Virus record (IMG/VR): IMGVR_UViG_2521172734_000002
DNA: 39,005 nucleotides
Reading direction: 5' to 3' (one strand)
From: a virus
Taxonomy: Duplodnaviria > Heunggongvirae > Uroviricota > Caudoviricetes
Made by a program: the position numbers and the translations under genes. Within the stretch, counting starts at the first letter, position 1, and each line of letters opens with the position of its first letter. The notes under the pieces are model-generated. The model had not been told where the DNA came from. It was given only the letters and a program-made list of their open reading frames with translations, and ran no database searches. This document shows positions 1 through 39,005 of the stretch, in pieces.

Positions 1-1053
1 TTACGGGGTAATGCCAACCGCTGCCGCCACTTTGTCGCCACTTGGCAGCGTTGCCAGAGGATTGAAACGGAGCGCCGTTTCCAGATGATCCGGTGCCAGA
101 TGTGCGTAACGCATAGTCATTTTTATATCGTGGTGTCCGAGAATTTTTTGTAAGGCCAGAATGTTTCCACCCGACATCATGAAGTGCGCCGCAAACGTAT
201 GGCGCAGAACGTGTGTGAGTTGACCGCGAGGGAGCACGATAGACGTTTTTTCCATCACGGATAAAAATTGAAAATAGCAGTCTGTGAAGAAATTGAACCC
301 ATCAAGCGCCATGATCTCTTCGTAAAGCTCTTTACTGATAGGGATGCTTCTGTTTTTCTTCCCCTTCGTTCTGACAAAGGTAATTCGGTATTTGGTCACC
401 TGTGAGCGAGTAAGATTTACGGCTTCACGCCAGCGTGCGCCTGTGCTTAAGCATATCTTAACTACCAGTGCCAGAATTGGGTCCTGACGTTTGCAATCAG
501 CCAGCAATTCAACAATCTGCTCATGGGTAAGCCATGCCATCTCTTTTTCTGCGATGGTGAATTTTCGCATGTTCTCCAGTGGGTTCGGATACGACCATTC
601 GCCCAGACGGGATAGTTCGCTAAAAACACTACTTAGATAGCTTTGCTCCAGGTTAATGGTGACCGGGCTTGCTCCTTTCTTCCATTTCTCGCTGAAGTAG
701 ATCTCGCCTGTCAGGCGTTTATCTCGATAGTGGGCAAACATTTTAGAGGTGAGATCGGTTGCAAGAGGATTGCCCAGAGCGTCAACCATCAACAGCAATT
801 TGTCATAGACATGCTGCCCAGCTGTCAGAGATTTACCATGTAGTTTGAACCATAGTTCAACCACGTCTTTCAGTGTTCGACGATCCACTGATTCACCCAG
901 CCAGGGCTTTGCTTCGGTTTCTTCCATCGTGTGACGCTCAAAAGCCAGAGCTTCGCCTTTGGTGGCGAATTGTTTACGCACACGACGTCCACTACGTCCG
1001 GCGGGGTAACATTCGCAAAGCCATTTTCCTGTGGTGAGTTTTCGTACTGCCAT
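1..1053 (-). CDS. int: Phage integrase (tyrosine recombinase), P2/186 type
   Basis: 350-aa ORF; C-terminal recombinase signature HVLRHTFA...GHHDIKMTMRYAHL (R-H-R-Y motifs); stop codon at 1-3; putative att core lies inside its 3' end. Confidence 0.9.
   Translation of the reverse strand: MAVRKLTTGKWLCECYPAGRSGRRVRKQFATKGEALAFERHTMEETEAKPWLGESVDRRTLKDVVELWFKLHGKSLTAGQHVYDKLLLMVDALGNPLATDLTSKMFAHYRDKRLTGEIYFSEKWKKGASPVTINLEQSYLSSVFSELSRLGEWSYPNPLENMRKFTIAEKEMAWLTHEQIVELLADCKRQDPILALVVKICLSTGARWREAVNLTRSQVTKYRITFVRTKGKKNRSIPISKELYEEIMALDGFNFFTDCYFQFLSVMEKTSIVLPRGQLTHVLRHTFAAHFMMSGGNILALQKILGHHDIKMTMRYAHLAPDHLETALRFNPLATLPSGDKVAAAVGITP
19..40. repeat. Putative attL core (cgctgccgccactttgtcgcca)
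   Basis: 22-bp direct repeat of 36151-36172 with one mismatch; flanking sequence on both sides is unrelated; positions match the expected prophage ends (int side and ogr side). Confidence 0.55.
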
Positions 1054-1077
1054 AAAAAAGCCCTCATATCAGAGGGC
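1054..1077 (-). terminator. Rho-independent terminator-like hairpin abutting the int start codon
   Basis: Minus strand reads GCCCTC-tgatat-GAGGGC followed by TTTTTT and then the int ATG; lies 60 nt downstream of the 1137-2813 gene. Confidence 0.55.
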
Positions 1078-1136
1078 TAAATTTAACTGTATATACAACC
1101 AGTAATCAATGTGTGATTACTATGAAACATACATTG

Positions 1137-2813
1137 CTAAGCAACATGCAGTTCATCGTTGGCGGAAGTTGCTGCTTTGCGCTCTTGCTCAATCGCCAGT
1201 GACTCTCTATATTCTTTCGCTTCCGCAAACATTGTCCATTGTGCGTTGATGTTCATATCTTCAATAACAGACTTAATTTCTTTAATATTTACGTTGAAAA
1301 ACTCTTTTCGTGAGTTAATTTTATTGACCTGTTTTTCGTTGAAGACTTTATGCAGATGATTTTCTAATGATGGTGCATCATCACTATAAATCATCGCATG
1401 AACATCGAATGAAAAAGGAACACTAGCATCACCGAGTTCACGAACACGATCAAGTGGTTCAAGGCGGCGTGTCATTCCAATTTTATATACATCTTCGCCA
1501 AATGAGCCAATATTACTAATTATATAAACGTGGCCTGATCTAGTTTGTTGAGCCATAGAAATAGCTCGTTGGTTTTTAGCTTCAGCTTCTTCATATTTTA
1601 ACTGTAGTTCAGCTATTTTTTGCTCTAAAGCTAAGCGTTGTTCTTCATTTGCAAGCATAAGCTCTTTTGTTGCTTTATTTATAGCTTGCTGAATAGCTTT
1701 CTCTTCTTTTTCAGCTTCTTTTATCGCTTTTTCATACTCCCTACGAGCTCTTTCCTCTTCACGAAGTTGTTCTTTAATCCTTCTTTGCTCTTCTTTTTCT
1801 TCGAGCATAATTTCATTAACTGCAACTCCCCATTTTAGCTCGTTGAGTCGAGCTTGAAGATAGATGTCACTTATTTTTGCGGACCTAAAGGCAGAACCAT
1901 TGTAATTTACAAGTTGAAACGCATCTTTTATCTCTTGGGAAAGTTTTCCAAAATTGTTGTGTTTGACTTTTGATAAAATACTGTCAACTCTTCCATTGAA
2001 GGCATCTAAAACAAAGTTGATAGCAGTATTACGCCTGTTTTGTTCAACATAATCACACGAAGCAGCTTTATTAGTTTTTATTAATGATTTTGTTAACTCC
2101 CTGGCTTTTTGTAATTCCTTACCTGCATCTGTAAACTCATAATTTTCTGCCAATTCATCGAGAACGCTACGGTTAGGGATGATCCATTCATCACCATAAC
2201 CTTCAATTTTATTTTTCATTGATTTGGCAACTGCTTCATATTTTTCTGCAAACTCTTTAGCTTCATATGCTGAACCAGCAATCTCTTTTGCTCTTTCTTC
2301 TGCATCGGAAATAATTTTCACTGCATTGTCATTAGCATTTGAGATCAGCTCATTTGCTTTACTATTGGCATTATCAAGACGTTCTTTAGCTTTCAGGCGT
2401 GCATCGCGAGCGTCTTTAGTAATTGCTATAGCTTCGCTATTAGCGTTGCTTATTTTTATCTGAGCTTGATAATTTGCTTCGTTTACTGTCTTAGCAGCCT
2501 TTATTTGGGCTTCTTCTATTTTTTGCCTGGCTATTGAGTCTGCATTTTTTATCTTATTCTCTGCTTCCATCACTGCGCTGTGCAATTCTACGTATTGCCA
2601 TAATGGCGCAGCTCGTCCTTCAAGCTCTGATAGATCTCGTACAGTCTGTGCTAATTCTTCTTGATTTTCTTTCAGTTGGTTGGAAAGGGCTATGTTGTTA
2701 GCTGTCAAGGTATTTATAGCCGCTTTATGTTTTTTGCTTTGCTTAAATAATATTACAGCTAGAATGGGGGCGAGAAATGCTAATAAGAATATAACGATGG
2801 AAAATGAATTCAT
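1137..2813 (-). CDS. Membrane-anchored coiled-coil protein with C-terminal T5orf172 / GIY-YIG-like domain (DUF4041-T5orf172-like architecture); candidate lysogen-expressed defence protein
   Basis: 558-aa ORF; N-terminal hydrophobic helix FSIVIFLLAFLAPILAVILF; long Ala/Lys/Glu-rich region with NANS/NAND repeats; C-terminal GHVYIISN...VYKIGMT...PFSFDVH module; AGGA RBS 7-8 nt upstream; visibly AT-rich; sits between cI and int on the same strand. Confidence 0.8.
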   Translation of the reverse strand: MNSFSIVIFLLAFLAPILAVILFKQSKKHKAAINTLTANNIALSNQLKENQEELAQTVRDLSELEGRAAPLWQYVELHSAVMEAENKIKNADSIARQKIEEAQIKAAKTVNEANYQAQIKISNANSEAIAITKDARDARLKAKERLDNANSKANELISNANDNAVKIISDAEERAKEIAGSAYEAKEFAEKYEAVAKSMKNKIEGYGDEWIIPNRSVLDELAENYEFTDAGKELQKARELTKSLIKTNKAASCDYVEQNRRNTAINFVLDAFNGRVDSILSKVKHNNFGKLSQEIKDAFQLVNYNGSAFRSAKISDIYLQARLNELKWGVAVNEIMLEEKEEQRRIKEQLREEERARREYEKAIKEAEKEEKAIQQAINKATKELMLANEEQRLALEQKIAELQLKYEEAEAKNQRAISMAQQTRSGHVYIISNIGSFGEDVYKIGMTRRLEPLDRVRELGDASVPFSFDVHAMIYSDDAPSLENHLHKVFNEKQVNKINSRKEFFNVNIKEIKSVIEDMNINAQWTMFAEAKEYRESLAIEQERKAATSANDELHVA

Positions 2814-2833
2814 TTTTAAATCCTTTTACTATA

Positions 2834-3430
2834 TTAATTTGAAACTATTGTACTTCTTATACAAGCAACTACTTCAATATCAGAAAATGCACATTCAAAG
2901 CTATTCTCTGTACTTGTAATTTTAATCATACCTTTTGGAAGCTTTGTGATTTTTCGAATGGAATAGGTTCCGTCGATGTTGATTAACCAGTGCCCATCAA
3001 GTACTTCAGAAAATTTTTGATCACAAATGTATGTGACGAGCCCATCCTGAATAACAATTGGTGATGAAAGATTTGCAGGAAGAAATGATGAATCGAAGAC
3101 ATATGAACCATCTTCAATCATTTTGCCTGCGGTAAGGCGAAACTTGGCAAGCTCTTCTGTAGCTGCTGTCAGCGAGCTTTGCTTAAGGCCTTGCCCGGTG
3201 GTTAACCATTTCAGTGAGGTTCCTGTTTCAAGAGCACATTGGATTATCCAGTCTGCAGGAAACGTATCCCGCAAATACCTGTTCGCCAGAGTGCTTTTTG
3301 ATACTTCCAAGTGATCAGCTAAAGCCTGTCGTGTCGTAAAGCCATAAGCTTCGACTAATCGCTCAATCGCAGCCTTACCACCTTTATTGGGATTTATTTT
3401 GATCTCATTTGGGTACTTTGATGTTGACAT
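2834..3430 (-). CDS. cI: Immunity repressor, phage 186 CI-like
   Basis: 198-aa ORF divergent from the apl/cII operon; N-terminal HTH-like segment (AIERLVEAYGFTTRQALADHLEVSKSTLANR); position between int and the excisionase-like gene. Confidence 0.75.
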   Translation of the reverse strand: MSTSKYPNEIKINPNKGGKAAIERLVEAYGFTTRQALADHLEVSKSTLANRYLRDTFPADWIIQCALETGTSLKWLTTGQGLKQSSLTAATEELAKFRLTAGKMIEDGSYVFDSSFLPANLSSPIVIQDGLVTYICDQKFSEVLDGHWLINIDGTYSIRKITKLPKGMIKITSTENSFECAFSDIEVVACIRSTIVSN

Positions 3431-3477
3431 ATCTCTTTTGCGATCCTAGTATCAATTTTGTCCCCATTTGGGTACTT
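3406..3477 (+). promoter_or_regulatory. Putative lysis-lysogeny switch: sigma70-like early promoter with flanking direct repeats
   Basis: -35 TTGACA (3424-3429), 17-nt spacer, -10 TAGTAT (3447-3452); two direct copies of CATTTGGGTACTT at 3406-3418 and 3465-3477 flank it; the -35 overlaps the cI start codon. Confidence 0.4.
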
Positions 3478-3525
3478 GTCACGATTACTACAGGCTCACC
3501 ACAAGCCAATAGGAGATGTTGCATC

Positions 3526-3747
3526 ATGACCCCTAACATTTCAATAACTCTGAATACGCCACATGTCACAATTGAGCGTTATAGCGAACTTACTGGTCTT
3601 TCTATCGACACCATCAACGATATGCTGGCTGATGGTCGCATCCCTCGCCATCGCCTTCGGAAAGACAAGAAAAGAGAAAAGGTAATGATCAACCTTGCTG
3701 CTCTTACCGTTGATGCACTTACTGATTGCAATGTTGTATTCAACTAG
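3526..3747 (+). CDS. apl: Apl/Cox-like excisionase / transcriptional regulator
   Basis: 73-aa ORF from ATG 3526 with AGGAGA RBS at 3511-3516; first gene of the rightward early operon, divergent from cI; small basic protein. Confidence 0.65.
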
Positions 3748-3779
3748 TTCCATTTTGGGATACATCAGGGGTGTCGACT

Positions 3780-4289
3780 ATGTTTGATTACCAAGTTTCC
3801 AAACATCCACATTTTGACGAAGCCTGTCGTGCATTCGCACTGCGCCACAACCTGGTGCAACTGGCAGAACGTGCAGGCATGAATGTACAGATTCTGCGGA
3901 ACAAGCTGAACCCAGCTCAACCTCATTTATTAACCGCACCAGAAATCTGGTTGCTTACCGATCTGACTGAAGATTCAACGCTGGTAGATGGCTTTCTGGC
4001 ACAGATTCACTGCCTGCCATGTGTACCGATTAATGAGGTGGCAAAAGAGAAACTGCCGCATTATGTCATGAGTGCAACCGCAGAGATCGGGCGTGTTGCT
4101 GCAGGTGCGGTATCCGGCGATGTAAAAACCAGTGCAGGTCGTCGTGATGCTATCAGCAGCATTAACTCTGTAACACGGCTGATGGCGCTGGCCGCTGTTT
4201 CATTGCAGGCCCGTTTACAGGCTAATCCTGCGATGGCGAGTGCAGTTGATACCGTTACTGGCCTCGGTGCTTCATTCGGTTTGCTGTGA
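3780..4289 (+). CDS. cII: CII-like lysogeny establishment regulator (186 CII-like)
   Basis: 169-aa ORF from ATG 3780 (the same length I recall for 186 CII); position immediately after apl. Confidence 0.65.
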
Positions 4290-4296
4290 GGTGCTT

Positions 4297-4497
4297 ATGC
4301 TGACGAAAGAACCATCATTTGCATCGCTGCTGGTAAAACAAAGCCCGGCAATGCACTACGGTCACGGCTGGATCATGGGGGAGGATGGTAAACGCTGGCA
4401 TCCGTGCCGTTCACAGGATGAATTGCTGGCAGAACTATCTACGAAAAAACGGGGGAACAAATGGCTATTGAAGGCGCTGCGGCAACTGTTCCATTAA
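4297..4497 (+). CDS. Small early protein, function unknown
   Basis: 66-aa ORF from ATG 4297 with GAGG 5 nt upstream; in the early operon. Confidence 0.5.
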   Translation: MLTKEPSFASLLVKQSPAMHYGHGWIMGEDGKRWHPCRSQDELLAELSTKKRGNKWLLKALRQLFH

Positions 4498-4802
4498 GCC
4501 CCGGTGAACGCCTGAATGGACTTAATCACATTGCGGAGTTAAGGGCGAAAGTTTTTGGCCTGAATATTGAGTCAGAGCTTGAGCGGTTTATTAAAGATAT
4601 GCGTGATCCACGGGATATCAATAATGAACAAAATAAACGAGCACTGGCTGCCATATTCTTTATGGCAAAAATTCCAGCTGAACGTCATAGTATCAGCATT
4701 AATGAGCTGACCACTGACGAAAAGCGGGAGCTGATTAAAGCAATGAATCATTTTCGTGCAGTGGTGAGCTTATTTCCCAGACGGCTAACCATGCCGAATT
4801 AA
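4461..4802 (+). CDS. Early-region hypothetical protein
   Basis: 113-aa ORF; GGGGGA RBS before ATG 4461; overlaps the preceding gene end as in packed phage operons. Confidence 0.5.
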   Translation: MAIEGAAATVPLSPGERLNGLNHIAELRAKVFGLNIESELERFIKDMRDPRDINNEQNKRALAAIFFMAKIPAERHSISINELTTDEKRELIKAMNHFRAVVSLFPRRLTMPN

Positions 4803-4869
4803 CCAACTAATGAAATTAATGGCGTAAACCCGCCGGGCATCCCTTTATCTAAATTCAGGAGAATTGATT

Positions 4870-5103
4870 ATGCGTAATATTGAAACCCTCACGACTAAAA
4901 CCGGACCGGATGACGCAGGGCTTAATATTTTACTGACAGAGGCTCGTCTGGAAGAACGCCGGGCAAGGGCTGAAGCAATGGCAGCTCGCCTTGATAGCCT
5001 GGCGTGTCATATCTCATCCCGTCAGCTAAACCACGTGGAAGCGGCAGAACTGCTGCGTGTGACTGCTGAAGCAATCCAGAACGAAGCGCAGGAGATCCAC
5101 TAA
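4870..5103 (+). CDS. Early-region hypothetical protein
   Basis: 77-aa ORF from ATG 4870; AGGAG RBS at 4856-4860. Confidence 0.5.
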   Translation: MRNIETLTTKTGPDDAGLNILLTEARLEERRARAEAMAARLDSLACHISSRQLNHVEAAELLRVTAEAIQNEAQEIH

Positions 5104-5330
5104 TGGCTGATGCAATGGATCTCGTACAGCAGCGCGTTGAAGAAGAACGCCAGCGCCATATCCGTGCTGCCCGTGCCAAAACGCCGGGCGTGTCCCGCGT
5201 GCTTTGCGTTGAGTGTGAAGCGCCAATTCCGCCAGCACGCCGCCGTGCCATTCCGGGTGTGCAGCTTTGCATTACATGTCAGGAAATCGCAGAGCTGAAA
5301 GGCAAACATTACAACGGAGGTGCTGTATGA
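5103..5330 (+). CDS. TraR/DksA-family C4 zinc-finger protein
   Basis: 75-aa ORF with CxxC...CxxC (CVECEAPIP...CITCQE); start overlaps the upstream stop. Confidence 0.7.
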   Translation: MADAMDLVQQRVEEERQRHIRAARAKTPGVSRVLCVECEAPIPPARRRAIPGVQLCITCQEIAELKGKHYNGGAV

Positions 5331-6184
5331 GCACCATCTTGAAATGGGCGGGAAATAAAACCGCCGTAATGTCCGAACTGAAAAAACATCTTCCTGCTGG
5401 TCCGCGACTAGTTGAACCTTTCGCGGGTTCCTGTGCTGTGATGATGGAGACGGATTATCCCTGCTATCTGGTTGCGGATATTAATCCTGATTTAATCAAC
5501 CTCTATAAAAAGGTTGCCGCTGATTGTGAATCGTTTATATCTCGCGCCAAAGTTTTATTTGAGATCGCAAACAGGGAGGTGGCTTATTACAACATAAGGC
5601 AGGAGTTTAATTACTCAACTGAAATTACTGATTTCATGAAAGCGGTATATTTCCTGTATCTCAATCGTCACGGTTACCGTGGGTTATGTCGCTATAACAA
5701 GAGCGGGCATTTCAACATTCCCTACGGTAATTATAAAAATCCGTATTTCCCTGAAAAAGAAATTCGCGCTTTTGCAGAAAAAGCCCAGCGAGCAACGTTT
5801 ATCTGCGCCAGCTTTGATGAAACGCTGGCGATGTTGAAGGCGGGGGATGTGGTGTATTGCGATCCGCCTTATGACGGTACGTTTTCCGGCTATCACGCTG
5901 ACGGCTTTACTGAAGATGACCAGTATCACCTGGCATCCGTTCTTGAACATCGGTCATCAGAAGGACATCCGGTCATTGTTTCTAACAGTGACACATCCCT
6001 GATCCGTTCGCTGTATCGCAATTTTACTCACCACTATATCAAGGTAAAACGCAGCATCGGCGTAGCAGCTGGTGAGAGTAAATCAGCAACAGAAATCATT
6101 GCTGTTTCCGGGCCGCGCTGCTGGGTGGGATTTGATTATTCGCGTGGCGTGGATAGTTCTGCCGTGTACGGAGTACGTGCATGA
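5327..6184 (+). CDS. dam: DNA adenine methyltransferase (Dam-like, D12 class N6-MTase), orphan
   Basis: 285 aa from ATG 5327 (GGAGG RBS); N-terminal KWAGNK SAM-binding motif and catalytic DPPY (CDPPYDGTF); no adjacent restriction endonuclease gene. Confidence 0.85.
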
Positions 6185-8595
6185 GCCATGCCGATATGAG
6201 CAACTGCTGCGGCTTTAACGAGGCTGCCGCATCGTTCTCATGGAACAGCCCGAAAAAGGCCATTAACCCTTATCTGGACCCGGCGGAAGTTGCGCCGGTT
6301 TCTGCGCTTTCAAACCTGATCACTCTGTACGCTGCCGATAACGAGCAGGAACAACTGCGCCGCGAGGCACTGAGTGATCAGGTCTGGGAGCGTTATTTCT
6401 TTAATGAATCCCGTGATCCTGTCCAACGCGAAATGGAGCAGGATAAGCTCATTAGCCGGGCAAAGTTGGCGCATGAGCAGCAGCGTTTTAACCCGGACAT
6501 GGTCATTCTGGCAGACGTCAGCGCCCAGCCCTCCCATATCAGCAAGCCGCTGATGCAACGTATTGAATACTTCAGCAGCCTGGGCAGGCCAAAGGCTTAT
6601 TCCCGCTATTTACGTGAGACGATTAAGCCATGTCTGGAACGACTGGAGCATGTACGCGACAGCCAGCTATCTGCATCTTTTCGTTTTATGGCAAGCCATG
6701 TAGGGCTGGACGGCCTGCTGATTCTGCCTGAAATGAGTCAGGATCAGGTGAAACGCCTGTCTACCCTTGTCGCTGCGCATATGAGCATGTGCCTTGATGC
6801 AGCTTGTGGTGATTTGTATGCCACCGATGACGTTAAGCCAGAAGAAATCCGCAAGACATGGGAAAAGGTGGCAGCGGAAACCCTGCGTCTGGATGTCATC
6901 CCGCCTGCGTTTGAGCAACTCCGTCGGAAAAGAAACCGCCGTAAACCCGTGCCCTATGAACTCATTCCGGGTTCGCTGGCGCGTATGTTGTGCGCCGACT
7001 GGTGGTACCGGAAATTATGGAAAATGCGTTGCGAATGGCGGGAAGAGCAGTTGCGTGCTGTCTGCCTGGTCAGCAAAAAAGCATCTCCCTATGTCAGCTA
7101 TGAAGCCGTGATGCATAAACGTGAGCAGCGCCGCAAGTCACTGGAGTTTTTCCGTTCTCATGAACTGGTGAACGAAGAGGGCGACACGCTGGATATGGAA
7201 GACGTGGTAAACGCCAGCAGCAGCAACCCGGCGCACCGCCGCAATGAGATGATGGCCTGTGTTAAAGGTCTGGAGCTTATCGCGGAAATGCGCGGTGACT
7301 GCGCCGTTTTCTACACCATTACCTGTCCGTCACGTTTCCATTCCACGCTCAATAACGGCAGACCAAACCCAACCTGGACAAATGCGACGGTAAGACAAAG
7401 CAGCGATTATCTGGTCGGCATGTTTGCTGCATTTCGTAAGGCGATGCACAAAGCCGGGTTGCGCTGGTATGGCGTGCGGGTGGCTGAGCCGCATCATGAC
7501 GGTACAGTTCACTGGCACCTGTTGTGTTTCATGCGCAAAAAAGACCGCCGCGCCATTACTGCATTGTTGCGTAAGTTTGCCATCCGTGAAGACCGCGAGG
7601 AACTGGGTAATAACACTGGTCCACGCTTTAAATCTGAGCTGATAAACCCGCGCAAAGGAACGCCGACAAGCTACATCGCGAAATACATCAGTAAGAACAT
7701 TGACGGGCGTGGTCTGGCTGGCGAGATCAGCAAGGAAACGGGTAAATCCCTGCGTGATAACGCTGAATACGTTAATGCCTGGGCGTCTCTGCATCGTGTT
7801 CAGCAATTCCGCTTCTTTGGTATTCCGGGACGTCAGGCTTACCGTGAACTTCGCTTGCTGGCTGGTCAGGCGGCAAGGCAACAGGGTGACAAAAAAGCAG
7901 GTGCGCCGGTACTGGATAACCCGCGTCTTGATGCCATTCTGGCTGCTGCTGATGCTGGTTGTTTTGCCACCTACATCATGAAGCAGGGCGGCGTACTGGT
8001 TCCCCGCAAATATCACCTCATCAGAACCGCTTATGAAATCAACGAAGAGCCAACCGCCTATGGCGATCACGGTATTCGTATTTATGGCATCTGGTCACCC
8101 ATTGCAGAGGGCAAGATCTGCACTCATGCAGTGAAGTGGAAAATGGTTCGTAAGGCCGTTGACGTTCAGGAGGCGGCAGCCGACCAGGGCGCTTGCGCCC
8201 CTTGGACTCGTGGCAATAACTGTCCCCTTGCTGAAAATTTGAACCAACAAGGGAAAGACAAATCAGCTGATGGGGATACCAGAACGGACATTACCCGCAT
8301 GGATGACAAGGAGTTGCACGAATACCTGCACAGTATGAGCAAAAAAGAGCGCCGGGAACTGGCTGCAAGGTTACGCCTGGTGAAACCGAAACGGCGTAAA
8401 GACTACAAACAGCGAATTACAGACCATCAGCGACAGCAGCTCGTCTATGAACTGAAGTCCAGAGGATTTGATGGCAGCGAGAAAGAGGTCGATTTACTCC
8501 TTCGCGGCGGCAGTATTCCGTCAGGAGCAGGCCTGCGTATCTTCTATCGGAACCAGCGTTTGCAGGAAGATGATAAGTGGCGGAACCTGTATTAA
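6181..8595 (+). CDS. A: Replication initiation protein A (rolling-circle nickase, P2 gpA-like)
   Basis: 804-aa ORF; His-hydrophobic-His motif (TVHWHLLCF) and paired active-site tyrosines (SYIAKYISK); ATGA overlap with the dam stop. Confidence 0.9.
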
Positions 8596-8687
8596 TTACG
8601 CGGGTTAACAATTCGTGCTCTTAATAATACCAGGCATTTCAGGCTGATGAACGTAAAAAAACGTTTTACATCAGTAAGATTATTATA

Positions 8688-8707
8688 TACTGTAAATATA
8701 AACAGTG
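8688..8707 (+). promoter_or_regulatory. LexA (SOS) box overlapping a promoter
   Basis: TACTGTaaatataaACAGTG fits the CTGT-N8-ACAG consensus; about 40 bp upstream of the 8748 ORF; an adjacent TATATACAGTA half-site follows. Confidence 0.6.
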
Positions 8708-8747
8708 GTTATATATACAGTATTACTTTGGTGTCATAGGAGGAAAG

Positions 8748-8936
8748 ATGCAGGACTATTTTTTGGAGTCTTTGAAGCTCCAGCGCATTGATTTTTTTCT
8801 TAAGCTTGTAGCGGCTAGTGAGTGTAGTGATGAAGAGAAGGGGCTGGCTCTGCAGTGGGTTTCTGAATTGACTGATGAACTCATGGCAAAAATCAGAACC
8901 CACGAATACAACCGCTCAATGGATGTCATCAGCTGA
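8748..8936 (+). CDS. Small SOS-controlled protein; possible Tum-like antirepressor N-terminal module
   Basis: 62-aa ORF with strong AGGAGG RBS 5 nt upstream; directly downstream of the LexA box; directly upstream of the DinI-like gene. Confidence 0.45.
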   Translation: MQDYFLESLKLQRIDFFLKLVAASECSDEEKGLALQWVSELTDELMAKIRTHEYNRSMDVIS

Positions 8937-8946
8937 GGTGACCTTT

Positions 8947-9180
8947 ATGCGCATTGAAATAATGATCGATAAAGAGCAGAAGATTAGCCAGTCTACCCTG
9001 GACGCCCTTGAATCCGAGCTTTACCGCAATCTGCGCCCCCTGTATCCCAAAATGGTAATTCGCATCCGCAAAGGTAGCTCTAACGGTGTGGAACTGACCG
9101 GACTGCAACTGGACGAAGAAAGAAAACAAGTGATGAAGATTATGCAGAAGGTGTGGGAAGACGACAGCTGGCTGCATTAA
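8947..9180 (+). CDS. DinI-family protein
   Basis: 77-aa ORF starting MRIEIMIDKEQ... and ending ...WEDDSWLH, resembling E. coli DinI in length and termini. Confidence 0.7.
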   Translation: MRIEIMIDKEQKISQSTLDALESELYRNLRPLYPKMVIRIRKGSSNGVELTGLQLDEERKQVMKIMQKVWEDDSWLH

Positions 9181-9339
9181 GAAAAGTTGCTGGCGTCTGA
9201 ACTTGATTCTGGCGTCAGCAAGGTTGAACAACGAGTACAGTGAGGCGTTAGGTGTGGCGTTTATTTGATGAGTGAACGCCCGTTCTGCGACAGGTTCGGA
9301 GATTAAGGTTGAAACTACGGGCAAAATACCATCTTTTTC

Positions 9340-9765
9340 CTACTTAATTGAGTCCAGTAACAAGTTACAGTTACTCTCATTGTAGAGAGAACGAGCAATT
9401 AGTGTTACCTGCTTTCCATTCATTCCCGGCTTATCCCATAACACAGCTTCTTGCGACGCCACAAATTCAGCATAATCAATTATGCGTTGTTCGTGATCTG
9501 GTTCCTCATAGCCAAAGTATGAGAGCGCATCGTTGTAAGCGTGGTAAGCTGCTTTCTGTAATATCTTGATATCGGCTGTAGGTACTTGCTCCGTGTAGCT
9601 AGGATCTAATTGTGTGCTACTGCCATAGAATGCACATGAAAGGTAAGATATTGATTTCTGTTGAGCTTTAGTTCCTTTCTCATAGTTTTTAGCTGTTACC
9701 GCCTGAACTGGGACGCTAACAAAGCTTGCAACCAGAATTAAAATTAATACGTAAAAGCTTTTCAT
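9340..9765 (-). CDS. Secreted/periplasmic protein of unknown function (cargo)
   Basis: 141-aa ORF with a classic signal peptide (MKSFYVLILILVASFVSVPVQA|VT); AT-rich; opposite strand to surrounding phage genes. Confidence 0.6.
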   Translation of the reverse strand: MKSFYVLILILVASFVSVPVQAVTAKNYEKGTKAQQKSISYLSCAFYGSSTQLDPSYTEQVPTADIKILQKAAYHAYNDALSYFGYEEPDHEQRIIDYAEFVASQEAVLWDKPGMNGKQVTLIARSLYNESNCNLLLDSIK

Positions 9766-10038
9766 TTTGACCTCAGCCGAAACGTTAGAGAGACTATCGA
9801 AATTTGTAAAACCCGTGGCGATTCAGTTTGAGATCCTCCCCCTTACATGATTTTTAATCAAATATATGCTTTTGTAAGCATACCTGTTAACCGAATTATT
9901 TATTTTTAGAGATCTTCCGACATACTGATTATGCCCGCTGAGGAGTTCACCTTGCGTAAGGTCCGATTCGCTTTACTCGTCTGTGAATGTCTATGCTGCA
10001 TGAGATTGCATGATCGTTTGAGGATCGTTTTTGCTAAG

Positions 10039-10062
10039 GCCCGCCAGAACTGGCGGGCTTTT
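10039..10062 (+). terminator. Rho-independent terminator-like hairpin
   Basis: GCCCGCCAG-aa-CTGGCGGGC followed by TTTT. Confidence 0.5.
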
Positions 10063-10107
10063 GCGTAGATCATGCACCTGCATGAAAACCACTACATAAA
10101 GCGGGCA

Positions 10108-10126
10108 GGCGTGGCGGGGATACGAG
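10108..10126. other. Candidate cos (cohesive end) site
   Basis: GGCGTGGCGGGGA matches the first 13 nt of the 186/P2 cohesive-end sequence as I remember it (GGCGTGGCGGGGAAAGCAT); lies between the replication region and Q/P as expected. Confidence 0.35.
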
Positions 10127-10253
10127 CGCGCGCAGAGAGTTAGTTTGGCATTTGAACCTAAGTCATTAGTGATAACTTGGTGTCATTTTTTGGGTTGTAA
10201 ATGATGTAAGTATCCATTTAATATGGATATATCTACTCTTAAGGCGCAGAAAA

Positions 10254-10823
10254 ATGATGGGGCCAATCAAAATTTACTCTTGCGGTACATATCATCCTTG
10301 GCGATATCGAGGAGAGCGAAATCCTCGTTCCGGGGATAGACTTTCAAAGGCAATGATGGATTTGAAGGACGCTTCAAATTCCGGGTATGCAAAGGCTGTT
10401 AATATTTTTACCCAACTTTTAACTTCTAGCCTCCAAAGCTATGTGATTGGTAGGGTTGCTTTTACCGACGTGCCCTTTGAGATAACAATTGTTCCTTCTC
10501 ATGCTGAGGGAAAAGTATCTCAAGCTTTAATAAAAATAGCGCAAGATATTGCGAAAAAATTTCCTAATGCTGTATATAACCAATCATTACAGAGAAAAAC
10601 AACAGTAGTGAGTGCTCATAAGGGGGGCGGAGATCGTTCTGTCGAACATCATATGTCAACAATCGGAGTTACATCCAATGTGGCTGATAAGGTTATTCTC
10701 CTTATTGATGATGTTACTACAACTGGGGGGAGTATGACGGCGTGCTATTATCTGTTAAGATATGCAGGCGCAAAGACAATATTGCCACTGGCGTTACTAG
10801 AAACAGCTAATTATGAGGAGTGA
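10254..10823 (+). CDS. Phosphoribosyltransferase (PRTase)-domain protein, ShosT-like candidate toxin/effector
   Basis: 189-aa ORF with type-I PRTase PRPP-binding motif VILLIDDVTTTGGSM; stop overlaps the start of the DprA-like gene; AT-rich. Confidence 0.65.
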   Translation: MMGPIKIYSCGTYHPWRYRGERNPRSGDRLSKAMMDLKDASNSGYAKAVNIFTQLLTSSLQSYVIGRVAFTDVPFEITIVPSHAEGKVSQALIKIAQDIAKKFPNAVYNQSLQRKTTVVSAHKGGGDRSVEHHMSTIGVTSNVADKVILLIDDVTTTGGSMTACYYLLRYAGAKTILPLALLETANYEE

Positions 10824-11790
10824 AATAATGCACCCTTCCCAATTCAAAATATTGTTAGGTCTATCGGTACAGGTTGATAGACTTGCATCAGAACAAGGGT
10901 TGCTTAAATTATTTAACGATATTCCATTCCATATTATTTCCGATGAATATGAATTGGTTGAGTGTGTTAATTCAGCCGGGATTTTAAAATCCACCTTTTC
11001 TATAGCGTCATTGCATAATGCTGAAGACTATTTGAGCAAGCATTTGTCATTGGGGATTGTTCCAATTCCTTTTGGAGATGCTAAATACCCTATTTGTTTA
11101 GCAATTACGCCAAATCCCCCAGCAATGTTATATTTGAAGGGGGACGTAAATATTCTTAGTGAGATGCCAGGAGTTGCAATTGTTGGTTCTCGTGAAGTTT
11201 CTATGGCAGGGGAAGAAATTACGAAGAGAATTACCACGAAAATCTGTGAAAGAGGTGTGGTGATTGTAAGCGGCCTAGCTATTGGTACTGATACAAATGC
11301 ACACAAGGCAACTCTTAAGGCAGGTGCTAAAACAATTGCTGTATTAGCTCATGGTTTAGAGAGCGCTAAGCCTAAACAAAATGCTAGATTAGCAAATGAA
11401 ATTTTATCTAACGGTGGGGCTTGGATTTCTGAGTATCCTGTAGGGAGGCCTGCATTCAAGCAGTCATTTGTGCAACGCAACAGAATCCAGGTAGGTTTAT
11501 CAGCAGTTTCGATACTAATCGAAGCAGCAAAAAATAGTGGGACAATGACGCAGGCGGATTTTGCTATTAAAGCGGCAAGACCTATTTTTGCTGTTGTACC
11601 GCATAAGGCTGATAATCCACTGGGACTTAATTGCGAAGGAACTCAACAACTTGTTGATAATGAATTGGCTAATCCCTTGCGCACTAGTCAAGACTATGAT
11701 TCACTGATGAATGTAATATCTGAGTCAATAAGCAAAATTAAGATAAATTCTGATATTTATAGATCTAATATGAGTCACTTTCTGATTTAG
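10813..11790 (+). CDS. DprA/Smf-like (SLOG/Rossmann) protein, ShosA-like candidate partner
   Basis: DprA-type motif VGSREVS...VIVSGLAIGTDTNAHKATLKAGAKTIAVLAHGLE; likely true start ATG 10828 after AGGAG (10817-10821). Confidence 0.7.
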   Translation: MRSEIMHPSQFKILLGLSVQVDRLASEQGLLKLFNDIPFHIISDEYELVECVNSAGILKSTFSIASLHNAEDYLSKHLSLGIVPIPFGDAKYPICLAITPNPPAMLYLKGDVNILSEMPGVAIVGSREVSMAGEEITKRITTKICERGVVIVSGLAIGTDTNAHKATLKAGAKTIAVLAHGLESAKPKQNARLANEILSNGGAWISEYPVGRPAFKQSFVQRNRIQVGLSAVSILIEAAKNSGTMTQADFAIKAARPIFAVVPHKADNPLGLNCEGTQQLVDNELANPLRTSQDYDSLMNVISESISKIKINSDIYRSNMSHFLI

Positions 11791-11815
11791 TGGGTAGTTT
11801 TACTACCCATTAAAT

Positions 11816-12850
11816 TTAATTGGATAAATTATATGGAGAAAAGATAATAACTTCTATGTTAAGCCATTCGTTAAGTTCTTGAATCCTTCTTTGCAATGGG
11901 ATTAATTCATTTCTAACAAACACTTTGCTTGCTTTTTCCACATCACCAAAACCCCCAACATTGCTAGGCATAATCCCCATCATCTGAGGCGGCACGCGGT
12001 GGGCAGCCATCATGTCATCCCGGCTCACGTTTTTGATGTTCAGAAACTCATCTTTTGCCGCTACCTCTGACAGTGGGATGATCTGAATACCATCCTTTTT
12101 GCCATTGGGGGAGTACATAAACAGGTTGCGGAAATTGCCTGGACCTTTGGCGCTTTTCATCGCGTTGCGGAGGTTGTTCACATCCTCCTGGTTCTGCGCG
12201 GCATCGGTCATGTACATGATGAAGCCAGCATGACTGCCGTTAATGTAATACTTTCGACGGAACAGCGTGGCGGACTCGTTGAGCAGGGCGGATGGAATGG
12301 CAGAAAGATAACCGGGCAGGCCGTAGATCTCCTGGTTGATGTCCGGTTCCATCAGATGAAAGATACTGCCTTTCGTGAACTGATACGGCTGCGTGGTCAT
12401 GCCGTATTGCACAAACCAGTAGGTATCCAGGTCTAACCCGCGTCGGGTGTATTTTGCCAGGGCCGGTTCAAGGGCGATAACTTCACCGAAGCGGTTCGTG
12501 CGTTTCTCCAGGTAGGCGTTACCAAATACCAGATAGTCCTGCACAAAACGTGAAAAAGCCTGCTGGCTGAGCAGCGGGTGAGGGATGTAGGTGCTGGTCA
12601 GAATGTTGCACTTTACTGCAATCGGTGAGCTGTGATGCACGGCGGCGCGAAAGGTGCGCGCCAGCCCGTCGAAACTCACTGGCGGCTCATACCAACGATC
12701 TGTCTGTACGCATTCCACATAGTCCAGCAGTTCGCGGCGGTCCAGTACAGGAATGGGATCGCCAAAGCTGAATGCTTCGGCTGAAGTCTGGCTTTTATGC
12801 TGGGTCTGGTTCTGTGACGCAGCGCGGTTCTTCTTACTCTTTCCCATCAA
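11816..12850 (-). CDS. Q: Portal protein (P2 gpQ-like)
   Basis: 344-aa ORF collinear with the P2 Q protein; overlaps the P start; leftward Q-P operon. Confidence 0.9.
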   Translation of the reverse strand: MMGKSKKNRAASQNQTQHKSQTSAEAFSFGDPIPVLDRRELLDYVECVQTDRWYEPPVSFDGLARTFRAAVHHSSPIAVKCNILTSTYIPHPLLSQQAFSRFVQDYLVFGNAYLEKRTNRFGEVIALEPALAKYTRRGLDLDTYWFVQYGMTTQPYQFTKGSIFHLMEPDINQEIYGLPGYLSAIPSALLNESATLFRRKYYINGSHAGFIMYMTDAAQNQEDVNNLRNAMKSAKGPGNFRNLFMYSPNGKKDGIQIIPLSEVAAKDEFLNIKNVSRDDMMAAHRVPPQMMGIMPSNVGGFGDVEKASKVFVRNELIPLQRRIQELNEWLNIEVIIFSPYNLSN

Positions 12851-14613
12851 AAAATCTCCACAATATTGCTGGTATTGGCGGATTCGCCCTGCAGCGGTTC
12901 GTTAAACAATGCGTGCATCGTTGCCCAGGCCAGATCGGCGTGGCTGGCTTCTTCGCTGCGGCTGGCTTCATAGGTCGGGCGGTTGCCGCTGGCGGTGGTG
13001 GCGCGACGGATTGCCATGAATGACTGCGCAATGTCGGTGTGCCCGGCGTCAAACTCCAGACGGCGGTGGCTGATAATGTCGTAGGCCTTGAGTACCAGGG
13101 CGTTTTTAACGTTGGGGTTGTAGACAAACTCCCGGACGGCTGGAAAAAACGCTTTCACGTTCTCGTAAACCCCGTGGCCGACGCCAGTTGAGTCGATGCC
13201 GATGTATGTCACGTTGTACTGTTCGGTCAGTTTTTTGATGGCGTCAGCCTGGGCGCGGAAGTCCATCCCGCGCCACTGGTGACGCTCAAGAATGCGGAAC
13301 TTACCGCCCGGCACGGCTGGCGGTGCCACCACCACGCACCCGGCGCTGTCGCCGTTTTGCGTACCTTTTGCCGGGTCATAACCGATCCACACTTCGCGCC
13401 AGCCAAACGGGCGCAGGGCCAGTGCATGAAAGTCGGTCCAGACTTCCCAGCTGTCCACCATGCACGCCTGCAGCTCGCTGAGCGGGAACACGGACGCGAG
13501 ATCGTCCACGAATTCACACATCAGCAGGTTCTGGTATTCGTCCGGGCTGTATTCCATGCGCAACTGGTCAAGGTCGAACAGGTTACAGCCGCCGCGCACC
13601 GCATCTTCCACGGTGACTATCTGGCGGTATTGCCCGTCTGCACACAGCAGGCCTGGAGCCAGATTGCTGTGGGACAGGTCGATGTCCACCTTGTCGGCTT
13701 TATTGCGCCCACGGTTGAATAGCGCACCGGACCAGAACGGATAAGCACTGTGTGTCAGGCTGGATGGCGTGGAAAAATAGGTTTGTCGCCATTTTTTGTG
13801 AATAGCCATACCGGAAGCCACTTTGCGCAGCTCCTGGAATTTCGGTATCCAGAAATATTCATCCAGATACAGGTTGCCGTGGTAACTCTGGGCCGTGCGG
13901 GCATTGGTGCCGAGGAAATACAGTGTGGCCCCGTTGGGAAGCACCATCGGATCGCCTTTCAGCTCCACTTCCACTTCTTTGGCGAAGTCGATGATGTACT
14001 GCTTAAAGACGTGGGCCTGTGCCTTGCTGGCGGAAAGGAAAATCTGGTTACGTCCGGTAAGCAGAGCGTCAATCAGGGCTTCACGGGCAAAGTAAAAGGT
14101 CGCGCCGATCTGGCGTGACTTCAGCAGGTTGCGGATGCGGTTGGTTTTTCCGGCTTCCCACCAGTGGCGCTGGTAGTTGAACATGGAGGAATGGAAGATT
14201 TCTTCCAGCTTCTCAATCTGCTCATCGGTGAAAACATTCTTTTCCGGCTGACGGCGCGGGCCTTTGTTGCGGTTGGCGACGTTAGGGTTTAAGTCGGCTT
14301 CGTTGCCGCCATTGTTAAACTTGCCGATCCGCGCGTGGCGTTCCGACTGGCGCGCCAGCAGGTCAATCTCTTTGAAATCTTTCCCTTCTTTGTGCTCCTT
14401 CATAATGAGCTGGCAGTAGCGTGCGGCGGTGGTGAGCTGCATCTGATCCAGCGGCCCATAGTCACCCCACTTGTCGCGTTTCTTCCAGCTGTGAACGGTT
14501 GCAACTTTCTCGCCCAGCATTTCAGCAATGCGGGCTACACGGTATCCCTGAAAGTACAGCAGCATGGCCTGCCGACGGGGATCGAGATCTGCGGGTGTCA
14601 GTGTGGTGTTCAT
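12847..14613 (-). CDS. P: Terminase large (ATPase) subunit (P2 gpP-like)
   Basis: 588-aa ORF, position and length typical of P2 gpP; divergent from O. Confidence 0.9.
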   Translation of the reverse strand: MNTTLTPADLDPRRQAMLLYFQGYRVARIAEMLGEKVATVHSWKKRDKWGDYGPLDQMQLTTAARYCQLIMKEHKEGKDFKEIDLLARQSERHARIGKFNNGGNEADLNPNVANRNKGPRRQPEKNVFTDEQIEKLEEIFHSSMFNYQRHWWEAGKTNRIRNLLKSRQIGATFYFAREALIDALLTGRNQIFLSASKAQAHVFKQYIIDFAKEVEVELKGDPMVLPNGATLYFLGTNARTAQSYHGNLYLDEYFWIPKFQELRKVASGMAIHKKWRQTYFSTPSSLTHSAYPFWSGALFNRGRNKADKVDIDLSHSNLAPGLLCADGQYRQIVTVEDAVRGGCNLFDLDQLRMEYSPDEYQNLLMCEFVDDLASVFPLSELQACMVDSWEVWTDFHALALRPFGWREVWIGYDPAKGTQNGDSAGCVVVAPPAVPGGKFRILERHQWRGMDFRAQADAIKKLTEQYNVTYIGIDSTGVGHGVYENVKAFFPAVREFVYNPNVKNALVLKAYDIISHRRLEFDAGHTDIAQSFMAIRRATTASGNRPTYEASRSEEASHADLAWATMHALFNEPLQGESANTSNIVEIF

Positions 14614-14755
14614 GGCACAAACCTACAGCCTTGAATGAAGGCTTTCCCCGCCTGCGGTTTGTGTGGTAGTCGGTACAAATACCGCGCATTGTTTCACTGC
14701 CCCCATCACCGCAACCATAAGGCTCCAGTAAGTTTTTTCTAACGGAGCACGGCTC

Positions 14756-15589
14756 ATGACAGTGAAAGCAAAGCGTTTTCGCATCGGGGTGGAAGGTGCC
14801 ACCACCGACGGACGCGAAATCCAGCGTGAATGGCTGGAACAGATGGCAGCCAGCTACAACCCGGCGGTGTACACCGCGCTGATTAACCTTGAGCACATCA
14901 AGTCTTATCTGCCGGACAGCACCTTTAACCGCTACGGCAAGGTGACGGCGCTGTTTGCTGAAGAAATCACGGAAGGCCCGCTGGCGGGCAAGATGGCACT
15001 GTATGCCGACGTTGAGCCAACGGAGTCCCTGGTGGAACTGGTGAAAAAAGGCCAGAAATTATTCACCTCTATGGAAGTCAGCCCGAAGTTTGCAGATACG
15101 GGCAAAGCCTACCTGGTCGGCCTGGCTGCTACAGATGACCCTGCCAGTCTGGGCACTGAAATGCTGACATTCAGCGCCAGTGCAGCCCATAACCCGCTGG
15201 CAAACCGCAAGCAGAATCCTGCCAATCTCTTTACCGCTGCAGAGGAAACGGTGATCGAACTGGAAGAAATCCAGGATGACAAACCGTCCCTGTTTTCCCG
15301 CGTCACGGCGCTGTTCACCAAAAAAGAGCAGTCAGACGATGCCCGGTTCTCTGATGTGCATAAGGCCGTGGAGCTGGTCGCCACTGAGCAGCAAAACCTG
15401 AGTGCGCGCACCGAAAAATCCCTGTCTGAACAGGAAGAACGCCTGTCTGAGCTTGAGACAGCCCTGCAGGCACAGCAGACCGCCTTTAACGAACTGGTGG
15501 ACAAGCTGAGCCATGAAGACAGCCGCCAGGACTACCGCCAGCGTGCAACAGGCGGTAACGCCCCCGCTGACACTCTGACCAATTGCTGA
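14756..15589 (+). CDS. O: Capsid scaffolding protein (P2 gpO-like)
   Basis: 277-aa ORF; RFRIGVEGATTDGREI...LVGLAATDDPASLGTE closely resembles gpO. Confidence 0.9.
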   Translation: MTVKAKRFRIGVEGATTDGREIQREWLEQMAASYNPAVYTALINLEHIKSYLPDSTFNRYGKVTALFAEEITEGPLAGKMALYADVEPTESLVELVKKGQKLFTSMEVSPKFADTGKAYLVGLAATDDPASLGTEMLTFSASAAHNPLANRKQNPANLFTAAEETVIELEEIQDDKPSLFSRVTALFTKKEQSDDARFSDVHKAVELVATEQQNLSARTEKSLSEQEERLSELETALQAQQTAFNELVDKLSHEDSRQDYRQRATGGNAPADTLTNC

Positions 15590-15605
15590 TGGAGCACAAA
15601 ACCTG

Positions 15606-16664
15606 ATGAAGAAGAATACCCGCTTTGCTTTTAACGCTTACCTGCAGCAGCTGGCGCGTCTGAACGGTGTGGCAGTTGAAGAACTGTCCAGCAAGTTCAC
15701 CGTAGAGCCGTCCGTGCAGCAGACGCTGGAAGACCAGATCCAGCAGTCCGCCGCATTCCTGACGCTGATTAACGTCACGCCAGTGACTGAGCAGTCCGGT
15801 CAGCTGCTTGGATTGGGTGTTGGCAGCACCATTGCCGGAACCACTGATACCACCGCGAAAGAGCGTGAGCCTGTCGATCCGACGCTGATGGTCGATGTGG
15901 AATATAAATGCGAGCAGACCAACTTTGACACGGTGCTGACCTACGCGAAGCTGGATCTGTGGGCGAAGTTTCAGGATTTCCAGGTGCGCATCCGTGACGC
16001 CATCGTGAAACGTCAGGCACTGGACCGCATCATGATCGGCTTTAACGGCGTGAAGCGTGCGAAAACCTCCAACCGTAGCGAAAACCCGCTGCTGCAGGAT
16101 GTGAACAAAGGCTGGCTGCAGAAAATCCGTGAGGATGCACCGGATCACGTCATGGGCAGCACCACCACGGGCGGTGAAACCACTCCGGGGGCGGTGAAAG
16201 TCGGGAAAGGTGGCGAATATGCCAACCTGGACGCCGTGGTGATGGATGCCGTTAATGAGCTTATCGACGTGGTCTACCAGGACGATGACGATCTGGTGGT
16301 GATTTGTGGTCGTGAACTGCTGTCTGACAAGTATTTCCCGCTGGTCAACAAAGAGCAGGAAAACAGTGAAAAACTGGCTGCCGATATGATCATCAGCCAG
16401 AAACGCATGGGTGGCCTGCAGGCCGTGCGTGCGCCATTCTTCCCGCCGAATGCGCTGCTGATCACCCGTCTGGATAACCTGTCCATCTACTGGCAGGAAG
16501 ACACCCGCCGCCGTTCAGTTATCGACAACCCGAAACGTGACCGGATTGAAAACTTTGAATCCGTTAACGAAGCCTATGTGGTTGAGGACTACCGCTGCGC
16601 CGCACTGGTGGAAAACATCCAGATTGGCGACTTCAGCGCCGCCGCAGCAGAAACCGGAGCGTAA
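15606..16664 (+). CDS. N: Major capsid protein (P2 gpN-like)
   Basis: 352-aa ORF immediately after O; typical size and position. Confidence 0.9.
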   Translation: MKKNTRFAFNAYLQQLARLNGVAVEELSSKFTVEPSVQQTLEDQIQQSAAFLTLINVTPVTEQSGQLLGLGVGSTIAGTTDTTAKEREPVDPTLMVDVEYKCEQTNFDTVLTYAKLDLWAKFQDFQVRIRDAIVKRQALDRIMIGFNGVKRAKTSNRSENPLLQDVNKGWLQKIREDAPDHVMGSTTTGGETTPGAVKVGKGGEYANLDAVVMDAVNELIDVVYQDDDDLVVICGRELLSDKYFPLVNKEQENSEKLAADMIISQKRMGGLQAVRAPFFPPNALLITRLDNLSIYWQEDTRRRSVIDNPKRDRIENFESVNEAYVVEDYRCAALVENIQIGDFSAAAAETGA

Positions 16665-16667
16665 TCC

Positions 16668-17318
16668 ATGAGCCTGAGTCCCGCACGGCAGCATCGCCTG
16701 CGCGTTCAGGCTGAACAGGCCGCCCGTGAGGGTGGCAGTGTTCGCCACGCGTCGGGCTATGACCTGATGCTGCTGCAACTGGCAGAAGACCGCCGCCGTC
16801 TCAAGGGCGTTCAGTCCACGGTGAAAAAAGCGGAAATCAAGGTGGAGCTGCTGCCGAAATATGCCGCCTGGGCGGAGGGCGTCCTGGCTGCCGGAGGCGC
16901 TCAACAGGATGACGTGCTGATGTACGTGATGCTGTGGCGCATTGATGCCGGAGATTATGCCGGGGCGCTGGAGATCGGGCGTCATGCCCTGCGTCATGGC
17001 TGGGTGATGCCGCTGGGTAACCGCAACGTGCAGACCGTGCTGGCAGAGGAAATGGCAGACGCCGCGCAGAGCGCAATACTTGCCGCCACCGGCTTTGATG
17101 CCGATCTGTTGTTGCAGACGCTGGAGCTGACAGACGGTCTGGATATGCCGGACCAGTCACGGGCGCGTCTGCATAAAGCGATTGGCGCTGTCCTGAGTGA
17201 AAGCAATCCGGCTTCCGCCCTTAATCATCTCAACCATGCGTTACAGCTCGATCCCCGCTGTGGCGTGAAAAAAGACAAACAGCAGCTGGAGCGCAGACTG
17301 CGCAATGACAGCCGCTGA
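16668..17318 (+). CDS. M: Terminase small/endonuclease subunit (P2 gpM-like)
   Basis: 216-aa ORF following N. Confidence 0.85.
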   Translation: MSLSPARQHRLRVQAEQAAREGGSVRHASGYDLMLLQLAEDRRRLKGVQSTVKKAEIKVELLPKYAAWAEGVLAAGGAQQDDVLMYVMLWRIDAGDYAGALEIGRHALRHGWVMPLGNRNVQTVLAEEMADAAQSAILAATGFDADLLLQTLELTDGLDMPDQSRARLHKAIGAVLSESNPASALNHLNHALQLDPRCGVKKDKQQLERRLRNDSR

Positions 17319-17413
17319 CAGAACGTGCCCCCGCGCACGGGCGGCACGGGGTGGCGAAAGGCACTGCCACATCAAAACCCCGTCCACCGCCCTCTATTTC
17401 AGGAGAAAGCAGC

Positions 17414-17878
17414 ATGAAGTTTGTTGCGCCAGAACAGGCACCGGAACAGGCGGAAATCATCAGGAATACGCCGTTCTGGCCTGATGTGGACTTGTCGGAG
17501 TTTCGCAGTGTCATGCGCACTGACGGCACGGTGACGCAGCCGCGTTTAAAGCAGGTTGCGCTGTCGGCAATTTCGGAGGTCAACGCAGAGCTGTATGAGT
17601 TTCGCAGACGTCAGCAGATGCTGGGGTATGCGTCGCTGGCTGAGGTTCCGGCGGAACAGCTGGACGGCAAAAGTGAGCGCATTCAGCATTATTTCAACGC
17701 GGTTTACTGCTGGGCACGCGCCATGCTCAACGAACGTTACCAGGACTATGACGCCACGGCGTCCGGTGTGAAGCGGGGCGAGGAACTGGCGGAAGCAAGC
17801 GGTGATTTGTGGCGTGACGCCCGCTGGGCCATCAGCCGGGTGCACGATGCGCCGCACTGCACAGTGGAGCTTATCTGA
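17414..17878 (+). CDS. L: Head completion/stabilisation protein (P2 gpL-like)
   Basis: Start at ATG 17414 after AGGAG RBS (MKFVAPEQ...); 154 aa. Confidence 0.8.
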   Translation: MKFVAPEQAPEQAEIIRNTPFWPDVDLSEFRSVMRTDGTVTQPRLKQVALSAISEVNAELYEFRRRQQMLGYASLAEVPAEQLDGKSERIQHYFNAVYCWARAMLNERYQDYDATASGVKRGEELAEASGDLWRDARWAISRVHDAPHCTVELI

Positions 17879-18081
17879 TGAAAGTGCGTGCGCATCAGTA
17901 TGACACGGTGGACGCGCTTTGCTGGCGTCATTACGGGCGCACGCAGGGTGTCACGGAGCAGGTACTGAAGGCAAATCCGGGGCTTGCCGAATACGGCCCC
18001 TTTTTACCTCACGGGCTGCAGGTGGAGCTGCCGGACATTCCGACCACCACCACCGTGCAGACCGTCCAGCTATGGGACTGA
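17878..18081 (+). CDS. X: Tail protein X (P2 gpX-like)
   Basis: 67-aa ORF; ...LCWRHYGRTQGVTEQVLKANPGLAE... resembles gpX. Confidence 0.8.
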   Translation: MKVRAHQYDTVDALCWRHYGRTQGVTEQVLKANPGLAEYGPFLPHGLQVELPDIPTTTTVQTVQLWD

Positions 18082-18084
18082 ATT

Positions 18085-18300
18085 ATGACGCTTGAGCGAA
18101 TCAGCGCCTTTATCACGTATTGCATCGCCGTCGTGCTGGCCTGGCTGGGCGATTTGTCCATCAAGGATGCCTCAACGCTGGGCGGCCTGATGATTGGTGT
18201 GCTGATGCTGGCTATCAACTGGTACTACAAACACAAAGCCTACCAGCTTCTGCGCGACGGGCAGATCTCGCGGGAGGACTATGAATCCATCAATCGTTAA
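18085..18300 (+). CDS. Holin
   Basis: 71-aa ORF with two hydrophobic helices and a charged C-terminus; precedes the endolysin. Confidence 0.75.
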   Translation: MTLERISAFITYCIAVVLAWLGDLSIKDASTLGGLMIGVLMLAINWYYKHKAYQLLRDGQISREDYESINR

Positions 18301-18796
18301 ACGCTGCCTTGTCGGGGCCGTGCTGGCTATTGCTGCCACGCTGCCGGGTTTTCAGCAGCTTCACACCTCCGTGGAAGGGCTGAAACTGATTGCCGATTAC
18401 GAAGGTTGTCGTCTGCAGCCGTATCAGTGCAGCGCGGGTGTCTGGACCGACGGCATTGGTAATACGTCGGGCGTCATTCCCGGCAAAACCATTACGGAGC
18501 GACAGGCAGCAGAAGGGCTGATCTCCAACGTGCTGCGTGTGGAGCGGGCGCTGGAAAGGTGTGTGAAGCAACAGCCGCCGCAGAAGGTGTATGACGCTGC
18601 GGTGTCGTTTGCCTTCAACGTGGGTACGGGCAATGCCTGCAGTTCCACGCTGGTGAAATTGCTCAATCAGCGGCGCTGGGCGGATGCGTGCCGACAGTTG
18701 CCGCGCTGGGTTTATGTGAAAGGTGTTTTTAATCAGGGGCTGGATAACCGCCGTGCGCGGGAGATGGCCTGGTGCCTTAAAGGAGCTGGACTATGA
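18281..18796 (+). CDS. Endolysin (lysozyme family, probable signal-anchor-release type)
   Basis: 171-aa ORF; N-terminal hydrophobic SAR-like segment (VKRCLVGAVLAIAATLPGF) followed by E...D...T catalytic-triad context (EGCRLQPYQCSAGVWTDGIGNT). Confidence 0.8.
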   Translation: MNPSIVKRCLVGAVLAIAATLPGFQQLHTSVEGLKLIADYEGCRLQPYQCSAGVWTDGIGNTSGVIPGKTITERQAAEGLISNVLRVERALERCVKQQPPQKVYDAAVSFAFNVGTGNACSSTLVKLLNQRRWADACRQLPRWVYVKGVFNQGLDNRRAREMAWCLKGAGL

Positions 18797-19221
18797 CGCG
18801 TGCGCTGGCAGTAGTGGTGGCGCTGGCACTCGTTGCGCTGGGCTGGCAGTCGTGGCGGCTTAACAGCGCCAGCCACACCATCGAAACGCAGCGCGCGGCG
18901 CTGAAAAGTAAAGCGCAGGAACTGACGAAGAAAAACAGCCAGCTGATCGGTCTGTCCATTCTGGCTGAAACCAACAACCGGGAGCAGGCGCGGCTCTACG
19001 CCGAAGCTGAACAAACCAGCGCACTGCTGAGACAACGACAACACCGGATTGAGGAACTGAAACGTGAGAACGAGGATTTACGCCGCTGGGCTGATACTCC
19101 TTTGCCTGCTGACATTATCCGGCTGCGAAAACGTCCGGTATTCACCGGAGGTGCAGCTTACCGTCAGTGGTTGTCCGCGAGTGACGCCGTGTCGGCTGGA
19201 TCAGGCCGCGCCGCGCACTAA
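18793..19221 (+). CDS. lysB: i-spanin (LysB/Rz-like)
   Basis: 142-aa ORF with N-terminal TM helix and coiled-coil periplasmic region; downstream of the endolysin. Confidence 0.7.
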   Translation: MTRALAVVVALALVALGWQSWRLNSASHTIETQRAALKSKAQELTKKNSQLIGLSILAETNNREQARLYAEAEQTSALLRQRQHRIEELKRENEDLRRWADTPLPADIIRLRKRPVFTGGAAYRQWLSASDAVSAGSGRAAH

Positions 19222-19354
19222 CGGTGATCTGAACGCATTGCTGGATGAAACGGAGGCCGCCTGGGCGGTCTGTGCAGACAAAGTGGACATGATTATTGCG
19301 TGTCAGGAGCGAAACAGTGAACAAACCACAATCCCTGCGCCACGCCCTCAATAA
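19064..19354 (+). CDS. lysC: o-spanin lipoprotein (LysC/Rz1-like)
   Basis: GTG-initiated ORF in another frame overlapping the lysB 3' end; lipoprotein signal with lipobox LTLSGC. Confidence 0.6.
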   Translation: MRTRIYAAGLILLCLLTLSGCENVRYSPEVQLTVSGCPRVTPCRLDQAAPRTNGDLNALLDETEAAWAVCADKVDMIIACQERNSEQTTIPAPRPQ

Positions 19355-19748
19355 AGCAGTGCCTTATGTCCGTAATAACCCGGACAAACTGCATCTGTTT
19401 GTAGATAATGGTTCGCTGGTTGCCACCGGGGCCAGCTCCATGTCATGGGAGTATCGTTACACCCTGAACGTGGTGATAGAGGATTTCAGCGGCGACCAGA
19501 ATCTGCTGATGGCCCCGGTTTTGCTGTGGCTGCGTGATAACCAACCTGATGCCATCAATAATCCGGCATTACGGGAAAAGCTATTCACCTTTGAGGTGGA
19601 TATTCTGCGCAACGATGTCTGTGATATCAGCCTTAACCTGCAGCTGACAGAGCGTGTGGTGGTCAACACTGACGGCAGTGTGTCGAGCGTTGAAGCTATA
19701 GCGGAACCCGATGAACCTGAAGAAATGTGGACGGTGAAACGTGGCTGA
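19317..19748 (+). CDS. R: Tail completion protein R (P2 gpR-like)
   Basis: Probable GTG start at 19317 (MNKPQSLRHALNKA...); collinear with gpR (..FVDNGS..RYTLNVV..LRDNQPD..). Confidence 0.8.
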   Translation: MNKPQSLRHALNKAVPYVRNNPDKLHLFVDNGSLVATGASSMSWEYRYTLNVVIEDFSGDQNLLMAPVLLWLRDNQPDAINNPALREKLFTFEVDILRNDVCDISLNLQLTERVVVNTDGSVSSVEAIAEPDEPEEMWTVKRG

Positions 19749-20190
19749 ATTGCAGAAGGTGGACGACTGGCTGAGTGCCTTGCTGGCGAATCTGGAGCCT
19801 GCCGCAAGAAGCCGCATGATGCGCCAGCTGGCGCAGGAACTGCGCCGGACACAGCAGCAGAATATCAGGATGCAGCGCAATCCAGATGGCAGCAGTTATG
19901 AGCCGCGACGGGCAACAGCACGCAGTAAAAAAGGCCGCATCAAACGCCAGATGTTTGCAAAGCTGCGCACCACAAAATACCTGAAAACTGCCGCCAGCGC
20001 CGATTCTGCCAGCGTGCAGTTTGCTGGCAAGGTGCAGCGTATTGCCCGTGTTCATCACTACGGCCTGCGAGAACGTATTCAACGAATTAATATGTCTATT
20101 AAGTATCCATGTAGAAAGTTGTTGGGAGTTAATGAACAATTAATCATTGACTTAGAAAAATTATTAGTAGAGTATTTCGCTCAAAATTAG
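19741..20190 (+). CDS. S: Tail completion protein S (P2 gpS-like) with an AT-rich, apparently replaced C-terminal end
   Basis: MAELQKVDDWLSALLANLEPAARSRMMRQLAQELRRTQQQNIRMQRNPDGS... is gpS-like; the last ~35 codons (from about 20085) are sharply AT-rich. Confidence 0.8.
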   Translation: MAELQKVDDWLSALLANLEPAARSRMMRQLAQELRRTQQQNIRMQRNPDGSSYEPRRATARSKKGRIKRQMFAKLRTTKYLKTAASADSASVQFAGKVQRIARVHHYGLRERIQRINMSIKYPCRKLLGVNEQLIIDLEKLLVEYFAQN

Positions 20191-20207
20191 TACATCTGTG
20201 TGACAAT

Positions 20208-20591
20208 ATGCAACAGTTTATTCAGATTTTACAAACTATTTCCACATGGCCGTTTGCTTTCATCTTTGGTCTATGTATTTTATATCGTCCTATAAATATG
20301 TTGTTTAGTAGATTTATTGAAAGTAATACGGCAAAAGCTAAATTAGGATTTGTGGAGCTAGAGATTGGAGAGCTAGCTAAAAAAGGAAGAGAGGCTGTTG
20401 ATAATTTTAATGAGTTAACCATTGTTATGGCTAAGACTCGGTTGTTGGAGTTAGAGGTTACTAAAGAGAACTTTTCTGCAGCGTTTTCATCTAATCAGCA
20501 AGTTAAATTAAATGCATTGATGTTGGAGCTAGAAAAAAAGATTCATTATCTTGAGGAAGTAAGAGATGAAGGTTTATCCATTAAAAAATAA
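20208..20591 (+). CDS. Small membrane-anchored coiled-coil protein (cargo cassette gene 1)
   Basis: 127-aa ORF; N-terminal hydrophobic segment (ISTWPFAFIFGLCILY) then charged heptad-like region; AT-rich; no clear SD, so the start is uncertain. Confidence 0.45.
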   Translation: MQQFIQILQTISTWPFAFIFGLCILYRPINMLFSRFIESNTAKAKLGFVELEIGELAKKGREAVDNFNELTIVMAKTRLLELEVTKENFSAAFSSNQQVKLNALMLELEKKIHYLEEVRDEGLSIKK

Positions 20592-21780
20592 AATGGTTAT
20601 ATCTTTTTCATCCTCAGTCCATATGGCTATAATTGTGTATATCCAAGATGGATTGGTCTTATCAGATATTATCCATGAAAATAACGTGCAATCAGGTGAG
20701 ATTGATTTTGGTATACCACTTTTTGATGCAAGTGAAACAAGTGAGAAAATTGTTGATCACCTCCTGACGTTGATAGGGGATACAAAAAATTTACATATTG
20801 ATTTATTAAGGAGATACTATGATGCGCAATTAGAGCTTTATAACTCAGTTATCTCTAGTAAATTCTTAAATGAACTTTTTATCGATTGTCCTAATTTAGC
20901 GTGGGGAATTGTTTTAGATAATTATTACGGTGTTAATTTTCATACTGTTGAGTATTTGGCAAGAATAAAAAGAAAACGATTAATTTCTATTTTGGCTGGT
21001 ACTGCTGCTGAGGAAAAGATAGTAAATATACTTAAGAAGACTTCATTGCTGAATGGAAGAAAGGATGAGTTTCTCTGGCTATCACGTTGTTTAAGTAGTG
21101 ATGCTATTATTGAATCGTATAAGCATAAAAAGAATATATCTATACAGGAGCTTTATTTAGCATATAGTTATCCAATTTTTTGTGGTGCTAATTTATTGGA
21201 AAGTTTGTGCGAAGAAAAAAAAGATACTCTTCAAGATTATAAATACGGAATGATATCTCTTGAAAAGTTGGTACGGGATAGTATACGAATAGGCGAAAAC
21301 ATAGGTATAAAATCTGCCAAGACAATGGTTATGAATTGTAATAGTAGGGAAGATGTGAAAAACCTTCATGATAAGTGGTCATTACGGTTGAGAAATTCGA
21401 CGACCTATCTTGAAAAGGATATTTTCTTGGATGAGCCAAGCATACAGGTTATTGACGGAATAGAGTATATCAACTCAATAAACAAGTTGATTAAAGAGGG
21501 TAAAGAAATGAAGCACTGCTTGGCTTCATATAAAGAAAAAGTTATCAATGGTGAAAGTTATATATACAAGGTTTTAACTCGGTGGGGAGAGCGAGTAACA
21601 GTCGAGTTGGCATTGTCAAATGGTATCTATTTGCTAAAGCAAGCAAAAGGTATTTGTAATTCTCAACCTAGTGATCTCGCTCTTAATTATATTCATACAT
21701 GGTTGGAAAACGAAAACAAATACCTGAAGGAGGCTTTAGAGTTGTATGCTGGCGACTTTAAAAGAGCTATGAGTGCTTAG
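20566..21780 (+). CDS. 404-aa protein of unknown function with conserved-looking EGKEMKHCLASY motif (cargo cassette gene 2; possibly PcfJ-like)
   Basis: Long ORF with GAGGAAG RBS; overlaps gene 1 by 26 nt; AT-rich; inserted between S and V where P2 has no gene. Confidence 0.6.
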   Translation: MKVYPLKNKMVISFSSSVHMAIIVYIQDGLVLSDIIHENNVQSGEIDFGIPLFDASETSEKIVDHLLTLIGDTKNLHIDLLRRYYDAQLELYNSVISSKFLNELFIDCPNLAWGIVLDNYYGVNFHTVEYLARIKRKRLISILAGTAAEEKIVNILKKTSLLNGRKDEFLWLSRCLSSDAIIESYKHKKNISIQELYLAYSYPIFCGANLLESLCEEKKDTLQDYKYGMISLEKLVRDSIRIGENIGIKSAKTMVMNCNSREDVKNLHDKWSLRLRNSTTYLEKDIFLDEPSIQVIDGIEYINSINKLIKEGKEMKHCLASYKEKVINGESYIYKVLTRWGERVTVELALSNGIYLLKQAKGICNSQPSDLALNYIHTWLENENKYLKEALELYAGDFKRAMSA

Positions 21781-21790
21781 TTGTAAGATT

Positions 21791-21808
21791 TGTATCATAG
21801 TCCCTACA
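21791..21808 (+). promoter_or_regulatory. Late promoter activator site (TGT-N12-ACA, Ogr/Delta-type) for the V operon
   Basis: TGTatcatagtccctACA centred about 55 bp upstream of the V start. Confidence 0.45.
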
Positions 21809-21854
21809 ATTCAATATTATTTATATCTTTGATGCGTTCTTTCATTATCAAATT

Positions 21855-22433
21855 ATGAACGCACAATTAACCGAAATCATGCGCCTTATCACCAATCTGA
21901 TCCGCACTGGTGTAGTCACCGAAGTGGACCGGGAAAACTGGCTTTGCCGGGTGAAAACGGGCAACCTTGAAACCAACTGGATTAACTGGTTGACGCTGCG
22001 TGCCGGGAATGCCCGCACATGGTGGCGACCATCGGAAGGTGAGCAGGTGGTGCTGCTGAGTCTGGGTGGCAATCTGGAAACCGCCTTTGCGTTGCCCGCT
22101 GTCTATTCGAATCAGTTCGCGCCACCATCGACGTCGGCGAACGCTTGCGTGACAGAACATCCTGACGGTGGCTGGTTTGAATACGACCCCGCCACCGGGA
22201 GCTGGTATGTCAGGGGCATCAAATCAATGGTCATTGAGGCCGCTGACAACATCACCATGAAAACCAGTGAGTTTGTACTGGAGGCTGACCGCACGCGTAT
22301 TAACAGCGAAGTGGTGATCAATGGTGGCGTTACCCAGGGCGGCGGAGCGATGAGTTCTAACGGGATCGTGGTTGATGCGCATCAGCATACAGGCGTCCTG
22401 AAAGGCGGCGACACAACCGGAGGTCCGGTATGA
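21855..22433 (+). CDS. V: Baseplate assembly/spike protein V (P2 gpV-like)
   Basis: 192-aa ORF; ...NWINWLTLRAGNARTWWRPSEGEQVVLL..GGNLETAFALPAVYS collinear with gpV. Confidence 0.9.
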   Translation: MNAQLTEIMRLITNLIRTGVVTEVDRENWLCRVKTGNLETNWINWLTLRAGNARTWWRPSEGEQVVLLSLGGNLETAFALPAVYSNQFAPPSTSANACVTEHPDGGWFEYDPATGSWYVRGIKSMVIEAADNITMKTSEFVLEADRTRINSEVVINGGVTQGGGAMSSNGIVVDAHQHTGVLKGGDTTGGPV

Positions 22434-22789
22434 CGCTTTATAGCGGGATGAACAATACCAGCGGCAAAGTCATTACTGATATTGACCATCTGCGCCAGTC
22501 GGTGCGGGACATTCTGCTGACGCCGCAGGGTAGCCGCATTACCCGTCGTGAATATGGTTCCCTGCTGTTGGCACTGATAGACCAGCCACAAAATCCGGCG
22601 TTACGCCTGCAGGTCATGTCGGCAGTGTATGTGGCGCTGAGTCGCTGGGAGCCACGGCTGACGCTGGATTCCATCACCATAAACAGTAATTTTGACGGTT
22701 CAATGGTGGTGGAGCTGACCGGGCGGCGCAATAGCGGTGTGCCAGTTTCCCTTTCCGTATCAACAGGAGCAGAGAATGGCAGTGATTGA
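22430..22789 (+). CDS. W: Baseplate protein W (P2 gpW-like)
   Basis: 119-aa ORF overlapping the V stop. Confidence 0.85.
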   Translation: MTLYSGMNNTSGKVITDIDHLRQSVRDILLTPQGSRITRREYGSLLLALIDQPQNPALRLQVMSAVYVALSRWEPRLTLDSITINSNFDGSMVVELTGRRNSGVPVSLSVSTGAENGSD

Positions 22790-23684
22790 CCTTTCGCAGT
22801 TACCTGCGCCGCAAATTGTGGATGTGCCGGACTTTGAGACGCTGCTTGCCGAACGCAAGGCAGAATTTGTGGCGCTTCATCCGAAAGATGAGCAGGAAGC
22901 AGTGATGCGTACGCTGGAACTGGAATCTGAACCCGTTACCAAATTGTTGCAGGAGAACGCTTACCGTGAGTTGCTTCTGCGCCAGCGCATTAACGAAGCC
23001 GCGCAGGCGGTGATGGTGGCTTATGCCATAGGGAGCGATCTGGACCAGCTCGCTGCCAATTACAACGTGAAACGCCTGACGGTGACGCCTGCTGATAATG
23101 ACGCTGCACCGCCCGTTGCGGCTGTGATGGAAAGCGATGAAGCGTTACGCCTGCGTGTGCCTGCAGCCTTTGAGGGGCTTTCAGTTGCGGGGCCAACCGC
23201 AGCTTATGAATTTCATGCCCGAAGCGCCGACGGTCGGGTGGCGGATGCCAGTGCAACCAGTCCAGCACCTGCAGAGGTGGTGCTGACTGTCCTTAGCCGC
23301 GAAGGCGATGGAACAGCAGAAAAAGACTTGCTGGATGTGGTGGAGAAAGCCCTGAACAGTGAGAACGTCCGCCCGGTGGCTGACCGTCTGACGGTTCGCA
23401 GCGCAGAAATCATCCCGTACCGCGTGGAAGCCACCATTTTTCTCTATCCGGGACCGGAAGCAGAGCCGGTAATGGCAGCGGCAAAAGCCAGTCTGCAGAA
23501 GTACATCGCCAGTCAGACGCGTCTTGGCCGGGATATTCGCCGTAGCGCCATCTTTGCCGCCCTGCATGTTGAGGGTGTGCAGCGTGTGGAGCTGGCTTCG
23601 CCGCTGGCGGATGTGGTCCTGAACAAAACACAGGCGGCATCATGTACGCAGTGGAGCGTAACCAACGGAGGAACGGATGAATAG
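22776..23684 (+). CDS. J: Baseplate protein J (P2 gpJ-like)
   Basis: ATG 22776 after AGGAG; 302 aa. Confidence 0.85.
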   Translation: MAVIDLSQLPAPQIVDVPDFETLLAERKAEFVALHPKDEQEAVMRTLELESEPVTKLLQENAYRELLLRQRINEAAQAVMVAYAIGSDLDQLAANYNVKRLTVTPADNDAAPPVAAVMESDEALRLRVPAAFEGLSVAGPTAAYEFHARSADGRVADASATSPAPAEVVLTVLSREGDGTAEKDLLDVVEKALNSENVRPVADRLTVRSAEIIPYRVEATIFLYPGPEAEPVMAAAKASLQKYIASQTRLGRDIRRSAIFAALHVEGVQRVELASPLADVVLNKTQAASCTQWSVTNGGTDE

Positions 23685-24282
23685 TCTGCTGCCACCGGGT
23701 TCAACTTCACTGGAGCGCCGACTGGCGCAAACCTGCAGCGGGATTACTGATCTGCAGGTGCCGCTGCGTGACTTGTGGAATCCGGCAACCTGTCCGGTCA
23801 GTTTCCTGCCTTATCTCGCCTGGGCGTTCTCTGTGGATCGCTGGGACGAGAGCTGGACAGAAAGCGTCAAGCGCCAGGTGGTGAAGGATGCTTTTTATAT
23901 TCATCAGCATAAAGGGACCACCAGTGCCGTGCGGCGGGTGGTGGAGCCGTTCGGCTTTCTGATCCGCATTATTGAGTGGTGGCATACCGGAGAAACACCG
24001 GGCACGTTTCGTCTGGATATCGGCGTGCAGGACCAGGGCATCACTGAAGATACCTATCTGGAACTTGAGCGACTGATAAGCGATGCCAAACCATGTAGCC
24101 GCCACATGATCGGCATGTCCATCAACCTGCAGACCAGCGGTCCATATTGGGTGGGGGCTGCAAGCTATCTTGGCGAAGAAATCACGATCTATCCGTATAT
24201 CAACGAAACAATTATTTCTGGCGGCACCGCGCATGAAGGCGGGGCGGTCCATGTTATTGACACAATGAGAGTGAATCCATGA
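23677..24282 (+). CDS. I: Baseplate/tail protein I (P2 gpI-like)
   Basis: 201-aa ORF overlapping the J stop and the H start. Confidence 0.85.
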   Translation: MNSLLPPGSTSLERRLAQTCSGITDLQVPLRDLWNPATCPVSFLPYLAWAFSVDRWDESWTESVKRQVVKDAFYIHQHKGTTSAVRRVVEPFGFLIRIIEWWHTGETPGTFRLDIGVQDQGITEDTYLELERLISDAKPCSRHMIGMSINLQTSGPYWVGAASYLGEEITIYPYINETIISGGTAHEGGAVHVIDTMRVNP

Positions 24283-24668
24283 GCACAAAATTTTATACCC
24301 TGCTGACGGATATTGGCGCGGCGAAACTTGCCAGCGCCGCCGCGCTCGGTGTGCCTTTAAAAATTCCCCATATGGCGGTAGGCGATGGCGGCGGAACATT
24401 GCCAACGCCGGACGCAAAGCAGACAGCATTAGTAAATGAGAAACGCCGGGCTGCGCTGAATATGCTGTACATCGACCCGCAGAACAGCAGCCAGATTATT
24501 GCTGAACAGGTGATCCCTGAAAACGAGGGCGGTTGGTGGATACGTGAAGTGGGCCTGTTTGATGAGTCCGGGGCATTGATTGCCGTGGGCAACTGCCCGG
24601 AAAGCTATAAGCCGCAACTGGCTGAAGGCAGCGGGCGCACCCAGACCGTGCGCATGGTGCTGTAGTGG

Positions 24669-25985
<1,317 letters not shown>

Positions 25986-26576
25986 TAAATACGTGGATGA
26001 TGAAGTCCTGGAATTAAAGCTGTATGTGGATGACCAGATGAGAAACCACATTGCCGCACAAGATCCTCATTCCCAGTATGCGCAGAAACATAATCCGACA
26101 TTTACCGGAGAACCAAAAGCGCCGACGCCTGCAGCAGGAAATAACACCACGCGGATTGCGACCACTGAGTTTGTTCAGGCCGCTATTACTGCTCTGATTA
26201 ACGGTGCGCCAGCCACGCTGGACACACTGAAAGAAATTGCCGCAGCCATTAACAATGATCCGAAATTCAGTACCACCATTAACAATGCGCTGGCACTGAA
26301 AGCGCCGCTGTCGAGTCCGGCACTCACCGGAACGCCAACCGCACCTACTGCGGCACAGTCGGTCAACAATACACAAATTGCCACCACGGCATTTGTGAAA
26401 TCGGCGATTGCGGCAATGGTGGGTTCTGCACCTGCGGCACTGGATACACTGAACGAACTGGCGGCGGCGCTGGGGAATGACCCGAACTTTGCCACGACAA
26501 TGCTTAATGCACTGGCAGGTAAACAACCGCTGGACAATACGCTGACTAATTTGAGTGGAAAGGATGTAACTGGTCT

Positions 26577-26602
26577 TCTCACATACCTTGGTTTGGGAGA
26601 AG
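26577..26602. repeat. Putative invertase crossover site (left) inside H
   Basis: Contains TTGGTTTGGGAGAAG (26588-26602), a perfect inverted copy of 28213-28227; resembles the AAACC-AA-GGTTT core of gix/hix sites. Confidence 0.45.
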
Positions 26603-26917
26603 CCAGATATGTCATTCAGCGAGGAGCTAATGCCAATGGTGCATGGATACGCTGGTCAGATGGTGCAATAGAAGTATTTGGAACCGGTGGATCTAATGAT
26701 AATGGACTGGCTAAAGTTGTTTACCCAATTGCACTGCCTAAACTTTCACGTTTTATCAGTATCGCGGAAAGAATAAGAACGGATTACGAGAGCACACCTA
26801 ATAATGTTCACGTTTCAATGATCGTGGATGATCAAGTAACAAATACCGGCTTTTATGCCCGCTGCCAGATGTACGACGGCAGACCATCATCAAATGCTTT
26901 TTCCTGGAGGGTTTATT

Positions 26918-27115
26918 GTGCGCCTGTTTAATCCAGTTACTTTGACTGAAGTAATCCCCGGTCTTCATGACGTGACCGGGGCTATTGAATTACCGGAGGA
27001 CAACTGGTTTTTTACTATGACAGAAATTCCTCAGGGCATGGAGCTAACAATTAATGAGAAAGGCGAACCAATACTAATTGAGGTTAATCAGTCTCAGGGA
27101 ATACAGGCCAAATAA
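26918..27115 (+). CDS. Possible short tail-fibre assembly/chaperone ORF downstream of H
   Basis: GTG-initiated ORF of about 66 aa right after the fibre variable end, convergent with the alternative assembly gene; identity uncertain. Confidence 0.3.
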   Translation: MRLFNPVTLTEVIPGLHDVTGAIELPEDNWFFTMTEIPQGMELTINEKGEPILIEVNQSQGIQAK

Positions 27116-27692
27116 TATCAGGCGCGGTGCTGGTATCTGTTGCCGTCACTGCGTCAATGTAATTCAGCACCGTGTTAAGTCGGTTGGTTTCTGCCTGCGT
27201 CAGACTCCGTCCGGCCTGTAATTTCAGTTGAATCAGATTGATGGAAGCCATTGCAGTATCCATCAGCGACTGGCGCTGTGCTTCTGCTGCATCTACTGCG
27301 GCGCTATGCTGTGCCTCGGTATCCGTCACCCATTTCTCACCATTCCATTTATCGTATGGCGTTAACGGGGCGATAGTGGTTGTATTATCAGGGTAATCCC
27401 CCGGAGCTGTGATTTCTTTTGATTCTCCCGTTTCGGTGTTATAGACAACTTCACCGCGATGGTCTGGCACATATTCCCATGAGTTAAAATCTGCCGAACG
27501 GCAGATTGCATAACCAGCCTTATGTGTGCCAGGAGCATCTAAACAGGAATATGCGGGGATACCGACACCCACAGCAAGATATTCAATTGATGCAGAAATA
27601 TACTCCCGTGTCTCACTGTCATAGTTATAAACGGTAATCTCTCCTGCCTTTGTGGCAATAAATTTATTATTTAAGATGGCGTTATACATCAT
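27084..27692 (-). CDS. Tail-fibre assembly protein (alternative cassette, Tfa/U'-like)
   Basis: 202-aa ORF; inverted relative to H; overlaps the alternative fibre end; N-terminus of the lambda Tfa type (..ITVYNYDSETREYI..). Confidence 0.65.
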   Translation of the reverse strand: MMYNAILNNKFIATKAGEITVYNYDSETREYISASIEYLAVGVGIPAYSCLDAPGTHKAGYAICRSADFNSWEYVPDHRGEVVYNTETGESKEITAPGDYPDNTTTIAPLTPYDKWNGEKWVTDTEAQHSAAVDAAEAQRQSLMDTAMASINLIQLKLQAGRSLTQAETNRLNTVLNYIDAVTATDTSTAPDIIWPVFPETD

Positions 27693-28267
27693 GCAGCCCT
27701 CACAATGTAATTAAATGAAATATTACGTGGGCGTGTCTCTGCTGCACCGACAATACTGGTACTCAACCCCGTTGCCGTTCGTTTGTTATTTTTATTTCCT
27801 TCAATCAAACAGTTGTAATCATCATTACCAATTAACGAATTGGTGGCATCAATACTGTCCGGGGACAAGGCATTAGTTGTGGAACTTAAAGTCAGCATCT
27901 CGTCTGAACTTGGAAGATTTTTTAATGGTGTTTCATTGCGTGAAATACCCGCGTAAAAAAAGGACTCATGCCTGTGAGCTTCAAAAGAGTCATCCTGAAG
28001 ACTTAGCAAGGCTCGCCCCGCATCCACTCCACGTCCATCATCCCAGCCACGAATAAATTCACCGCGTAAATCAGGCAATTTATTGGTCGGGTAAGCCTTT
28101 GCCAGTTCCGGGTATTCTTCAGCAGAAAAAGCCGCACCATTGCATTTCAGCCAGCCTGTTGGCGGAGTGGCTGAAGGCCACGGAACAGGCACCCCAACCG
28201 GTAATGCAGAGCCTTCTCCCAAACCAACGTTTAAGAAAATGCAGCGATTACGACTAACTGGCATCAT
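27689..28267 (-). CDS. Alternative tail-fibre C-terminal (receptor-binding) segment Sv'
   Basis: In-frame ORF on the opposite strand spanning the right crossover site; would fuse to the H constant part after inversion; the functional segment probably starts at the crossover site, not at the ORF-track Met. Confidence 0.55.
   Translation of the reverse strand: MMPVSRNRCIFLNVGLGEGSALPVGVPVPWPSATPPTGWLKCNGAAFSAEEYPELAKAYPTNKLPDLRGEFIRGWDDGRGVDAGRALLSLQDDSFEAHRHESFFYAGISRNETPLKNLPSSDEMLTLSSTTNALSPDSIDATNSLIGNDDYNCLIEGNKNNKRTATGLSTSIVGAAETRPRNISFNYIVRAA
28211..28236. repeat. Putative invertase crossover site (right)
   Basis: TTCTCCCAAACC-AA-CGTTTAAGAAAA, an imperfect dyad of the hix/gix type; its core CTTCTCCCAAACCAA (28213-28227) is the inverted copy of 26588-26602; lies just upstream of the invertase gene. 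Confidence 0.45.
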
Positions 28268-28294
28268 CCCCGATTTTTATTCAAGGAGATGATC

Positions 28295-28861
28295 ATGCTT
28301 ATTGGTTATGTACGCGTGTCAACAAATGACCAGAACACCGATTTGCAACGTAATGCACTGAATTGCGCGGGATGTGAGCGGATTTTTGAGGACAAAATCA
28401 GTGGCACTAAGTCCGACAGACCGGGGCTTAAAAAACTGCTCAGGACACTATCGGCAGGAGACACTCTGGTTGTCTGGAAGCTGGACAGGTTGGGGCGCAG
28501 TATGCGGCATCTTGTTACGCTGATAGAAGAGTTGCGCCAGCGTGGCGTGAATTTCCGAAGCCTGACTGACAGTATTGATACCAGTACCCCAATGGGCCGT
28601 TTCTTTTTTCATGTTATGGGTGCCCTGGCTGAAATGGAACGCGAACTGATAGTTGAACGTACCAGGGCAGGGCTGGCTGCAGCTCGTGCCAAAGGCAGAG
28701 TAGGTGGACGCCGTCCTAAGTTGACCACCGAACAGTGGGCACAGATTGGGCGTTTACTTGAGGCCGGAGAATCAAGACAGCGTATTGCACTGATTTTTGA
28801 TGTAGGCGTTTCTACTATTTATAGAAAATTTCCGGCAAATAAGAGCAATGAATCTCCCTGA
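28295..28861 (+). CDS. Serine DNA invertase (Gin/Cin/Pin/Hin family)
   Basis: MLIGYVRVSTNDQNTDLQRNAL...LVVWKLDRLGRSM...GRFFFHVMGALAEMERELI, near-collinear with Gin; AAGGAG RBS 6 nt before ATG 28295. Confidence 0.9.
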   Translation: MLIGYVRVSTNDQNTDLQRNALNCAGCERIFEDKISGTKSDRPGLKKLLRTLSAGDTLVVWKLDRLGRSMRHLVTLIEELRQRGVNFRSLTDSIDTSTPMGRFFFHVMGALAEMERELIVERTRAGLAAARAKGRVGGRRPKLTTEQWAQIGRLLEAGESRQRIALIFDVGVSTIYRKFPANKSNESP

Positions 28862-28909
28862 ATCAGCATTATTTTTATTATCCCTGCAAGCAGACAAATA
28901 CCGTCATTT

Positions 28910-28927
28910 TGTGTGAATAACGGTACA
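28910..28927 (+). promoter_or_regulatory. Late promoter activator site (TGT-N12-ACA) for the FI operon
   Basis: TGTgtgaataacggtACA about 75-95 bp upstream of the FI start. Confidence 0.45.
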
Positions 28928-29003
28928 ACTGCGCTTAGCTGTTTGTCAGGCACAATCACTTCAACATAGGGCGAAGCCTAATCCAATCAGGAGGTTCGCC
29001 ACT

Positions 29004-30176
29004 ATGGCTCAGGATTACCACCACGGGGTGCGCGTTGTTGAAGTCAACGAAGGCACCCGATCCATTACCACGGTGAGCACCGCCATCGTGGGTATGGTCT
29101 GCACGGGCGATGATGCCGATGCAAAAATGTTTCCTCTTAATAAACCCGTGCTGATCACTGATGTGCTGACTGCCAGCGGTAAAGCGGGTGAGTCCGGTAC
29201 TCTGGCCCGTTCGCTGGATGCCATCGCTGATCAGGCAAAACCCGTGACCGTTGTTGTGCGTGTGCCGCAGGGTGAAACGGAAGAAGAAACCACGACCAAT
29301 ATCATCGGCGCTGTGACTGCTGAAGGTAAAAAAACAGGCATGAAAGCCCTGCTATCTGCCCAGTCACAGCTCGGCGTTAAACCGCGCATTCTCGGCGTGC
29401 CAGGTCACGATAACAAAGCCGTTGCGACTGAGTTGCTGAGCGTGGCGCAAAGCCTGCGTGGGTTTGCTTACCTGTCAGCGTATGGCTGCAAGACGGTACA
29501 GGAGGCGATCACTTACCGTGAAAACTTCAGCCAGCGCGAAGGAATGCTGATCTGGCCCGACTTTACTGGCTGGGACACGGTGCTGAATGCCGAAGCAACG
29601 GCATATGCCACCGCCCGTGCGCTTGGTCTGCGTGCCAAAATTGATGAGCAGACCGGGTGGCACAAAAGCCTGTCCAACGTGGGCGTGAACGGTGTCACCG
29701 GAATTTCTGCAGATGTGTTCTGGGATCTGCAGGACCCGGCAACCGATGCAGGTCTGCTGAACCAGAACGACGTCACCACGCTTGTGCGTAAAGACGGTTT
29801 CCGCTTCTGGGGTTCCCGCTGCCTGAGTGATGACCCGCTCTTTGCCTTCGAAAACTACACCCGCACGGCGCAGGTGCTGACGGACACAATGGCAGAAGCG
29901 CACATGTGGGCAGTGGATAAACCGCTTAACCCGTCGCTGGCCCGCGATATTATCGAAGGTATCCGCGCCAAAATGCGCAACCTGGTCAGTCAGGGCTATC
30001 TCATTGGTGGTGATTGCTGGCTGGATGAGTCGGTGAACGACAAAGACACGCTGAAAGCCGGAAAACTCACCATCGACTATGACTACACGCCAGTGCCGCC
30101 ACTTGAAAATCTGATGCTGCGCCAGCGCATCACCGATCAGTACCTGGTGAATTTTGCCAGCCAGGTCAGCGCGTAA
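29004..30176 (+). CDS. FI: Tail sheath protein (P2 gpFI-like)
   Basis: 390-aa ORF with GGAGG RBS; size and position typical. Confidence 0.9.
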
Positions 30177-30185
30177 GGGGACAAC

Positions 30186-30701
30186 ATGGCTTTACCACGC
30201 AAATTAAAACATCTGAACCTGTTTAACGACGGGAACAACTGGCAGGGGATCGTAGAGTCGCTGACGCTGCCGAAATTCACCCGCAAATATGAGAAGTATC
30301 GCGGCGGCGGAATGCCGGGTGCAGTGGATGTGGATCTGGGGCTTGATGACAGTGCTCTGGACACAGAATTTTCCATTGGTGGTACTGAACTGCTGCTGTT
30401 TAAACAGATGGGCAAAGCCACGGTGGATGGCATCCAGTTGCGCTTTACCGGCTCTATCCAGCGTGATGATACCGGGGAAGTACAGGCCGTGGAGCTTGTG
30501 GTGCGTGGACGTCACAAAGAAGTGGACTCCGGCGAGTGGAAGACGGGCGAAAGCAACACCACCAAAGTGACCAGTACCAACAGTTACGCGAAGCTGACTA
30601 TCAATGGTGAGGTGCTCTATGAAGTGGACCTTATCAACATGGTGGAAATTGTGGACGGTGTGGACCTGATGGAAGCGCACCGCAACGCCCTCGGCCTCTG
30701 A
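30186..30701 (+). CDS. FII: Tail tube protein (P2 gpFII-like)
   Basis: 171-aa ORF directly after the sheath gene. Confidence 0.9.
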   Translation: MALPRKLKHLNLFNDGNNWQGIVESLTLPKFTRKYEKYRGGGMPGAVDVDLGLDDSALDTEFSIGGTELLLFKQMGKATVDGIQLRFTGSIQRDDTGEVQAVELVVRGRHKEVDSGEWKTGESNTTKVTSTNSYAKLTINGEVLYEVDLINMVEIVDGVDLMEAHRNALGL

Positions 30702-30755
30702 TGTATCTGAACGGCGCGGAATGCCGCGCCAGAACCCAATTTACAGGACAGAAAA

Positions 30756-31058
30756 ATGAGTGATAAGCAGACTGAAAAGACCATTCAACTGGATACCCCT
30801 ATCAAGCGCGGTAAAACGGAAATCACCGAAATTGTGCTGCGTAAACCGCAGTCTGGTGCGCTGCGCGGTACACGCCTGCAGGCCATTATGGATATGGATG
30901 TGAACGCGATGATTACCGTGATCCCCCGTATCTCCAGCCCGGCACTGACCGCACAGGAAATTGCAGAGATGGACCCGGCAGATCTCACTGCCATGTCGGT
31001 TGAGGTTGTCACTTTTTTGTTGAAGAAGTCGGTGCTTGCCGGTTTACCGACAGCCTGA
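30756..31058 (+). CDS. E: Tail assembly chaperone E
   Basis: 100-aa ORF before the tape-measure gene; contains slippery T TTT TTG at 31013-31019. Confidence 0.8.
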   Translation: MSDKQTEKTIQLDTPIKRGKTEITEIVLRKPQSGALRGTRLQAIMDMDVNAMITVIPRISSPALTAQEIAEMDPADLTAMSVEVVTFLLKKSVLAGLPTA

Positions 31059-31192
31059 CGGTTGACGATCTGGTGGCAGATATCGCCACCATTTTTCACT
31101 GGCCGCCATCCGTTACTGACGTTATGCCGCTGACCGAAGTGCTGGAATGGCGGTATAAAGCGATTCAGAGAAGCGGGGCCAACGATGAGTGA
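30756..31192 (+). CDS. E+E' extended chaperone made by programmed -1 frameshift
   Basis: Slippery heptamer TTTTTTG at 31013-31019; the -1 frame stays open to TGA at 31190-31192, overlapping the T start. Confidence 0.5.
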
Positions 31193-34100
31193 TAACAACC
31201 TGCGCCTGCAGGTCATTCTTAATGCGGTTGACAAACTCACCCGCCCATTCCGTGCTGCACAGGCCAGTTCGAAAGAGCTGGCTGGCGCAATCAGAAACTC
31301 CCGTGACGCATTAAAGCAACTCAATCAGGCGGGTAACAGCCTGGAAAAATTTCGCAAGCTGCAGGCCGATAACAAGAAGTTAGGCGACAGGCTGAACTAT
31401 GCCAGACAGAAGGCTAATTTGCTTAGCTCTGAGCTGGAGGCGATGGAACAACCATCACAACGGCACCTTGTGGCTTTAGGTCGGCAAACGCTGGCAGTCC
31501 AACGCCTGGAAGAACAACAAAAATATTTGCAGAAGCAAACGGCGCTTGTGCGTGCAGAACTGTACCGGGCGGGAATTTCTGCGAAAGATGATGCGGGAGC
31601 AACTGCCCGTTTAGCCCGTGAAACATCACGTTATAACCAGGAACTGTCGAAACAGGAGGCGCGGCTGAAGCGACTGGGGGAAGCTCAGCGCAGGATGAAT
31701 GCGGCGCGTGCCAGTTATGCCCGTTCGCTGGAGGTGCGCGATCGTATTGCAGGAGCCGGAGCCACTACCACGGCTGCAGGGTTGGCAATGGGGACGCCAG
31801 TGATGGCGGCAGTAAAAAGCTATACCAGCATAGAAGATGCCATGAAAGGTGTGGCAAAGCAGGTCAATGGTCTGCGTGACGATAATGGCAACCGCACTGC
31901 ACGTTTTTATGAAATGCAGGATGCCATCAAGGCTGCCAGCGAACAGTTGCCGATGGAAAACGGTGCTGTGGACTTCGCTGCACTGGTTGAAGGTGGTGCG
32001 CGCATGAACGTCGCAAACCCTGACGACAGCTGGGAAGACCAGAAACGTGATCTGCTGGCCTTCGCCAGCACAGCAGCAAAGGCGGCAACAGCCTTTGAGC
32101 TGCCAGCGGATGAACTGTCAGAAAGTCTGGGGAAAATCGCCCAGCTCTACAAAATCCCTACCCGCAATATTGAACAGCTCGGTGATGCGCTGAACTATCT
32201 GGATGATAACGCCATGTCGAAAGGGGCAGACATTATTGATGTCATGCAACGTCTGGGCGGTGTGGCGGACCGTCTGGATTATCGTAAAGCGGCGGCGCTG
32301 GGTTCCACCTTTCTGACACTGGGCGCTGCGCCGGAGGTTGCAGCCAGTGCAGCAAACGCGATGGTGCGTGAATTGTCCATTGCCACCATGCAGAGCAAGA
32401 GTTTCTTTGAAGGGATGAATCTGCTGAAACTCAATCCTGAAGTGATTGAAAAGCAGATGACGAAGGATGCGATGGGAACCATCCAGCGCGTGCTGGAGAA
32501 GGTGAACGCACTGCCGCAGGACAAGCGTCTGTCTGCCATGACCATGTTGTTTGGTAAAGAGTTTGGCGATGACGCGGCGAAACTGGCAAACAACCTGCCG
32601 GAACTGCAGCGCCAGTTAAAGCTGACAGCGGGCAATGATGCGCTCGGTTCCATGCAGAAAGAATCCGACATCAACAAGGACTCACTTTCTGCTCAGTGGT
32701 TGCTGGTCAAAACCGGAGCGCAGAACACCTTCAGCAGCCTGGGCGAAACGCTGCGCCAGCCGCTGATGGATATTCTGTACACGGTGAAAAGCGTCACGGG
32801 GGCGTTGCGTCGCTGGGTGGAAGCTAACCCGGAACTGACGGGCACACTGATGAAAGCGGCGGCTGTTGTGGCTGCGGTTACCGTGGGCCTCGGCACCTTA
32901 GCGGTGGTGTTAGCTGCAGTGCTGGGGCCGCTGGCAGTGATCCGTCTGGGGTTCTCTGTGCTGGGTATCAAAACGTTACCTTCCGTTACGGCAGCAGTAA
33001 CTCGAACCAGCAGCGCGTTGTCCTGGCTGGCTGGCGCACCACTGGCACTGCTGCGACGCGGGCTTGCTTCATCGGGCAACGCCGCAGGTTTACTTACTGC
33101 GCCATTGTCGTCTTTGCGCCGCACGGCATCACTGACGGGAAATGTCCTGAAAACTGTAGCAGGTGCGCCGGTTGCACTTTTGCGGTCTGGATTATCCGGT
33201 TTACGTGCGGTTGCTGTGATGTTTATGAATCCACTGGCAGCACTACGCGGTGGACTGGCCGCCGCAGGCACGGTGCTGCGAGTACTGGCATCTGGTCCAC
33301 TGGCGATGCTGCGCGTTGCCCTGTATGCCGTATCTGGTCTGTTAGGTGCTCTGCTCAGTCCGATAGGTCTTGTGGTTACTGCACTGGCGGGCGTGGCGCT
33401 GGTTGTCTGGAAATACTGGCAACCCATCACCGCATTTCTTGGTGGCGTGGTGGAAGGATTCAAAGCGGCGGCAGGTCCCGTCAGTGCAGCATTCGAACCG
33501 CTTAAGCCCGTGTTCCAGTGGATTGGCGACAAAGTACAGGCGTTGTGGGGCTGGTTTACTGATCTGCTGACGCCCGTTAAGTCGACCTCTGCCGAACTGC
33601 AGAGTGCAGCGGCAATGGGGCGGCGATTCGGGGAGGCACTGGCGGAAGGGCTGAATATGGTCATGCATCCGCTGGACTCCCTGAAATCCGGCGTTTCCTG
33701 GTTGCTGGAGAAGCTCGGCATTGTCAGTAAAGAGGCCGCAAAGGCAAAACTGCCGGAAAGCGTGACGCGTCAGCAACCTGCGACGGTGAATGCAGACGGT
33801 AAAGTGATGATGCCATCGGGTGGTTTTCCATCATGGGGATATGGCTTTGCGGGGATGTATGACAGCGGCGGGTATATCCCGCGCGGGCAGTTTGGCATCG
33901 TCGGTGAAAACGGGCCGGAAATTGTTAACGGCCCGGCAAATGTGACCAGCCGGAGAAATACAGCTGCACTGGCTGCCGTTGTTGCCGGTATGATGGGCGT
34001 TGCTGCCGCGCCAGCAGAGCTTCCACCGTTGCACCCTTTGGCACTTCCCGCGAAAGGTGGAGAAGCAATTGTGAGTCGCGCAGCCACTGTGCCGCCCGTT

Positions 34101-34262
34101 TACAGGATTGAGGCACCGACGCAGATCATCATCCAGACGCAGCCAGGACAAAGTGCGCAGGATATTGCGCGGGAGGTGGCCCGCCAGCTTGATGAACGTG
34201 AACGCAGGCTGAAGGCAAAAGCCAGGAGTAACTACAGCGATCAGGGGGGATACGACGCATGA
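31185..34262 (+). CDS. T: Tail tape-measure protein (P2 gpT-like)
   Basis: 1025-aa ORF with coiled-coil N-terminus and Ala/Gly/Leu-rich repeats (..LLRRGLASSGNAAGLLTAPLSSLRR..). Confidence 0.9.
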   Translation: MSDNNLRLQVILNAVDKLTRPFRAAQASSKELAGAIRNSRDALKQLNQAGNSLEKFRKLQADNKKLGDRLNYARQKANLLSSELEAMEQPSQRHLVALGRQTLAVQRLEEQQKYLQKQTALVRAELYRAGISAKDDAGATARLARETSRYNQELSKQEARLKRLGEAQRRMNAARASYARSLEVRDRIAGAGATTTAAGLAMGTPVMAAVKSYTSIEDAMKGVAKQVNGLRDDNGNRTARFYEMQDAIKAASEQLPMENGAVDFAALVEGGARMNVANPDDSWEDQKRDLLAFASTAAKAATAFELPADELSESLGKIAQLYKIPTRNIEQLGDALNYLDDNAMSKGADIIDVMQRLGGVADRLDYRKAAALGSTFLTLGAAPEVAASAANAMVRELSIATMQSKSFFEGMNLLKLNPEVIEKQMTKDAMGTIQRVLEKVNALPQDKRLSAMTMLFGKEFGDDAAKLANNLPELQRQLKLTAGNDALGSMQKESDINKDSLSAQWLLVKTGAQNTFSSLGETLRQPLMDILYTVKSVTGALRRWVEANPELTGTLMKAAAVVAAVTVGLGTLAVVLAAVLGPLAVIRLGFSVLGIKTLPSVTAAVTRTSSALSWLAGAPLALLRRGLASSGNAAGLLTAPLSSLRRTASLTGNVLKTVAGAPVALLRSGLSGLRAVAVMFMNPLAALRGGLAAAGTVLRVLASGPLAMLRVALYAVSGLLGALLSPIGLVVTALAGVALVVWKYWQPITAFLGGVVEGFKAAAGPVSAAFEPLKPVFQWIGDKVQALWGWFTDLLTPVKSTSAELQSAAAMGRRFGEALAEGLNMVMHPLDSLKSGVSWLLEKLGIVSKEAAKAKLPESVTRQQPATVNADGKVMMPSGGFPSWGYGFAGMYDSGGYIPRGQFGIVGENGPEIVNGPANVTSRRNTAALAAVVAGMMGVAAAPAELPPLHPLALPAKGGEAIVSRAATVPPVYRIEAPTQIIIQTQPGQSAQDIAREVARQLDERERRLKAKARSNYSDQGGYDA

Positions 34263-34744
34263 TGATGGTGCTGGGATTGTACGTGTTTATGCTGCGCACC
34301 GTGCCGTATCAGGAGCTGCAGTATCAACGCAGCTGGCGACATGCGGCAAACAGCCGGGTAAACCGACGTCCGTCCACGCAGTTTCTGGGACCGGACAACG
34401 ACATGCTGACGCTTTCCGGTGTTCTTATGCCGGAGATAACAGGTGGCAGGCTGTCGTTGCTGGCACTGGAGCAGATGGCAGAACAGGGGAAAGCATGGCC
34501 CCTGATTGAAGGCAGCGGCACGATTTTTGGCATGTATGTGATTGAGGGACTGAATCAGACTAAAACGGAGTTTTTCCGCGACGGTATGCCGCGCCGGATT
34601 GAGTTCACCCTGTCGCTCAAACGGGTGGATGAATCCCTGTCCGATATGTTCGGTGATCTCAGTGCGCAGCTGAATAATCTGCAGGGAACGGCAACATCTG
34701 CCTTAAGCGATATCAGTAAAACGGTGGGAGGGCTTCTGTCGTGA
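34259..34744 (+). CDS. U: Tail protein U (P2 gpU-like)
   Basis: 161-aa ORF overlapping the T stop. Confidence 0.85.
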   Translation: MMMVLGLYVFMLRTVPYQELQYQRSWRHAANSRVNRRPSTQFLGPDNDMLTLSGVLMPEITGGRLSLLALEQMAEQGKAWPLIEGSGTIFGMYVIEGLNQTKTEFFRDGMPRRIEFTLSLKRVDESLSDMFGDLSAQLNNLQGTATSALSDISKTVGGLLS

Positions 34745-35841
34745 ATTTCAGCTCTGAACTGCTTAACAAAGGCAACAAAACTCCGGCATTCAGCATCAGT
34801 ATTGAAGGCAGGGATATCACCACTGTGCTGGACAACCGCCTGATGAGTCTGACGCTGACGGATAACCGGGGCTTTGAAGCAGACCAGCTTGATCTGGAAC
34901 TGGACGACGCCGACGGAAAAATCGTGCTGCCGCGTCGTGGTGCGGTTATTACGCTGGCGCTGGGCTGGAAAGGGCAGCCGCTTTTCCCGAAAGGGGCATT
35001 CACGGTGGACGAGATTGAACACACTGGCGCACCGGACCGCCTGACTATCCGGGCGCGAAGTGCTGATTTTCGTGAAACGCTGAATACCCGCCGCGAAAAA
35101 TCGTGGCACAAGACCACTGTCGGGGAAGTGGTGAAGGAAATAGCTGCGCGGCACAAACTGAAGATGGCACTGGGTAAAGACCTGTCTGATAAACCCGTGG
35201 ATCATATAGACCAGACTAATGAGAGTGACGGCAGTTTTCTGATGCGGCTGGCTCGCCAGTACGGTGCCATTGCATCGGTGAAAAATAGCAATCTGTTATT
35301 CATCCGGCAGGGACAGGGCAAAAGCGCCAGCGGTAAACCTCTGCCGGTGATCACTATCACACGCAAGGACGGCGACAGTCACCGCTTTACCCTGGCGGAT
35401 CGCGGAGCTTACACGGGCGTCATTGCCAGCTGGTTGCATACCCGTGAACCCGCGAAGAAAGAAAGCACTACAGTGAAGCGTAAGCGCAGGACCAAGAAGC
35501 AGAAGAAAGAGCCGGAAGCGAAGCAGGGCGATTACCTGGTGGGGACGGATGAAAACGTGCTGGTACTTAATCGCACTTATGCCAACCGGAGCAACGCCGA
35601 ACGAGCGGCAAAAATGCAGTGGGAACGCCTGCAACGCGGTGTTGCGTCATTCTCGCTACAACTGGCGGAAGGGCGGGCAGATCTTTACACGGAAATACCT
35701 GTAAAAGTCAGTGGTTTTAAACAGCCGATAGATGATGCGGAATGGACCATTACCACCCTGACGCATACTGTCAGCCCGGATAACGGTTTTACTACCAGTC
35801 TGGAGCTTGAAGTGAGGATTGATGATTTCGAAATGGAATGA
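34741..35841 (+). CDS. D: Tail protein D (P2 gpD-like)
   Basis: 366-aa ORF overlapping the U stop; last gene of the late tail operon. Confidence 0.85.
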   Translation: MNFSSELLNKGNKTPAFSISIEGRDITTVLDNRLMSLTLTDNRGFEADQLDLELDDADGKIVLPRRGAVITLALGWKGQPLFPKGAFTVDEIEHTGAPDRLTIRARSADFRETLNTRREKSWHKTTVGEVVKEIAARHKLKMALGKDLSDKPVDHIDQTNESDGSFLMRLARQYGAIASVKNSNLLFIRQGQGKSASGKPLPVITITRKDGDSHRFTLADRGAYTGVIASWLHTREPAKKESTTVKRKRRTKKQKKEPEAKQGDYLVGTDENVLVLNRTYANRSNAERAAKMQWERLQRGVASFSLQLAEGRADLYTEIPVKVSGFKQPIDDAEWTITTLTHTVSPDNGFTTSLELEVRIDDFEME

Positions 35842-35931
35842 TTCTTCGCAATGGAGAACTTTTAAGTTTGCAAAATGGAATAATGCGGTATCATTGTTGT
35901 GAATTTAGCAAAAATGGGGAGAACTCGAAAA

Positions 35932-36150
35932 ATGATGATTTGCCCACTGTGTGGAAGTGCCGCCCATACTCGCAGCAGTTTTCAGGTATCTTCATTGACC
36001 AAAGAGCGTTACAACCAGTGCCAGAACATTAACTGCAGCCATACTTTTGTTACCCATGAAACTTTTGTTCGTTCGATTGCAACGCCAAAAGAGTCAAATC
36101 CGGTTCAGCCGCATCCAATGAAATCAGGGCAGGTGGCGCTCTCTCTTTGA
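35932..36150 (+). CDS. ogr: Ogr/Delta-family zinc-finger late transcription activator
   Basis: 72 aa from ATG 35932; MMICPLCGSAAHTRSS...KERYNQCQNINCSHTF collinear with P2 Ogr; stop abuts the att core. Confidence 0.85.
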   Translation: MMICPLCGSAAHTRSSFQVSSLTKERYNQCQNINCSHTFVTHETFVRSIATPKESNPVQPHPMKSGQVALSL

Positions 36151-36172
36151 CGCTGCCGCCATTTTGTCGCCA
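36151..36172. repeat. Putative attR core (cgctgccgccattttgtcgcca)
   Basis: Direct repeat of 19-40 (21 of 22 identical), directly after the ogr stop. Confidence 0.55.
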
Positions 36173-36230
36173 TCGTTAAAAAACAGTGCTTCTAACATCA
36201 TGATTTTAAACAGCATAAATTTCAGGCAAC

Positions 36231-36273
36231 AAAAAACCCATCAACCTTGAACCGAAATGGCGGGGTTGATGGG
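36231..36273 (-). terminator. Terminator-like hairpin in the host flank (possibly for ybjL)
   Basis: Minus strand: CCCATCAACC...GGTTGATGGG stem followed by TTTTTT; about 110 nt downstream of the ybjL stop. Confidence 0.45.
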
Positions 36274-36385
36274 CTCCACAAAATGGGGACATCAAAGAAA
36301 AGCAGTGGCACTAATTAAGACTGATGCCCTGCGGAAAAGTTCTGCGGTTGTGCAAAAAAATTTCATTTTCAGGGCAACTTCAGTT

Positions 36386-38071
36386 TTATCCTAATCCTGG
36401 CCATACCATGACGATGATTGTCCCTGCCAGCGTCAGCAGGACGTTGGCGATTGCGTAGGTGCCCGCATAGCCCAGCGCAGGGATGTTACTGCGAGCTGTA
36501 TCACTGATGATCTCCATTGCCGGCGCGCAGGTGCGTGCGCCCATCATTGCGCCGAACAACAGTGCGCGGTTCATTCGCAATACATAAGCACCGAACAAGA
36601 AACAGATAACCACGGGCACAAGACTGACAATTAATCCGGCAATCAACATCTGACCGCCAATCGCGCCCAGGCCGTTATTAATACCGCTACCGGCGCTCAG
36701 ACCAACGCCTGCCATAAACACCATCAAGCCGAACTCTTTCACCATGCTTAATGCACCTTGCGGAATGTAACCGAAGGTCGGGTGGTTAGCACGCATAAAG
36801 CCCAGCATAATTCCGGCGAATAACAACCCGGCAGCGTTCCCCATGCCGAAACTGAATGTGCTGAACTGGAAGGTGATCATCCCGATCATCAGCCCAATAA
36901 CAAAGAAGGCGCAAAATGCCAGCAGGTCAGTGACCTGGCTGTGAATCGAGATAAAGCCGATGCGATCGGCGATGGTTTTTACGCGACGGGCATCACCGCT
37001 GACTTGTAAAACGTCACCTTTGTTAAGCACGACGTTGTCATCTATCGGCATCTCAATCTGGCTACGAATGACGCGGTTAAGGAAGCAACCGTGATCGGTC
37101 AACTTCAGTTGTGCGAGACGTTTACCTACAGCGTTATGGTTTTTAACGACCACTTCTTCAGTGACGATACGCATGTCGAGAAGGTCACGATCGAAAACTT
37201 CTTTACCGTTACGGAAGCTGGGATCGAGTCGGGCATGGGCGTCGGGATAGCCTACCAACGCTATTTCATCGCCCATTTGTAGCACGGCATCACCGTCTGG
37301 ATTTGCAAGAATCCCGTTACGTCGAATACGTTCAATGTAGCAGCCGGTTTGTCGATAAATACCCAGTTCACGCAGATTTTTGCCGTCGGTCCAGGCCACG
37401 AGCTCCGGGCCGACGCGATAGGCGCGGATCACCGGTAAATAAACCTTACGGTTGGCATCAGTGTCCAGGCCACGTTCGCGGGCGATTTGCTGGGCGCTGG
37501 TCTGTAAGTCCTGATGCTGCAATTTCGGCAAGTAACGCGCACCAACAATCAAACTCACCAGACCGATTAAATAGGTTAAGGCATACCCGAGGCTCAGATT
37601 ATCCAGTGCCAGTGAGAGCTGCCTGCTTTCCATGCCGGAATGACGCAGTGTATCGCCAGCACCGACCAGAACCGGTGTCGACGTCATAGAGCCTGCTAAC
37701 ATACCGGCCGTCAGGCCAATATCCCAGCCAAACAGCTTACCTAACCCTAAGGCGATCACCAGCGCACTGCCAACCATCACCAGTGCTAACATTAGGTAAT
37801 TTTTCCCATCGCGAAAAAAAATGGAAAAAAAGTTCGGTCCGGCTTCGACCCCGACGCAGAAAATAAACAGCATAAAGCCAAGATTAAGCGCATCGGTGTT
37901 AATGCTGAAATGTTGTTGGCCTAATAACAGCGATACGACTAAAACGCCAATGGAATTACCCAGTTGGATCGAACCAAGTCGTAACTTTCCGAGACATAGC
38001 CCAAGCGCGAGGACCACAAATAATAACAGAATGTAATTCCCATTTAACAATTCGGCGACGTTTATATTCAC
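36386..38071 (-). CDS. ybjL: Putative AAE-family transporter YbjL (host gene)
   Basis: 561-aa multi-pass membrane protein whose sequence I recognise as E. coli YbjL; chromosomal GC and codon usage. Confidence 0.85.
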
Positions 38072-38340
38072 GGAGGCTAACTTCTTGTTTACTAGTAAGC
38101 TGTTGAAAGAAATGGTAATTTACGATAATGTTTTTTACCAGAATTCAGGGCGCAGATTCATTCAGCGCACCTAAACGATAGTAAAGTAACAATATATTTT
38201 ACTAGTGTAATCACATTAGGTATCAACGGCTATATGAATTGCGTTGGCCTATATTAGCATGGAATGCGAAGCGGCTTTATCTTACTGAACGCCACACTGG
38301 CGAAAAATGTGTTCGATAGACGCAGTGTCAGGAGGAACGA

Positions 38341-38718
38341 GTGAAACATAAACAACGTTGGGCGGGGGCAATCTGCTGTTTTGTCCTCTTCATTGTGGTG
38401 TGCCTTTTTCTGGCGACGCACATGAAAGGCGCTTTTCGGGCTGCCGGGCATCCTGAAATCGGCTTGCTATTTTTCATTCTTCCTGGAGCAGTCGCCAGCT
38501 TCTTTTCACAGCGTAGAGAAGTCCTGAAACCTCTGTTTGGCGCAATGCTGGCGGCACCCTGTTCGATGCTCATTATGCGGCTGTTTTTTTCACCGACGCG
38601 CTCATTCTGGCAAGAGCTGGCATGGTTACTAAGCGCGGTGTTCTGGTGTGCGCTGGGGGCACTGTGTTTCTTATTTATCAGTAGTTTGTTTAAACCACAG
38701 CACAGAAAAAATCAGTAA
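38341..38718 (+). CDS. ybjM: Inner membrane protein YbjM (host gene)
   Basis: 125-aa polytopic membrane ORF in the K-12 context between ybjL and grxA. Confidence 0.8.
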   Translation: MKHKQRWAGAICCFVLFIVVCLFLATHMKGAFRAAGHPEIGLLFFILPGAVASFFSQRREVLKPLFGAMLAAPCSMLIMRLFFSPTRSFWQELAWLLSAVFWCALGALCFLFISSLFKPQHRKNQ

Positions 38719-38745
38719 AGCCCTCAACGCGAGGGCTTGTCAGAC
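38719..38745. terminator. Bidirectional terminator hairpin between ybjM and grxA
   Basis: GCCCTC-aacgc-GAGGGC with T-run on the minus strand; between convergent genes. Confidence 0.5.
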
Positions 38746-38747
38746 GA

Positions 38748-39005
38748 TCAGGCGTCCAGATTTTCTTTCACCCATGCAGCAAAATCGGTATAGCCGCCGA
38801 TATGTTGCTGATCGACAAAAATCTGCGGCACGGTTTCTACGGGTTTACCTGCCTTTTGTTGTAGATCTTCTTTAGTGATCCCTTCCGCACGAATATCTAC
38901 ATACTGATACTGAAAATCATCGCGTTCATTGCTCAATTTCTCAGCCAGATCTTTTGCACGCACACAGTAAGGGCAACCCGAACGACCAAAAATAACGGTT
39001 TGCAT
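38748..39005 (-). CDS. grxA: Glutaredoxin 1 (host gene)
   Basis: 85-aa ORF with CPYC active site (MQTVIFGRSGCPYCVRAKDLAE...); start codon at the window edge. Confidence 0.9.
   Translation of the reverse strand: MQTVIFGRSGCPYCVRAKDLAEKLSNERDDFQYQYVDIRAEGITKEDLQQKAGKPVETVPQIFVDQQHIGGYTDFAAWVKENLDA

Follow-up and report, generated by a model that had tools for sequence, protein, structure and literature searches.

In phage 186, the repressor gene cI and the integrase gene int overlap by a single base, and nothing separates them. In the stretch of viral DNA analyzed here (the window; 39,005 nt, IMG/VR record IMGVR_UViG_2521172734_000002), the two genes lie 1.78 kb apart, and a gene for a 558-aa protein stands in between. 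What does this gene encode, and how does it come to occupy the junction between repressor and integrase? The locus comprises the following features.

1..1053, minus strand: int, P2/186-family tyrosine integrase, 350 aa (Pfam Int_N and Phage_integrase)
1137..2813, minus strand: probable SNIPE/PD-λ-1-family gene, whole coding sequence with stop, ATG start, 558 aa
2814..2833, minus strand: 20-nt spacer between cI and the cargo gene, with an AAAGGA ribosome-binding site
2834..3430, minus strand: 186-type cI repressor, 198 aa (Pfam Phage_CI_repr and Phage_CI_C)
3424..3452, plus strand: promoter-like site, candidate pR (consensus scan)
3482..3455, minus strand: promoter-like site, candidate pL for cI and cargo (consensus scan)

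The same-strand neighbors were identified by Pfam as a 186-type cI (PF07022 and PF16452) and a tyrosine integrase, and the chromosomal context places the prophage beside rcdA. The first-pass annotation had described a 1.7-kb, AT-rich cargo gene between cI and int, 20 nt past the cI stop and with its own ribosome-binding site, and this description was confirmed. The cI stop lies at 2834 and the open reading frame starts at 2813, leaving a 20-nt gap (TATAGTAAAAGGATTTAAAA) in which AAAGGA, the ribosome-binding site, sits 8 nt ahead of the ATG. The G+C content of the gene was 0.367 (36.7%) compared to 0.486 in int, 0.511 in the rest of the window, and 0.502 (50.2%) in the window as a whole, and phage 186, in which cI and int abut, lacks the gene.

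Co-expression with cI, as had been proposed, holds as a likelihood, with co-transcription of the two genes judged from their spacing. Consensus and terminator scans found no promoter-like or terminator-like site in the spacer (2814..2833), and its length and AAAGGA motif are kept in Klebsiella, Salmonella, and Enterobacter loci as well as in a variant from strain E10 that carries an OLD-like gene instead. No terminator was found separating the gene from cI, and downstream of the gene lies a terminator-like hairpin. In phage 186, cI, int, and orf69 form one operon transcribed from pL/pE, and the gene order and strand are the same here; the cI proteins share the same two Pfam domains, with apl/cII/fil on the opposite side. 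The face-to-face sites upstream of cI (3424..3482) are candidate pR and pL promoters, by comparison with those annotated in phage 186.

The 558-aa protein can be divided into five parts.

2745..2804, minus strand: predicted transmembrane anchor, aa 4-23 (Kyte-Doolittle 19-mer mean of 2.99, followed by basic KQSKKHK)
2202..2744, minus strand: helical stalk rich in Ala/Glu/Lys/Asn, aa 24-204 (AlphaFold2 helix 4-204, composition)
1824..2201, minus strand: globular DUF4041/“SNIPE” domain, aa ~205-330 (PF13250 core at 267-322, AlphaFold2)
1545..1823, minus strand: linker helix rich in Glu/Lys/Arg, aa 331-423 (AlphaFold2 helices 316-387 and 390-422)
1224..1544, minus strand: T5orf172/MUG113 (GIY-YIG-type) nuclease domain, aa 424-530 (Pfam, alignment, AlphaFold2)

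The earlier reading of a transmembrane helix, coiled coil, DUF4041, and T5orf172/GIY-YIG-like module was upheld. An HMM search gave Pfam matches above the gathering scores for DUF4041 (PF13250; aa 267-322, E=3e-12, 46.6 bits, gathering score 27), T5orf172 (aa 427-520, E=9e-17, 61.8 bits), and MUG113 (aa 443-520, E=2e-19, 70.7 bits). The motifs that had been pointed out were all located: NANS (123 and 148), NAND (159), GHVYIISN (427), VYKIGMT (442), and PFSFDVH (466). The supposed single coiled coil of ~400 aa, by contrast, was not found; instead, the stalk (~24-204) and a second long helix (~316-422) are split by the globular DUF4041 domain (~205-330). These boundaries come from an AlphaFold2 model built on 60 sequences reaching down to about 48% identity (pLDDT 78), while a run with 24 close homologues (82-100% identity) was discarded at a mean pLDDT of 54. 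Within the model used, pLDDT was mostly 70-90 in the stalk up to about residue 170 and 84-92 over aa 220-340.

Residues 4-23 are the sole hydrophobic segment of the protein, and aa 24-40 contain four K/R and no D/E. An N-terminal hydrophobic segment is likewise present in 60 of 60 aligned homologues, and we predict an N-terminal membrane anchor with the domains C-terminal to it in the cytoplasm. Across these homologues, which are ~50% identical overall, conservation fell from 0.69 in the nuclease to 0.57 in DUF4041 and just 0.25 in the N-terminal stalk region. In the nuclease domain, H428, Y430, K444, G446, R449, R450, E484, N497, and N500 were invariant in all 60. This includes the conserved GIY-YIG set of Tyr (Y430), Arg (R449/R450), Glu (E484, the predicted catalytic residue), and Asn (N497/N500), matched to the canonical positions by motif order rather than by structural superposition. 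The second GIY-YIG tyrosine, Y443, is also present here and is Phe in 50 of the 60 homologues. The modeled nuclease domain has a β-β-α-β-α topology. Fold searches with the model returned no significant GIY-YIG match (the best relevant one was Slx1, E=0.84) because the long helices dominated them, and sequence searches found no relatives among PDB chains.

The protein matched the PADLOC PD-Lambda-1 profiles PDLC03976 (E=4.7e-120, aa 114-550 against profile positions 35-481 of 491) and PDLC03977 (E=2e-116), as well as PHROG 1847 (E=4e-132). RefSeq holds the exact protein as WP_001084068.1 under the name “SNIPE associated domain-containing protein,” and PF13250 is now called “SNIPE” in Pfam. Compared to the ΦR26_1 PD-lambda-1 protein, identity was 49.5% over aa 265-555 (E=1e-76) and 39% globally. 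We therefore consider that this E. coli prophage, which is 186-like (P2-family, myovirus), very probably carries a SNIPE-family (PD-λ-1) defense nuclease as cargo. The protein is a divergent, ordinary member of a known family and not a new kind of defense. The first-pass annotation was thus likely right to predict a single-gene anti-phage effector, as judged from the match to a validated family, and mistaken that DUF4041-T5orf172 proteins have no characterized function. PD-λ-1 was validated as a defense gene in 2022 (Vassallo et al.; PMC9519451), and its mechanism has been published under the name SNIPE (Saxton et al., Nature 2026, PMC13190303; bioRxiv 10.1101/2025.11.03.685801).

The tested SNIPE, a nuclease of the inner membrane, cleaves the DNA of siphoviruses as it is injected; its range is confined to siphoviruses, none of the BASEL myoviruses and podoviruses being hit, and prophage induction is unaffected (PMC13190303). 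This protein, from E. coli ECOR26/ΦR26_1 (RCP76574.1; XSB42081.1), has each of the nine residues that the SNIPE paper names. It is 500 aa long, such that the window protein is 58 aa longer, the added residues falling in the stalk and in an insertion of 21 aa that precedes the DUF4041 core. Both are AT-rich, prophage-borne single genes that encode a transmembrane helix, stalk, DUF4041, linker helix, and T5orf172/GIY-YIG nuclease. The linker helix, which joins DUF4041 to the nuclease, is alignable to SNIPE residues 255-353, and E484 aligns with E414, the catalytic Glu of SNIPE, whose change to Ala abolishes protection by the 500-aa protein. Identity is visibly greater across the nuclease domain than the 49.5% figure for DUF4041 to the C-terminus, and the gradient of conservation from nuclease to DUF4041 to N-terminus fits the published pattern of the family. 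Both proteins also share an N-out/C-in charge pattern, in which the positive-inside rule fits the experimental topology of SNIPE. Their locations differ, as the SNIPE gene of a lambdoid phage is flanked by ren and rha, and the window gene, in a 186-like myovirus prophage, by cI and int.

By homology, then, the protein would be anchored in the inner membrane, its DUF4041 and nuclease domains would face the cytoplasm, and the anchor would keep the nuclease off the chromosome. Incoming phage DNA, mainly that of siphoviruses, would be cut where and when the genome is injected, with the injection complex recognized through contacts between DUF4041 and the tape measure protein, and the N-terminal region may contact an inner-membrane entry factor. 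The layout of the locus suggests that the lysogenic promoter drives both cI and this gene, which would thus be on in lysogens. Its own prophage should not be harmed because SNIPE spares myoviruses and leaves induction unaffected.

The largest departures from the tested protein are at the N-terminus. No BLAST similarity to tested SNIPE was found before aa 265, and therefore an interaction with ManYZ cannot be assumed for the first 264 aa. Residues also differ at positions of DUF4041 that face the tape measure protein: the position of the SNIPE gain-of-function substitution W257R is natively Lys (K327) in the window protein, and that of SNIPE E223 is Ser in the window protein (S292) and Lys or Arg in most subfamily members. 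The stalk, being both longer and divergent, suggests a host-factor or phage range unlike that of the λ/ManYZ-directed SNIPE. Similar long-stalk DUF4041 proteins of 500-567 aa occur in other Gammaproteobacteria (Halomonas, Shewanella, Aeromonas, and Pseudoalteromonas) and are ~50% identical from end to end, transmembrane segment and stalk included, and the same is true of a 555-aa protein (XAI96619) from the “Synechococcus phage” Ssp-JY37.

One could go further and suppose that the stalk retargets the protein to another route of DNA entry, so that this SNIPE-family member excludes P2/186-like phages, other non-siphovirus phages, or plasmids. The N-terminal 264 aa, which BLAST does not relate to the tested SNIPE, would allow this, as would the proposal by the SNIPE authors that the N-terminal region serves as a specificity “adapter,” and the tight linkage of the gene to one immunity (cI) type would suit competition among heteroimmune relatives. 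However, conservation extends to DUF4041, the presumed contact site for the tape measure proteins of siphoviruses, and myoviruses and podoviruses of the BASEL collection escaped the tested SNIPE. On balance, we regard such retargeting as unlikely and favor defense directed mainly at siphoviruses.

A second alternative is an abortive-infection toxin, in which infection frees the nuclease from the membrane to degrade host DNA and kill the cell. SNIPE without its transmembrane segment is indeed toxic and cuts the chromosome (PMC13190303), and abortive-infection systems are common among prophage cargo genes. Yet full-length SNIPE defends directly and non-suicidally at high multiplicity of infection (PMC13190303), and a regulatory or sensor partner gene is absent from this locus. 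This makes a suicidal role very improbable. The first-pass annotation had likened the expression of the gene in lysogens to that of superinfection-exclusion and abortive-infection genes; SNIPE is a direct defense and belongs to neither abortive infection nor classical superinfection exclusion.

Comparison of syntenic cI-int junctions showed both the presence/absence and the alternative cargo that the first-pass annotation had proposed looking for. Phage 186 is empty at this junction. Relatives with ~96%-identical int hold a 662-aa OLD/AriA-like ATPase (strain E10), hyp329/hyp314 (FCI51, KBN10P04869), hyp349 (from Klebsiella phage 4LV2017), or a 63-aa ORF in the slot, and all cargo genes of 314-662 aa (the 63-aa ORF not included) have a G+C content of 31-37%. 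The gene is thus prophage cargo (a moron) at a variable slot, as seen in its presence and absence, its alternatives, and its atypical composition.

Still, insertion between cI and int is an oversimplified description, as the cargo was swapped together with the C-terminal domain of cI. The exchanged AT-rich block, bounded at about 1117-1136 and about 3213, takes in the 3′ half of cI, with homology to strain E10 resuming only at position 3213 of the window. Compared to the E10 repressor, aa 1-85 of cI were 83.5% identical and aa 86 to the end only 31.5%. The portion encoding the C-terminal domain (nt 2834-~3212) had a G+C content of 0.38 vs. 0.43 for the 5′ part. Because this domain was exchanged with the cargo, every cargo type goes with a particular cI allele, a linkage for which we found no statement in the literature consulted.

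The locus is less new as a hotspot than the first-pass annotation suggested. The slot described here belongs to enterobacterial 186-like prophages, and a defense hotspot between cI and int had already been reported in K139-like phages of Vibrio, which are related to P2 (Rousset et al. 2022), where the slot likewise lies between repressor and integrase. Both that hotspot and the old/tin and Z/fun hotspots of P2-like phages hold AT-rich, swappable anti-phage cargo at a fixed position, as is the case here.

Of 5,426 complete E. coli genomes, 165 had the 558-aa gene, in each case arranged as cI198–gene–int; DUF4041 genes more distant from it, among which ΦR26-type SNIPE is counted, were present in 143. 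Some part of window positions 1-3800, mostly the integrase, was matched in 1,136 E. coli genomes, and 165 of these carried the gene. Given this fraction and its absence from phage 186, we rejected the idea that the gene is core in 186-like phages. A sporadic recent insertion was also rejected, as the cI198-gene-int unit occurs in Klebsiella, Salmonella, and Enterobacter at 81-85% protein identity.

These patterns also bear on whether the gene could be a mobile, GIY-YIG homing-endonuclease-like selfish element at the cI-int junction with no role in defense. T5orf172 domains were first seen in phage genomes, and the gene is AT-rich and at a recombination-prone junction. However, it has a membrane anchor and DUF4041 and matches a validated defense family over its full length, and the slot holds unrelated cargo, including the OLD/AriA-like ATPase. 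Moreover, across four genera the members of the unit have diverged in step, to 81-85% identity, a pattern that argues for stable inheritance rather than homing. We consider homing as improbable as the suicidal toxin.

A structural or “chromosome segregation ATPase”/SMC-/DivIVA-like protein, as the KP12 and vB_EcoM-813R9 records would have it, can be dismissed almost entirely, since against the GenBank product name and weak coiled-coil matches to DivIVA and SMC models stand domain scans with no ATPase domain or family match that had already refuted this reading, and the SMC, DivIVA, and V-ATPase-subunit similarities were rejected as low-complexity coiled-coil matches far under cut-offs (SMC_prok_A, 15.5 bits vs. 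729.4; DivIVA_Wag31, 23 bits vs. 260).

Both phage records therefore mislabel the gene, which should be read as a SNIPE-family defense nuclease. A literature search returned nothing on the function of the protein accession or of these two records, and no paper mentioning the 558-aa subfamily. Since the 558-aa variant is no rarer in complete E. coli genomes than the DUF4041 genes more distant from it, its phage range matters for predicting phage–host outcomes and for phage therapy directed at lysogens of E. coli, Klebsiella, and Salmonella. These results leave the understanding of how SNIPE-type systems work unchanged. Their main value lies in annotation and in the choice of experiments, and what they add is the genomic context, in which the unrelated AT-rich occupants of the slot make up a small, cheap list of candidate defense genes.

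More tentatively, the 558-aa long-stalk form could be a distinct SNIPE subtype and the enterobacterial cI-int junction an “immunity-linked” defense slot, a possibility we hold to be somewhat doubtful. If true, the N-terminal adapter and the basic K327 would give a phage range and an entry-factor dependence unlike those of the prototype, and each repressor allele would travel with its own lysogen-expressed cargo. The new defense genes would then be the 314/329-aa membrane proteins, the 349-aa 4LV2017 protein, and the 662-aa OLD/AriA-like ATPase.

The int side of the slot differs from phage 186 as well, in that int here has a conserved 83-nt leader.

1054..1136, minus strand: int-upstream block common to all cargo variants (conserved in the SNIPE, OLD-like, hyp329, and hyp314 variants)
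1078..1059, minus strand: terminator-like hairpin with U-run abutting the int ATG (terminator scan)
1087-1102: LexA-box-like palindrome within the block (CTG-N10-CAG site)

Two loci (L009 and L010) entered the alignment of this block with wrong coordinates, and their rows are disregarded. The hairpin region, folded over 92 nt, had a free energy of -29 kcal/mol (z=-4.35).

The gene between the repressor and integrase of this prophage very probably encodes a membrane nuclease of the SNIPE family. What this family does, and how, has been established, and standard tools name the protein. The three genes are:

1..1053, minus strand: tyrosine integrase int (Pfam)
1137..2813, minus strand: 558-aa SNIPE-family gene (ORF and Pfam)
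2834..3430, minus strand: 186-type repressor cI (Pfam Phage_CI_repr and Phage_CI_C)

The ORF starts 20 nt after the cI stop, with AAAGGA within the spacer. Residues 4-23 of its product form a single strongly hydrophobic helix followed by KQSKKHK, and Pfam matches above gathering scores cover DUF4041 (aa 267-322), T5orf172 (427-520), and MUG113 (443-520). The first-pass annotation had described the ORF, its neighbours, the spacer, the AT-richness, the hydrophobic helix, and the motifs it quoted accurately. Its reading of the gene as an AT-rich unit holds for the gene itself (36.7% G+C vs. 50.2% for the window), but the AT-rich block is larger, reaching into the 3′ half of cI.

The PADLOC library identified the protein as PD-Lambda-1 (E=4.7e-120). 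PD-λ-1, recovered from E. coli ECOR26 by functional selection, now goes by the name SNIPE, and how it acts has been described (bioRxiv 10.1101/2025.11.03.685801; Nature 2026, PMC13190303). SNIPE partners with ManYZ and the λ tape measure protein, protecting against siphoviruses but not myoviruses or podoviruses; defence is lost in E414A and in ΔDUF4041, and in ΔTM the chromosome is attacked (PMC13190303). We retrieved the tested protein from the genome of phage ΦR26_1; its CDS is labelled "PD-lambda-1" and 9/9 residues named in the SNIPE paper are present. Against this reference, the window protein shows 49.5% identity across aa 265-555 (E=1e-76) and 39% in a global alignment, with SNIPE E414 aligned to E484. 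Together with the PADLOC match, this homology bears out the earlier suggestion of a defence gene, and mechanistic details would extend to the window protein by homology. The exact protein is RefSeq WP_001084068.1, a "SNIPE associated domain-containing protein" in newer annotations; PF13250 now carries the name SNIPE, and the whole family comprises 3,384 clusters at 50% identity (E≤1e-3). Copies of the gene 97-98% identical in OM835953 (L002:4137-5813) and ON470620 are labelled "chromosome segregation ATPase," a label that no ATPase domain supports.

AF2 gave a poor model when supplied with close homologues, but one with a mean pLDDT of 78 when the alignment was more diverse. The latter model predicts a helix at 4-204 and a confident globular region at ~220-340, followed by a long linker helix and then a C-terminal domain of β-β-α-β-α topology. 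The single coil of about 400 aa proposed earlier is therefore not supported, since the globular DUF4041 domain interrupts the helical part. Fold searches with the model were uninformative, with helices dominating the matches, so the GIY-YIG assignment rests on the Pfam families, invariant residues, and SNIPE homology rather than on a structural match.

Compared with SNIPE, the first 264 residues of the window protein lack BLAST similarity, and its 58 extra residues are shared between the stalk and a 21-aa insertion ahead of the DUF4041 core. This long-stalk form is a widespread subfamily (~50% identity over the full length, 500-567 aa), found in Halomonas, Shewanella, Aeromonas, Pseudoalteromonas, and one phage record. 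Across 60 aligned members, the N-terminal hydrophobic segment is always kept (60/60), and the sequence is least conserved at the N-terminus (0.25), more so in DUF4041 (0.57), and most in the nuclease (0.69), matching the pattern published for SNIPE homologues. The position of the gain-of-function mutation W257R is Lys in 55/60 members, and that of E223K is Lys/Arg in 50/60 and Ser in the enterobacterial clade. We regard these residues as a possible lead on specificity, not a result. A full-length 555-aa homologue, 50% identical to the window protein, occurs in "Synechococcus phage" Ssp-JY37 (PP438427, L021:2794-4461); its nearest protein relatives are from Vreelandella/Halomonas genomes, which is odd beside the stated cyanobacterial host.

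The window represents a prophage of E. coli that sits beside rcdA, and positions 1-3800 are 100% identical to strains WAT, OHT76-1, and others. Among 5,426 complete E. coli genomes, 165 carry the gene and 165 contain ≥80% of the entire int–gene–cI–apl region, indicating that its context is fixed. In a further 143, the only DUF4041 genes are more divergent ones (60-80% identical in DNA across the nuclease domain), a class that takes in ΦR26-type SNIPE. The unit of cI (198 aa), 20-nt spacer, gene (558 aa), and int is also present in Klebsiella, Salmonella, and Enterobacter. Identity in these genera is 81-85% for cI and 82-85% for the gene, which indicates long co-inheritance.

Co-transcription of the gene with cI is likely, as a scan of the 20-nt spacer gave nothing promoter- or terminator-like, cI is preceded by a pL-like site, and a strong terminator-like hairpin and U-run (1078..1059) follow just after the cargo. 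This hairpin ends 5 nt before the int ATG, and its 3′ arm contains the likely int Shine-Dalgarno, GAGGG. Beside it lies a LexA-box-like palindrome (1087-1102; CTGTATATACAACCAG in the window, CTGT-N8-ACAG in relatives). Both are parts of a conserved int leader (1054-1136) common to all cargo variants, so int may not simply be read through from cI. By contrast, cI and int of phage 186 overlap by one base in one operon from pL/pE, and the adjacency that the first-pass annotation took as its baseline was right. In the window, int may be transcribed by readthrough from pL or on its own.

Relatives with the same attachment site and ~96%-identical integrases carry other cargo:

L006:1422-3410 (E. coli E10): 662-aa AAA_15 ATPase matching AriA and Old models; adjoining cI 196 aa
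L007:1440-2429: 329-aa membrane protein with central hydrophobic segments; double-HTH CI of ~300 aa
L008:1445-2389: 314-aa membrane protein homologous to the 329-aa one; double-HTH CI of ~300 aa
L001:1851-2900 (Klebsiella phage 4LV2017): 349-aa unrelated protein
Commonest alternative: 63-aa secreted-type peptide; 189-aa cI

No family was found for the 329- and 314-aa proteins, which, like the 349-aa one, sit beside an unusually long CI (~300 aa) with two HTH domains. Cargo genes of 314-662 aa have 31-37% G+C (the 63-aa ORF is outside this set). Variants lose homology to one another at 1116-1136 toward int and at ~3213, inside cI, so the cargo is exchanged as one block with the cI C-terminal domain. 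The HTH half of cI is 83.5% identical to that of E10, compared with 31.5% for the C-terminal oligomerisation half (2834-3212 vs. L006 3431-3803), indicating that every cargo travels with its own cI C-terminal domain. The locus is, as first proposed, not a classical E. coli P2 hotspot, and the loci that Vassallo et al. stressed are A–portal and fun; however, a cI-int defence hotspot was already published by Rousset et al. for Vibrio K139-like P2-related phages. What the locus may add is modest, namely which phages the long-stalk subtype would act on, how cargo is tied to the repressor allele, and what the other slot occupants do.

Relatives without cI-int cargo often have extra genes between attL and int, making this interval a second variable slot on the far side of the integrase:

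L009:3886-4638; L010:3541-4769; L024:4076-4408; L025:4001-4723: attL–int genes (in the set, DUF2971/PDC-S31, a Panacea-domain pair, and hypothetical proteins)

The prophage also carries a second defence locus:

10254-11790, plus strand: ShosTA-type pair, phosphoribosyltransferase and DprA-like (PADLOC ShosT 3e-18, ShosA 1e-69)

With the SNIPE-family gene, this gives it at least two defence systems. The pair occupies the classical P2 hotspot, with the replication gene (6181-8595) on one side and the portal gene (11816-12850) on the other. The same A–portal hotspot holds ORFs of 131 and 141 aa (8929-9765, minus) with no family assignment, one of them with a weak PD-(D/E)xK match (E=5e-4). An accessory slot between the virion-morphogenesis and baseplate genes (20208-21780, plus) encodes a PcfJ-like 404-aa protein and a 127-aa ORF, neither with a PADLOC match. 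A near-consensus LexA box at 8688-8707 (TACTGTAAATATAAACAGTG), the window's only such site within 3 mismatches, lies upstream of a DinI/Tum-like gene (cf. p95 of phage 186). In the tail-fibre region (24279-26931), an IS3-family transposase ORF (rve and HTH_21; 24669..25415, minus) between two plus-strand ORFs suggests an IS insertion, perhaps one that disabled the tail fibre gene and with it the prophage. Beside two minus-strand ORFs is a serine recombinase/invertase (28289-28861), and the region (27084-28861) looks like a Cin/Hin-type tail-fibre inversion module.

Follow-up and report, generated by a model that had tools for sequence, protein, structure and literature searches.

A probable SOS induction operon with separate tum-like and dinI-like genes behind a putative double LexA operator in a Fels-2/DuoHS-type P2-like prophage

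The window, by which we mean the whole 39,005-nt stretch of DNA that was analysed, is a P2/186/Fels-2-like prophage. We estimate at about 0.9 the probability that the region immediately downstream of its replication gene A serves a P2-like prophage of the Fels-2/DuoHS type as its SOS induction operon, comprising a LexA-silenced tum antirepressor gene whose product acts on the CI repressor and a gene for a DinI-like protein. Split tum/dinI SOS operons are already known from the literature, from the annotated PSP3 record and from genetic validation of a near-identical copy; the small points that remain are the double operator of colicin type, how rare the fused form is, a hint that the CI N-terminal domain is targeted, and the missing annotation of a very common gene. 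The features on which the argument rests are as follows.

2834..3430, minus strand: immunity repressor CI of the 186 type, on which the antirepressor presumably acts (33% identity to 186 CI, E = 4e-35)
8665..8670, plus strand: putative −35 hexamer TTTACA of the SOS promoter, equivalent to 186 p95 (5/6 matches to TTGACA)
8688..8693, plus strand: probable −10 hexamer TACTGT, 17 nt past the −35 hexamer and identical with the first six nucleotides of LexA box 1
8688..8707, unstranded: putative LexA box 1, TACTGTAAATATAAACAGTG (17/20 matches to consensus, conserved in all relatives examined)
8703..8722, unstranded: putative LexA box 2, CAGTGGTTATATATACAGTA (16/20 matches to consensus, offset by 15 nt from box 1 and overlapping it by 5 nt)
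8738..8743, plus strand: AGGAGG, the ribosome-binding site (RBS) for the tum-like gene, separated by 4 nt from the ATG at 8748 (unchanged across a six-phage alignment)
8748..8936, plus strand: tum/tumA-like antirepressor gene of 62 codons with a TGA stop (phrog_698; linked by profile to the N-terminal half of 186 Tum)
8935..8941, plus strand: Shine-Dalgarno-like GAGGTGA for the dinI-like gene, read from the sequence and overlapping the tum stop codon
8947..9180, plus strand: dinI-like/tumB-like gene of 77 codons with an ATG at 8947, in the +1 frame (Pfam DinI)
9187..9221, plus strand: stem-loop directly past the dinI-like stop codon (inverted repeat with 15-nt arms)

We propose that in an undamaged lysogen two LexA dimers would occupy two overlapping SOS boxes spanning the −10 element and the start region of the promoter that follows gene A, which would keep the operon silent; direct binding of LexA at this site is something we infer. 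Upon DNA damage, active RecA would stimulate self-cleavage of LexA and the operon would be transcribed and yield two separate proteins. One of them, a helical hairpin of 62 residues with homology to PSP3 TumA and to the N-terminal half of 186 Tum, would then act as an antirepressor: it would bind the CI protein, which does not cleave itself, and take it off its operators so that the lytic promoter fires. The DinI-family protein, a homologue of the C-terminal half of 186 Tum and of PSP3 TumB, would tune the SOS response and would not be needed for induction.

The order of genes along the prophage map is integrase (1-1053, minus strand), CI (2834-3430, minus strand), an Apl-like ORF (3526-3747), CII (3780-4289), a Dam-like methylase, replication protein A (6181-8595; Phage_GPA, E = 2e-127), the SOS operon, cargo genes, and then portal and terminase genes on the minus strand. 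The operon thus lies downstream of gene A in a phage with a 186-type CI, and this context is the same in all loci examined. A sequence-only reading of this DNA had described a near-consensus LexA box just upstream of a 62-aa ORF (hereafter ORF62) with a perfect AGGAGG RBS, followed 10 nt later in another frame by a DinI-family gene, and we recovered every one of these elements at the positions listed above (box 8688-8707, RBS 8738-8743, DinI-family gene 8947-9180).

A generic σ70 consensus scan did not report the SOS promoter, because its −10 hexamer matches the consensus at only 3/6 positions. The layout nevertheless matches that of the 186 p95 record, where the −10 is also TACTGT and coincides with the first six nucleotides of the LexA site, such that the candidate LexA operator appears to overlap the promoter as in Tum/TumA-type systems. 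Four blocks do not vary in the six-phage alignment, namely the −35 TTTACA, both LexA boxes and the RBS, and the spacers between them do; the 17-nt spacer of the promoter changes in sequence and stays constant in length.

For LexA sites we used the 20-mer consensus TACTGTATATATATACAGTA and allowed at most 3 mismatches. At this threshold the window contains a single match to the full 20-mer, and 100 shuffles yield none. The loose motif CTGT-N8-ACAG, with one occurrence in the 39 kb, would count for little alone because 0.53 occurrences are expected by chance (42 of 100 shuffles have at least one). The stronger argument for the putative LexA box is conservation across relatives: in each of the 18 family members examined from other sources the start codon is preceded, at −39 to −46, by a LexA box with diverged flanks. 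These members comprise 11 related phages, which span Fels-2 to 186, PSP3 and Yersinia and Cronobacter phages, six distant metagenomic members (five distinct genes) and the E. coli HS prophage DuoHS.

The sequence-only reading did not include the overlapping second LexA site predicted at 8703-8722. Box 1 ends in G and not in the consensus A because box 2 overlaps there, and together the two candidate boxes have the form of a colicin-type double SOS operator, i.e. two overlapping 20-nt boxes at a fixed offset, here 15 nt. The double box is kept in Fels-2, DuoHS, SopEPhi, MLG42, ST437phi4.1, ST13phi12.1 and 500465-1; in 186, PSP3, ESSI-2, ev040 and Yen06.16-2, box 2 was not found and only one LexA box is present. 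The 51-nt operator region, used as a query, matched 977 plasmid records, mostly from plasmids predicted to be mobilizable; in the two of the 977 records that were inspected, the match (86-88% identity over 42 nt) lies directly ahead of a bacteriocin gene, colicin E1 cea in one and a klebicin gene in the other. Both of these genes carry two overlapping 20-nt LexA boxes at the identical 15-nt offset, and their box 2 (CAGTGGTTATAT[A/G]TACAGTA) is almost identical to that in the window. Colicin operators bind two LexA dimers and are very tightly repressed (PMC2994835). The arrangements differ in that the colicin operator drives a bacteriocin gene and the one in the window a prophage antirepressor gene, and in that the ColE1 boxes lie downstream of the −10 hexamer whereas in the window the probable −10 lies inside box 1. 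The likeness of the operators might reflect either common ancestry or convergence imposed by the demands of LexA binding.

ORF62 is a divergent homologue of the Tum antirepressor module. BLASTP gave no alignment between ORF62 and 186 Tum at E ≤ 100, and profile methods were therefore required. ORF62 belongs to phrog_698 ("unknown function"; E = 3.6e-38), and the N-terminal half of 186 Tum (its first 70 residues, approximately 20% identical to ORF62) matches the same profile at E = 6.7e-6, with residues 7-44 on profile positions 7-44, in register. The two proteins also share matches to phrog_8554 (E = 2.4e-8 and 3.3e-12) and phrog_1993 (E = 0.0022 and 2e-23). Purpose-built alignments of ORF62 and Tum compared with hhalign aligned residues 4-43 to 4-43 at E = 0.0018, with a probability of only 15% because both alignments hold little diversity. 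The joint ORF62/Tum alignment is gapless, with M1, E7, R13, L20 and A34 invariant and C26 and E40 nearly so. AlphaFold2 predicts ORF62 to be a helical hairpin (helices at 2-23 and 28-61, pLDDT 90.5) and a stand-alone 186-type Tum to form helices at 7-23 and 28-48 (pLDDT 77), and the two predicted hairpins would turn at the same place, residues 24-27.

Other searches with ORF62 gave no match: there is no Pfam family for it, and a sequence search of the PDB with the profile of its family returned nothing at E ≤ 10. Foldseek comparison of the ORF62 model with the PDB and BFVD returned generic helical hairpins only, none at E ≤ 0.001, a result that is uninformative because ORF62 is a two-helix protein. 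At closer range, ORF62 is identical at 61 of 62 residues to ECHS_RS04495 of E. coli HS (the tum gene of DuoHS) and 98.4% identical to STM2728 of Fels-2.

The downstream gene product aligns with residues 71-145 of 186 Tum at 40% identity (E = 2e-23), in agreement with the DinI-like C-terminal half of 186 Tum named in the sequence-only reading. In the alignment to 186 Tum that had been proposed for both ORFs, the DinI-like ORF aligned directly, and ORF62 failed to align by BLASTP and did so by profile. The DinI-like ORF matches the full length of the Pfam DinI profile (PF06183, positions 1-63 of 63) at E = 5.4e-23 and 81.5 bits, above the curated cut-off of 24.2, and matches the E. coli DinI structure 1ghh over residues 1-75 (E = 4.3e-6). 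It is identical to the DuoHS copy at 76 of 77 residues and close to PSP3 TumB. Family membership suggests that it probably acts on RecA filaments and tunes the SOS signal, although the exact role of DinI has been called elusive even for the host protein. The partner looks dispensable, because four relatives (Yen06.16-2, ev040, ESSI-2 and L018) have a tum-like gene and LexA box without any dinI and because in phage 500465-1 a 1-nt deletion ends the dinI-like reading frame after codon 4 (at about 914-930 of the locus).

The CI protein was described in the sequence-only reading as 186-type, and its resemblance to 186 CI agrees with that description, as do its domains, Phage_CI_repr and Phage_CI_C (Pfam, E ≤ 0.01). 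At the same threshold it has no Peptidase_S24 match, and it does not belong with the lambda-type RecA-cleavable repressors, which have the LexA/S24 peptidase fold. Since CI lacks the S24 autocleavage domain, an antirepressor route is expected, and this, together with the profile homology between ORF62 and Tum, supports the earlier suggestion that SOS induction proceeds through an antirepressor rather than through RecA-mediated cleavage. That CI is the target of ORF62 is presumed from the biochemistry of 186 and the genetics of DuoHS. According to the summary in PMC3121763 of Shearwin 1998, 186 Tum binds CI and blocks its binding to operators.

Among phages with ORF62 at least 98% identical, CI is only 38-50% identical overall to that of the window, a divergence that is unexpected for a strictly specific partner. 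This divergence is unevenly distributed along CI. Phages with identical or near-identical Tum have CI N-terminal DNA-binding domains that are 70-81% identical and C-terminal domains that are 26-37% identical, and even where ORF62 is 100% identical the C-terminal domains are only 33-37% identical. Wherever TumA identity reaches 89% or more, the N-terminal domain stays at 70-81%, compared with 44% for 186 and PSP3. The Spearman correlation between TumA identity and CI identity is 0.88 for the N-terminal domain and 0.28 for the C-terminal domain, values that come from non-independent pairs of related phages and are to be read as a hint. The concentration of CI divergence in the C-terminal domain suggests that the antirepressor might read the N-terminal domain. 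We consider it possible, if on balance doubtful, that Tum of the Fels-2/DuoHS type reads the N-terminal domain of CI and not the C-terminal oligomerisation domain, that a single antirepressor acting across CI types could then induce several P2-like prophages, and that the double operator could raise the damage threshold for induction relative to the single box of 186 and PSP3. Some E. coli genomes carry up to three copies of the module.

The closest characterised relative is DuoHS of E. coli HS, in which mitomycin C no longer causes induction and lysis once tum (ECHS_RS04495) is deleted in frame or LexA is made non-cleavable by lexA(Ind-) (PMC12055606, Nat Microbiol 2025). At that locus the 62-aa gene follows gene A and lies 10 nt ahead of a DinI-like gene. 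DuoHS and Fels-2 have in common with the window the promoter, the double LexA operator, the RBS, the 10-nt junction and the place after gene A, and the DuoHS operator differs from that of the window by 1 nt, in box 2. The CI proteins differ more, with that of DuoHS only 55% and that of the Fels-2 relative RE2010 approximately 44% identical to CI in the window, as does the downstream cargo, which in the window is a 141-aa secreted-looking ORF plus a Shosta pair and in Fels-2 is STM2726, an ORF of the same 732-nt size as 186 orf97. In Fels-2, the mutagen MX elicits a response of the operon STM2726-2728 in which STM2727 increases 5.5- to 14.8-fold (PMC2225428). The tum split in Fels-2 and PSP3 was described by Lemire et al. 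2011 (PMC3121763), who for Fels-2 cite Bunny et al. 2002 as the primary source. The STM2728 mRNA (locus 4001-4189) was reported as a possible target of the small RNA SroC (Miyakoshi et al. 2015, PMC4474525), which, if true, would add a post-transcriptional layer to tum expression.

The PSP3 record names two genes, tumA ("similar to 5' end 186 tum; UV induction of prophage") and tumB ("similar to dinI and 3' end of 186 tum"), which like those in the window follow gene A behind a LexA box and of which TumB is close to the DinI-like protein. PSP3 differs from the window in that TumA is only approximately 18% identical to ORF62 across the conserved core, in having a single LexA box, and in having both genes in the same frame with a 3-nt gap. 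Phage 186 shares with the window a LexA-repressed promoter with the −10 inside the box, an antirepressor module (N-terminal in Tum) and a DinI module (C-terminal in Tum), a 186-type CI and a place downstream of gene A, but Tum joins both modules in one polypeptide, the promoter has only one LexA box, and the operon continues with orf97. The dinI-gfoA/gftA operons of Gifsy-1 and Gifsy-3 are likewise LexA-repressed and combine a DinI homologue with a small antirepressor that acts on a non-cleavable repressor (PMC3121763), but their order is reversed, with dinI first, and their repressor belongs to a different family.

Three alternatives to the proposed operon bear weighing, of which one concerns the integrity of the module. 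The sequence-only reading had cast the two ORFs as a split Tum, produced naturally or by a frameshift. If they were a recently broken fused tum, disrupted by a frameshift or nonsense mutation, the module might be defective, and there is precedent for fusion in 186 Tum, a single 146-aa protein with both halves; in MLG42 and PSP3, moreover, the two ORFs share a frame and are parted only by a stop codon and a few bases. The evidence already contradicts this explanation, which we find hardly credible. Both genes have been under strong purifying selection across saturating synonymous divergence, with dN/dS, in comparisons with Fels-2, SopEPhi, ST13phi12.1, ST437phi4.1 and MLG42, of 0.06-0.08 for the tum-like gene and 0.05-0.08 for the dinI-like gene, and dS up to approximately 1. 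The junction, a 10-nt gap in the window, ranges in relatives from 3 to 12 nt with all three frame offsets and all of TGA, TAA and TAG in use, and each has its own purine-rich, RBS-like stretch. When 1.84 billion cluster representatives were searched with the family profile, 156 clusters of the family emerged, and among the best 150 of these a DinI domain is present in only three (two of them truncated) and 147 are stand-alone; this census comes from the search of representatives, and the intact 146-aa Tum is not among the best 120 homologues listed for the Tum N-terminal half. The two-gene form is also present in 1125 of 5426 complete E. coli genomes, and the two-gene DuoHS prophage is inducible in a tum-dependent manner. 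The two-gene split is therefore natural and not the result of a frameshift, and the fused 186 Tum is the unusual state. The earlier idea of a split Tum thus stands as regards two separate, naturally split ORFs, but its framing has to be reversed, since stand-alone proteins are common and the 186 fusion is rare.

The other two alternatives concern which protein induces the prophage and how. ORF62 might be an SOS-induced small protein that induces indirectly, e.g. via Apl, CII or a host factor, as could be read from the pairing of an identical ORF62 with CI proteins of several types and from the DuoHS paper, which states that Tum inhibits "pro-lysogenic regulators" and nothing more specific (PMC12055606). 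This is improbable given that ORF62 is homologous to the half of Tum that carries the antirepressor and that Tum, in the summary of PMC3121763, binds CI itself, and given that the type of ORF62 tracks the CI N-terminal domain. Still less probable, in our estimation, is that the DinI-like protein is the effective inducer or that both proteins are needed as a non-covalent Tum. The tight linkage of the two genes would fit such a role, as would the union of both halves in one polypeptide in 186, whose shorter C-terminal products "modulate SOS induction". However, the deletion that ends DuoHS induction removes the 62-aa gene alone, tum-like genes with a LexA box persist in the four relatives without dinI and in 500465-1 with its interrupted copy, and dinI deletions in Gifsy prophages are reported in the literature to have no effect on induction. 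In PSP3, too, antirepressor activity was assigned to the upstream gene by a personal communication cited in PMC3121763. We therefore retain the reading of ORF62 as the antirepressor, with CI as its presumed direct target.

Downstream of the operon, the stem-loop at 9187-9221 has a predicted folding energy of −18.6 kcal/mol (z = −2.0) and is followed by no U tract. It is possibly the end of the operon or an mRNA-stabilising hairpin, for either of which the evidence is weak; a terminator scan found no intrinsic terminator, and Rfam gave no match in 8500-9900. An ORF of 141 aa on the minus strand (9340-9765) converges on the SOS operon. Its N-terminus resembles a signal peptide (MKSFYVLILILVASFVSVPVQA), and it belongs to phrog_7437 (unknown function) with no Pfam or PADLOC match.

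Roughly one in five complete E. coli genomes carries the tum/dinI module, among them those of BL21(DE3), E. coli C and ATCC 8739, and its E. coli copies are always annotated as "hypothetical protein" and "DinI-like family protein". The 62-aa gene is labelled "hypothetical protein" in RefSeq, "unknown function" in PHROGs and "levan regulatory protein" in some records. Given that published genetics exist on a copy identical at 61 of 62 residues, this annotation could be corrected.

The presence of the module predicts that the prophage should be SOS-inducible, which is relevant because the prophage carries two anti-phage defence systems, PD-Lambda-1 and Shosta. Between the integrase and cI genes (1137-2813, minus strand) lies a gene for a 558-aa protein with DUF4041 and T5orf172/MUG113 domains, for which PADLOC gives a match to the defence protein of PD-Lambda-1 (E = 4.7e-120). 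In the cargo slot, which separates the SOS operon from the portal gene, a phosphoribosyltransferase-like gene (10254-10823, plus strand) matches ShosT at E = 2.7e-18 and a DprA-like gene (10813-11790, plus strand) matches ShosA at E = 1.4e-69, and the two together constitute the Shosta defence pair.

Follow-up and report, generated by a model that had tools for sequence, protein, structure and literature searches.

The window analysed here is 39,005 nucleotides from a P2-like prophage of E. coli, and it carries a two-gene cassette between the packaging site and the portal gene. A preliminary description had placed two open reading frames here, for a phosphoribosyltransferase (PRTase)-domain protein and a DprA/Smf-like Rossmann protein; both are present at the positions it assigned, bearing the motifs VILLIDDVTTTGGSM and SGLAIGTDTNAHKATLKAGAKTIAVLAHGLE. 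The locus comprises the following features.

9983 to 10133, no strand assigned: conserved cos block, part of the P2-like phage backbone; 10133 is the last position homologous to other P2-like phages and prophages.
10108 to 10126, plus strand: equivalent of the cos cleavage site, the 19-mer GGCGTGGCGGGGATACGAG, which aligns with the P2 cosL/cosR 19-mer GGCGAGGCGGGGAAAGCAC.
10134 to 11870, no strand assigned: AT-rich, variable cargo cassette occupying the cos-Q slot and taking in the last ~18 codons of Q.
10134 to 10253, plus strand: 5' non-coding leader and presumed promoter region, read from the sequence.
10254 to 10823, plus strand: stand-alone ShosT-like PRTase of 189 aa (WP_016245841), presumed toxin, assigned from PADLOC, Pfam, RefSeq, alignment and fold.
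10815 to 10820, plus strand: Shine-Dalgarno sequence GAGGAG of the DprA-like gene, inside the last PRTase codons, read as a sign of translational coupling.
10828 to 11790, plus strand: DprA-like protein of 320 aa (WP_000553634), presumed antitoxin, assigned from Pfam, PADLOC and RefSeq; alternative ATG at 10813.
11784 to 11816, no strand assigned: 15-bp stem-loop where the DprA-like gene and Q converge (RNA fold -18.1 kcal/mol; z = -5.4 relative to shuffled sequences).
11816 to 12850, minus strand: portal gene Q, the right edge of the slot, given for context from the ORF list and RefSeq.

The cos assignment of the preliminary description was right: the 19-mer is identical to the annotated P2 cos at 14 of 19 positions, with conserved flanks, and the position of the pair between cos and Q is likewise borne out. 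An extended cos pattern also lies upstream of the pair in four related loci. Records of P2-like phages from E. coli and Klebsiella contain the cos block at 96% identity, and strain 64EVA is 100% identical as far as 10133 and divergent beyond. The cassette begins 7 bp past the cos 19-mer and ends within the last codons of Q, and homology with other P2-like prophages picks up again at 11862-11898. Its GC content is 38.9% (10134-11815), compared with 53-57% for gpA, most of Q, and P.

The interval between gpA and gpQ is a published P2 defence hotspot of which the cos-Q gap is a part, and the hotspot table of Rousset et al. 2022 lists an arrangement containing WP_016245841, without testing it (PMC9122126). 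The cassette lies between gpA and gpQ, beside cos, and is variable among related prophages. The cos-Q slot of other phages holds different cargo; in P2 itself this interval is just 167 bp with a terminator, and the cargo sits on the gpA side. Like P2 old/tin and other cos-proximal cargo of P2 and P4, the cassette is AT-rich, non-essential lysogenic-conversion cargo beside cos that varies among otherwise near-identical prophages, although the old and tin proteins are unrelated to the pair. The same prophage also carries a PD-Lambda-1 homolog in another cargo slot.

The two genes had been described as AT-rich and overlapping; the first point holds, but the overlap depends on the choice of start codon. 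GAGGAG precedes the ATG at 10828 by 7 nt, RefSeq places the start at this codon and the PHROG profile also begins there, while the alternative at 10813 has no Shine-Dalgarno sequence. The DprA-like gene thus most likely starts at 10828, which would leave 4 nt between the genes and no overlap. At this junction, three related loci show either a gap or an overlap, of 4 nt in each case. Downstream, the stop codon of the DprA-like gene (11788-11790) and the first base of that of Q (11816-11818) fall within the arms of the stem-loop, and the structure is probably a bidirectional terminator. No sigma-70 consensus turned up ahead of the PRTase gene in a simple scan. The leader contains a 7-bp palindrome (TATCCAT/ATGGATA, 10211-10229), for which no operator role is claimed, as other alleles do not conserve it. 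Rfam and tRNA scans detected no RNA genes in the cassette, so a retron-type or RNA-antitoxin arrangement is unsupported.

The same sequence occurs in complete genomes of 14 E. coli strains, of which five match the 2.1-kb query at 100% identity. Of 5426 complete E. coli genomes, 62 (about 1%) have the pair, always in mobile elements. It is conserved in other genera down to 33%/43% identity, the similarity of both proteins declining in parallel from locus to locus; this conservation, together with the 14 genomes, led us to reject a chance pair of ORFs. Homologous pairs from other genera give the same PADLOC ShosT and ShosA matches. Genomic contexts were taken from contigs encoding relatives (two back-translated patterns were too narrow and returned 4 loci only), and in every one examined the PRTase gene precedes the DprA-like gene with a coupled junction. 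The pair resides in P2-, P4- and Mu-like elements and other integrative elements, and travels as one unit. Two alleles occur in P2-like prophages of E. coli, in the cos-Q slot; in the well-known Salmonella phage SopEPhi the pair lies unannotated as orf14/orf15; a Hafnia P4-like satellite and Mu-like prophages of Shewanella and Aeromonas carry it; and it is also present in Atlantibacter and Pseudidiomarina. In Burkholderia and Vibrio it adjoins a Dus-family gene, the Vibrio pair being flanked by a phage-type integrase as well, and in a Pseudomonas islet it lies beside HicAB and RES-Xre. In E. asburiae the pair is still intact within a heavily decayed P2 remnant. EPEC E2348/69 also bears the same pair, unannotated.

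Pfam Pribosyltran matches the first protein over its cut-off (28.9 bits), which upholds the PRTase-domain assignment, and its PRPP loop, VILLIDDVTTTGGS, contains D152/D153; no HAD Pfam domain was found in it. Its short length had been flagged for checking, and the protein proves to be complete: 25 of 25 aligned homologs are 187-197 aa long, and an N-terminal motif (C10, G11, Y13, H14, P15) is invariant among them. The alignment points to a large family of stand-alone PRTases that are natively of this length, 189 aa, and the conservation of length and N-terminus across this family rejects a truncated ShosT. The PADLOC ShosT model PDLC03962 matches residues 7-184 (profile positions 52-211 of 237; E 2.7e-18, 64.7 bits), with the ComF-like YhgH, a negative control, at just 27 bits; the PADLOC scores given here are profile matches taken without PADLOC's own pipeline thresholds. 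The narrow APEC-O1-type model PDLC03012, which scores APEC O1 ShosT itself at 973 bits, does not match the PRTase.

Sequence alignment with ShosT is limited to ~41-44 residues at the PRPP loop. Searching the PDB with phmmer does not recover ShosT even at E = 10, and aligns salvage PRTases just over the ~45-residue PRPP loop (E at least 0.014); hhalign, with a 26-sequence family profile and with a profile broadened by 148 representatives, also aligns ShosT at the PRPP loop alone. For the AlphaFold model of the PRTase (pLDDT 88.8), the top three Foldseek matches in the PDB are ShosT structures (8zvc, 8zvd and 8zvb; E 7.5e-7 to 1e-5, best TM 0.59, 165 columns), followed by H. pylori ComF in fourth place and then housekeeping PRTases, salvage PRTases having E of at least 1.4e-4. 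As modelled, the fold thus appears nearer to ShosT than to the salvage enzymes.

D152 and D153 align with D331 and D332 of ShosT, mutation of which abolishes toxicity (PMC11961720; PMC12961424); among the PRPP-binding residues of ShosT, D331/D332 and R285 are needed for toxicity and H240 and K280 contribute. H83, R128, D152 and D153 are invariant among 26 PRTase homologs, and by inspection the family retains a K/R-x4-R motif resembling K280...R285 of ShosT. H83, K123 and R128 may be the counterparts of H240, K280 and R285, judged just from the order and spacing of the motifs; apart from D152/D153, residue equivalences are drawn from motif inspection and Foldseek because the profile alignment reaches the PRPP loop alone.

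The second protein is matched by Pfam DNA_processg_A at 201 bits, in agreement with the DprA/Smf-like Rossmann assignment, and consists of a SAM-like N-domain followed by a DprA Rossmann domain and, at the C-terminus, a long helix; it lacks a winged-helix domain and, unlike E. coli Smf, has no Pfam match to SAM_SMF or DprA_WH. The PADLOC ShosA model PDLC03961 scores 232.7 bits (E 1.4e-69), but this broad model also gives the housekeeping Smf 195 bits, so the match alone identifies the protein as 'DprA-like' at most. Annotation tools that use the broad ShosA profile will score housekeeping DprA highly too, and given this non-specificity it is the adjacency to the PRTase that bears the weight. 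Among the references tested, Smf is slightly nearer (39% identity, 126 bits) than ShosA (34%, 103 bits), while the DprA models TIGR00732 (181 against a cut-off of 191.15) and PRK10736 (161 against 495) both fall below threshold. A fold search with the DprA-like model was discarded as a discriminator, as it retrieves ShosA and bona fide DprA alike (3maj, 8zva, 3uqz). In ShosA, R139/R234 are essential ssDNA binders, K200/R206 contact RecA and L181/F182 form the dimer; R122 and R217 of the DprA-like protein align with R139/R234 and K183 with K200, while L181/F182, R206 and R261 are replaced by K164/A165, A189 and D244. Grouping of the PRTase with housekeeping salvage enzymes and of its partner with bona fide DprA had been named in advance as evidence against kinship with ShosTA; the PRTase instead falls outside the salvage enzymes, and the DprA-like protein forms its own clade, whose members are PRTase-linked in each context examined.

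ShosTA is described from E. coli APEC O1 and KTE181 (Rousset 2022, as 'DprA+PRTase' on pFR105, PMC9122126; Millman 2022; Pu 2025, PDB 8ZVA-8ZVD; Yang 2026). The characterised ShosT joins a HAD-like pyrophosphatase (residues 1-164) to a C-terminal PRTase (165-424), and a long-form DprA+PRTase from the P2 hotspot protects against T7 and lambda (PMC9122126). At the level of models, the PADLOC comparison proposed in the preliminary description gives a ShosT match with an adjacent ShosA match, which is ShosTA as models of the PADLOC or DefenseFinder type define it. The cassette and ShosTA share adjacent genes for a PRTase-fold protein and a ~320-aa DprA-like protein of the same architecture (SAM, Rossmann and C-terminal helix, without a winged helix). 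Both also have the PRPP-loop Asp-Asp, the two arginines that bind ssDNA and the lysine that contacts RecA, and both belong to the gpA-gpQ hotspot cargo beside cos, with transcription directed away from it; ShosT is also the best structural match of the PRTase. They differ in that the cassette toxin has 189 aa rather than 424, lacks the 164-aa HAD/pyrophosphatase domain, has a PRTase domain shorter than the 260 residues of ShosT's, resembles ShosT in sequence just at the PRPP loop and is unmatched by PDLC03012. The cassette order is toxin-antitoxin, whereas APEC O1 has antitoxin-toxin (ShosA 6414-7397, ShosT 7399-8673); the cassette lies on the Q side of cos and ShosTA on the gpA side; and the antitoxin is 34% identical to ShosA, with L181/F182 and R206 unconserved. 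The ShosTA-like reading first proposed is therefore supported as to kind, by PADLOC matches to both proteins, fold and hotspot, but not as to the characterised type, from which domain content, alignment, gene order and closeness to Smf separate the cassette.

Accordingly, we consider the cassette to be, probably, a lysogenic-conversion module of the PRTase-toxin/DprA-like-antitoxin class (the PADLOC ShosTA family) with a short, PRTase-only toxin: a known kind of system in a short-toxin subtype, and an expected type of cargo for a known hotspot. The literature searched yielded no published experiment with the short form. The gene structure, the folds, the conserved catalytic and ssDNA-binding residues, the constant pairing and the mobility through hotspots are observed; toxicity, its neutralisation, the trigger and anti-phage activity we infer by analogy with ShosTA. 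By that analogy, the prophage would express both genes from one translationally coupled transcript, and the PRTase would bind PRPP via its conserved PRPP loop and a flexible loop, transferring or consuming phosphoribosyl groups and so disturbing nucleotide metabolism or DNA integrity. The DprA-like protein, binding ssDNA and probably interacting with RecA, would render this damage harmless. An infecting phage may then stop host expression or fill the cell with replication intermediates and ssDNA; with the antitoxin depleted or diverted, the PRTase would arrest or kill the cell before the phage cycle ends, protecting the lysogen population. A PRTase-only toxin is plausible because the pyrophosphatase domain of ShosT adds just marginally to toxicity (R56A; PMC11961720). 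Against this explanation stand the PRPP-loop-only similarity to ShosT, the unmatched PDLC03012, the reversed gene order, the loss of L181/F182, R206 and R261, the slightly closer relation to Smf than to ShosA, the lack of a promoter consensus, and the harmlessness of an isolated PRTase domain in RqlH.

The closest competing explanation keeps the class but follows the logic of PsyrTA/RqlHI: the DprA-like protein would neutralise the PRTase through direct binding (type II-like), and the target of the PRTase would be DNA or bases bound to DNA, not the free purine pool. In those systems, too, the toxin gene comes first, as in rqlH-rqlI, and the genotoxic element is a ~180-aa PRTase domain that a DprA-like partner holds in check. 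In RqlH the PRTase domain spans residues 509-690, about the size of our ~190-aa PRTase; co-immunoprecipitation of RqlI with RqlH requires it, and in isolation it is non-toxic alone (PMC4670107). The family PRTase domain is also met fused to helicase-type and other domains, and the PADLOC PsyrT and PsyrA models match the pair (E 3e-10, 37 bits, and 1e-28, 98.5 bits), the former covering just the PRTase end (profile positions 553-686 of 689). These scores, however, are below those of ShosT and ShosA (37 against 64.7 and 98.5 against 232.7 bits), ShosT is the best structural match, the cassette has no RecQ-like helicase domain and no helicase at the locus, and its antitoxin has 320 aa against ~398 positions in the PsyrA profile. 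A PRTase domain that is non-toxic alone also fits poorly with a strongly conserved stand-alone protein, and we regard this variant as unlikely.

Quite improbable, in our judgement, is a role outside toxin-antitoxin function and defence, as a phage-borne ssDNA-handling pair akin to ComFC and DprA that would serve recombination, replication restart or DNA uptake to the benefit of phage or host. Here as there, a PRTase-fold protein is paired with a DprA-family ssDNA/RecA mediator, and the DprA-like protein is nearest to Smf and keeps the ssDNA-binding residues. The ComF match is fourth by structure, comF (TIGR00201) is the best NCBIfam match of the PRTase, and the broadened family profile places YhgH (28 bits) slightly over ShosT (19 bits). 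The comF score is nonetheless far under its cut-off (28.5 against 233.55), as TIGR00732 is, less widely, for the partner. The PRTase has just one invariant N-terminal Cys (C10) where ComF has a multi-cysteine zinc finger, and the DprA winged-helix domain and SAM_SMF match are missing. The cassette genes are adjacent, mobile and missing from most strains, unlike smf and yhgH, which lie elsewhere in E. coli; they form AT-rich, sporadic cargo in hotspots whose other occupants are TIR, Abi-like, old/tin and ShosTA genes, adjoin toxin-antitoxin modules in Pseudomonas, and stay intact in a decayed prophage.

Persistence in a prophage remnant, and occurrence on many different mobile elements, would equally suit a toxin-antitoxin pair that serves purely for addiction, keeping the prophage or satellite stable without an anti-phage role. 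Post-segregational killing gains an integrated prophage little, though, defence has been demonstrated for the long-form relative from the same hotspot, and defence genes occupy neighbouring cargo slots, PD-Lambda-1 in this very prophage among them; we think this very improbable. Ordinary housekeeping genes, a purine/pyrimidine salvage PRTase and the cell's DprA caught by chance in a prophage, are suggested by the RefSeq names 'phosphoribosyltransferase' and 'DNA-processing protein DprA' but are refuted by the absence of any NCBIfam equivalog at cut-off, the PRPP-loop-only phmmer matches to salvage PRTases, the smf gene that E. coli already has, and the ~1% distribution, always in mobile elements.

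Taking the cassette as a short-toxin module of the ShosTA class, we tentatively suggest, as a possibility with less than even chances, that the stand-alone ~190-aa PRTase and ~320-aa DprA-like pair is a separate, more widespread minimal lineage that the HAD-fused ShosT and the helicase-fused PsyrT elaborate. Published ShosTA work concerns the 424-aa two-domain toxin, and the ShosT originally named may be the short or the long form. In practical terms the value is modest: a second probable defence module in a P2-type prophage, beside the PD-Lambda-1 homolog. A toxin of 189 aa that is minimal by nature and has the same PRPP site would demonstrate that the pyrophosphatase domain can be dispensed with, and its small size would make it an easier object for biochemistry while the acceptor substrate of ShosT is still sought. 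If the pair does represent a minimal lineage, it works without a pyrophosphatase, maybe through another acceptor or direct contact between toxin and antitoxin; the competence-type DprA of the cell would be the source of its partner, and the short form would be the simplest system in which to find the substrate of PRTase toxins.

The P2-like E. coli prophage of the window is inserted between rcdA and ybjL, and five complete genomes, strain WAT among them, match the region around the gene pair at 100% identity over 2.1 kb. The gene order from left to right is:

1-1053: integrase
6181-8595: replication endonuclease gpA
right of gpA: DinI-like gene
9340-9765, minus strand: 141-aa hypothetical protein, on the gpA side of cos
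10254-10823, plus strand: 189-aa phosphoribosyltransferase (PRTase; WP_016245841)
10828-11790, plus strand: 320-aa DprA-like protein
11816-12850, minus strand: portal gene Q
beyond Q, right of the pair: terminase gene P

The 141-aa protein has a hydrophobic, signal-peptide-like N-terminus and a sole match, PHROG 7437 (unknown function); its gene is also present in 64EVA, but the prophages of ST131 and E2348/69 lack it. An AT-rich gene (1137-2813, minus strand), located between integrase and C repressor, encodes a 558-aa protein with DUF4041 and T5orf172/MUG113 domains that matches PADLOC PD-Lambda-1 (E 4.7e-120) and is therefore a probable second defence gene of this prophage. A very AT-rich island (20208-21780, plus strand; GC ~0.32) between a virion morphogenesis gene (19741-20190) and baseplate gene V encodes two proteins, one hypothetical (127 aa) and one PcfJ-like (404 aa), with no match among the PADLOC models. 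The segment 27084-28861, with a tail-fibre assembly gene and a tail-collar fibre fragment (both minus strand) adjoining a Hin/Cin-type resolvase-invertase (28289-28861), looks like an invertible tail-fibre segment. Rfam places an isrC-like sRNA within the tail-fibre region (25728-25850, minus strand) and RybB at 36228-36306 (minus strand); RybB falls between the last large phage ORF (34741-35841) and ybjL (36386-38071), suggesting that the prophage ends beside rybB.

In P2, the counterpart of the sequence GGCGTGGCGGGGATACGAG (10108-10126) by alignment is the annotated 19-nt cos; the flanks are conserved as well, confirming both the cos site proposed in the preliminary description and the location of the pair between cos and Q. 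The block 9983-10133 has ~96% identity in the best-matching P2-like phage records. Identity with strain 64EVA ends at 10133, 7 bp past the cos 19-mer, and homology with other prophages restarts at 11862-11898, within the last ~18-27 codons of Q; the cassette therefore extends from 10134 to about 11870. P2 itself has 167 bp between cos and Q, with only a terminator there, and its cargo (old, tin) is on the gpA side. In the lineage of the window, cargo is regular in the cos-Q slot, as in these related loci:

L025, phage 500465-1, 4723-6025: TIR-domain protein
L026, phage vB_EcoM-813R9, 4731-5882: Hypoth_Ymh (Abi-like) protein
L002, strain 64EVA, 4436-5686: 416-aa hypothetical protein

Each of these cassettes supplies its own version of the 3' end of Q (the last ~18-27 codons). 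The slot is part of the gpA-gpQ hotspot of Rousset et al. 2022 (PMC9122126), whose arrangement table includes WP_016245841 with a DNA_processg_A partner; the DprA and PRTase system assayed in that study is the long form from APEC O1.

Both open reading frames and their quoted motifs are present in the window, and Pfam assigns a phosphoribosyltransferase domain to the first protein and DNA_processg_A to the second. The genes had been described as overlapping and AT-rich. Their composition agrees (38.9% GC for 10134-11815 vs 53-57% for gpA, most of Q, and P), but the overlap does not: an ATG at 10813, from which the DprA-like gene would overlap the PRTase gene by 11 nt, lacks a ribosome-binding site, and the likelier ATG at 10828 has GAGGAG 7 nt before it, serves as the RefSeq start, and coincides with the beginning of the PHROG family profile. 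A gap of 4 nt, with translational coupling, is therefore the probable arrangement of the pair. The convergent DprA-like and Q genes meet at a 15-bp hairpin (-18.1 kcal/mol, z = -5.4); its arms hold the stop codon of the DprA-like gene together with the first base of that of Q. A perfect 7-bp palindrome, TATCCAT(5 nt)ATGGATA, at 10211-10229 (25-43 nt upstream of the PRTase start) was not found in the other alleles checked, and so may be due to chance in AT-rich DNA.

The suggestion that the pair is a known, ShosTA-like system type is supported by the location in a known hotspot, by the PADLOC broad ShosT (E 2.7e-18) and broad ShosA (E 1.4e-69) models, which match the PRTase and the DprA-like protein, respectively, and by protein fold. 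E. coli K-12 Smf, the housekeeping DprA (L012, 3437-4561), itself scores 195 bits (E 3.5e-58) against the broad ShosA model PDLC03961; a lone ShosA match thus indicates only a DprA-like protein and is not evidence of a defence gene. The best PDB matches of the AlphaFold model of the PRTase (pLDDT 88.8) are three ShosT crystal structures (E 7.5e-7, TM 0.59, 165 columns), followed by H. pylori ComF and then salvage PRTases. Residues D152/D153 align with ShosT D331/D332, which are needed for toxicity (PMC11961720; PMC12961424), and, judging from motif order and spacing, H83, K123, and R128 are the likely counterparts of the PRPP-contacting ShosT residues H240, K280, and R285. Unlike the characterised ShosT proteins (APEC O1, KTE181), which have 424 aa and an N-terminal HAD-like pyrophosphatase (PPase) domain (PMC11961720), the window PRTase lacks this domain; its detectable sequence similarity to ShosT is confined to the PRPP loop, and it does not match the narrow ShosT model PDLC03012. 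Gene order is also reversed relative to APEC O1 ShosTA, and the cassette is on the other side of cos.

The DprA-like model (pLDDT 94.1) comprises a helical SAM-like N-domain, a Rossmann domain, and a 29-residue C-terminal helix without a winged helix, the architecture of ShosA and not of Smf. The essential ssDNA-binding residues R139 and R234 of ShosA are kept as R122 and R217, and the RecA-contact K200 as K183, whereas dimer-interface residues L181/F182 and R206 are not kept. The NCBIfam housekeeping equivalogs place neither protein (dprA, 181 vs a cut-off of 191.15; comF, 28.5 vs 233.55), and all salvage-PRTase and PRPP-synthetase models listed are far under their cut-offs. The PRTase does not group with housekeeping salvage enzymes. 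The DprA-like protein is somewhat nearer in identity to E. coli Smf (39%) than to ShosA (34%), but forms a clade of its own, linked to a PRTase in all contexts examined.

The shortness of the PRTase had raised the question of truncation, which we reject: the 25 relatives aligned, at identities as low as 45%, all have 187-197 aa and share the PRPP loop and an invariant N-terminal C-G-x-Y-H-P motif. A profile search of 1.84 billion representatives returned 754 clusters at E <= 1e-10, and among the best 148 of these, 120 have at most 210 aa. The stand-alone ~190-aa protein is accordingly the common form of the family; some members, a minority, carry a further domain such as an AAA_11 helicase-type domain, a C-terminal HAD domain, or a second PRTase in fusion. 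The hotspot and the type of system are already known, the arrangement is catalogued, and under current models the proteins are named ShosT and ShosA. The pair belongs to a short-toxin, toxin-first subtype, for which a literature search found no experimental study.

The order PRTase then DprA-like is common to all related loci examined, in most with a 4-nt gap or 4-nt overlap:

E. coli E2348/69 prophage (L024, CP059840): diverged second allele in the same cos-Q slot
Salmonella P2-like phage SopEPhi (L027, AY319521, 4501-6049): orf14/orf15, directly before Q; PRTase 63% identical
Hafnia P4-like satellite: downstream of the satellite's cos
Shewanella and Aeromonas: in Mu-like prophages
Burkholderia and Vibrio: adjoining a Dus-family gene, with a phage-type integrase next to the Vibrio pair
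Pseudomonas: islet adjoining HicAB and RES-Xre
Atlantibacter and Pseudidiomarina: pair

In E2348/69 an intact 191-aa PRTase ORF (4163-4738) upstream of the annotated DprA gene has no CDS in the RefSeq record. SopEPhi, in which both genes are annotated 'unknown', is the sole matching record among 50,697 deposited phage genomes. The window allele occurs in 14 of 5426 complete E. coli genomes and the diverged allele in about 48. From locus to locus, divergence of one protein is paralleled by that of the other, and for ten more PRTase clusters the longest contig has the same length as that of a DprA-like cluster. In Enterobacter asburiae (CP134641; L006, 5500-10400) the pair is intact at the same rcdA-ybjL site, adjoining an ars operon, in a heavily decayed P2-like remnant that otherwise retains only fragments of gpA, Q, S, V, and D.

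By analogy, the cassette most likely acts in the manner of ShosTA (PMC11961720; PMC12961424), as a toxin-antitoxin or abortive-infection module. PRPP-dependent PRTase activity would perturb nucleotide metabolism or DNA, the DprA-like protein, binding ssDNA and RecA, would restrain this effect, and phage infection would deplete or divert the antitoxin, freeing the toxin. A PPase mutant of ShosT retains most toxicity (PMC11961720), making a PRTase-only toxin plausible; for the short form we infer toxicity, rescue, trigger, and defence. Neutralisation may instead occur by direct toxin-antitoxin binding, as in RqlHI (PMC4670107), a mode that the toxin-first gene order fits. The main alternative outside the toxin-antitoxin class, a non-defence role in DNA handling like that of ComF and DprA, is disfavoured by the genomic contexts of the pair, its patchy distribution, and the missing ComF and DprA accessory domains. 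The recurrent gene order, parallel divergence, and survival in a decayed remnant argue that the two genes move and function as a single unit.

Follow-up and report, generated by a model that had tools for sequence, protein, structure and literature searches.

The AT-rich block between the tail genes S and V

The window, as we call the whole 39,005-nucleotide stretch of DNA analysed here, belongs to a P2-like prophage of E. coli (IMGVR_UViG_2521172734_000002) and contains, in the interval between the tail genes S and V, an AT-rich block that extends from about position 20065 to 21854 (Table 1). Composition calculated along the sequence gives a GC content of 0.30-0.39 in the region 20001-22000, against 0.55-0.60 in the flanks. 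The contrast is also seen at the level of codons, with a GC3 of 0.28 for gene 1 and 0.30 for gene 2, compared with 0.65 for the 5' part of S and 0.63 for V. The block holds two plus-strand open reading frames that overlap by 26 nt: gene 2 starts inside gene 1, behind a Shine-Dalgarno sequence, GAGGAA, at position 20553. The two-gene AT-rich block described in an earlier note on this DNA is thus borne out by composition and by coding content.

Table 1 Features of the S-V interval and its edges (positions in the window).
Feature	Coordinates	Strand	Basis
Tail completion gene S, intact, with recombinant 3' end	19741..20190	+	Pfam Phage_tail_S, 2.7e-37
AT-rich alternative 3' end of S, left edge of the apparently imported block	20065..20190	+	GC content, DNA alignment
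Putative cassette promoter within S codons: TTGACT (20147-20152), 17-nt spacer, GAGTAT (20170-20175)	20147..20175	+	
Gene 1, predicted 127-aa single-pass membrane protein	20208..20591	+	ORF, hydrophobicity
Gene 2, predicted 404-aa cytoplasmic PcfJ-family protein	20566..21780	+	Pfam PcfJ
C-terminal PcfJ core of gene 2, residues ~299-404, with invariant E311, C318, R343, T345 and N365	21460..21777	+	
TGT-N12-ACA late-activator site of the V promoter, tgtatcatagtccctaca	21791..21808	+	Read from sequence
Baseplate spike gene V; right edge of the block at its ATG	21855..22433	+	Pfam Phage_base_V, Apex

Both edges of the block could be located by comparison with phage 500465-1, in which the site is empty. 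On the left, the DNA alignment places the breakpoint at about 20065, within S: the S protein is identical to its counterpart in the empty-site phage to about residue 112 and then continues with an alternative ending, and the GC content changes from 0.58 in the 5' part of the gene to 0.29 at its 3' end. This ending keeps Y122, R125, L127 and G129 as well as the normal length of the protein, and it resembles the S ending of Atlantibacter (LIIDLE..LLEYF). The exchange of the last S codons, which the earlier note had proposed, concerns about 37 codons that are AT-rich yet still S-like. On the right, identity between the window and 500465-1 resumes at the ATG of V, and upstream of this codon the two are diverged. 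The TGT-N12-ACA element of the V late promoter was correctly recognised as retained downstream of the cassette; its centre lies about 55 bp before the V ATG, at the position of the annotated pV activator site of P2, and the element is kept in all aligned S-V junctions.

In 8 of 11 loci, from prophage and chromosomal contexts alike, a sigma-70-like motif, TTGAC(A/T)-17-(G/A)A(T/G)NAT, precedes the start of gene 1 by 57-63 nt. A consensus promoter and terminator scan of the block gave nothing above shuffled sequences and missed this conserved motif, and no Rfam family was detected in the block. Because the cassette has the same orientation as the late operons, and no terminator was found in the 17 nt that separate gene 1 from S, it may also, or exclusively, be transcribed late.

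The two encoded proteins

The product of gene 1 contains one N-terminal hydrophobic helix (residues 7-25, KD19 1.76), followed by four K/R against one D/E, and its C-terminal domain of about 90 residues probably faces the cytoplasm. Seventeen orthologues share 46-87% identity, with W14, P15, R35, K43, A44, K45, G47, F48, E50, E52, G54, R78, L80, E81, L82 and T85 invariant, while searches of Pfam, PADLOC, PHROG, NCBIfam and PDB returned no match. Of the membrane-anchored coiled coil that had been proposed for this protein, the membrane helix stands and the coiled coil finds no support: in a crude test, 158 of 1000 shuffled sequences reached the best heptad contrast (0.625), and the alternation in the conserved segments VELEI and LELEV resembles that of beta-strands.

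Gene 2 encodes an N-terminal beta domain, a helical middle part and the C-terminal core (AF2 model, pLDDT 79.6). Residues 238-368 match the Pfam family PcfJ (PF14284) with an E-value of 1.2e-11 and 45 bits, above the curated gathering threshold of 25, and RefSeq labels the protein 'PcfJ domain-containing protein', so that its tentative association with PcfJ in the earlier note is confirmed. The family takes its name from an ORF of the Enterococcus plasmid pCF10, and to our knowledge it has no known function. Gene 2 and the PF14284 proteins have in common the core motif EG[KR][DE]MxHC..Y ... RxTxE ... QxxGxxN, which is also met, with its cysteine, in distant phage PcfJ proteins. Relatives of gene 2 are 27-77% identical, and the five core residues listed in Table 1 do not vary in any of 19 close and 61 distant relatives of full length. 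A catalytic H-C dyad had been suggested, and as a strict pair it was rejected: C318 is invariant, and H317 is only about 90% conserved, being replaced by N in the Halomonas homologue. Among the homologues of both families no broken copies were seen, and their sequences indicate that gene 1 and gene 2 are under purifying selection.

The C-terminal core of gene 2 shows a weak, partial and low-scoring GNAT-like topology, and no GNAT family was detected in the Pfam scan at E <= 1. Besides the TacT toxins, the superfamily of GNAT-fold acyltransferases counts the aminoacyl-tRNA transferases Fem and ATE1 among its members. The core of gene 2 has the look of an enzymatic or ligand-binding site arranged around the invariant cysteine. 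Sequence-profile searches of the PDB with the gene 1 and gene 2 families gave no match, and the only hit of gene 2 in PADLOC-DB v2.0.0, to ShosA (E 0.019 over 36 residues), is noise. PHROGs and NCBIfam were not informative for gene 2, the PHROG matches being families of unknown function, and the Foldseek matches in BFVD were without exception PcfJ-like phage proteins that are themselves uncharacterised. No further homologues came from a word-indexed profile search with the 19-member gene 2 alignment, and a scan of a genome collection with the close alignment yielded only seven loci. The subfamily of about 400 residues that is paired with gene 1 is a restricted gammaproteobacterial branch, made of 19 clusters plus the Pantoea and Halomonas members. 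Other phage and plasmid proteins of PF14284 differ from gene 2 by their N-terminal regions and by having no gene 1 homologue.

Distribution of the pair and of other cargo at the S-V site

In P2 itself (NC_001895) the nonessential Orf30 is annotated at 9439-10224, between S (8915-9367) and V (10308), and the earlier statement that P2 has no gene at this position does not hold. Nor is the site an undescribed hotspot: the S-V/orf30 locus is one of the three moron regions of P2-like phages (PMC3091744, PMC6823313), and a 2026 preprint reports P2 defence hotspots within late and tail genes. The block analysed here and the P2 orf30 locus share the insertion point, from the S stop codon to the Ogr-type pV activator site, and a content that is nonessential, variable and compositionally foreign. 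They differ in that Orf30 is a single minus-strand ORF of 261 aa, unrelated to gene 1 or gene 2 and with no Pfam or PADLOC match, whereas here two plus-strand genes are present and the 3' end of S and the pV region have been exchanged as well.

In a spread sample of about 58 sister E. coli prophages, the S-V junction is empty in about 22 and otherwise occupied by diverse cargo, which establishes it as a variable cargo site; the empty junction measures 68 bp in many relatives, and more than eight kinds of cargo are met in others. The cargo includes Septu (PtuA 1.6e-138, PtuB 5e-100), PARIS (AriA 5.7e-40, AriB 1.1e-23) and PDC-S49 (2.7e-135), as well as TIR, FRG and DUF6216 genes. Recognised cargo lies mostly on the opposite strand; Septu, PARIS and PDC-S49 are all on the minus strand, unlike the PcfJ pair, which is on the plus strand directly behind S. 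The two other variable sites of the prophage under study harbour PD-Lambda-1 and Shosta.

The pair itself was found in 6 of 5426 E. coli genomes, while the S and V flanks are present in approximately 930-1070. Far from occupying S-V in most P2-like phages, it is thus found in about 6 of some 1070 E. coli prophages, and a tblastn search with gene 2 of 50,697 deposited phage genomes gave no match at E <= 1e-5. As the pair is rare among relatives, it is no conserved structural gene set; acquired, foreign in composition and rare, it agrees with the view of a moron at an inter-operon junction. The layout R-S-[pair]-V-W recurs in Kosakonia, Citrobacter, Atlantibacter and Raoultella and in nine viral contigs, and islands of chromosomes and plasmids that lack surrounding phage genes have the pair as well. 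Outside prophages it adjoins AbiEi/AbiEii in Pantoea, lies beside PDC-M01A/B and an integrase fragment in Pantoea A4, and beside PDC-S06 and a transposase in Halomonas. In every locus where both genes could be examined the small gene precedes the PcfJ gene, overlapping or abutting it. Judged from these arrangements, gene 1 and gene 2 are a conserved mobile unit.

A candidate defence or exclusion pair

Neither gene 1 nor gene 2 matches any system model of PADLOC v2. Known defence genes are nevertheless found both at S-V in sister prophages (Septu, PARIS, PDC-S49) and next to the pair outside prophages (AbiE, PDC-M01, PDC-S06), and a role in defence or exclusion is consistent with this genomic company, although neighbourhood by itself is a weak guide to function. 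We favour, with a probability of roughly one half, the reading that the pair is a previously undescribed prophage defence or exclusion system. The block is a horizontally acquired accessory cassette with a putative promoter of its own, swapped into the orf30 site by recombination within S and at the start of V. Gene 1 would provide a single-pass inner-membrane protein and gene 2 a translationally coupled cytoplasmic partner, the PcfJ protein sensing or carrying out the enzymatic step, and the membrane protein tethering it or serving as membrane effector. The arrangement, conservation, pairing and mobility of the genes, their promoter motif and their genomic company are observed; we infer that the two proteins are expressed in the lysogen from their own promoter, interact physically and act jointly, with this division of labour, to confer a defence phenotype. 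A bolder version, in which an unrecognised two-component anti-phage system would bring new effector chemistry through a cysteine-dependent enzyme with a half-GNAT-like core that recurs in thousands of proteins of mobile elements, is tentative, and we think it rather unlikely.

The PcfJ superfamily, of about 3000 clusters, is much wider than the branch paired with gene 1, and its genomic settings indicate that as a whole it is not defence-specific, which gives weight to rival readings. The pair could serve the phage, in counter-defence or in DNA handling or establishment, through expression alongside the late genes or soon after entry, as is presumably the case for the PcfJ proteins of virulent phages and plasmids. 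Such a role would suit the superfamily being common in virulent phages, the core occurring in Herelleviridae, which are strictly virulent, and in further large phages, the position of a PcfJ gene in Bacillus phage Skywalker, where genes for gyrase and for ribonucleotide reductase flank it, the presence of PcfJ proteins on conjugative plasmids and a Marinomonas relative that adjoins a gene for a tubulin/FtsZ-like GTPase, and it would suit the co-orientation of the cassette with the O operon and the lack of a terminator after S. However, the distant phage PcfJ genes have no gene 1 homologue nearby, and the subfamily that is paired with gene 1 occurs in islands without surrounding phage genes and has its own conserved sigma-70-type promoter motif. 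Moreover, the pair is missing from more than 99% of closely related prophages and is therefore not needed by the phage; we regard this reading as possible, though clearly less probable than defence. The flanking ORFs of the Marinomonas gene were compared with gene 1 and with the downstream ORF of Pantoea, and are related to neither. A distant Vibrio relative lies among two-component signalling genes, with no defence context. Searches of the literature on PcfJ or PF14284 in connection with phages or defence gave no functional information and turned up no paper that connects the family with defence.

A selfish stabilisation module of the toxin-antitoxin kind, or another lysogenic-conversion function acting on host physiology or the envelope and with no direct anti-phage role, seems less probable again: no toxin-antitoxin family is matched in Pfam, NCBIfam or PADLOC, sizes of 127 and 404 aa, together with the membrane anchor, are unusual for type II pairs, and the resemblance of gene 2 to GNAT proteins is partial and low-scoring. 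As for conserved accessory genes of tail morphogenesis or lysis, the position between S and V, downstream of the lysis genes and on the same strand, would suggest them. The distribution of the pair effectively refutes this, given the many relatives whose junction is empty, the non-phage chromosomal and plasmid loci, the negative search of phage genomes and the foreign composition, and we consider it highly improbable.

The defence or exclusion reading has parallels in known systems. Hotspot cassettes of P2-like prophages, such as old/tin at gpA-gpQ (Rousset 2022) or Septu, PARIS and PDC-S49 at S-V, are likewise short, AT-rich, rapidly exchanged and placed between conserved core genes. The PcfJ pair differs from them in having no homology to catalogued systems (PADLOC-DB v2.0.0). 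In layout only, it also recalls RexA/RexB of lambda, in which a prophage likewise encodes a membrane protein together with a larger protein of the cytoplasm. RexB crosses the membrane several times, while gene 1 has one helix, and no relationship in sequence or fold to the Rex proteins was found.

In practice, the S-V (orf30) site is a third slot for defence cargo beside int-CI and gpA-gpQ, and the present prophage distributes PD-Lambda-1, Shosta and the PcfJ pair over the three sites. The cassette is short and well delimited (1.7 kb), with its own putative promoter and five invariant core residues, and is directly clonable. If the pair protects against phages, it would bring a new gene family into the catalogue of defence systems and give a first function to PcfJ (PF14284), whose clusters are spread over virulent phages, plasmids and prophages. 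Should it rely on a new cysteine-dependent chemistry, this would for the first time open the PcfJ superfamily, with its members in phages, plasmids and DGR targets, to functional study.

A two-gene block between S and V

The window is a P2-like (186/Wadgaonvirus-type) prophage whose late genes are ordered left to right. A composition scan of the window revealed that GC content falls from 0.55-0.60 to 0.30-0.39 at about 20000-22000, and the third-position GC of the two ORFs located there is 0.28 and 0.30, versus 0.65 in the 5' part of S and 0.63 in V. These ORFs overlap by 26 nt, with the gene 2 Shine-Dalgarno sequence (GAGGAA) sitting within gene 1, and Pfam identified R, S and V as the flanking genes. 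Alignment with 500465-1, the closest phage with an empty site (S-V spacer of 68 bp), placed the left breakpoint at ~20065, within S; the right breakpoint is the V ATG, at 21855. S is full length, and its substitute last ~37 residues retain the conserved positions of the S family. The earlier note was accurate in its sequence-level description of this AT-rich block, from composition, ORFs and flanks to the S ending and the V promoter element.

Furthermore, a TTGAC(A/T)-17-(G/A)A(T/G)NAT sequence, found 57-63 nt 5' of the gene 1 start at 8 of 11 loci, prophage and chromosomal alike, may be a sigma-70 promoter borne by the cassette. As this putative promoter is embedded in S codons, the AT-rich S ending would move along with the cassette.

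Features of the window
Feature	Position	Strand	Detail
Integrase	1-1053
PD-Lambda-1 match	1137-2813	-	558-aa DUF4041 + T5orf172 protein; PADLOC E 4.7e-120; between integrase and CI repressor
CI repressor	2834-3430
DinI-like gene	8875-9180		near Shosta
141-aa ORF	9340-9765	-	near Shosta
Shosta, ShosT-like PRTase	10254-10823	+	E 2.7e-18; classical gpA-gpQ hotspot
Shosta, ShosA/DprA-like	10813-11790	+	E 1.4e-69; classical gpA-gpQ hotspot
Putative promoter	20147-20152; 20170-20175		TTGACT; GAGTAT; within S codons for I-D-L
Gene 1	20208-20591	+	127 aa
Gene 2	20566-21780	+	404 aa
V promoter element	21791-21808		TGT-N12-ACA; ~55 bp before V, same as P2
Tail-fibre-assembly ORF	27084-27692	-
Collar-domain ORF	27689-28267	-
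190-aa ORF	28289-28861	+	adjoins collar-domain ORF
Asp-Al_Ex/TrkA_C permease	36386-38071	-	Pfam 7e-84

The cargo site and the spread of the pair

The earlier note held that P2 has no gene at this position and knew of no described defence hotspot there. In P2 this junction is in fact occupied by Orf30, a nonessential ORF, and the literature counts orf30 among three moron regions of P2-like phages, the others being TO and Z (PMC3091744, PMC6823313). Rousset 2022 confined its analysis to the gpA-gpQ hotspot, and a 2026 preprint adds defence hotspots of P2 that lie "downstream of GpL" and inside the tail genes; PcfJ is absent from both studies and their supplements. In a spread sample of ~58 prophages, S-V was empty in ~22 records and held hypothetical protein(s) in ~15, DUF6216 in 5 (BL21(DE3) included), an AAA ATPase with or without HNH or DUF4435 in 5, a TIR domain in 3, an FRG domain in 3, a P-loop NTPase in 2, and DUF6602 and the PcfJ pair in 1 each. 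PADLOC scored some S-V occupants of sister prophages as Septu, PARIS or the candidate system PDC-S49. A DUF6216 family gene occupies S-V in the P2-like prophage of two laboratory B strains, E. coli BL21(DE3) and T7Express (H53/H55).

The two other variable sites of the window hold PD-Lambda-1 (int-CI) and Shosta (gpA-gpQ). The tail-fibre region at 26500-28900 has lower GC and looks like an invertible segment. The permease is presumably a host gene, which would place the right prophage boundary near 35.9-36.3 kb.

The backbone occurs in ~930-1070 of 5426 complete E. coli genomes, and the cassette in just 5-6 of them, with identity of at least 99.7%. For gene 2 there are 19 close clusters, every one of 400-404 aa (48-100% identity, Enterobacterales throughout), while the 27 clusters of gene 1 extend to Pantoea and Halomonas. 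The small gene lies immediately 5' of the PcfJ gene at every locus where both could be examined, with an overlap of 26-29 nt at most loci, 4 nt in Pantoea, and a 2-nt gap in Halomonas. The order R-S-pair-V-W is found in Kosakonia, Citrobacter koseri, Atlantibacter, Raoultella and nine IMG/VR contigs. Outside prophages, the pair adjoins a CI-like repressor and core genes in Pectobacterium, AbiEi/AbiEii or, in a second context, PDC-M01A/B and an integrase fragment in Pantoea, and a transposase and PDC-S06, 3' of guaBA, in Halomonas. The large protein from Halomonas is homologous to gene 2 over its full length. At the Halomonas cupida locus (L011, 6001-7493) conservation of the membrane protein (51% identity to its counterpart in the window) far exceeds that of the large partner (27%), an unusual pattern for an accessory adaptor.

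A membrane protein and a PcfJ partner

Gene 1 had been described as a membrane-anchored coiled-coil protein; a single N-terminal membrane helix is supported, but the coiled coil found no support in a shuffle-controlled heptad test. Its C-terminal side is positively charged and therefore probably cytoplasmic. Conservation of the protein is strong, the segments K43-A44-K45.G47-F48.E50.E52.G54 and R78.L80-E81-L82..T85 being invariant, and searches of Pfam, PADLOC, PHROG, NCBIfam, PDB and clusters detected no relatives beyond its own family.

Gene 2, tentatively associated with PcfJ in the earlier note, is indeed a Pfam PcfJ member. Its AF2 model (pLDDT 79.6) shows a beta domain at the N-terminus, then a helical middle part, and an alpha/beta core at the C-terminus; modelled alone, this core reaches pLDDT 87.4. 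An exhaustive profile search at E <= 1e-3 matched 3031 clusters, of which many are ~380-410 aa long with matches spanning nearly the full length. Across 61 such relatives (19-29% identity), E311, C318, R343, T345 and N365 are invariant and H317, Y322, E347 and M315 at least 90% conserved; all map to the core, where together they are read as a putative active or ligand-binding site.

Members of the superfamily occur commonly among virulent Herelleviridae and large phages, and also on conjugative plasmids. In Bacillus phage vB_BanS_Skywalker (L051, 2999-4474), a 491-aa PcfJ-like gene between DNA gyrase A/B and ribonucleotide reductase genes is part of a DNA-metabolism module, and a 229-kb IMG/VR contig of a large phage (L033) encodes neighbouring PcfJ-core paralogues of 554 aa (2044-3708) and 463 aa (4891-6282). 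On a Marinomonas algicola plasmid (L050, 6878-9459), a 540-aa full-length relative contains a second, degenerate core that lacks the cysteine; its gene shares 4 nt with the tubulin/FtsZ-family GTPase gene (Pfam 3.9e-32) that follows it, in a trio directly after a type I R-M system. A 393-aa Vibrio sp. relative (L056, 6063-7786; 23% identity) follows an unrelated 104-aa hydrophobic ORF and neighbours two-component signalling genes, not defence genes.

Function of the pair

The best-supported reading, to which we give a probability of about 0.5, is that the pair is a prophage-encoded defence or exclusion system. It draws on what kind of site S-V is, on how rare and mobile the cassette is, on the putative promoter that the cassette carries, on the tight coupling of gene 2 to a membrane partner, and on the defence-island surroundings of the pair at four independent places outside prophages. 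What speaks against this reading is that the PcfJ superfamily is not specific to defence, as virulent phages, conjugative plasmids, the Marinomonas GTPase and the Vibrio signalling neighbours illustrate; moreover, the cassette lies on the late strand, 17 nt after S, and no terminator separates the two. That the pair instead benefits the phage, through counter-defence or DNA handling, is a weaker possibility, and addiction or another lysogenic-conversion role appears less probable still. A structural or lysis role is excluded by the distribution of the pair, and we consider it very improbable.

The S-V site and the annotation of gene 2 as PcfJ were already known. The novelty lies in recognising a conserved module of small membrane protein and PcfJ protein as a candidate defence system, for which we found no PADLOC model and no describing paper. 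As hotspot-borne prophage cargo, the pair will hold little surprise for specialists; it also offers a clean, testable way into the large uncharacterised PcfJ domain family.

Follow-up and report, generated by a model that had tools for sequence, protein, structure and literature searches.

Introduction

Several phages and prophages exchange the tips of their tail fibres by inverting a DNA segment with a site-specific invertase, among them the E. coli K-12 element e14 (P segment, invertase gene pinE, cassettes stfP-tfaP and stfE-tfaE), Mu (G segment, Gin) and P1 (C segment, Cin). The e14 genes stand in the order fibre constant part, tip, chaperone, convergent chaperone', tip' and invertase; in Mu, inversion swaps the fibre/chaperone pairs S-U and S'-U', and the invertase gene lies just outside the segment. 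Inversion has been demonstrated experimentally both in e14, where it is documented in culture, and in P2-like prophages of EPEC, where sequencing and PCR revealed both orientations side by side (PMC4272514). The same article cites the P2-type tailocin carotovoricin Er for a change of host range by inversion (PMC4272514). The recombination sites of these invertases are 26 bp in size (PMC3798978). For the tail fibre assembly (Tfa) proteins, a modular model in which the N-domain binds the fibre and the C-terminal helices bring about trimerisation has been put forward (PMC9608196, citing North et al. 2019).

Here we describe a locus in a viral DNA stretch of 39,005 nt (the whole of the analysed DNA, hereafter the window) in which the tail-fibre gene H of a P2-like prophage very probably carries a site-specific inversion switch of the Pin/Gin family. 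As a switch it belongs to a long-known kind and adds nothing new on DNA invertase biology. Mild novelty lies only in one of its two tips, whose helper appears to be the usual fibre-assembly chaperone reduced to a conserved miniature of 65 residues.

Results

Crossover sites and the invertible segment

A perfect 15-bp inverted repeat (TTGGTTTGGGAGAAG) embedded in imperfect dyads, which an earlier note on this DNA had described, lies at 26588-26602 and 28213-28227. No third copy occurs in the 39,005-nt window, which leaves two sites only. Taken by itself such a repeat is not significant in 39 kb, where about 0.7 pairs are expected by chance (N^2/2/4^15), with about 0.07 within 2 kb. It is nevertheless non-random, because the sites around it closely match the e14 pix sites, it lies in frame in both fibre ends, an invertase gene adjoins it and natural breakpoints fall within it. 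The left, pixL-like site (26576-26601) reads TTCTCACATACC TT GGTTTGGGAGAA, with its TT core at 26588-26589, and the right, pixR-like site (28214-28239) reads TTCTCCCAAACC AA CGTTTAAGAAAA, with its AA core at 28226-28227. Each of these 26-bp sites is an imperfect dyad of 12-2-12 layout (8-10/12 dyad matches per site); the two are mutually inverted, have the same 2-bp core (TT/AA), share the 15-bp core perfectly and bracket a segment of 1,640 bp. Aligned with known crossover sites, a comparison that the earlier note had recommended, the left site is identical to e14 pixL at 22/26 positions and the right site to e14 pixR at 25/26.

Domain content and reading frames agree with the earlier description of a ~1.6-kb segment carrying two fibre ends and assembly genes. 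The constant part of H comprises 354 residues and is joined to either of two tips by inversion; its shaft, the rest of the constant part (25918-26601, + strand), ends in ..LTYLGLGE, encoded by the left crossover site. In the window orientation it continues in frame into the (+) tip (26602-26931, + strand), 109 aa long and probably a divergent Gp53-like C-terminal domain. The match of this tip to Pfam PF21882 (E 0.002, 19.1 bits, profile positions 2-80 of 84) lies below the cutoff of 24.9; 11/12 of its homologues match the same family (best E 5e-5), and the tip itself matches phrog_2557 at E 3e-15. Its dN/dS of 0.15-0.22 indicates purifying selection. A homologue search with the (+) tip returned close relatives only, all annotated 'hypothetical', a sequence search of the PDB gave no match, and the AlphaFold2 single-sequence model (pLDDT 41.9) was too poor for fold comparison.

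The (-) tip (27689-28213, - strand), silent in the window orientation, is StfE-like, 174 aa long and contains a collar domain (Pfam Collar PF07484, E 2e-15; phrog_523, E 1e-69; 57% identical to e14 stfE), whose free-standing ORF extends to an ATG at 28267. It is accompanied by a TfaE-like tail fibre assembly protein of 202 aa (27084-27692, - strand), with matches to Pfam Caudo_TAP (E 1e-31) and phrog_105 (E 4e-97) and 86% identity to e14 TfaE. Both H fusions are open, at 463 aa with the (+) tip and, after in-silico inversion, at 528 aa with the (-) tip; the 528-aa fusion is annotated in NCTC8623.

The invertase gene

The gene beside the right site (28295-28861, + strand) encodes a serine DNA invertase of the Pin/Gin/Cin/Hin family, 188 aa long, with Resolvase (E 2e-53) and HTH_7 (E 1e-15) Pfam domains and a match to phrog_125 'DNA invertase' at E 9e-101. 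Residues 1-184 align end to end with the Gin crystal structures 3uj3/4m6f (E 8e-93), and the catalytic Ser9, in GYVRVSTNDQ, is conserved in the Gin alignment. The earlier label 'Gin/Cin-like' named the right family and can be refined: the protein is closer to Pin of e14 (PinE, 85% identity) than to Gin of Mu (73%), and the sites are pix-like.

Invertases of this family depend on host Fis and negative supercoiling and rely on a cis-acting, Fis-dependent recombinational enhancer with two Fis sites, expected in the first ~130 bp of the invertase gene, in its 5' part, some 100 bp away from the closer of the two crossover sites. The first 260 bp of the gene align without gaps with gin and pinE. A strict Fis-motif scan matched gin at gene positions 41 and 101, and gave zero matches in the window and zero in pinE. 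The QxGRLL motif of helix 1 is aligned between the invertase and Gin, and reads QIGRLL in the invertase; we take its residues to correspond to Gln151, Arg154 and Leu155 of Hin. These three Hin residues are reported to contact Fis and are described as unique to Fis-dependent invertases (PMC3798978). A promoter/terminator scan around the invertase gene yielded nothing above shuffle expectation.

Inversion in public genomes

Both orientations of the segment occur in public genomes. The computed flipped sequence (2,501 bp) is present at 100% identity in STEC309 and FDAARGOS_1254, and the window orientation at 100% identity in WAT and O111:H21 15A; among complete genomes matching at a coverage of at least 80%, the counts are 28 for the window orientation and 39 for the flipped one. 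In the NCTC8623 record the two ends overlap untrimmed; they differ by indels only and carry the segment in opposite orientations, with breakpoints inside the 15-bp repeat. Both orientations are thereby present in this single culture. Breakpoints inside this repeat also separate E. coli W from its derivative HBUT-L, whose flanks are 100% identical and whose segments, a 2.8-kb version carrying the same insertion sequence (IS) as H here, are oppositely oriented. In addition, the exact 65-aa protein was found only on contigs shorter than 2 kb in 1,077/2,928 collection blocks, and a Pantoea contig of 1,679 bp terminates exactly in the 15-bp repeat.

Natural inversion takes place at exactly these repeats. 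In the window's own strain it probably does so as well, given the identical sequence in other genomes. The two orientations that the earlier note had suggested looking for are thus seen indirectly, in the NCTC8623 overlap, the E. coli W derivatives and contigs ending at the repeat; more generally, flipped identical copies, untrimmed overlaps and repeat-terminated contigs in public assemblies alone suffice to demonstrate inversion.

An insertion sequence in H

H is disrupted by an IS, as the earlier note had stated. The 5' fragment of H (24279-24665, + strand; 128 codons plus a stop from the IS end) encodes the baseplate-attachment domain (Pfam Phage_tail_fib PF12571, E 9e-55, profile 1-128/150) and is collinear with the intact H of E. 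coli WAT. The element (24661-25918, - strand) is an IS3-family IS of 1,258 bp with TG..CA ends, terminal inverted repeats (TGTAGTGG) and transposase ORFs at 25535-25882 and 24669-25415 (both - strand); its annotations are no more specific than 'IS3 family'. It is flanked by a target duplication, TGC, at 24658-24660 and 25919-25921, and its ends are ambiguous by 2 bp because five bases (TGCTG) are common to both junctions. With the IS excised, H is restored to 463 aa, identical to WAT WP_000104744.1. The prophages of WAT and 15A lack the IS and are 99.9-100% identical apart from it, the prophage of E. coli W has an identical copy (100% over 1257 bp), and the particular H/IS junction of the window was found in no complete E. 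coli genome. In related genomes the prophage is located between rcdA and ybjL.

The IS would take the N-terminal 128 residues, the baseplate-binding part, off the downstream product, and the earlier phrase 'uncoupled from expression' is best read as a prediction about function. Because H is split at codon 128, neither orientation is expected to give a functional fibre here; the window's prophage has probably lost fibre function, which is the practical point for its genome.

Given this damage, the switch might also be a fossil in the window's genome, with all features present and inversion ceased, whether because the invertase is silent or because the IS acts indirectly. A simple scan, which found no sigma-70-like promoter upstream of the invertase gene, would fit such a history. 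However, the left site is 1.9 kb downstream of the IS, which leaves sites and invertase untouched, window positions 25919-34900 are 100% identical to WAT, the 2.5-kb switch region matches STEC309 and FDAARGOS_1254 perfectly once flipped, and inversion in E. coli W continued despite an IS inside the segment itself. We consider a fossil switch very improbable.

The 65-aa ORF of the (+) cassette

The (+) tip is followed by a 65-aa ORF, here called mini-Tfa (26918-27115, + strand), which has a GTG start, a GGAGGG Shine-Dalgarno sequence at 26906-26911 and an overlap of 14 nt with the H stop. The asymmetry that the earlier note had pointed out (about 66 aa against 202 aa) is real, at 65 aa against 202 aa. 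The ORF matches phrog_5400 at E 1e-25 and carries the annotation 'hypothetical' wherever it occurs (PHROG 5400, unknown function).

Comparison with assembly proteins, which the earlier note had proposed, showed it to match the N-terminal domain found in short proteins of the Caudo_TAP family. [quoted passage not shown] The homologous stretch covers the N-terminal ~55 residues. The C-terminal Caudo_TAP helical domain (..W..YR..L.RVD....P...WP..P motif) is absent, as the ORF ends at ~65 residues, and the overlap of the convergent tfa gene with the 3' end of the ORF leaves no space for a C-terminal remnant. The ORF has no Pfam match, even at E 10, and hhalign of its family against the 202-aa Tfa gave no significant similarity. 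It is not to be classed as a Caudo_TAP member; judged by its sequence, it is a homologue of the N-terminal module only.

Other candidate relatives were rejected. A 131-aa E. soli Tfa shared only a 19-column GK..V..NGxPVL match with the ORF, which at a probability of 16% is not significant. P0152, P0159 and P0170-P0173 are Spiralin/DUF285/SpaA repeat proteins, whose matches are spurious because their scores added up over many weak repeats. A sequence search of the PDB with the ORF gave no match, and its AlphaFold2 single-sequence model (pLDDT 50.8) was unusable.

The earlier note had offered two readings of the short ORF, a degenerate gene or a different small chaperone. If the (+) cassette were degenerate, the ORF would be a truncated Tfa stump beside a (+) tip unable to assemble, leaving the switch as an ON/OFF toggle for a single functional fibre. 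The absence of the C-terminal helices present in its full-length relatives (P0167, JK004 gene_1) is compatible with such decay, as are the lack of a Pfam match and the occurrence of the ORF in only 2 of 50,697 phage genome records. A decaying gene is nevertheless hard to reconcile with its 123 homologues in Enterobacterales, 57-73 aa in length, among which the short length is kept at 60-100% identity in E. coli, Enterobacter, Salmonella, Citrobacter, Hafnia, Pantoea, Erwinia and Xenorhabdus. The dN/dS of the ORF is 0.09-0.19 (with saturated dS), and its strong Shine-Dalgarno sequence and overlap with the H stop also speak against decay. Moreover, it stands directly after a (+) tip homologue in 9/9 distant loci, always with the same tip family, which is likewise under purifying selection, and 28/67 near-complete matches in complete genomes are in the (+) orientation. 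Degeneracy thus appears improbable: of the two earlier readings, the small chaperone is supported, by a conserved gene under purifying selection that always accompanies its tip, and the degenerate gene is not.

Discussion

By analogy with characterised invertases, invertase dimers would bind both inverted 26-bp sites, and the sites would then come together in a synapse with a Fis-bound enhancer within the invertase gene itself. Cleavage would occur at the central TT/AA dinucleotide in both sites, followed by a 180-degree rotation of one tetramer half and religation. The outcome is inversion of the 1.64-kb segment, with the 3' end of H replaced in frame. In the (+) state, as in the window, H(1-354) plus the 109-aa Gp53-like tip gives a protein of 463 aa, translationally coupled to the 65-aa protein; in the (-) state, H(1-354) plus the 174-aa collar-domain tip gives one of 528 aa, followed by the 202-aa TfaE-like assembly protein. 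Both tip/helper pairs would be driven by the upstream P2 late operon, so that a population of lysogens would release particles with two receptor specificities. In the window copy the segment would still be flippable, with no baseplate-attached fibre either way, leaving a switch that is probably mechanically intact and phenotypically silent.

Homology and synteny point to the 65-aa protein as a tail-fibre assembly protein that naturally consists of the N-domain only and would bind its co-evolving tip without the conserved C-terminal trimerising helices. We propose, tentatively and with a little less than even confidence, that it is either a minimised assembly protein of this kind, with the helices dispensable for its tip, or a permanent tip subunit that aids receptor choice. 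It is rather unlikely that the protein is no assembly factor at all, serving instead as a virion-retained tip accessory (a co-receptor-binding or capping subunit) or in an unrelated role. The Tfa proteins of Mu and Ur-lambda do remain attached to the finished fibre, where they help to recognise the receptor (PMC9608196), and the part kept in the 65-aa protein is precisely the fibre-binding domain. Yet a tip accessory is compatible with the chaperone reading and overlaps it, while an unrelated role has no evidence in its favour and the strict synteny of the ORF with the tip points to a tip-linked one.

A testable role emerges for the hypothetical protein encoded by the 65-aa ORF once it is read as an assembly protein's fibre-binding module. 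If it is indeed an N-domain-only assembly protein, the conserved C-terminal trimerising helices would be dispensable for this Gp53-like tip family. The (+) cassette may also offer a very small natural tip-plus-helper unit for engineering, as retargeting of P2-type phages and tailocins needs the right helper for each tip.

Compared with the Caudo_TAP proteins (lambda Tfa, Mu U, P2 G), in which a variable N-terminal domain pairs with the tip encoded just upstream, the 65-aa ORF has the same position directly after the fibre tip but is without the helical domain that defines the family and falls below any Pfam threshold. The G segment of Mu and the C segment of P1 are operated by enzymes of the same family, and the locus resembles Mu in swapping fibre/chaperone pairs and in placing the invertase gene just outside the segment. 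In contrast, the repeats of Mu are 34-bp perfect ones with a TC/GA core (here 15-bp perfect, TT core), its segment measures 3 kb and carries two full-length chaperones (175 and 177 aa), and its tips are unrelated to those described here (~24% identity over short stretches). By description, the P2-like prophages of EPEC E2348/69 and the tailocin carotovoricin Er share the P2-type late operon and an invertase adjoining H, although three repeats and four variants are described for one EPEC locus, against two sites only in the present one. The P segment of e14 is similar in invertase (85% identical), in sites (22/26 and 25/26 identical) with their TT core and LGLGE coding junction, in gene order and in an orthologous (-) cassette (TfaE 86%, stfE 57% identical). 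The host element differs, being a complete P2-like prophage here and a lambdoid remnant in e14. So does the (+) cassette: e14 pairs a Gp53-like StfP tip with TfaP, a Caudo_TAP protein of 137 aa, whereas the (+) tip of this locus is 22% identical to StfP and is paired with a 65-aa protein that appears to consist of the N-domain only.

Crossover sites and invertase

An inverted-repeat search of the window returned arms at 26576-26602 and 28213-28239, 81% complementary and 1,610 nt apart. Within them lies the perfect 15-bp repeat (TTGGTTTGGGAGAAG, 26588-26602 and 28213-28227) that the earlier note had described. By our own arithmetic, about 0.7 such pairs are expected anywhere in 39 kb (about 0.07 within 2 kb), so that a perfect 15-bp inverted repeat would not be remarkable by itself. 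No third copy was found in the window, with up to 3 mismatches tolerated. The repeat is embedded in 26-bp units of two 12-bp half-sites around a shared 2-bp core, namely TTCTCACATACC-TT-GGTTTGGGAGAA on the left and, as reverse complement, TTTTCTTAAACG-TT-GGTTTGGGAGAA on the right. The proposed kinship with known invertase sites is borne out by alignment: the pix sites of the e14 element, extracted from Escherichia coli K-12, are 22/26 and 25/26 identical to the window sites, and the gix sites of phage Mu have the same 12-2-12 layout.

The adjacent ORF (28295-28861) encodes Resolvase and HTH_7 domains, matches PHROG 125 (“DNA invertase”; E 9e-101), and aligns over residues 1-184 with crystallised Gin (3uj3, 4m6f; E 8e-93), catalytic serine included. 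It had been called Gin-type; the family assignment stands, but since its identity is 85% to PinE and 73% to Gin, “Pin-type” is, judged by sequence identity, the more exact label within what is one family. Members are defined by sites of 26 bp, a remote enhancer bound by Fis and strand exchange via subunit rotation, and certain helix-1 residues are unique to the Fis-dependent invertases (PMC3798978). In our own alignment these residues appear to be conserved in the window invertase as QIGRLL. A strict Fis motif found sites in gin and none in pinE or the window. The window system shows the family’s testable features, with the enhancer as a predicted element.

Alternative fibre ends

The constant part of the tail-fibre gene H ends in ..LTYLGLGE, encoded by the crossover site. 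With its insertion sequence removed, H in the window orientation encodes 463 aa, identical to the protein of E. coli WAT, and in the inverted state the frame stays open to give 528 aa, as annotated in NCTC8623. The segment holds two alternative C-terminal ends, as had been proposed. The (-) cassette consists of a collar-domain tip (PF07484) and a 202-aa Caudo_TAP (tail fibre assembly, Tfa) protein, to which stfE and TfaE of e14 are 57 and 86% identical, respectively. The (+) cassette consists of a 109-aa tip followed by a 65-aa ORF (26918-27115, plus strand). This tip matches Gp53-like_C weakly across the whole profile (E 0.002), and 11 of 12 homologues match the profile too (best E 5e-5).

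An identical tip and 65-aa ORF/Tfa and collar-tip cassette with invertase was also observed in a Mu-like prophage beside smpB (L017, 5634-7527) with Mu Gp45-48 baseplate genes, making the invertible module common to P2-like and Mu-like backbones. Enterobacter soli (L007, 3666-4943) has a smaller segment, with 15-bp repeats AAACCTTGGTTTGGG and 1,248 nt between arms, in which a different cassette, a Gp53-like_C tip (E 4e-15) with a 131-aa Caudo_TAP protein, faces the tip and small-ORF cassette, indicating that cassettes recombine independently.

Evidence for inversion

For comparison with other genomes, a flipped version was made in silico by reverse-complementing 26588-28227 and leaving the flanks as they were. 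Over 2,501 bp, the window orientation is present at 100% identity in WAT and O111:H21 strain 15A, and the flipped version in STEC309 and FDAARGOS_1254. At a coverage of at least 80%, the complete E. coli genomes include 28 records in the window orientation and 39 in the flipped orientation.

Three further observations speak to inversion over short time scales. In the circular NCTC8623 sequence this prophage region recurs at either end of the record, and the copies differ solely by indels (0 mismatches and 10 gap openings over ~6 kb), as is typical when a long-read overlap has been left untrimmed; one copy has the 1,643-bp segment in the opposite orientation to the other, and the orientation changes within the 15-bp repeat. 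Between E. coli W and HBUT-L the flanks are 100% identical, and the segment, grown to 2.8 kb through an IS, is flipped at these repeats. Finally, in 1,077 of 2,928 collection blocks the exact 65-aa protein occurs only on contigs shorter than 2 kb. In several database entries the longest contig is 1,640 bp, equal in length to 26588-28227, and a 1,679-bp Pantoea wallisii contig has a 15-bp inverted repeat of its own at its two ends; short-read assemblers would be expected to break at the repeats when reads hold both junctions. Coexisting orientations have been shown by sequencing and PCR in e14 and EPEC P2-like prophages (PMC4272514).

Two “complete” E. coli records, NZ_LR134234.1 (ends L025/L026) and CP065152.1 (ends L017/L018), contain ~20-kb untrimmed end overlaps, so that the prophage region is present twice in each; NCTC8623 is the case among them with copies in opposite orientation.

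Prophage setting and the insertion in H

A complete P2-like prophage makes up the window; it is collinear with the one between rcdA and ybjL in WAT (99.9-100% identity), save for a single insertion. Around the switch the order is V, W, J, I, H, the invertible segment, the invertase, sheath FI, and tube FII onward. Upstream of the switch, as previously noted, H is disrupted: a 1,258-bp IS3-family element (24661-25918; TG..CA ends, TGC duplicated) interrupts it after codon 128. The N-terminal PF12571 domain (profile 1-128 of 150) is encoded by the upstream fragment, and downstream translation products, e.g., from an ATG formed at 25918, would lack it. None of the collection’s complete E. coli genomes has the H-IS junction. 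Because the crossover sites and invertase are intact despite the IS, the segment should still be able to invert, and inverting would make no difference to particles.

The same IS (100% over 1,257 bp) occurs at different points in the fibre regions of two different P2-like prophages, at H codon 128 in the window (24661-25918) and at the H stop/start of the 65-aa ORF in E. coli W (L003, 3545-4801), and beside the tail gene gpU in other genomes.

Elsewhere in the window, the integrase and CI repressor have as their neighbour a 558-aa DUF4041 protein (1143-2816, minus strand), which matches PD-Lambda-1, a protein of anti-phage defence (PADLOC E 5e-120). A phosphoribosyltransferase and DprA-like pair (10254-10820 and 10828-11787, plus strand), flanked by the replication genes and the portal gene, corresponds to ShosT/ShosA of the Shosta defence system (PADLOC E 3e-18 and 1e-69). 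Tail gene S and baseplate gene V are separated by a hypothetical protein (20208-20591, plus strand) and a PcfJ-domain protein (20566-21780, plus strand), for which PADLOC gave no match. Related prophages carry other cargo there, including a TIR_2 protein (L015, 10898-11713), a 254-aa ORF (L022) and two ORFs (L020), which suggests a variable cargo hotspot.

The small ORF of the (+) cassette

The 65-aa ORF starts with GTG behind a GGAGGG Shine-Dalgarno sequence and shares its first 14 nt with the end of H. It falls in PHROG 5400, of unknown function in that database, and has 123 detectable homologues (57-73 aa) across many Enterobacterales genera, all annotated as hypothetical. In 9/9 loci from other species a homologue of the (+) tip (37-63% identity) directly precedes the homologue of the ORF, and pairwise dN/dS is 0.09-0.19 among pairs with measurable dS.

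An exhaustive phmmer search, which turned up longer relatives, together with the small-ORF family profile, revealed N-terminal homology to fibre assembly proteins, the comparison that the earlier note had advised. P0167 (131 aa), 45% identical to the 65-aa ORF over the first 50 residues, is a genuine Caudo_TAP protein (E 3e-20) with the typical C-terminus ...WKKFRILVTRVD...IEWPKQPE. In gene_1 of Cronobacter phage JK004, a 128-aa Caudo_TAP protein directly behind a related Gp53-like tip ORF, the profile also matches residues 1-57 (46.6 bits). In the published model of Tfa proteins (PMC9608196), contact with the fibre tip is made by a variable N-domain, and trimerisation by conserved C-terminal helices; the 65-aa protein would then correspond to the tip-binding module alone. 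It might act as a chaperone or stay on the fibre.

JK004 (93.8 kb; L030, 1487-3887) itself encodes a 417-aa fibre with a Gp53-like end and, downstream, a free-standing 119-aa tip ORF starting LGE.., then the 128-aa Tfa. This pair resembles a reserve or alternative cassette and may belong to a further inversion system.

Comparison with known systems

The description and interpretation of this switch made from the sequence alone are correct. As far as the literature we searched shows, the N-domain-only helper is the sole element not already described, a modest variant whose function is putative. The switch follows the same logic as the G/Gin system of Mu and is the same system as Pin of e14, but in a P2-like setting.
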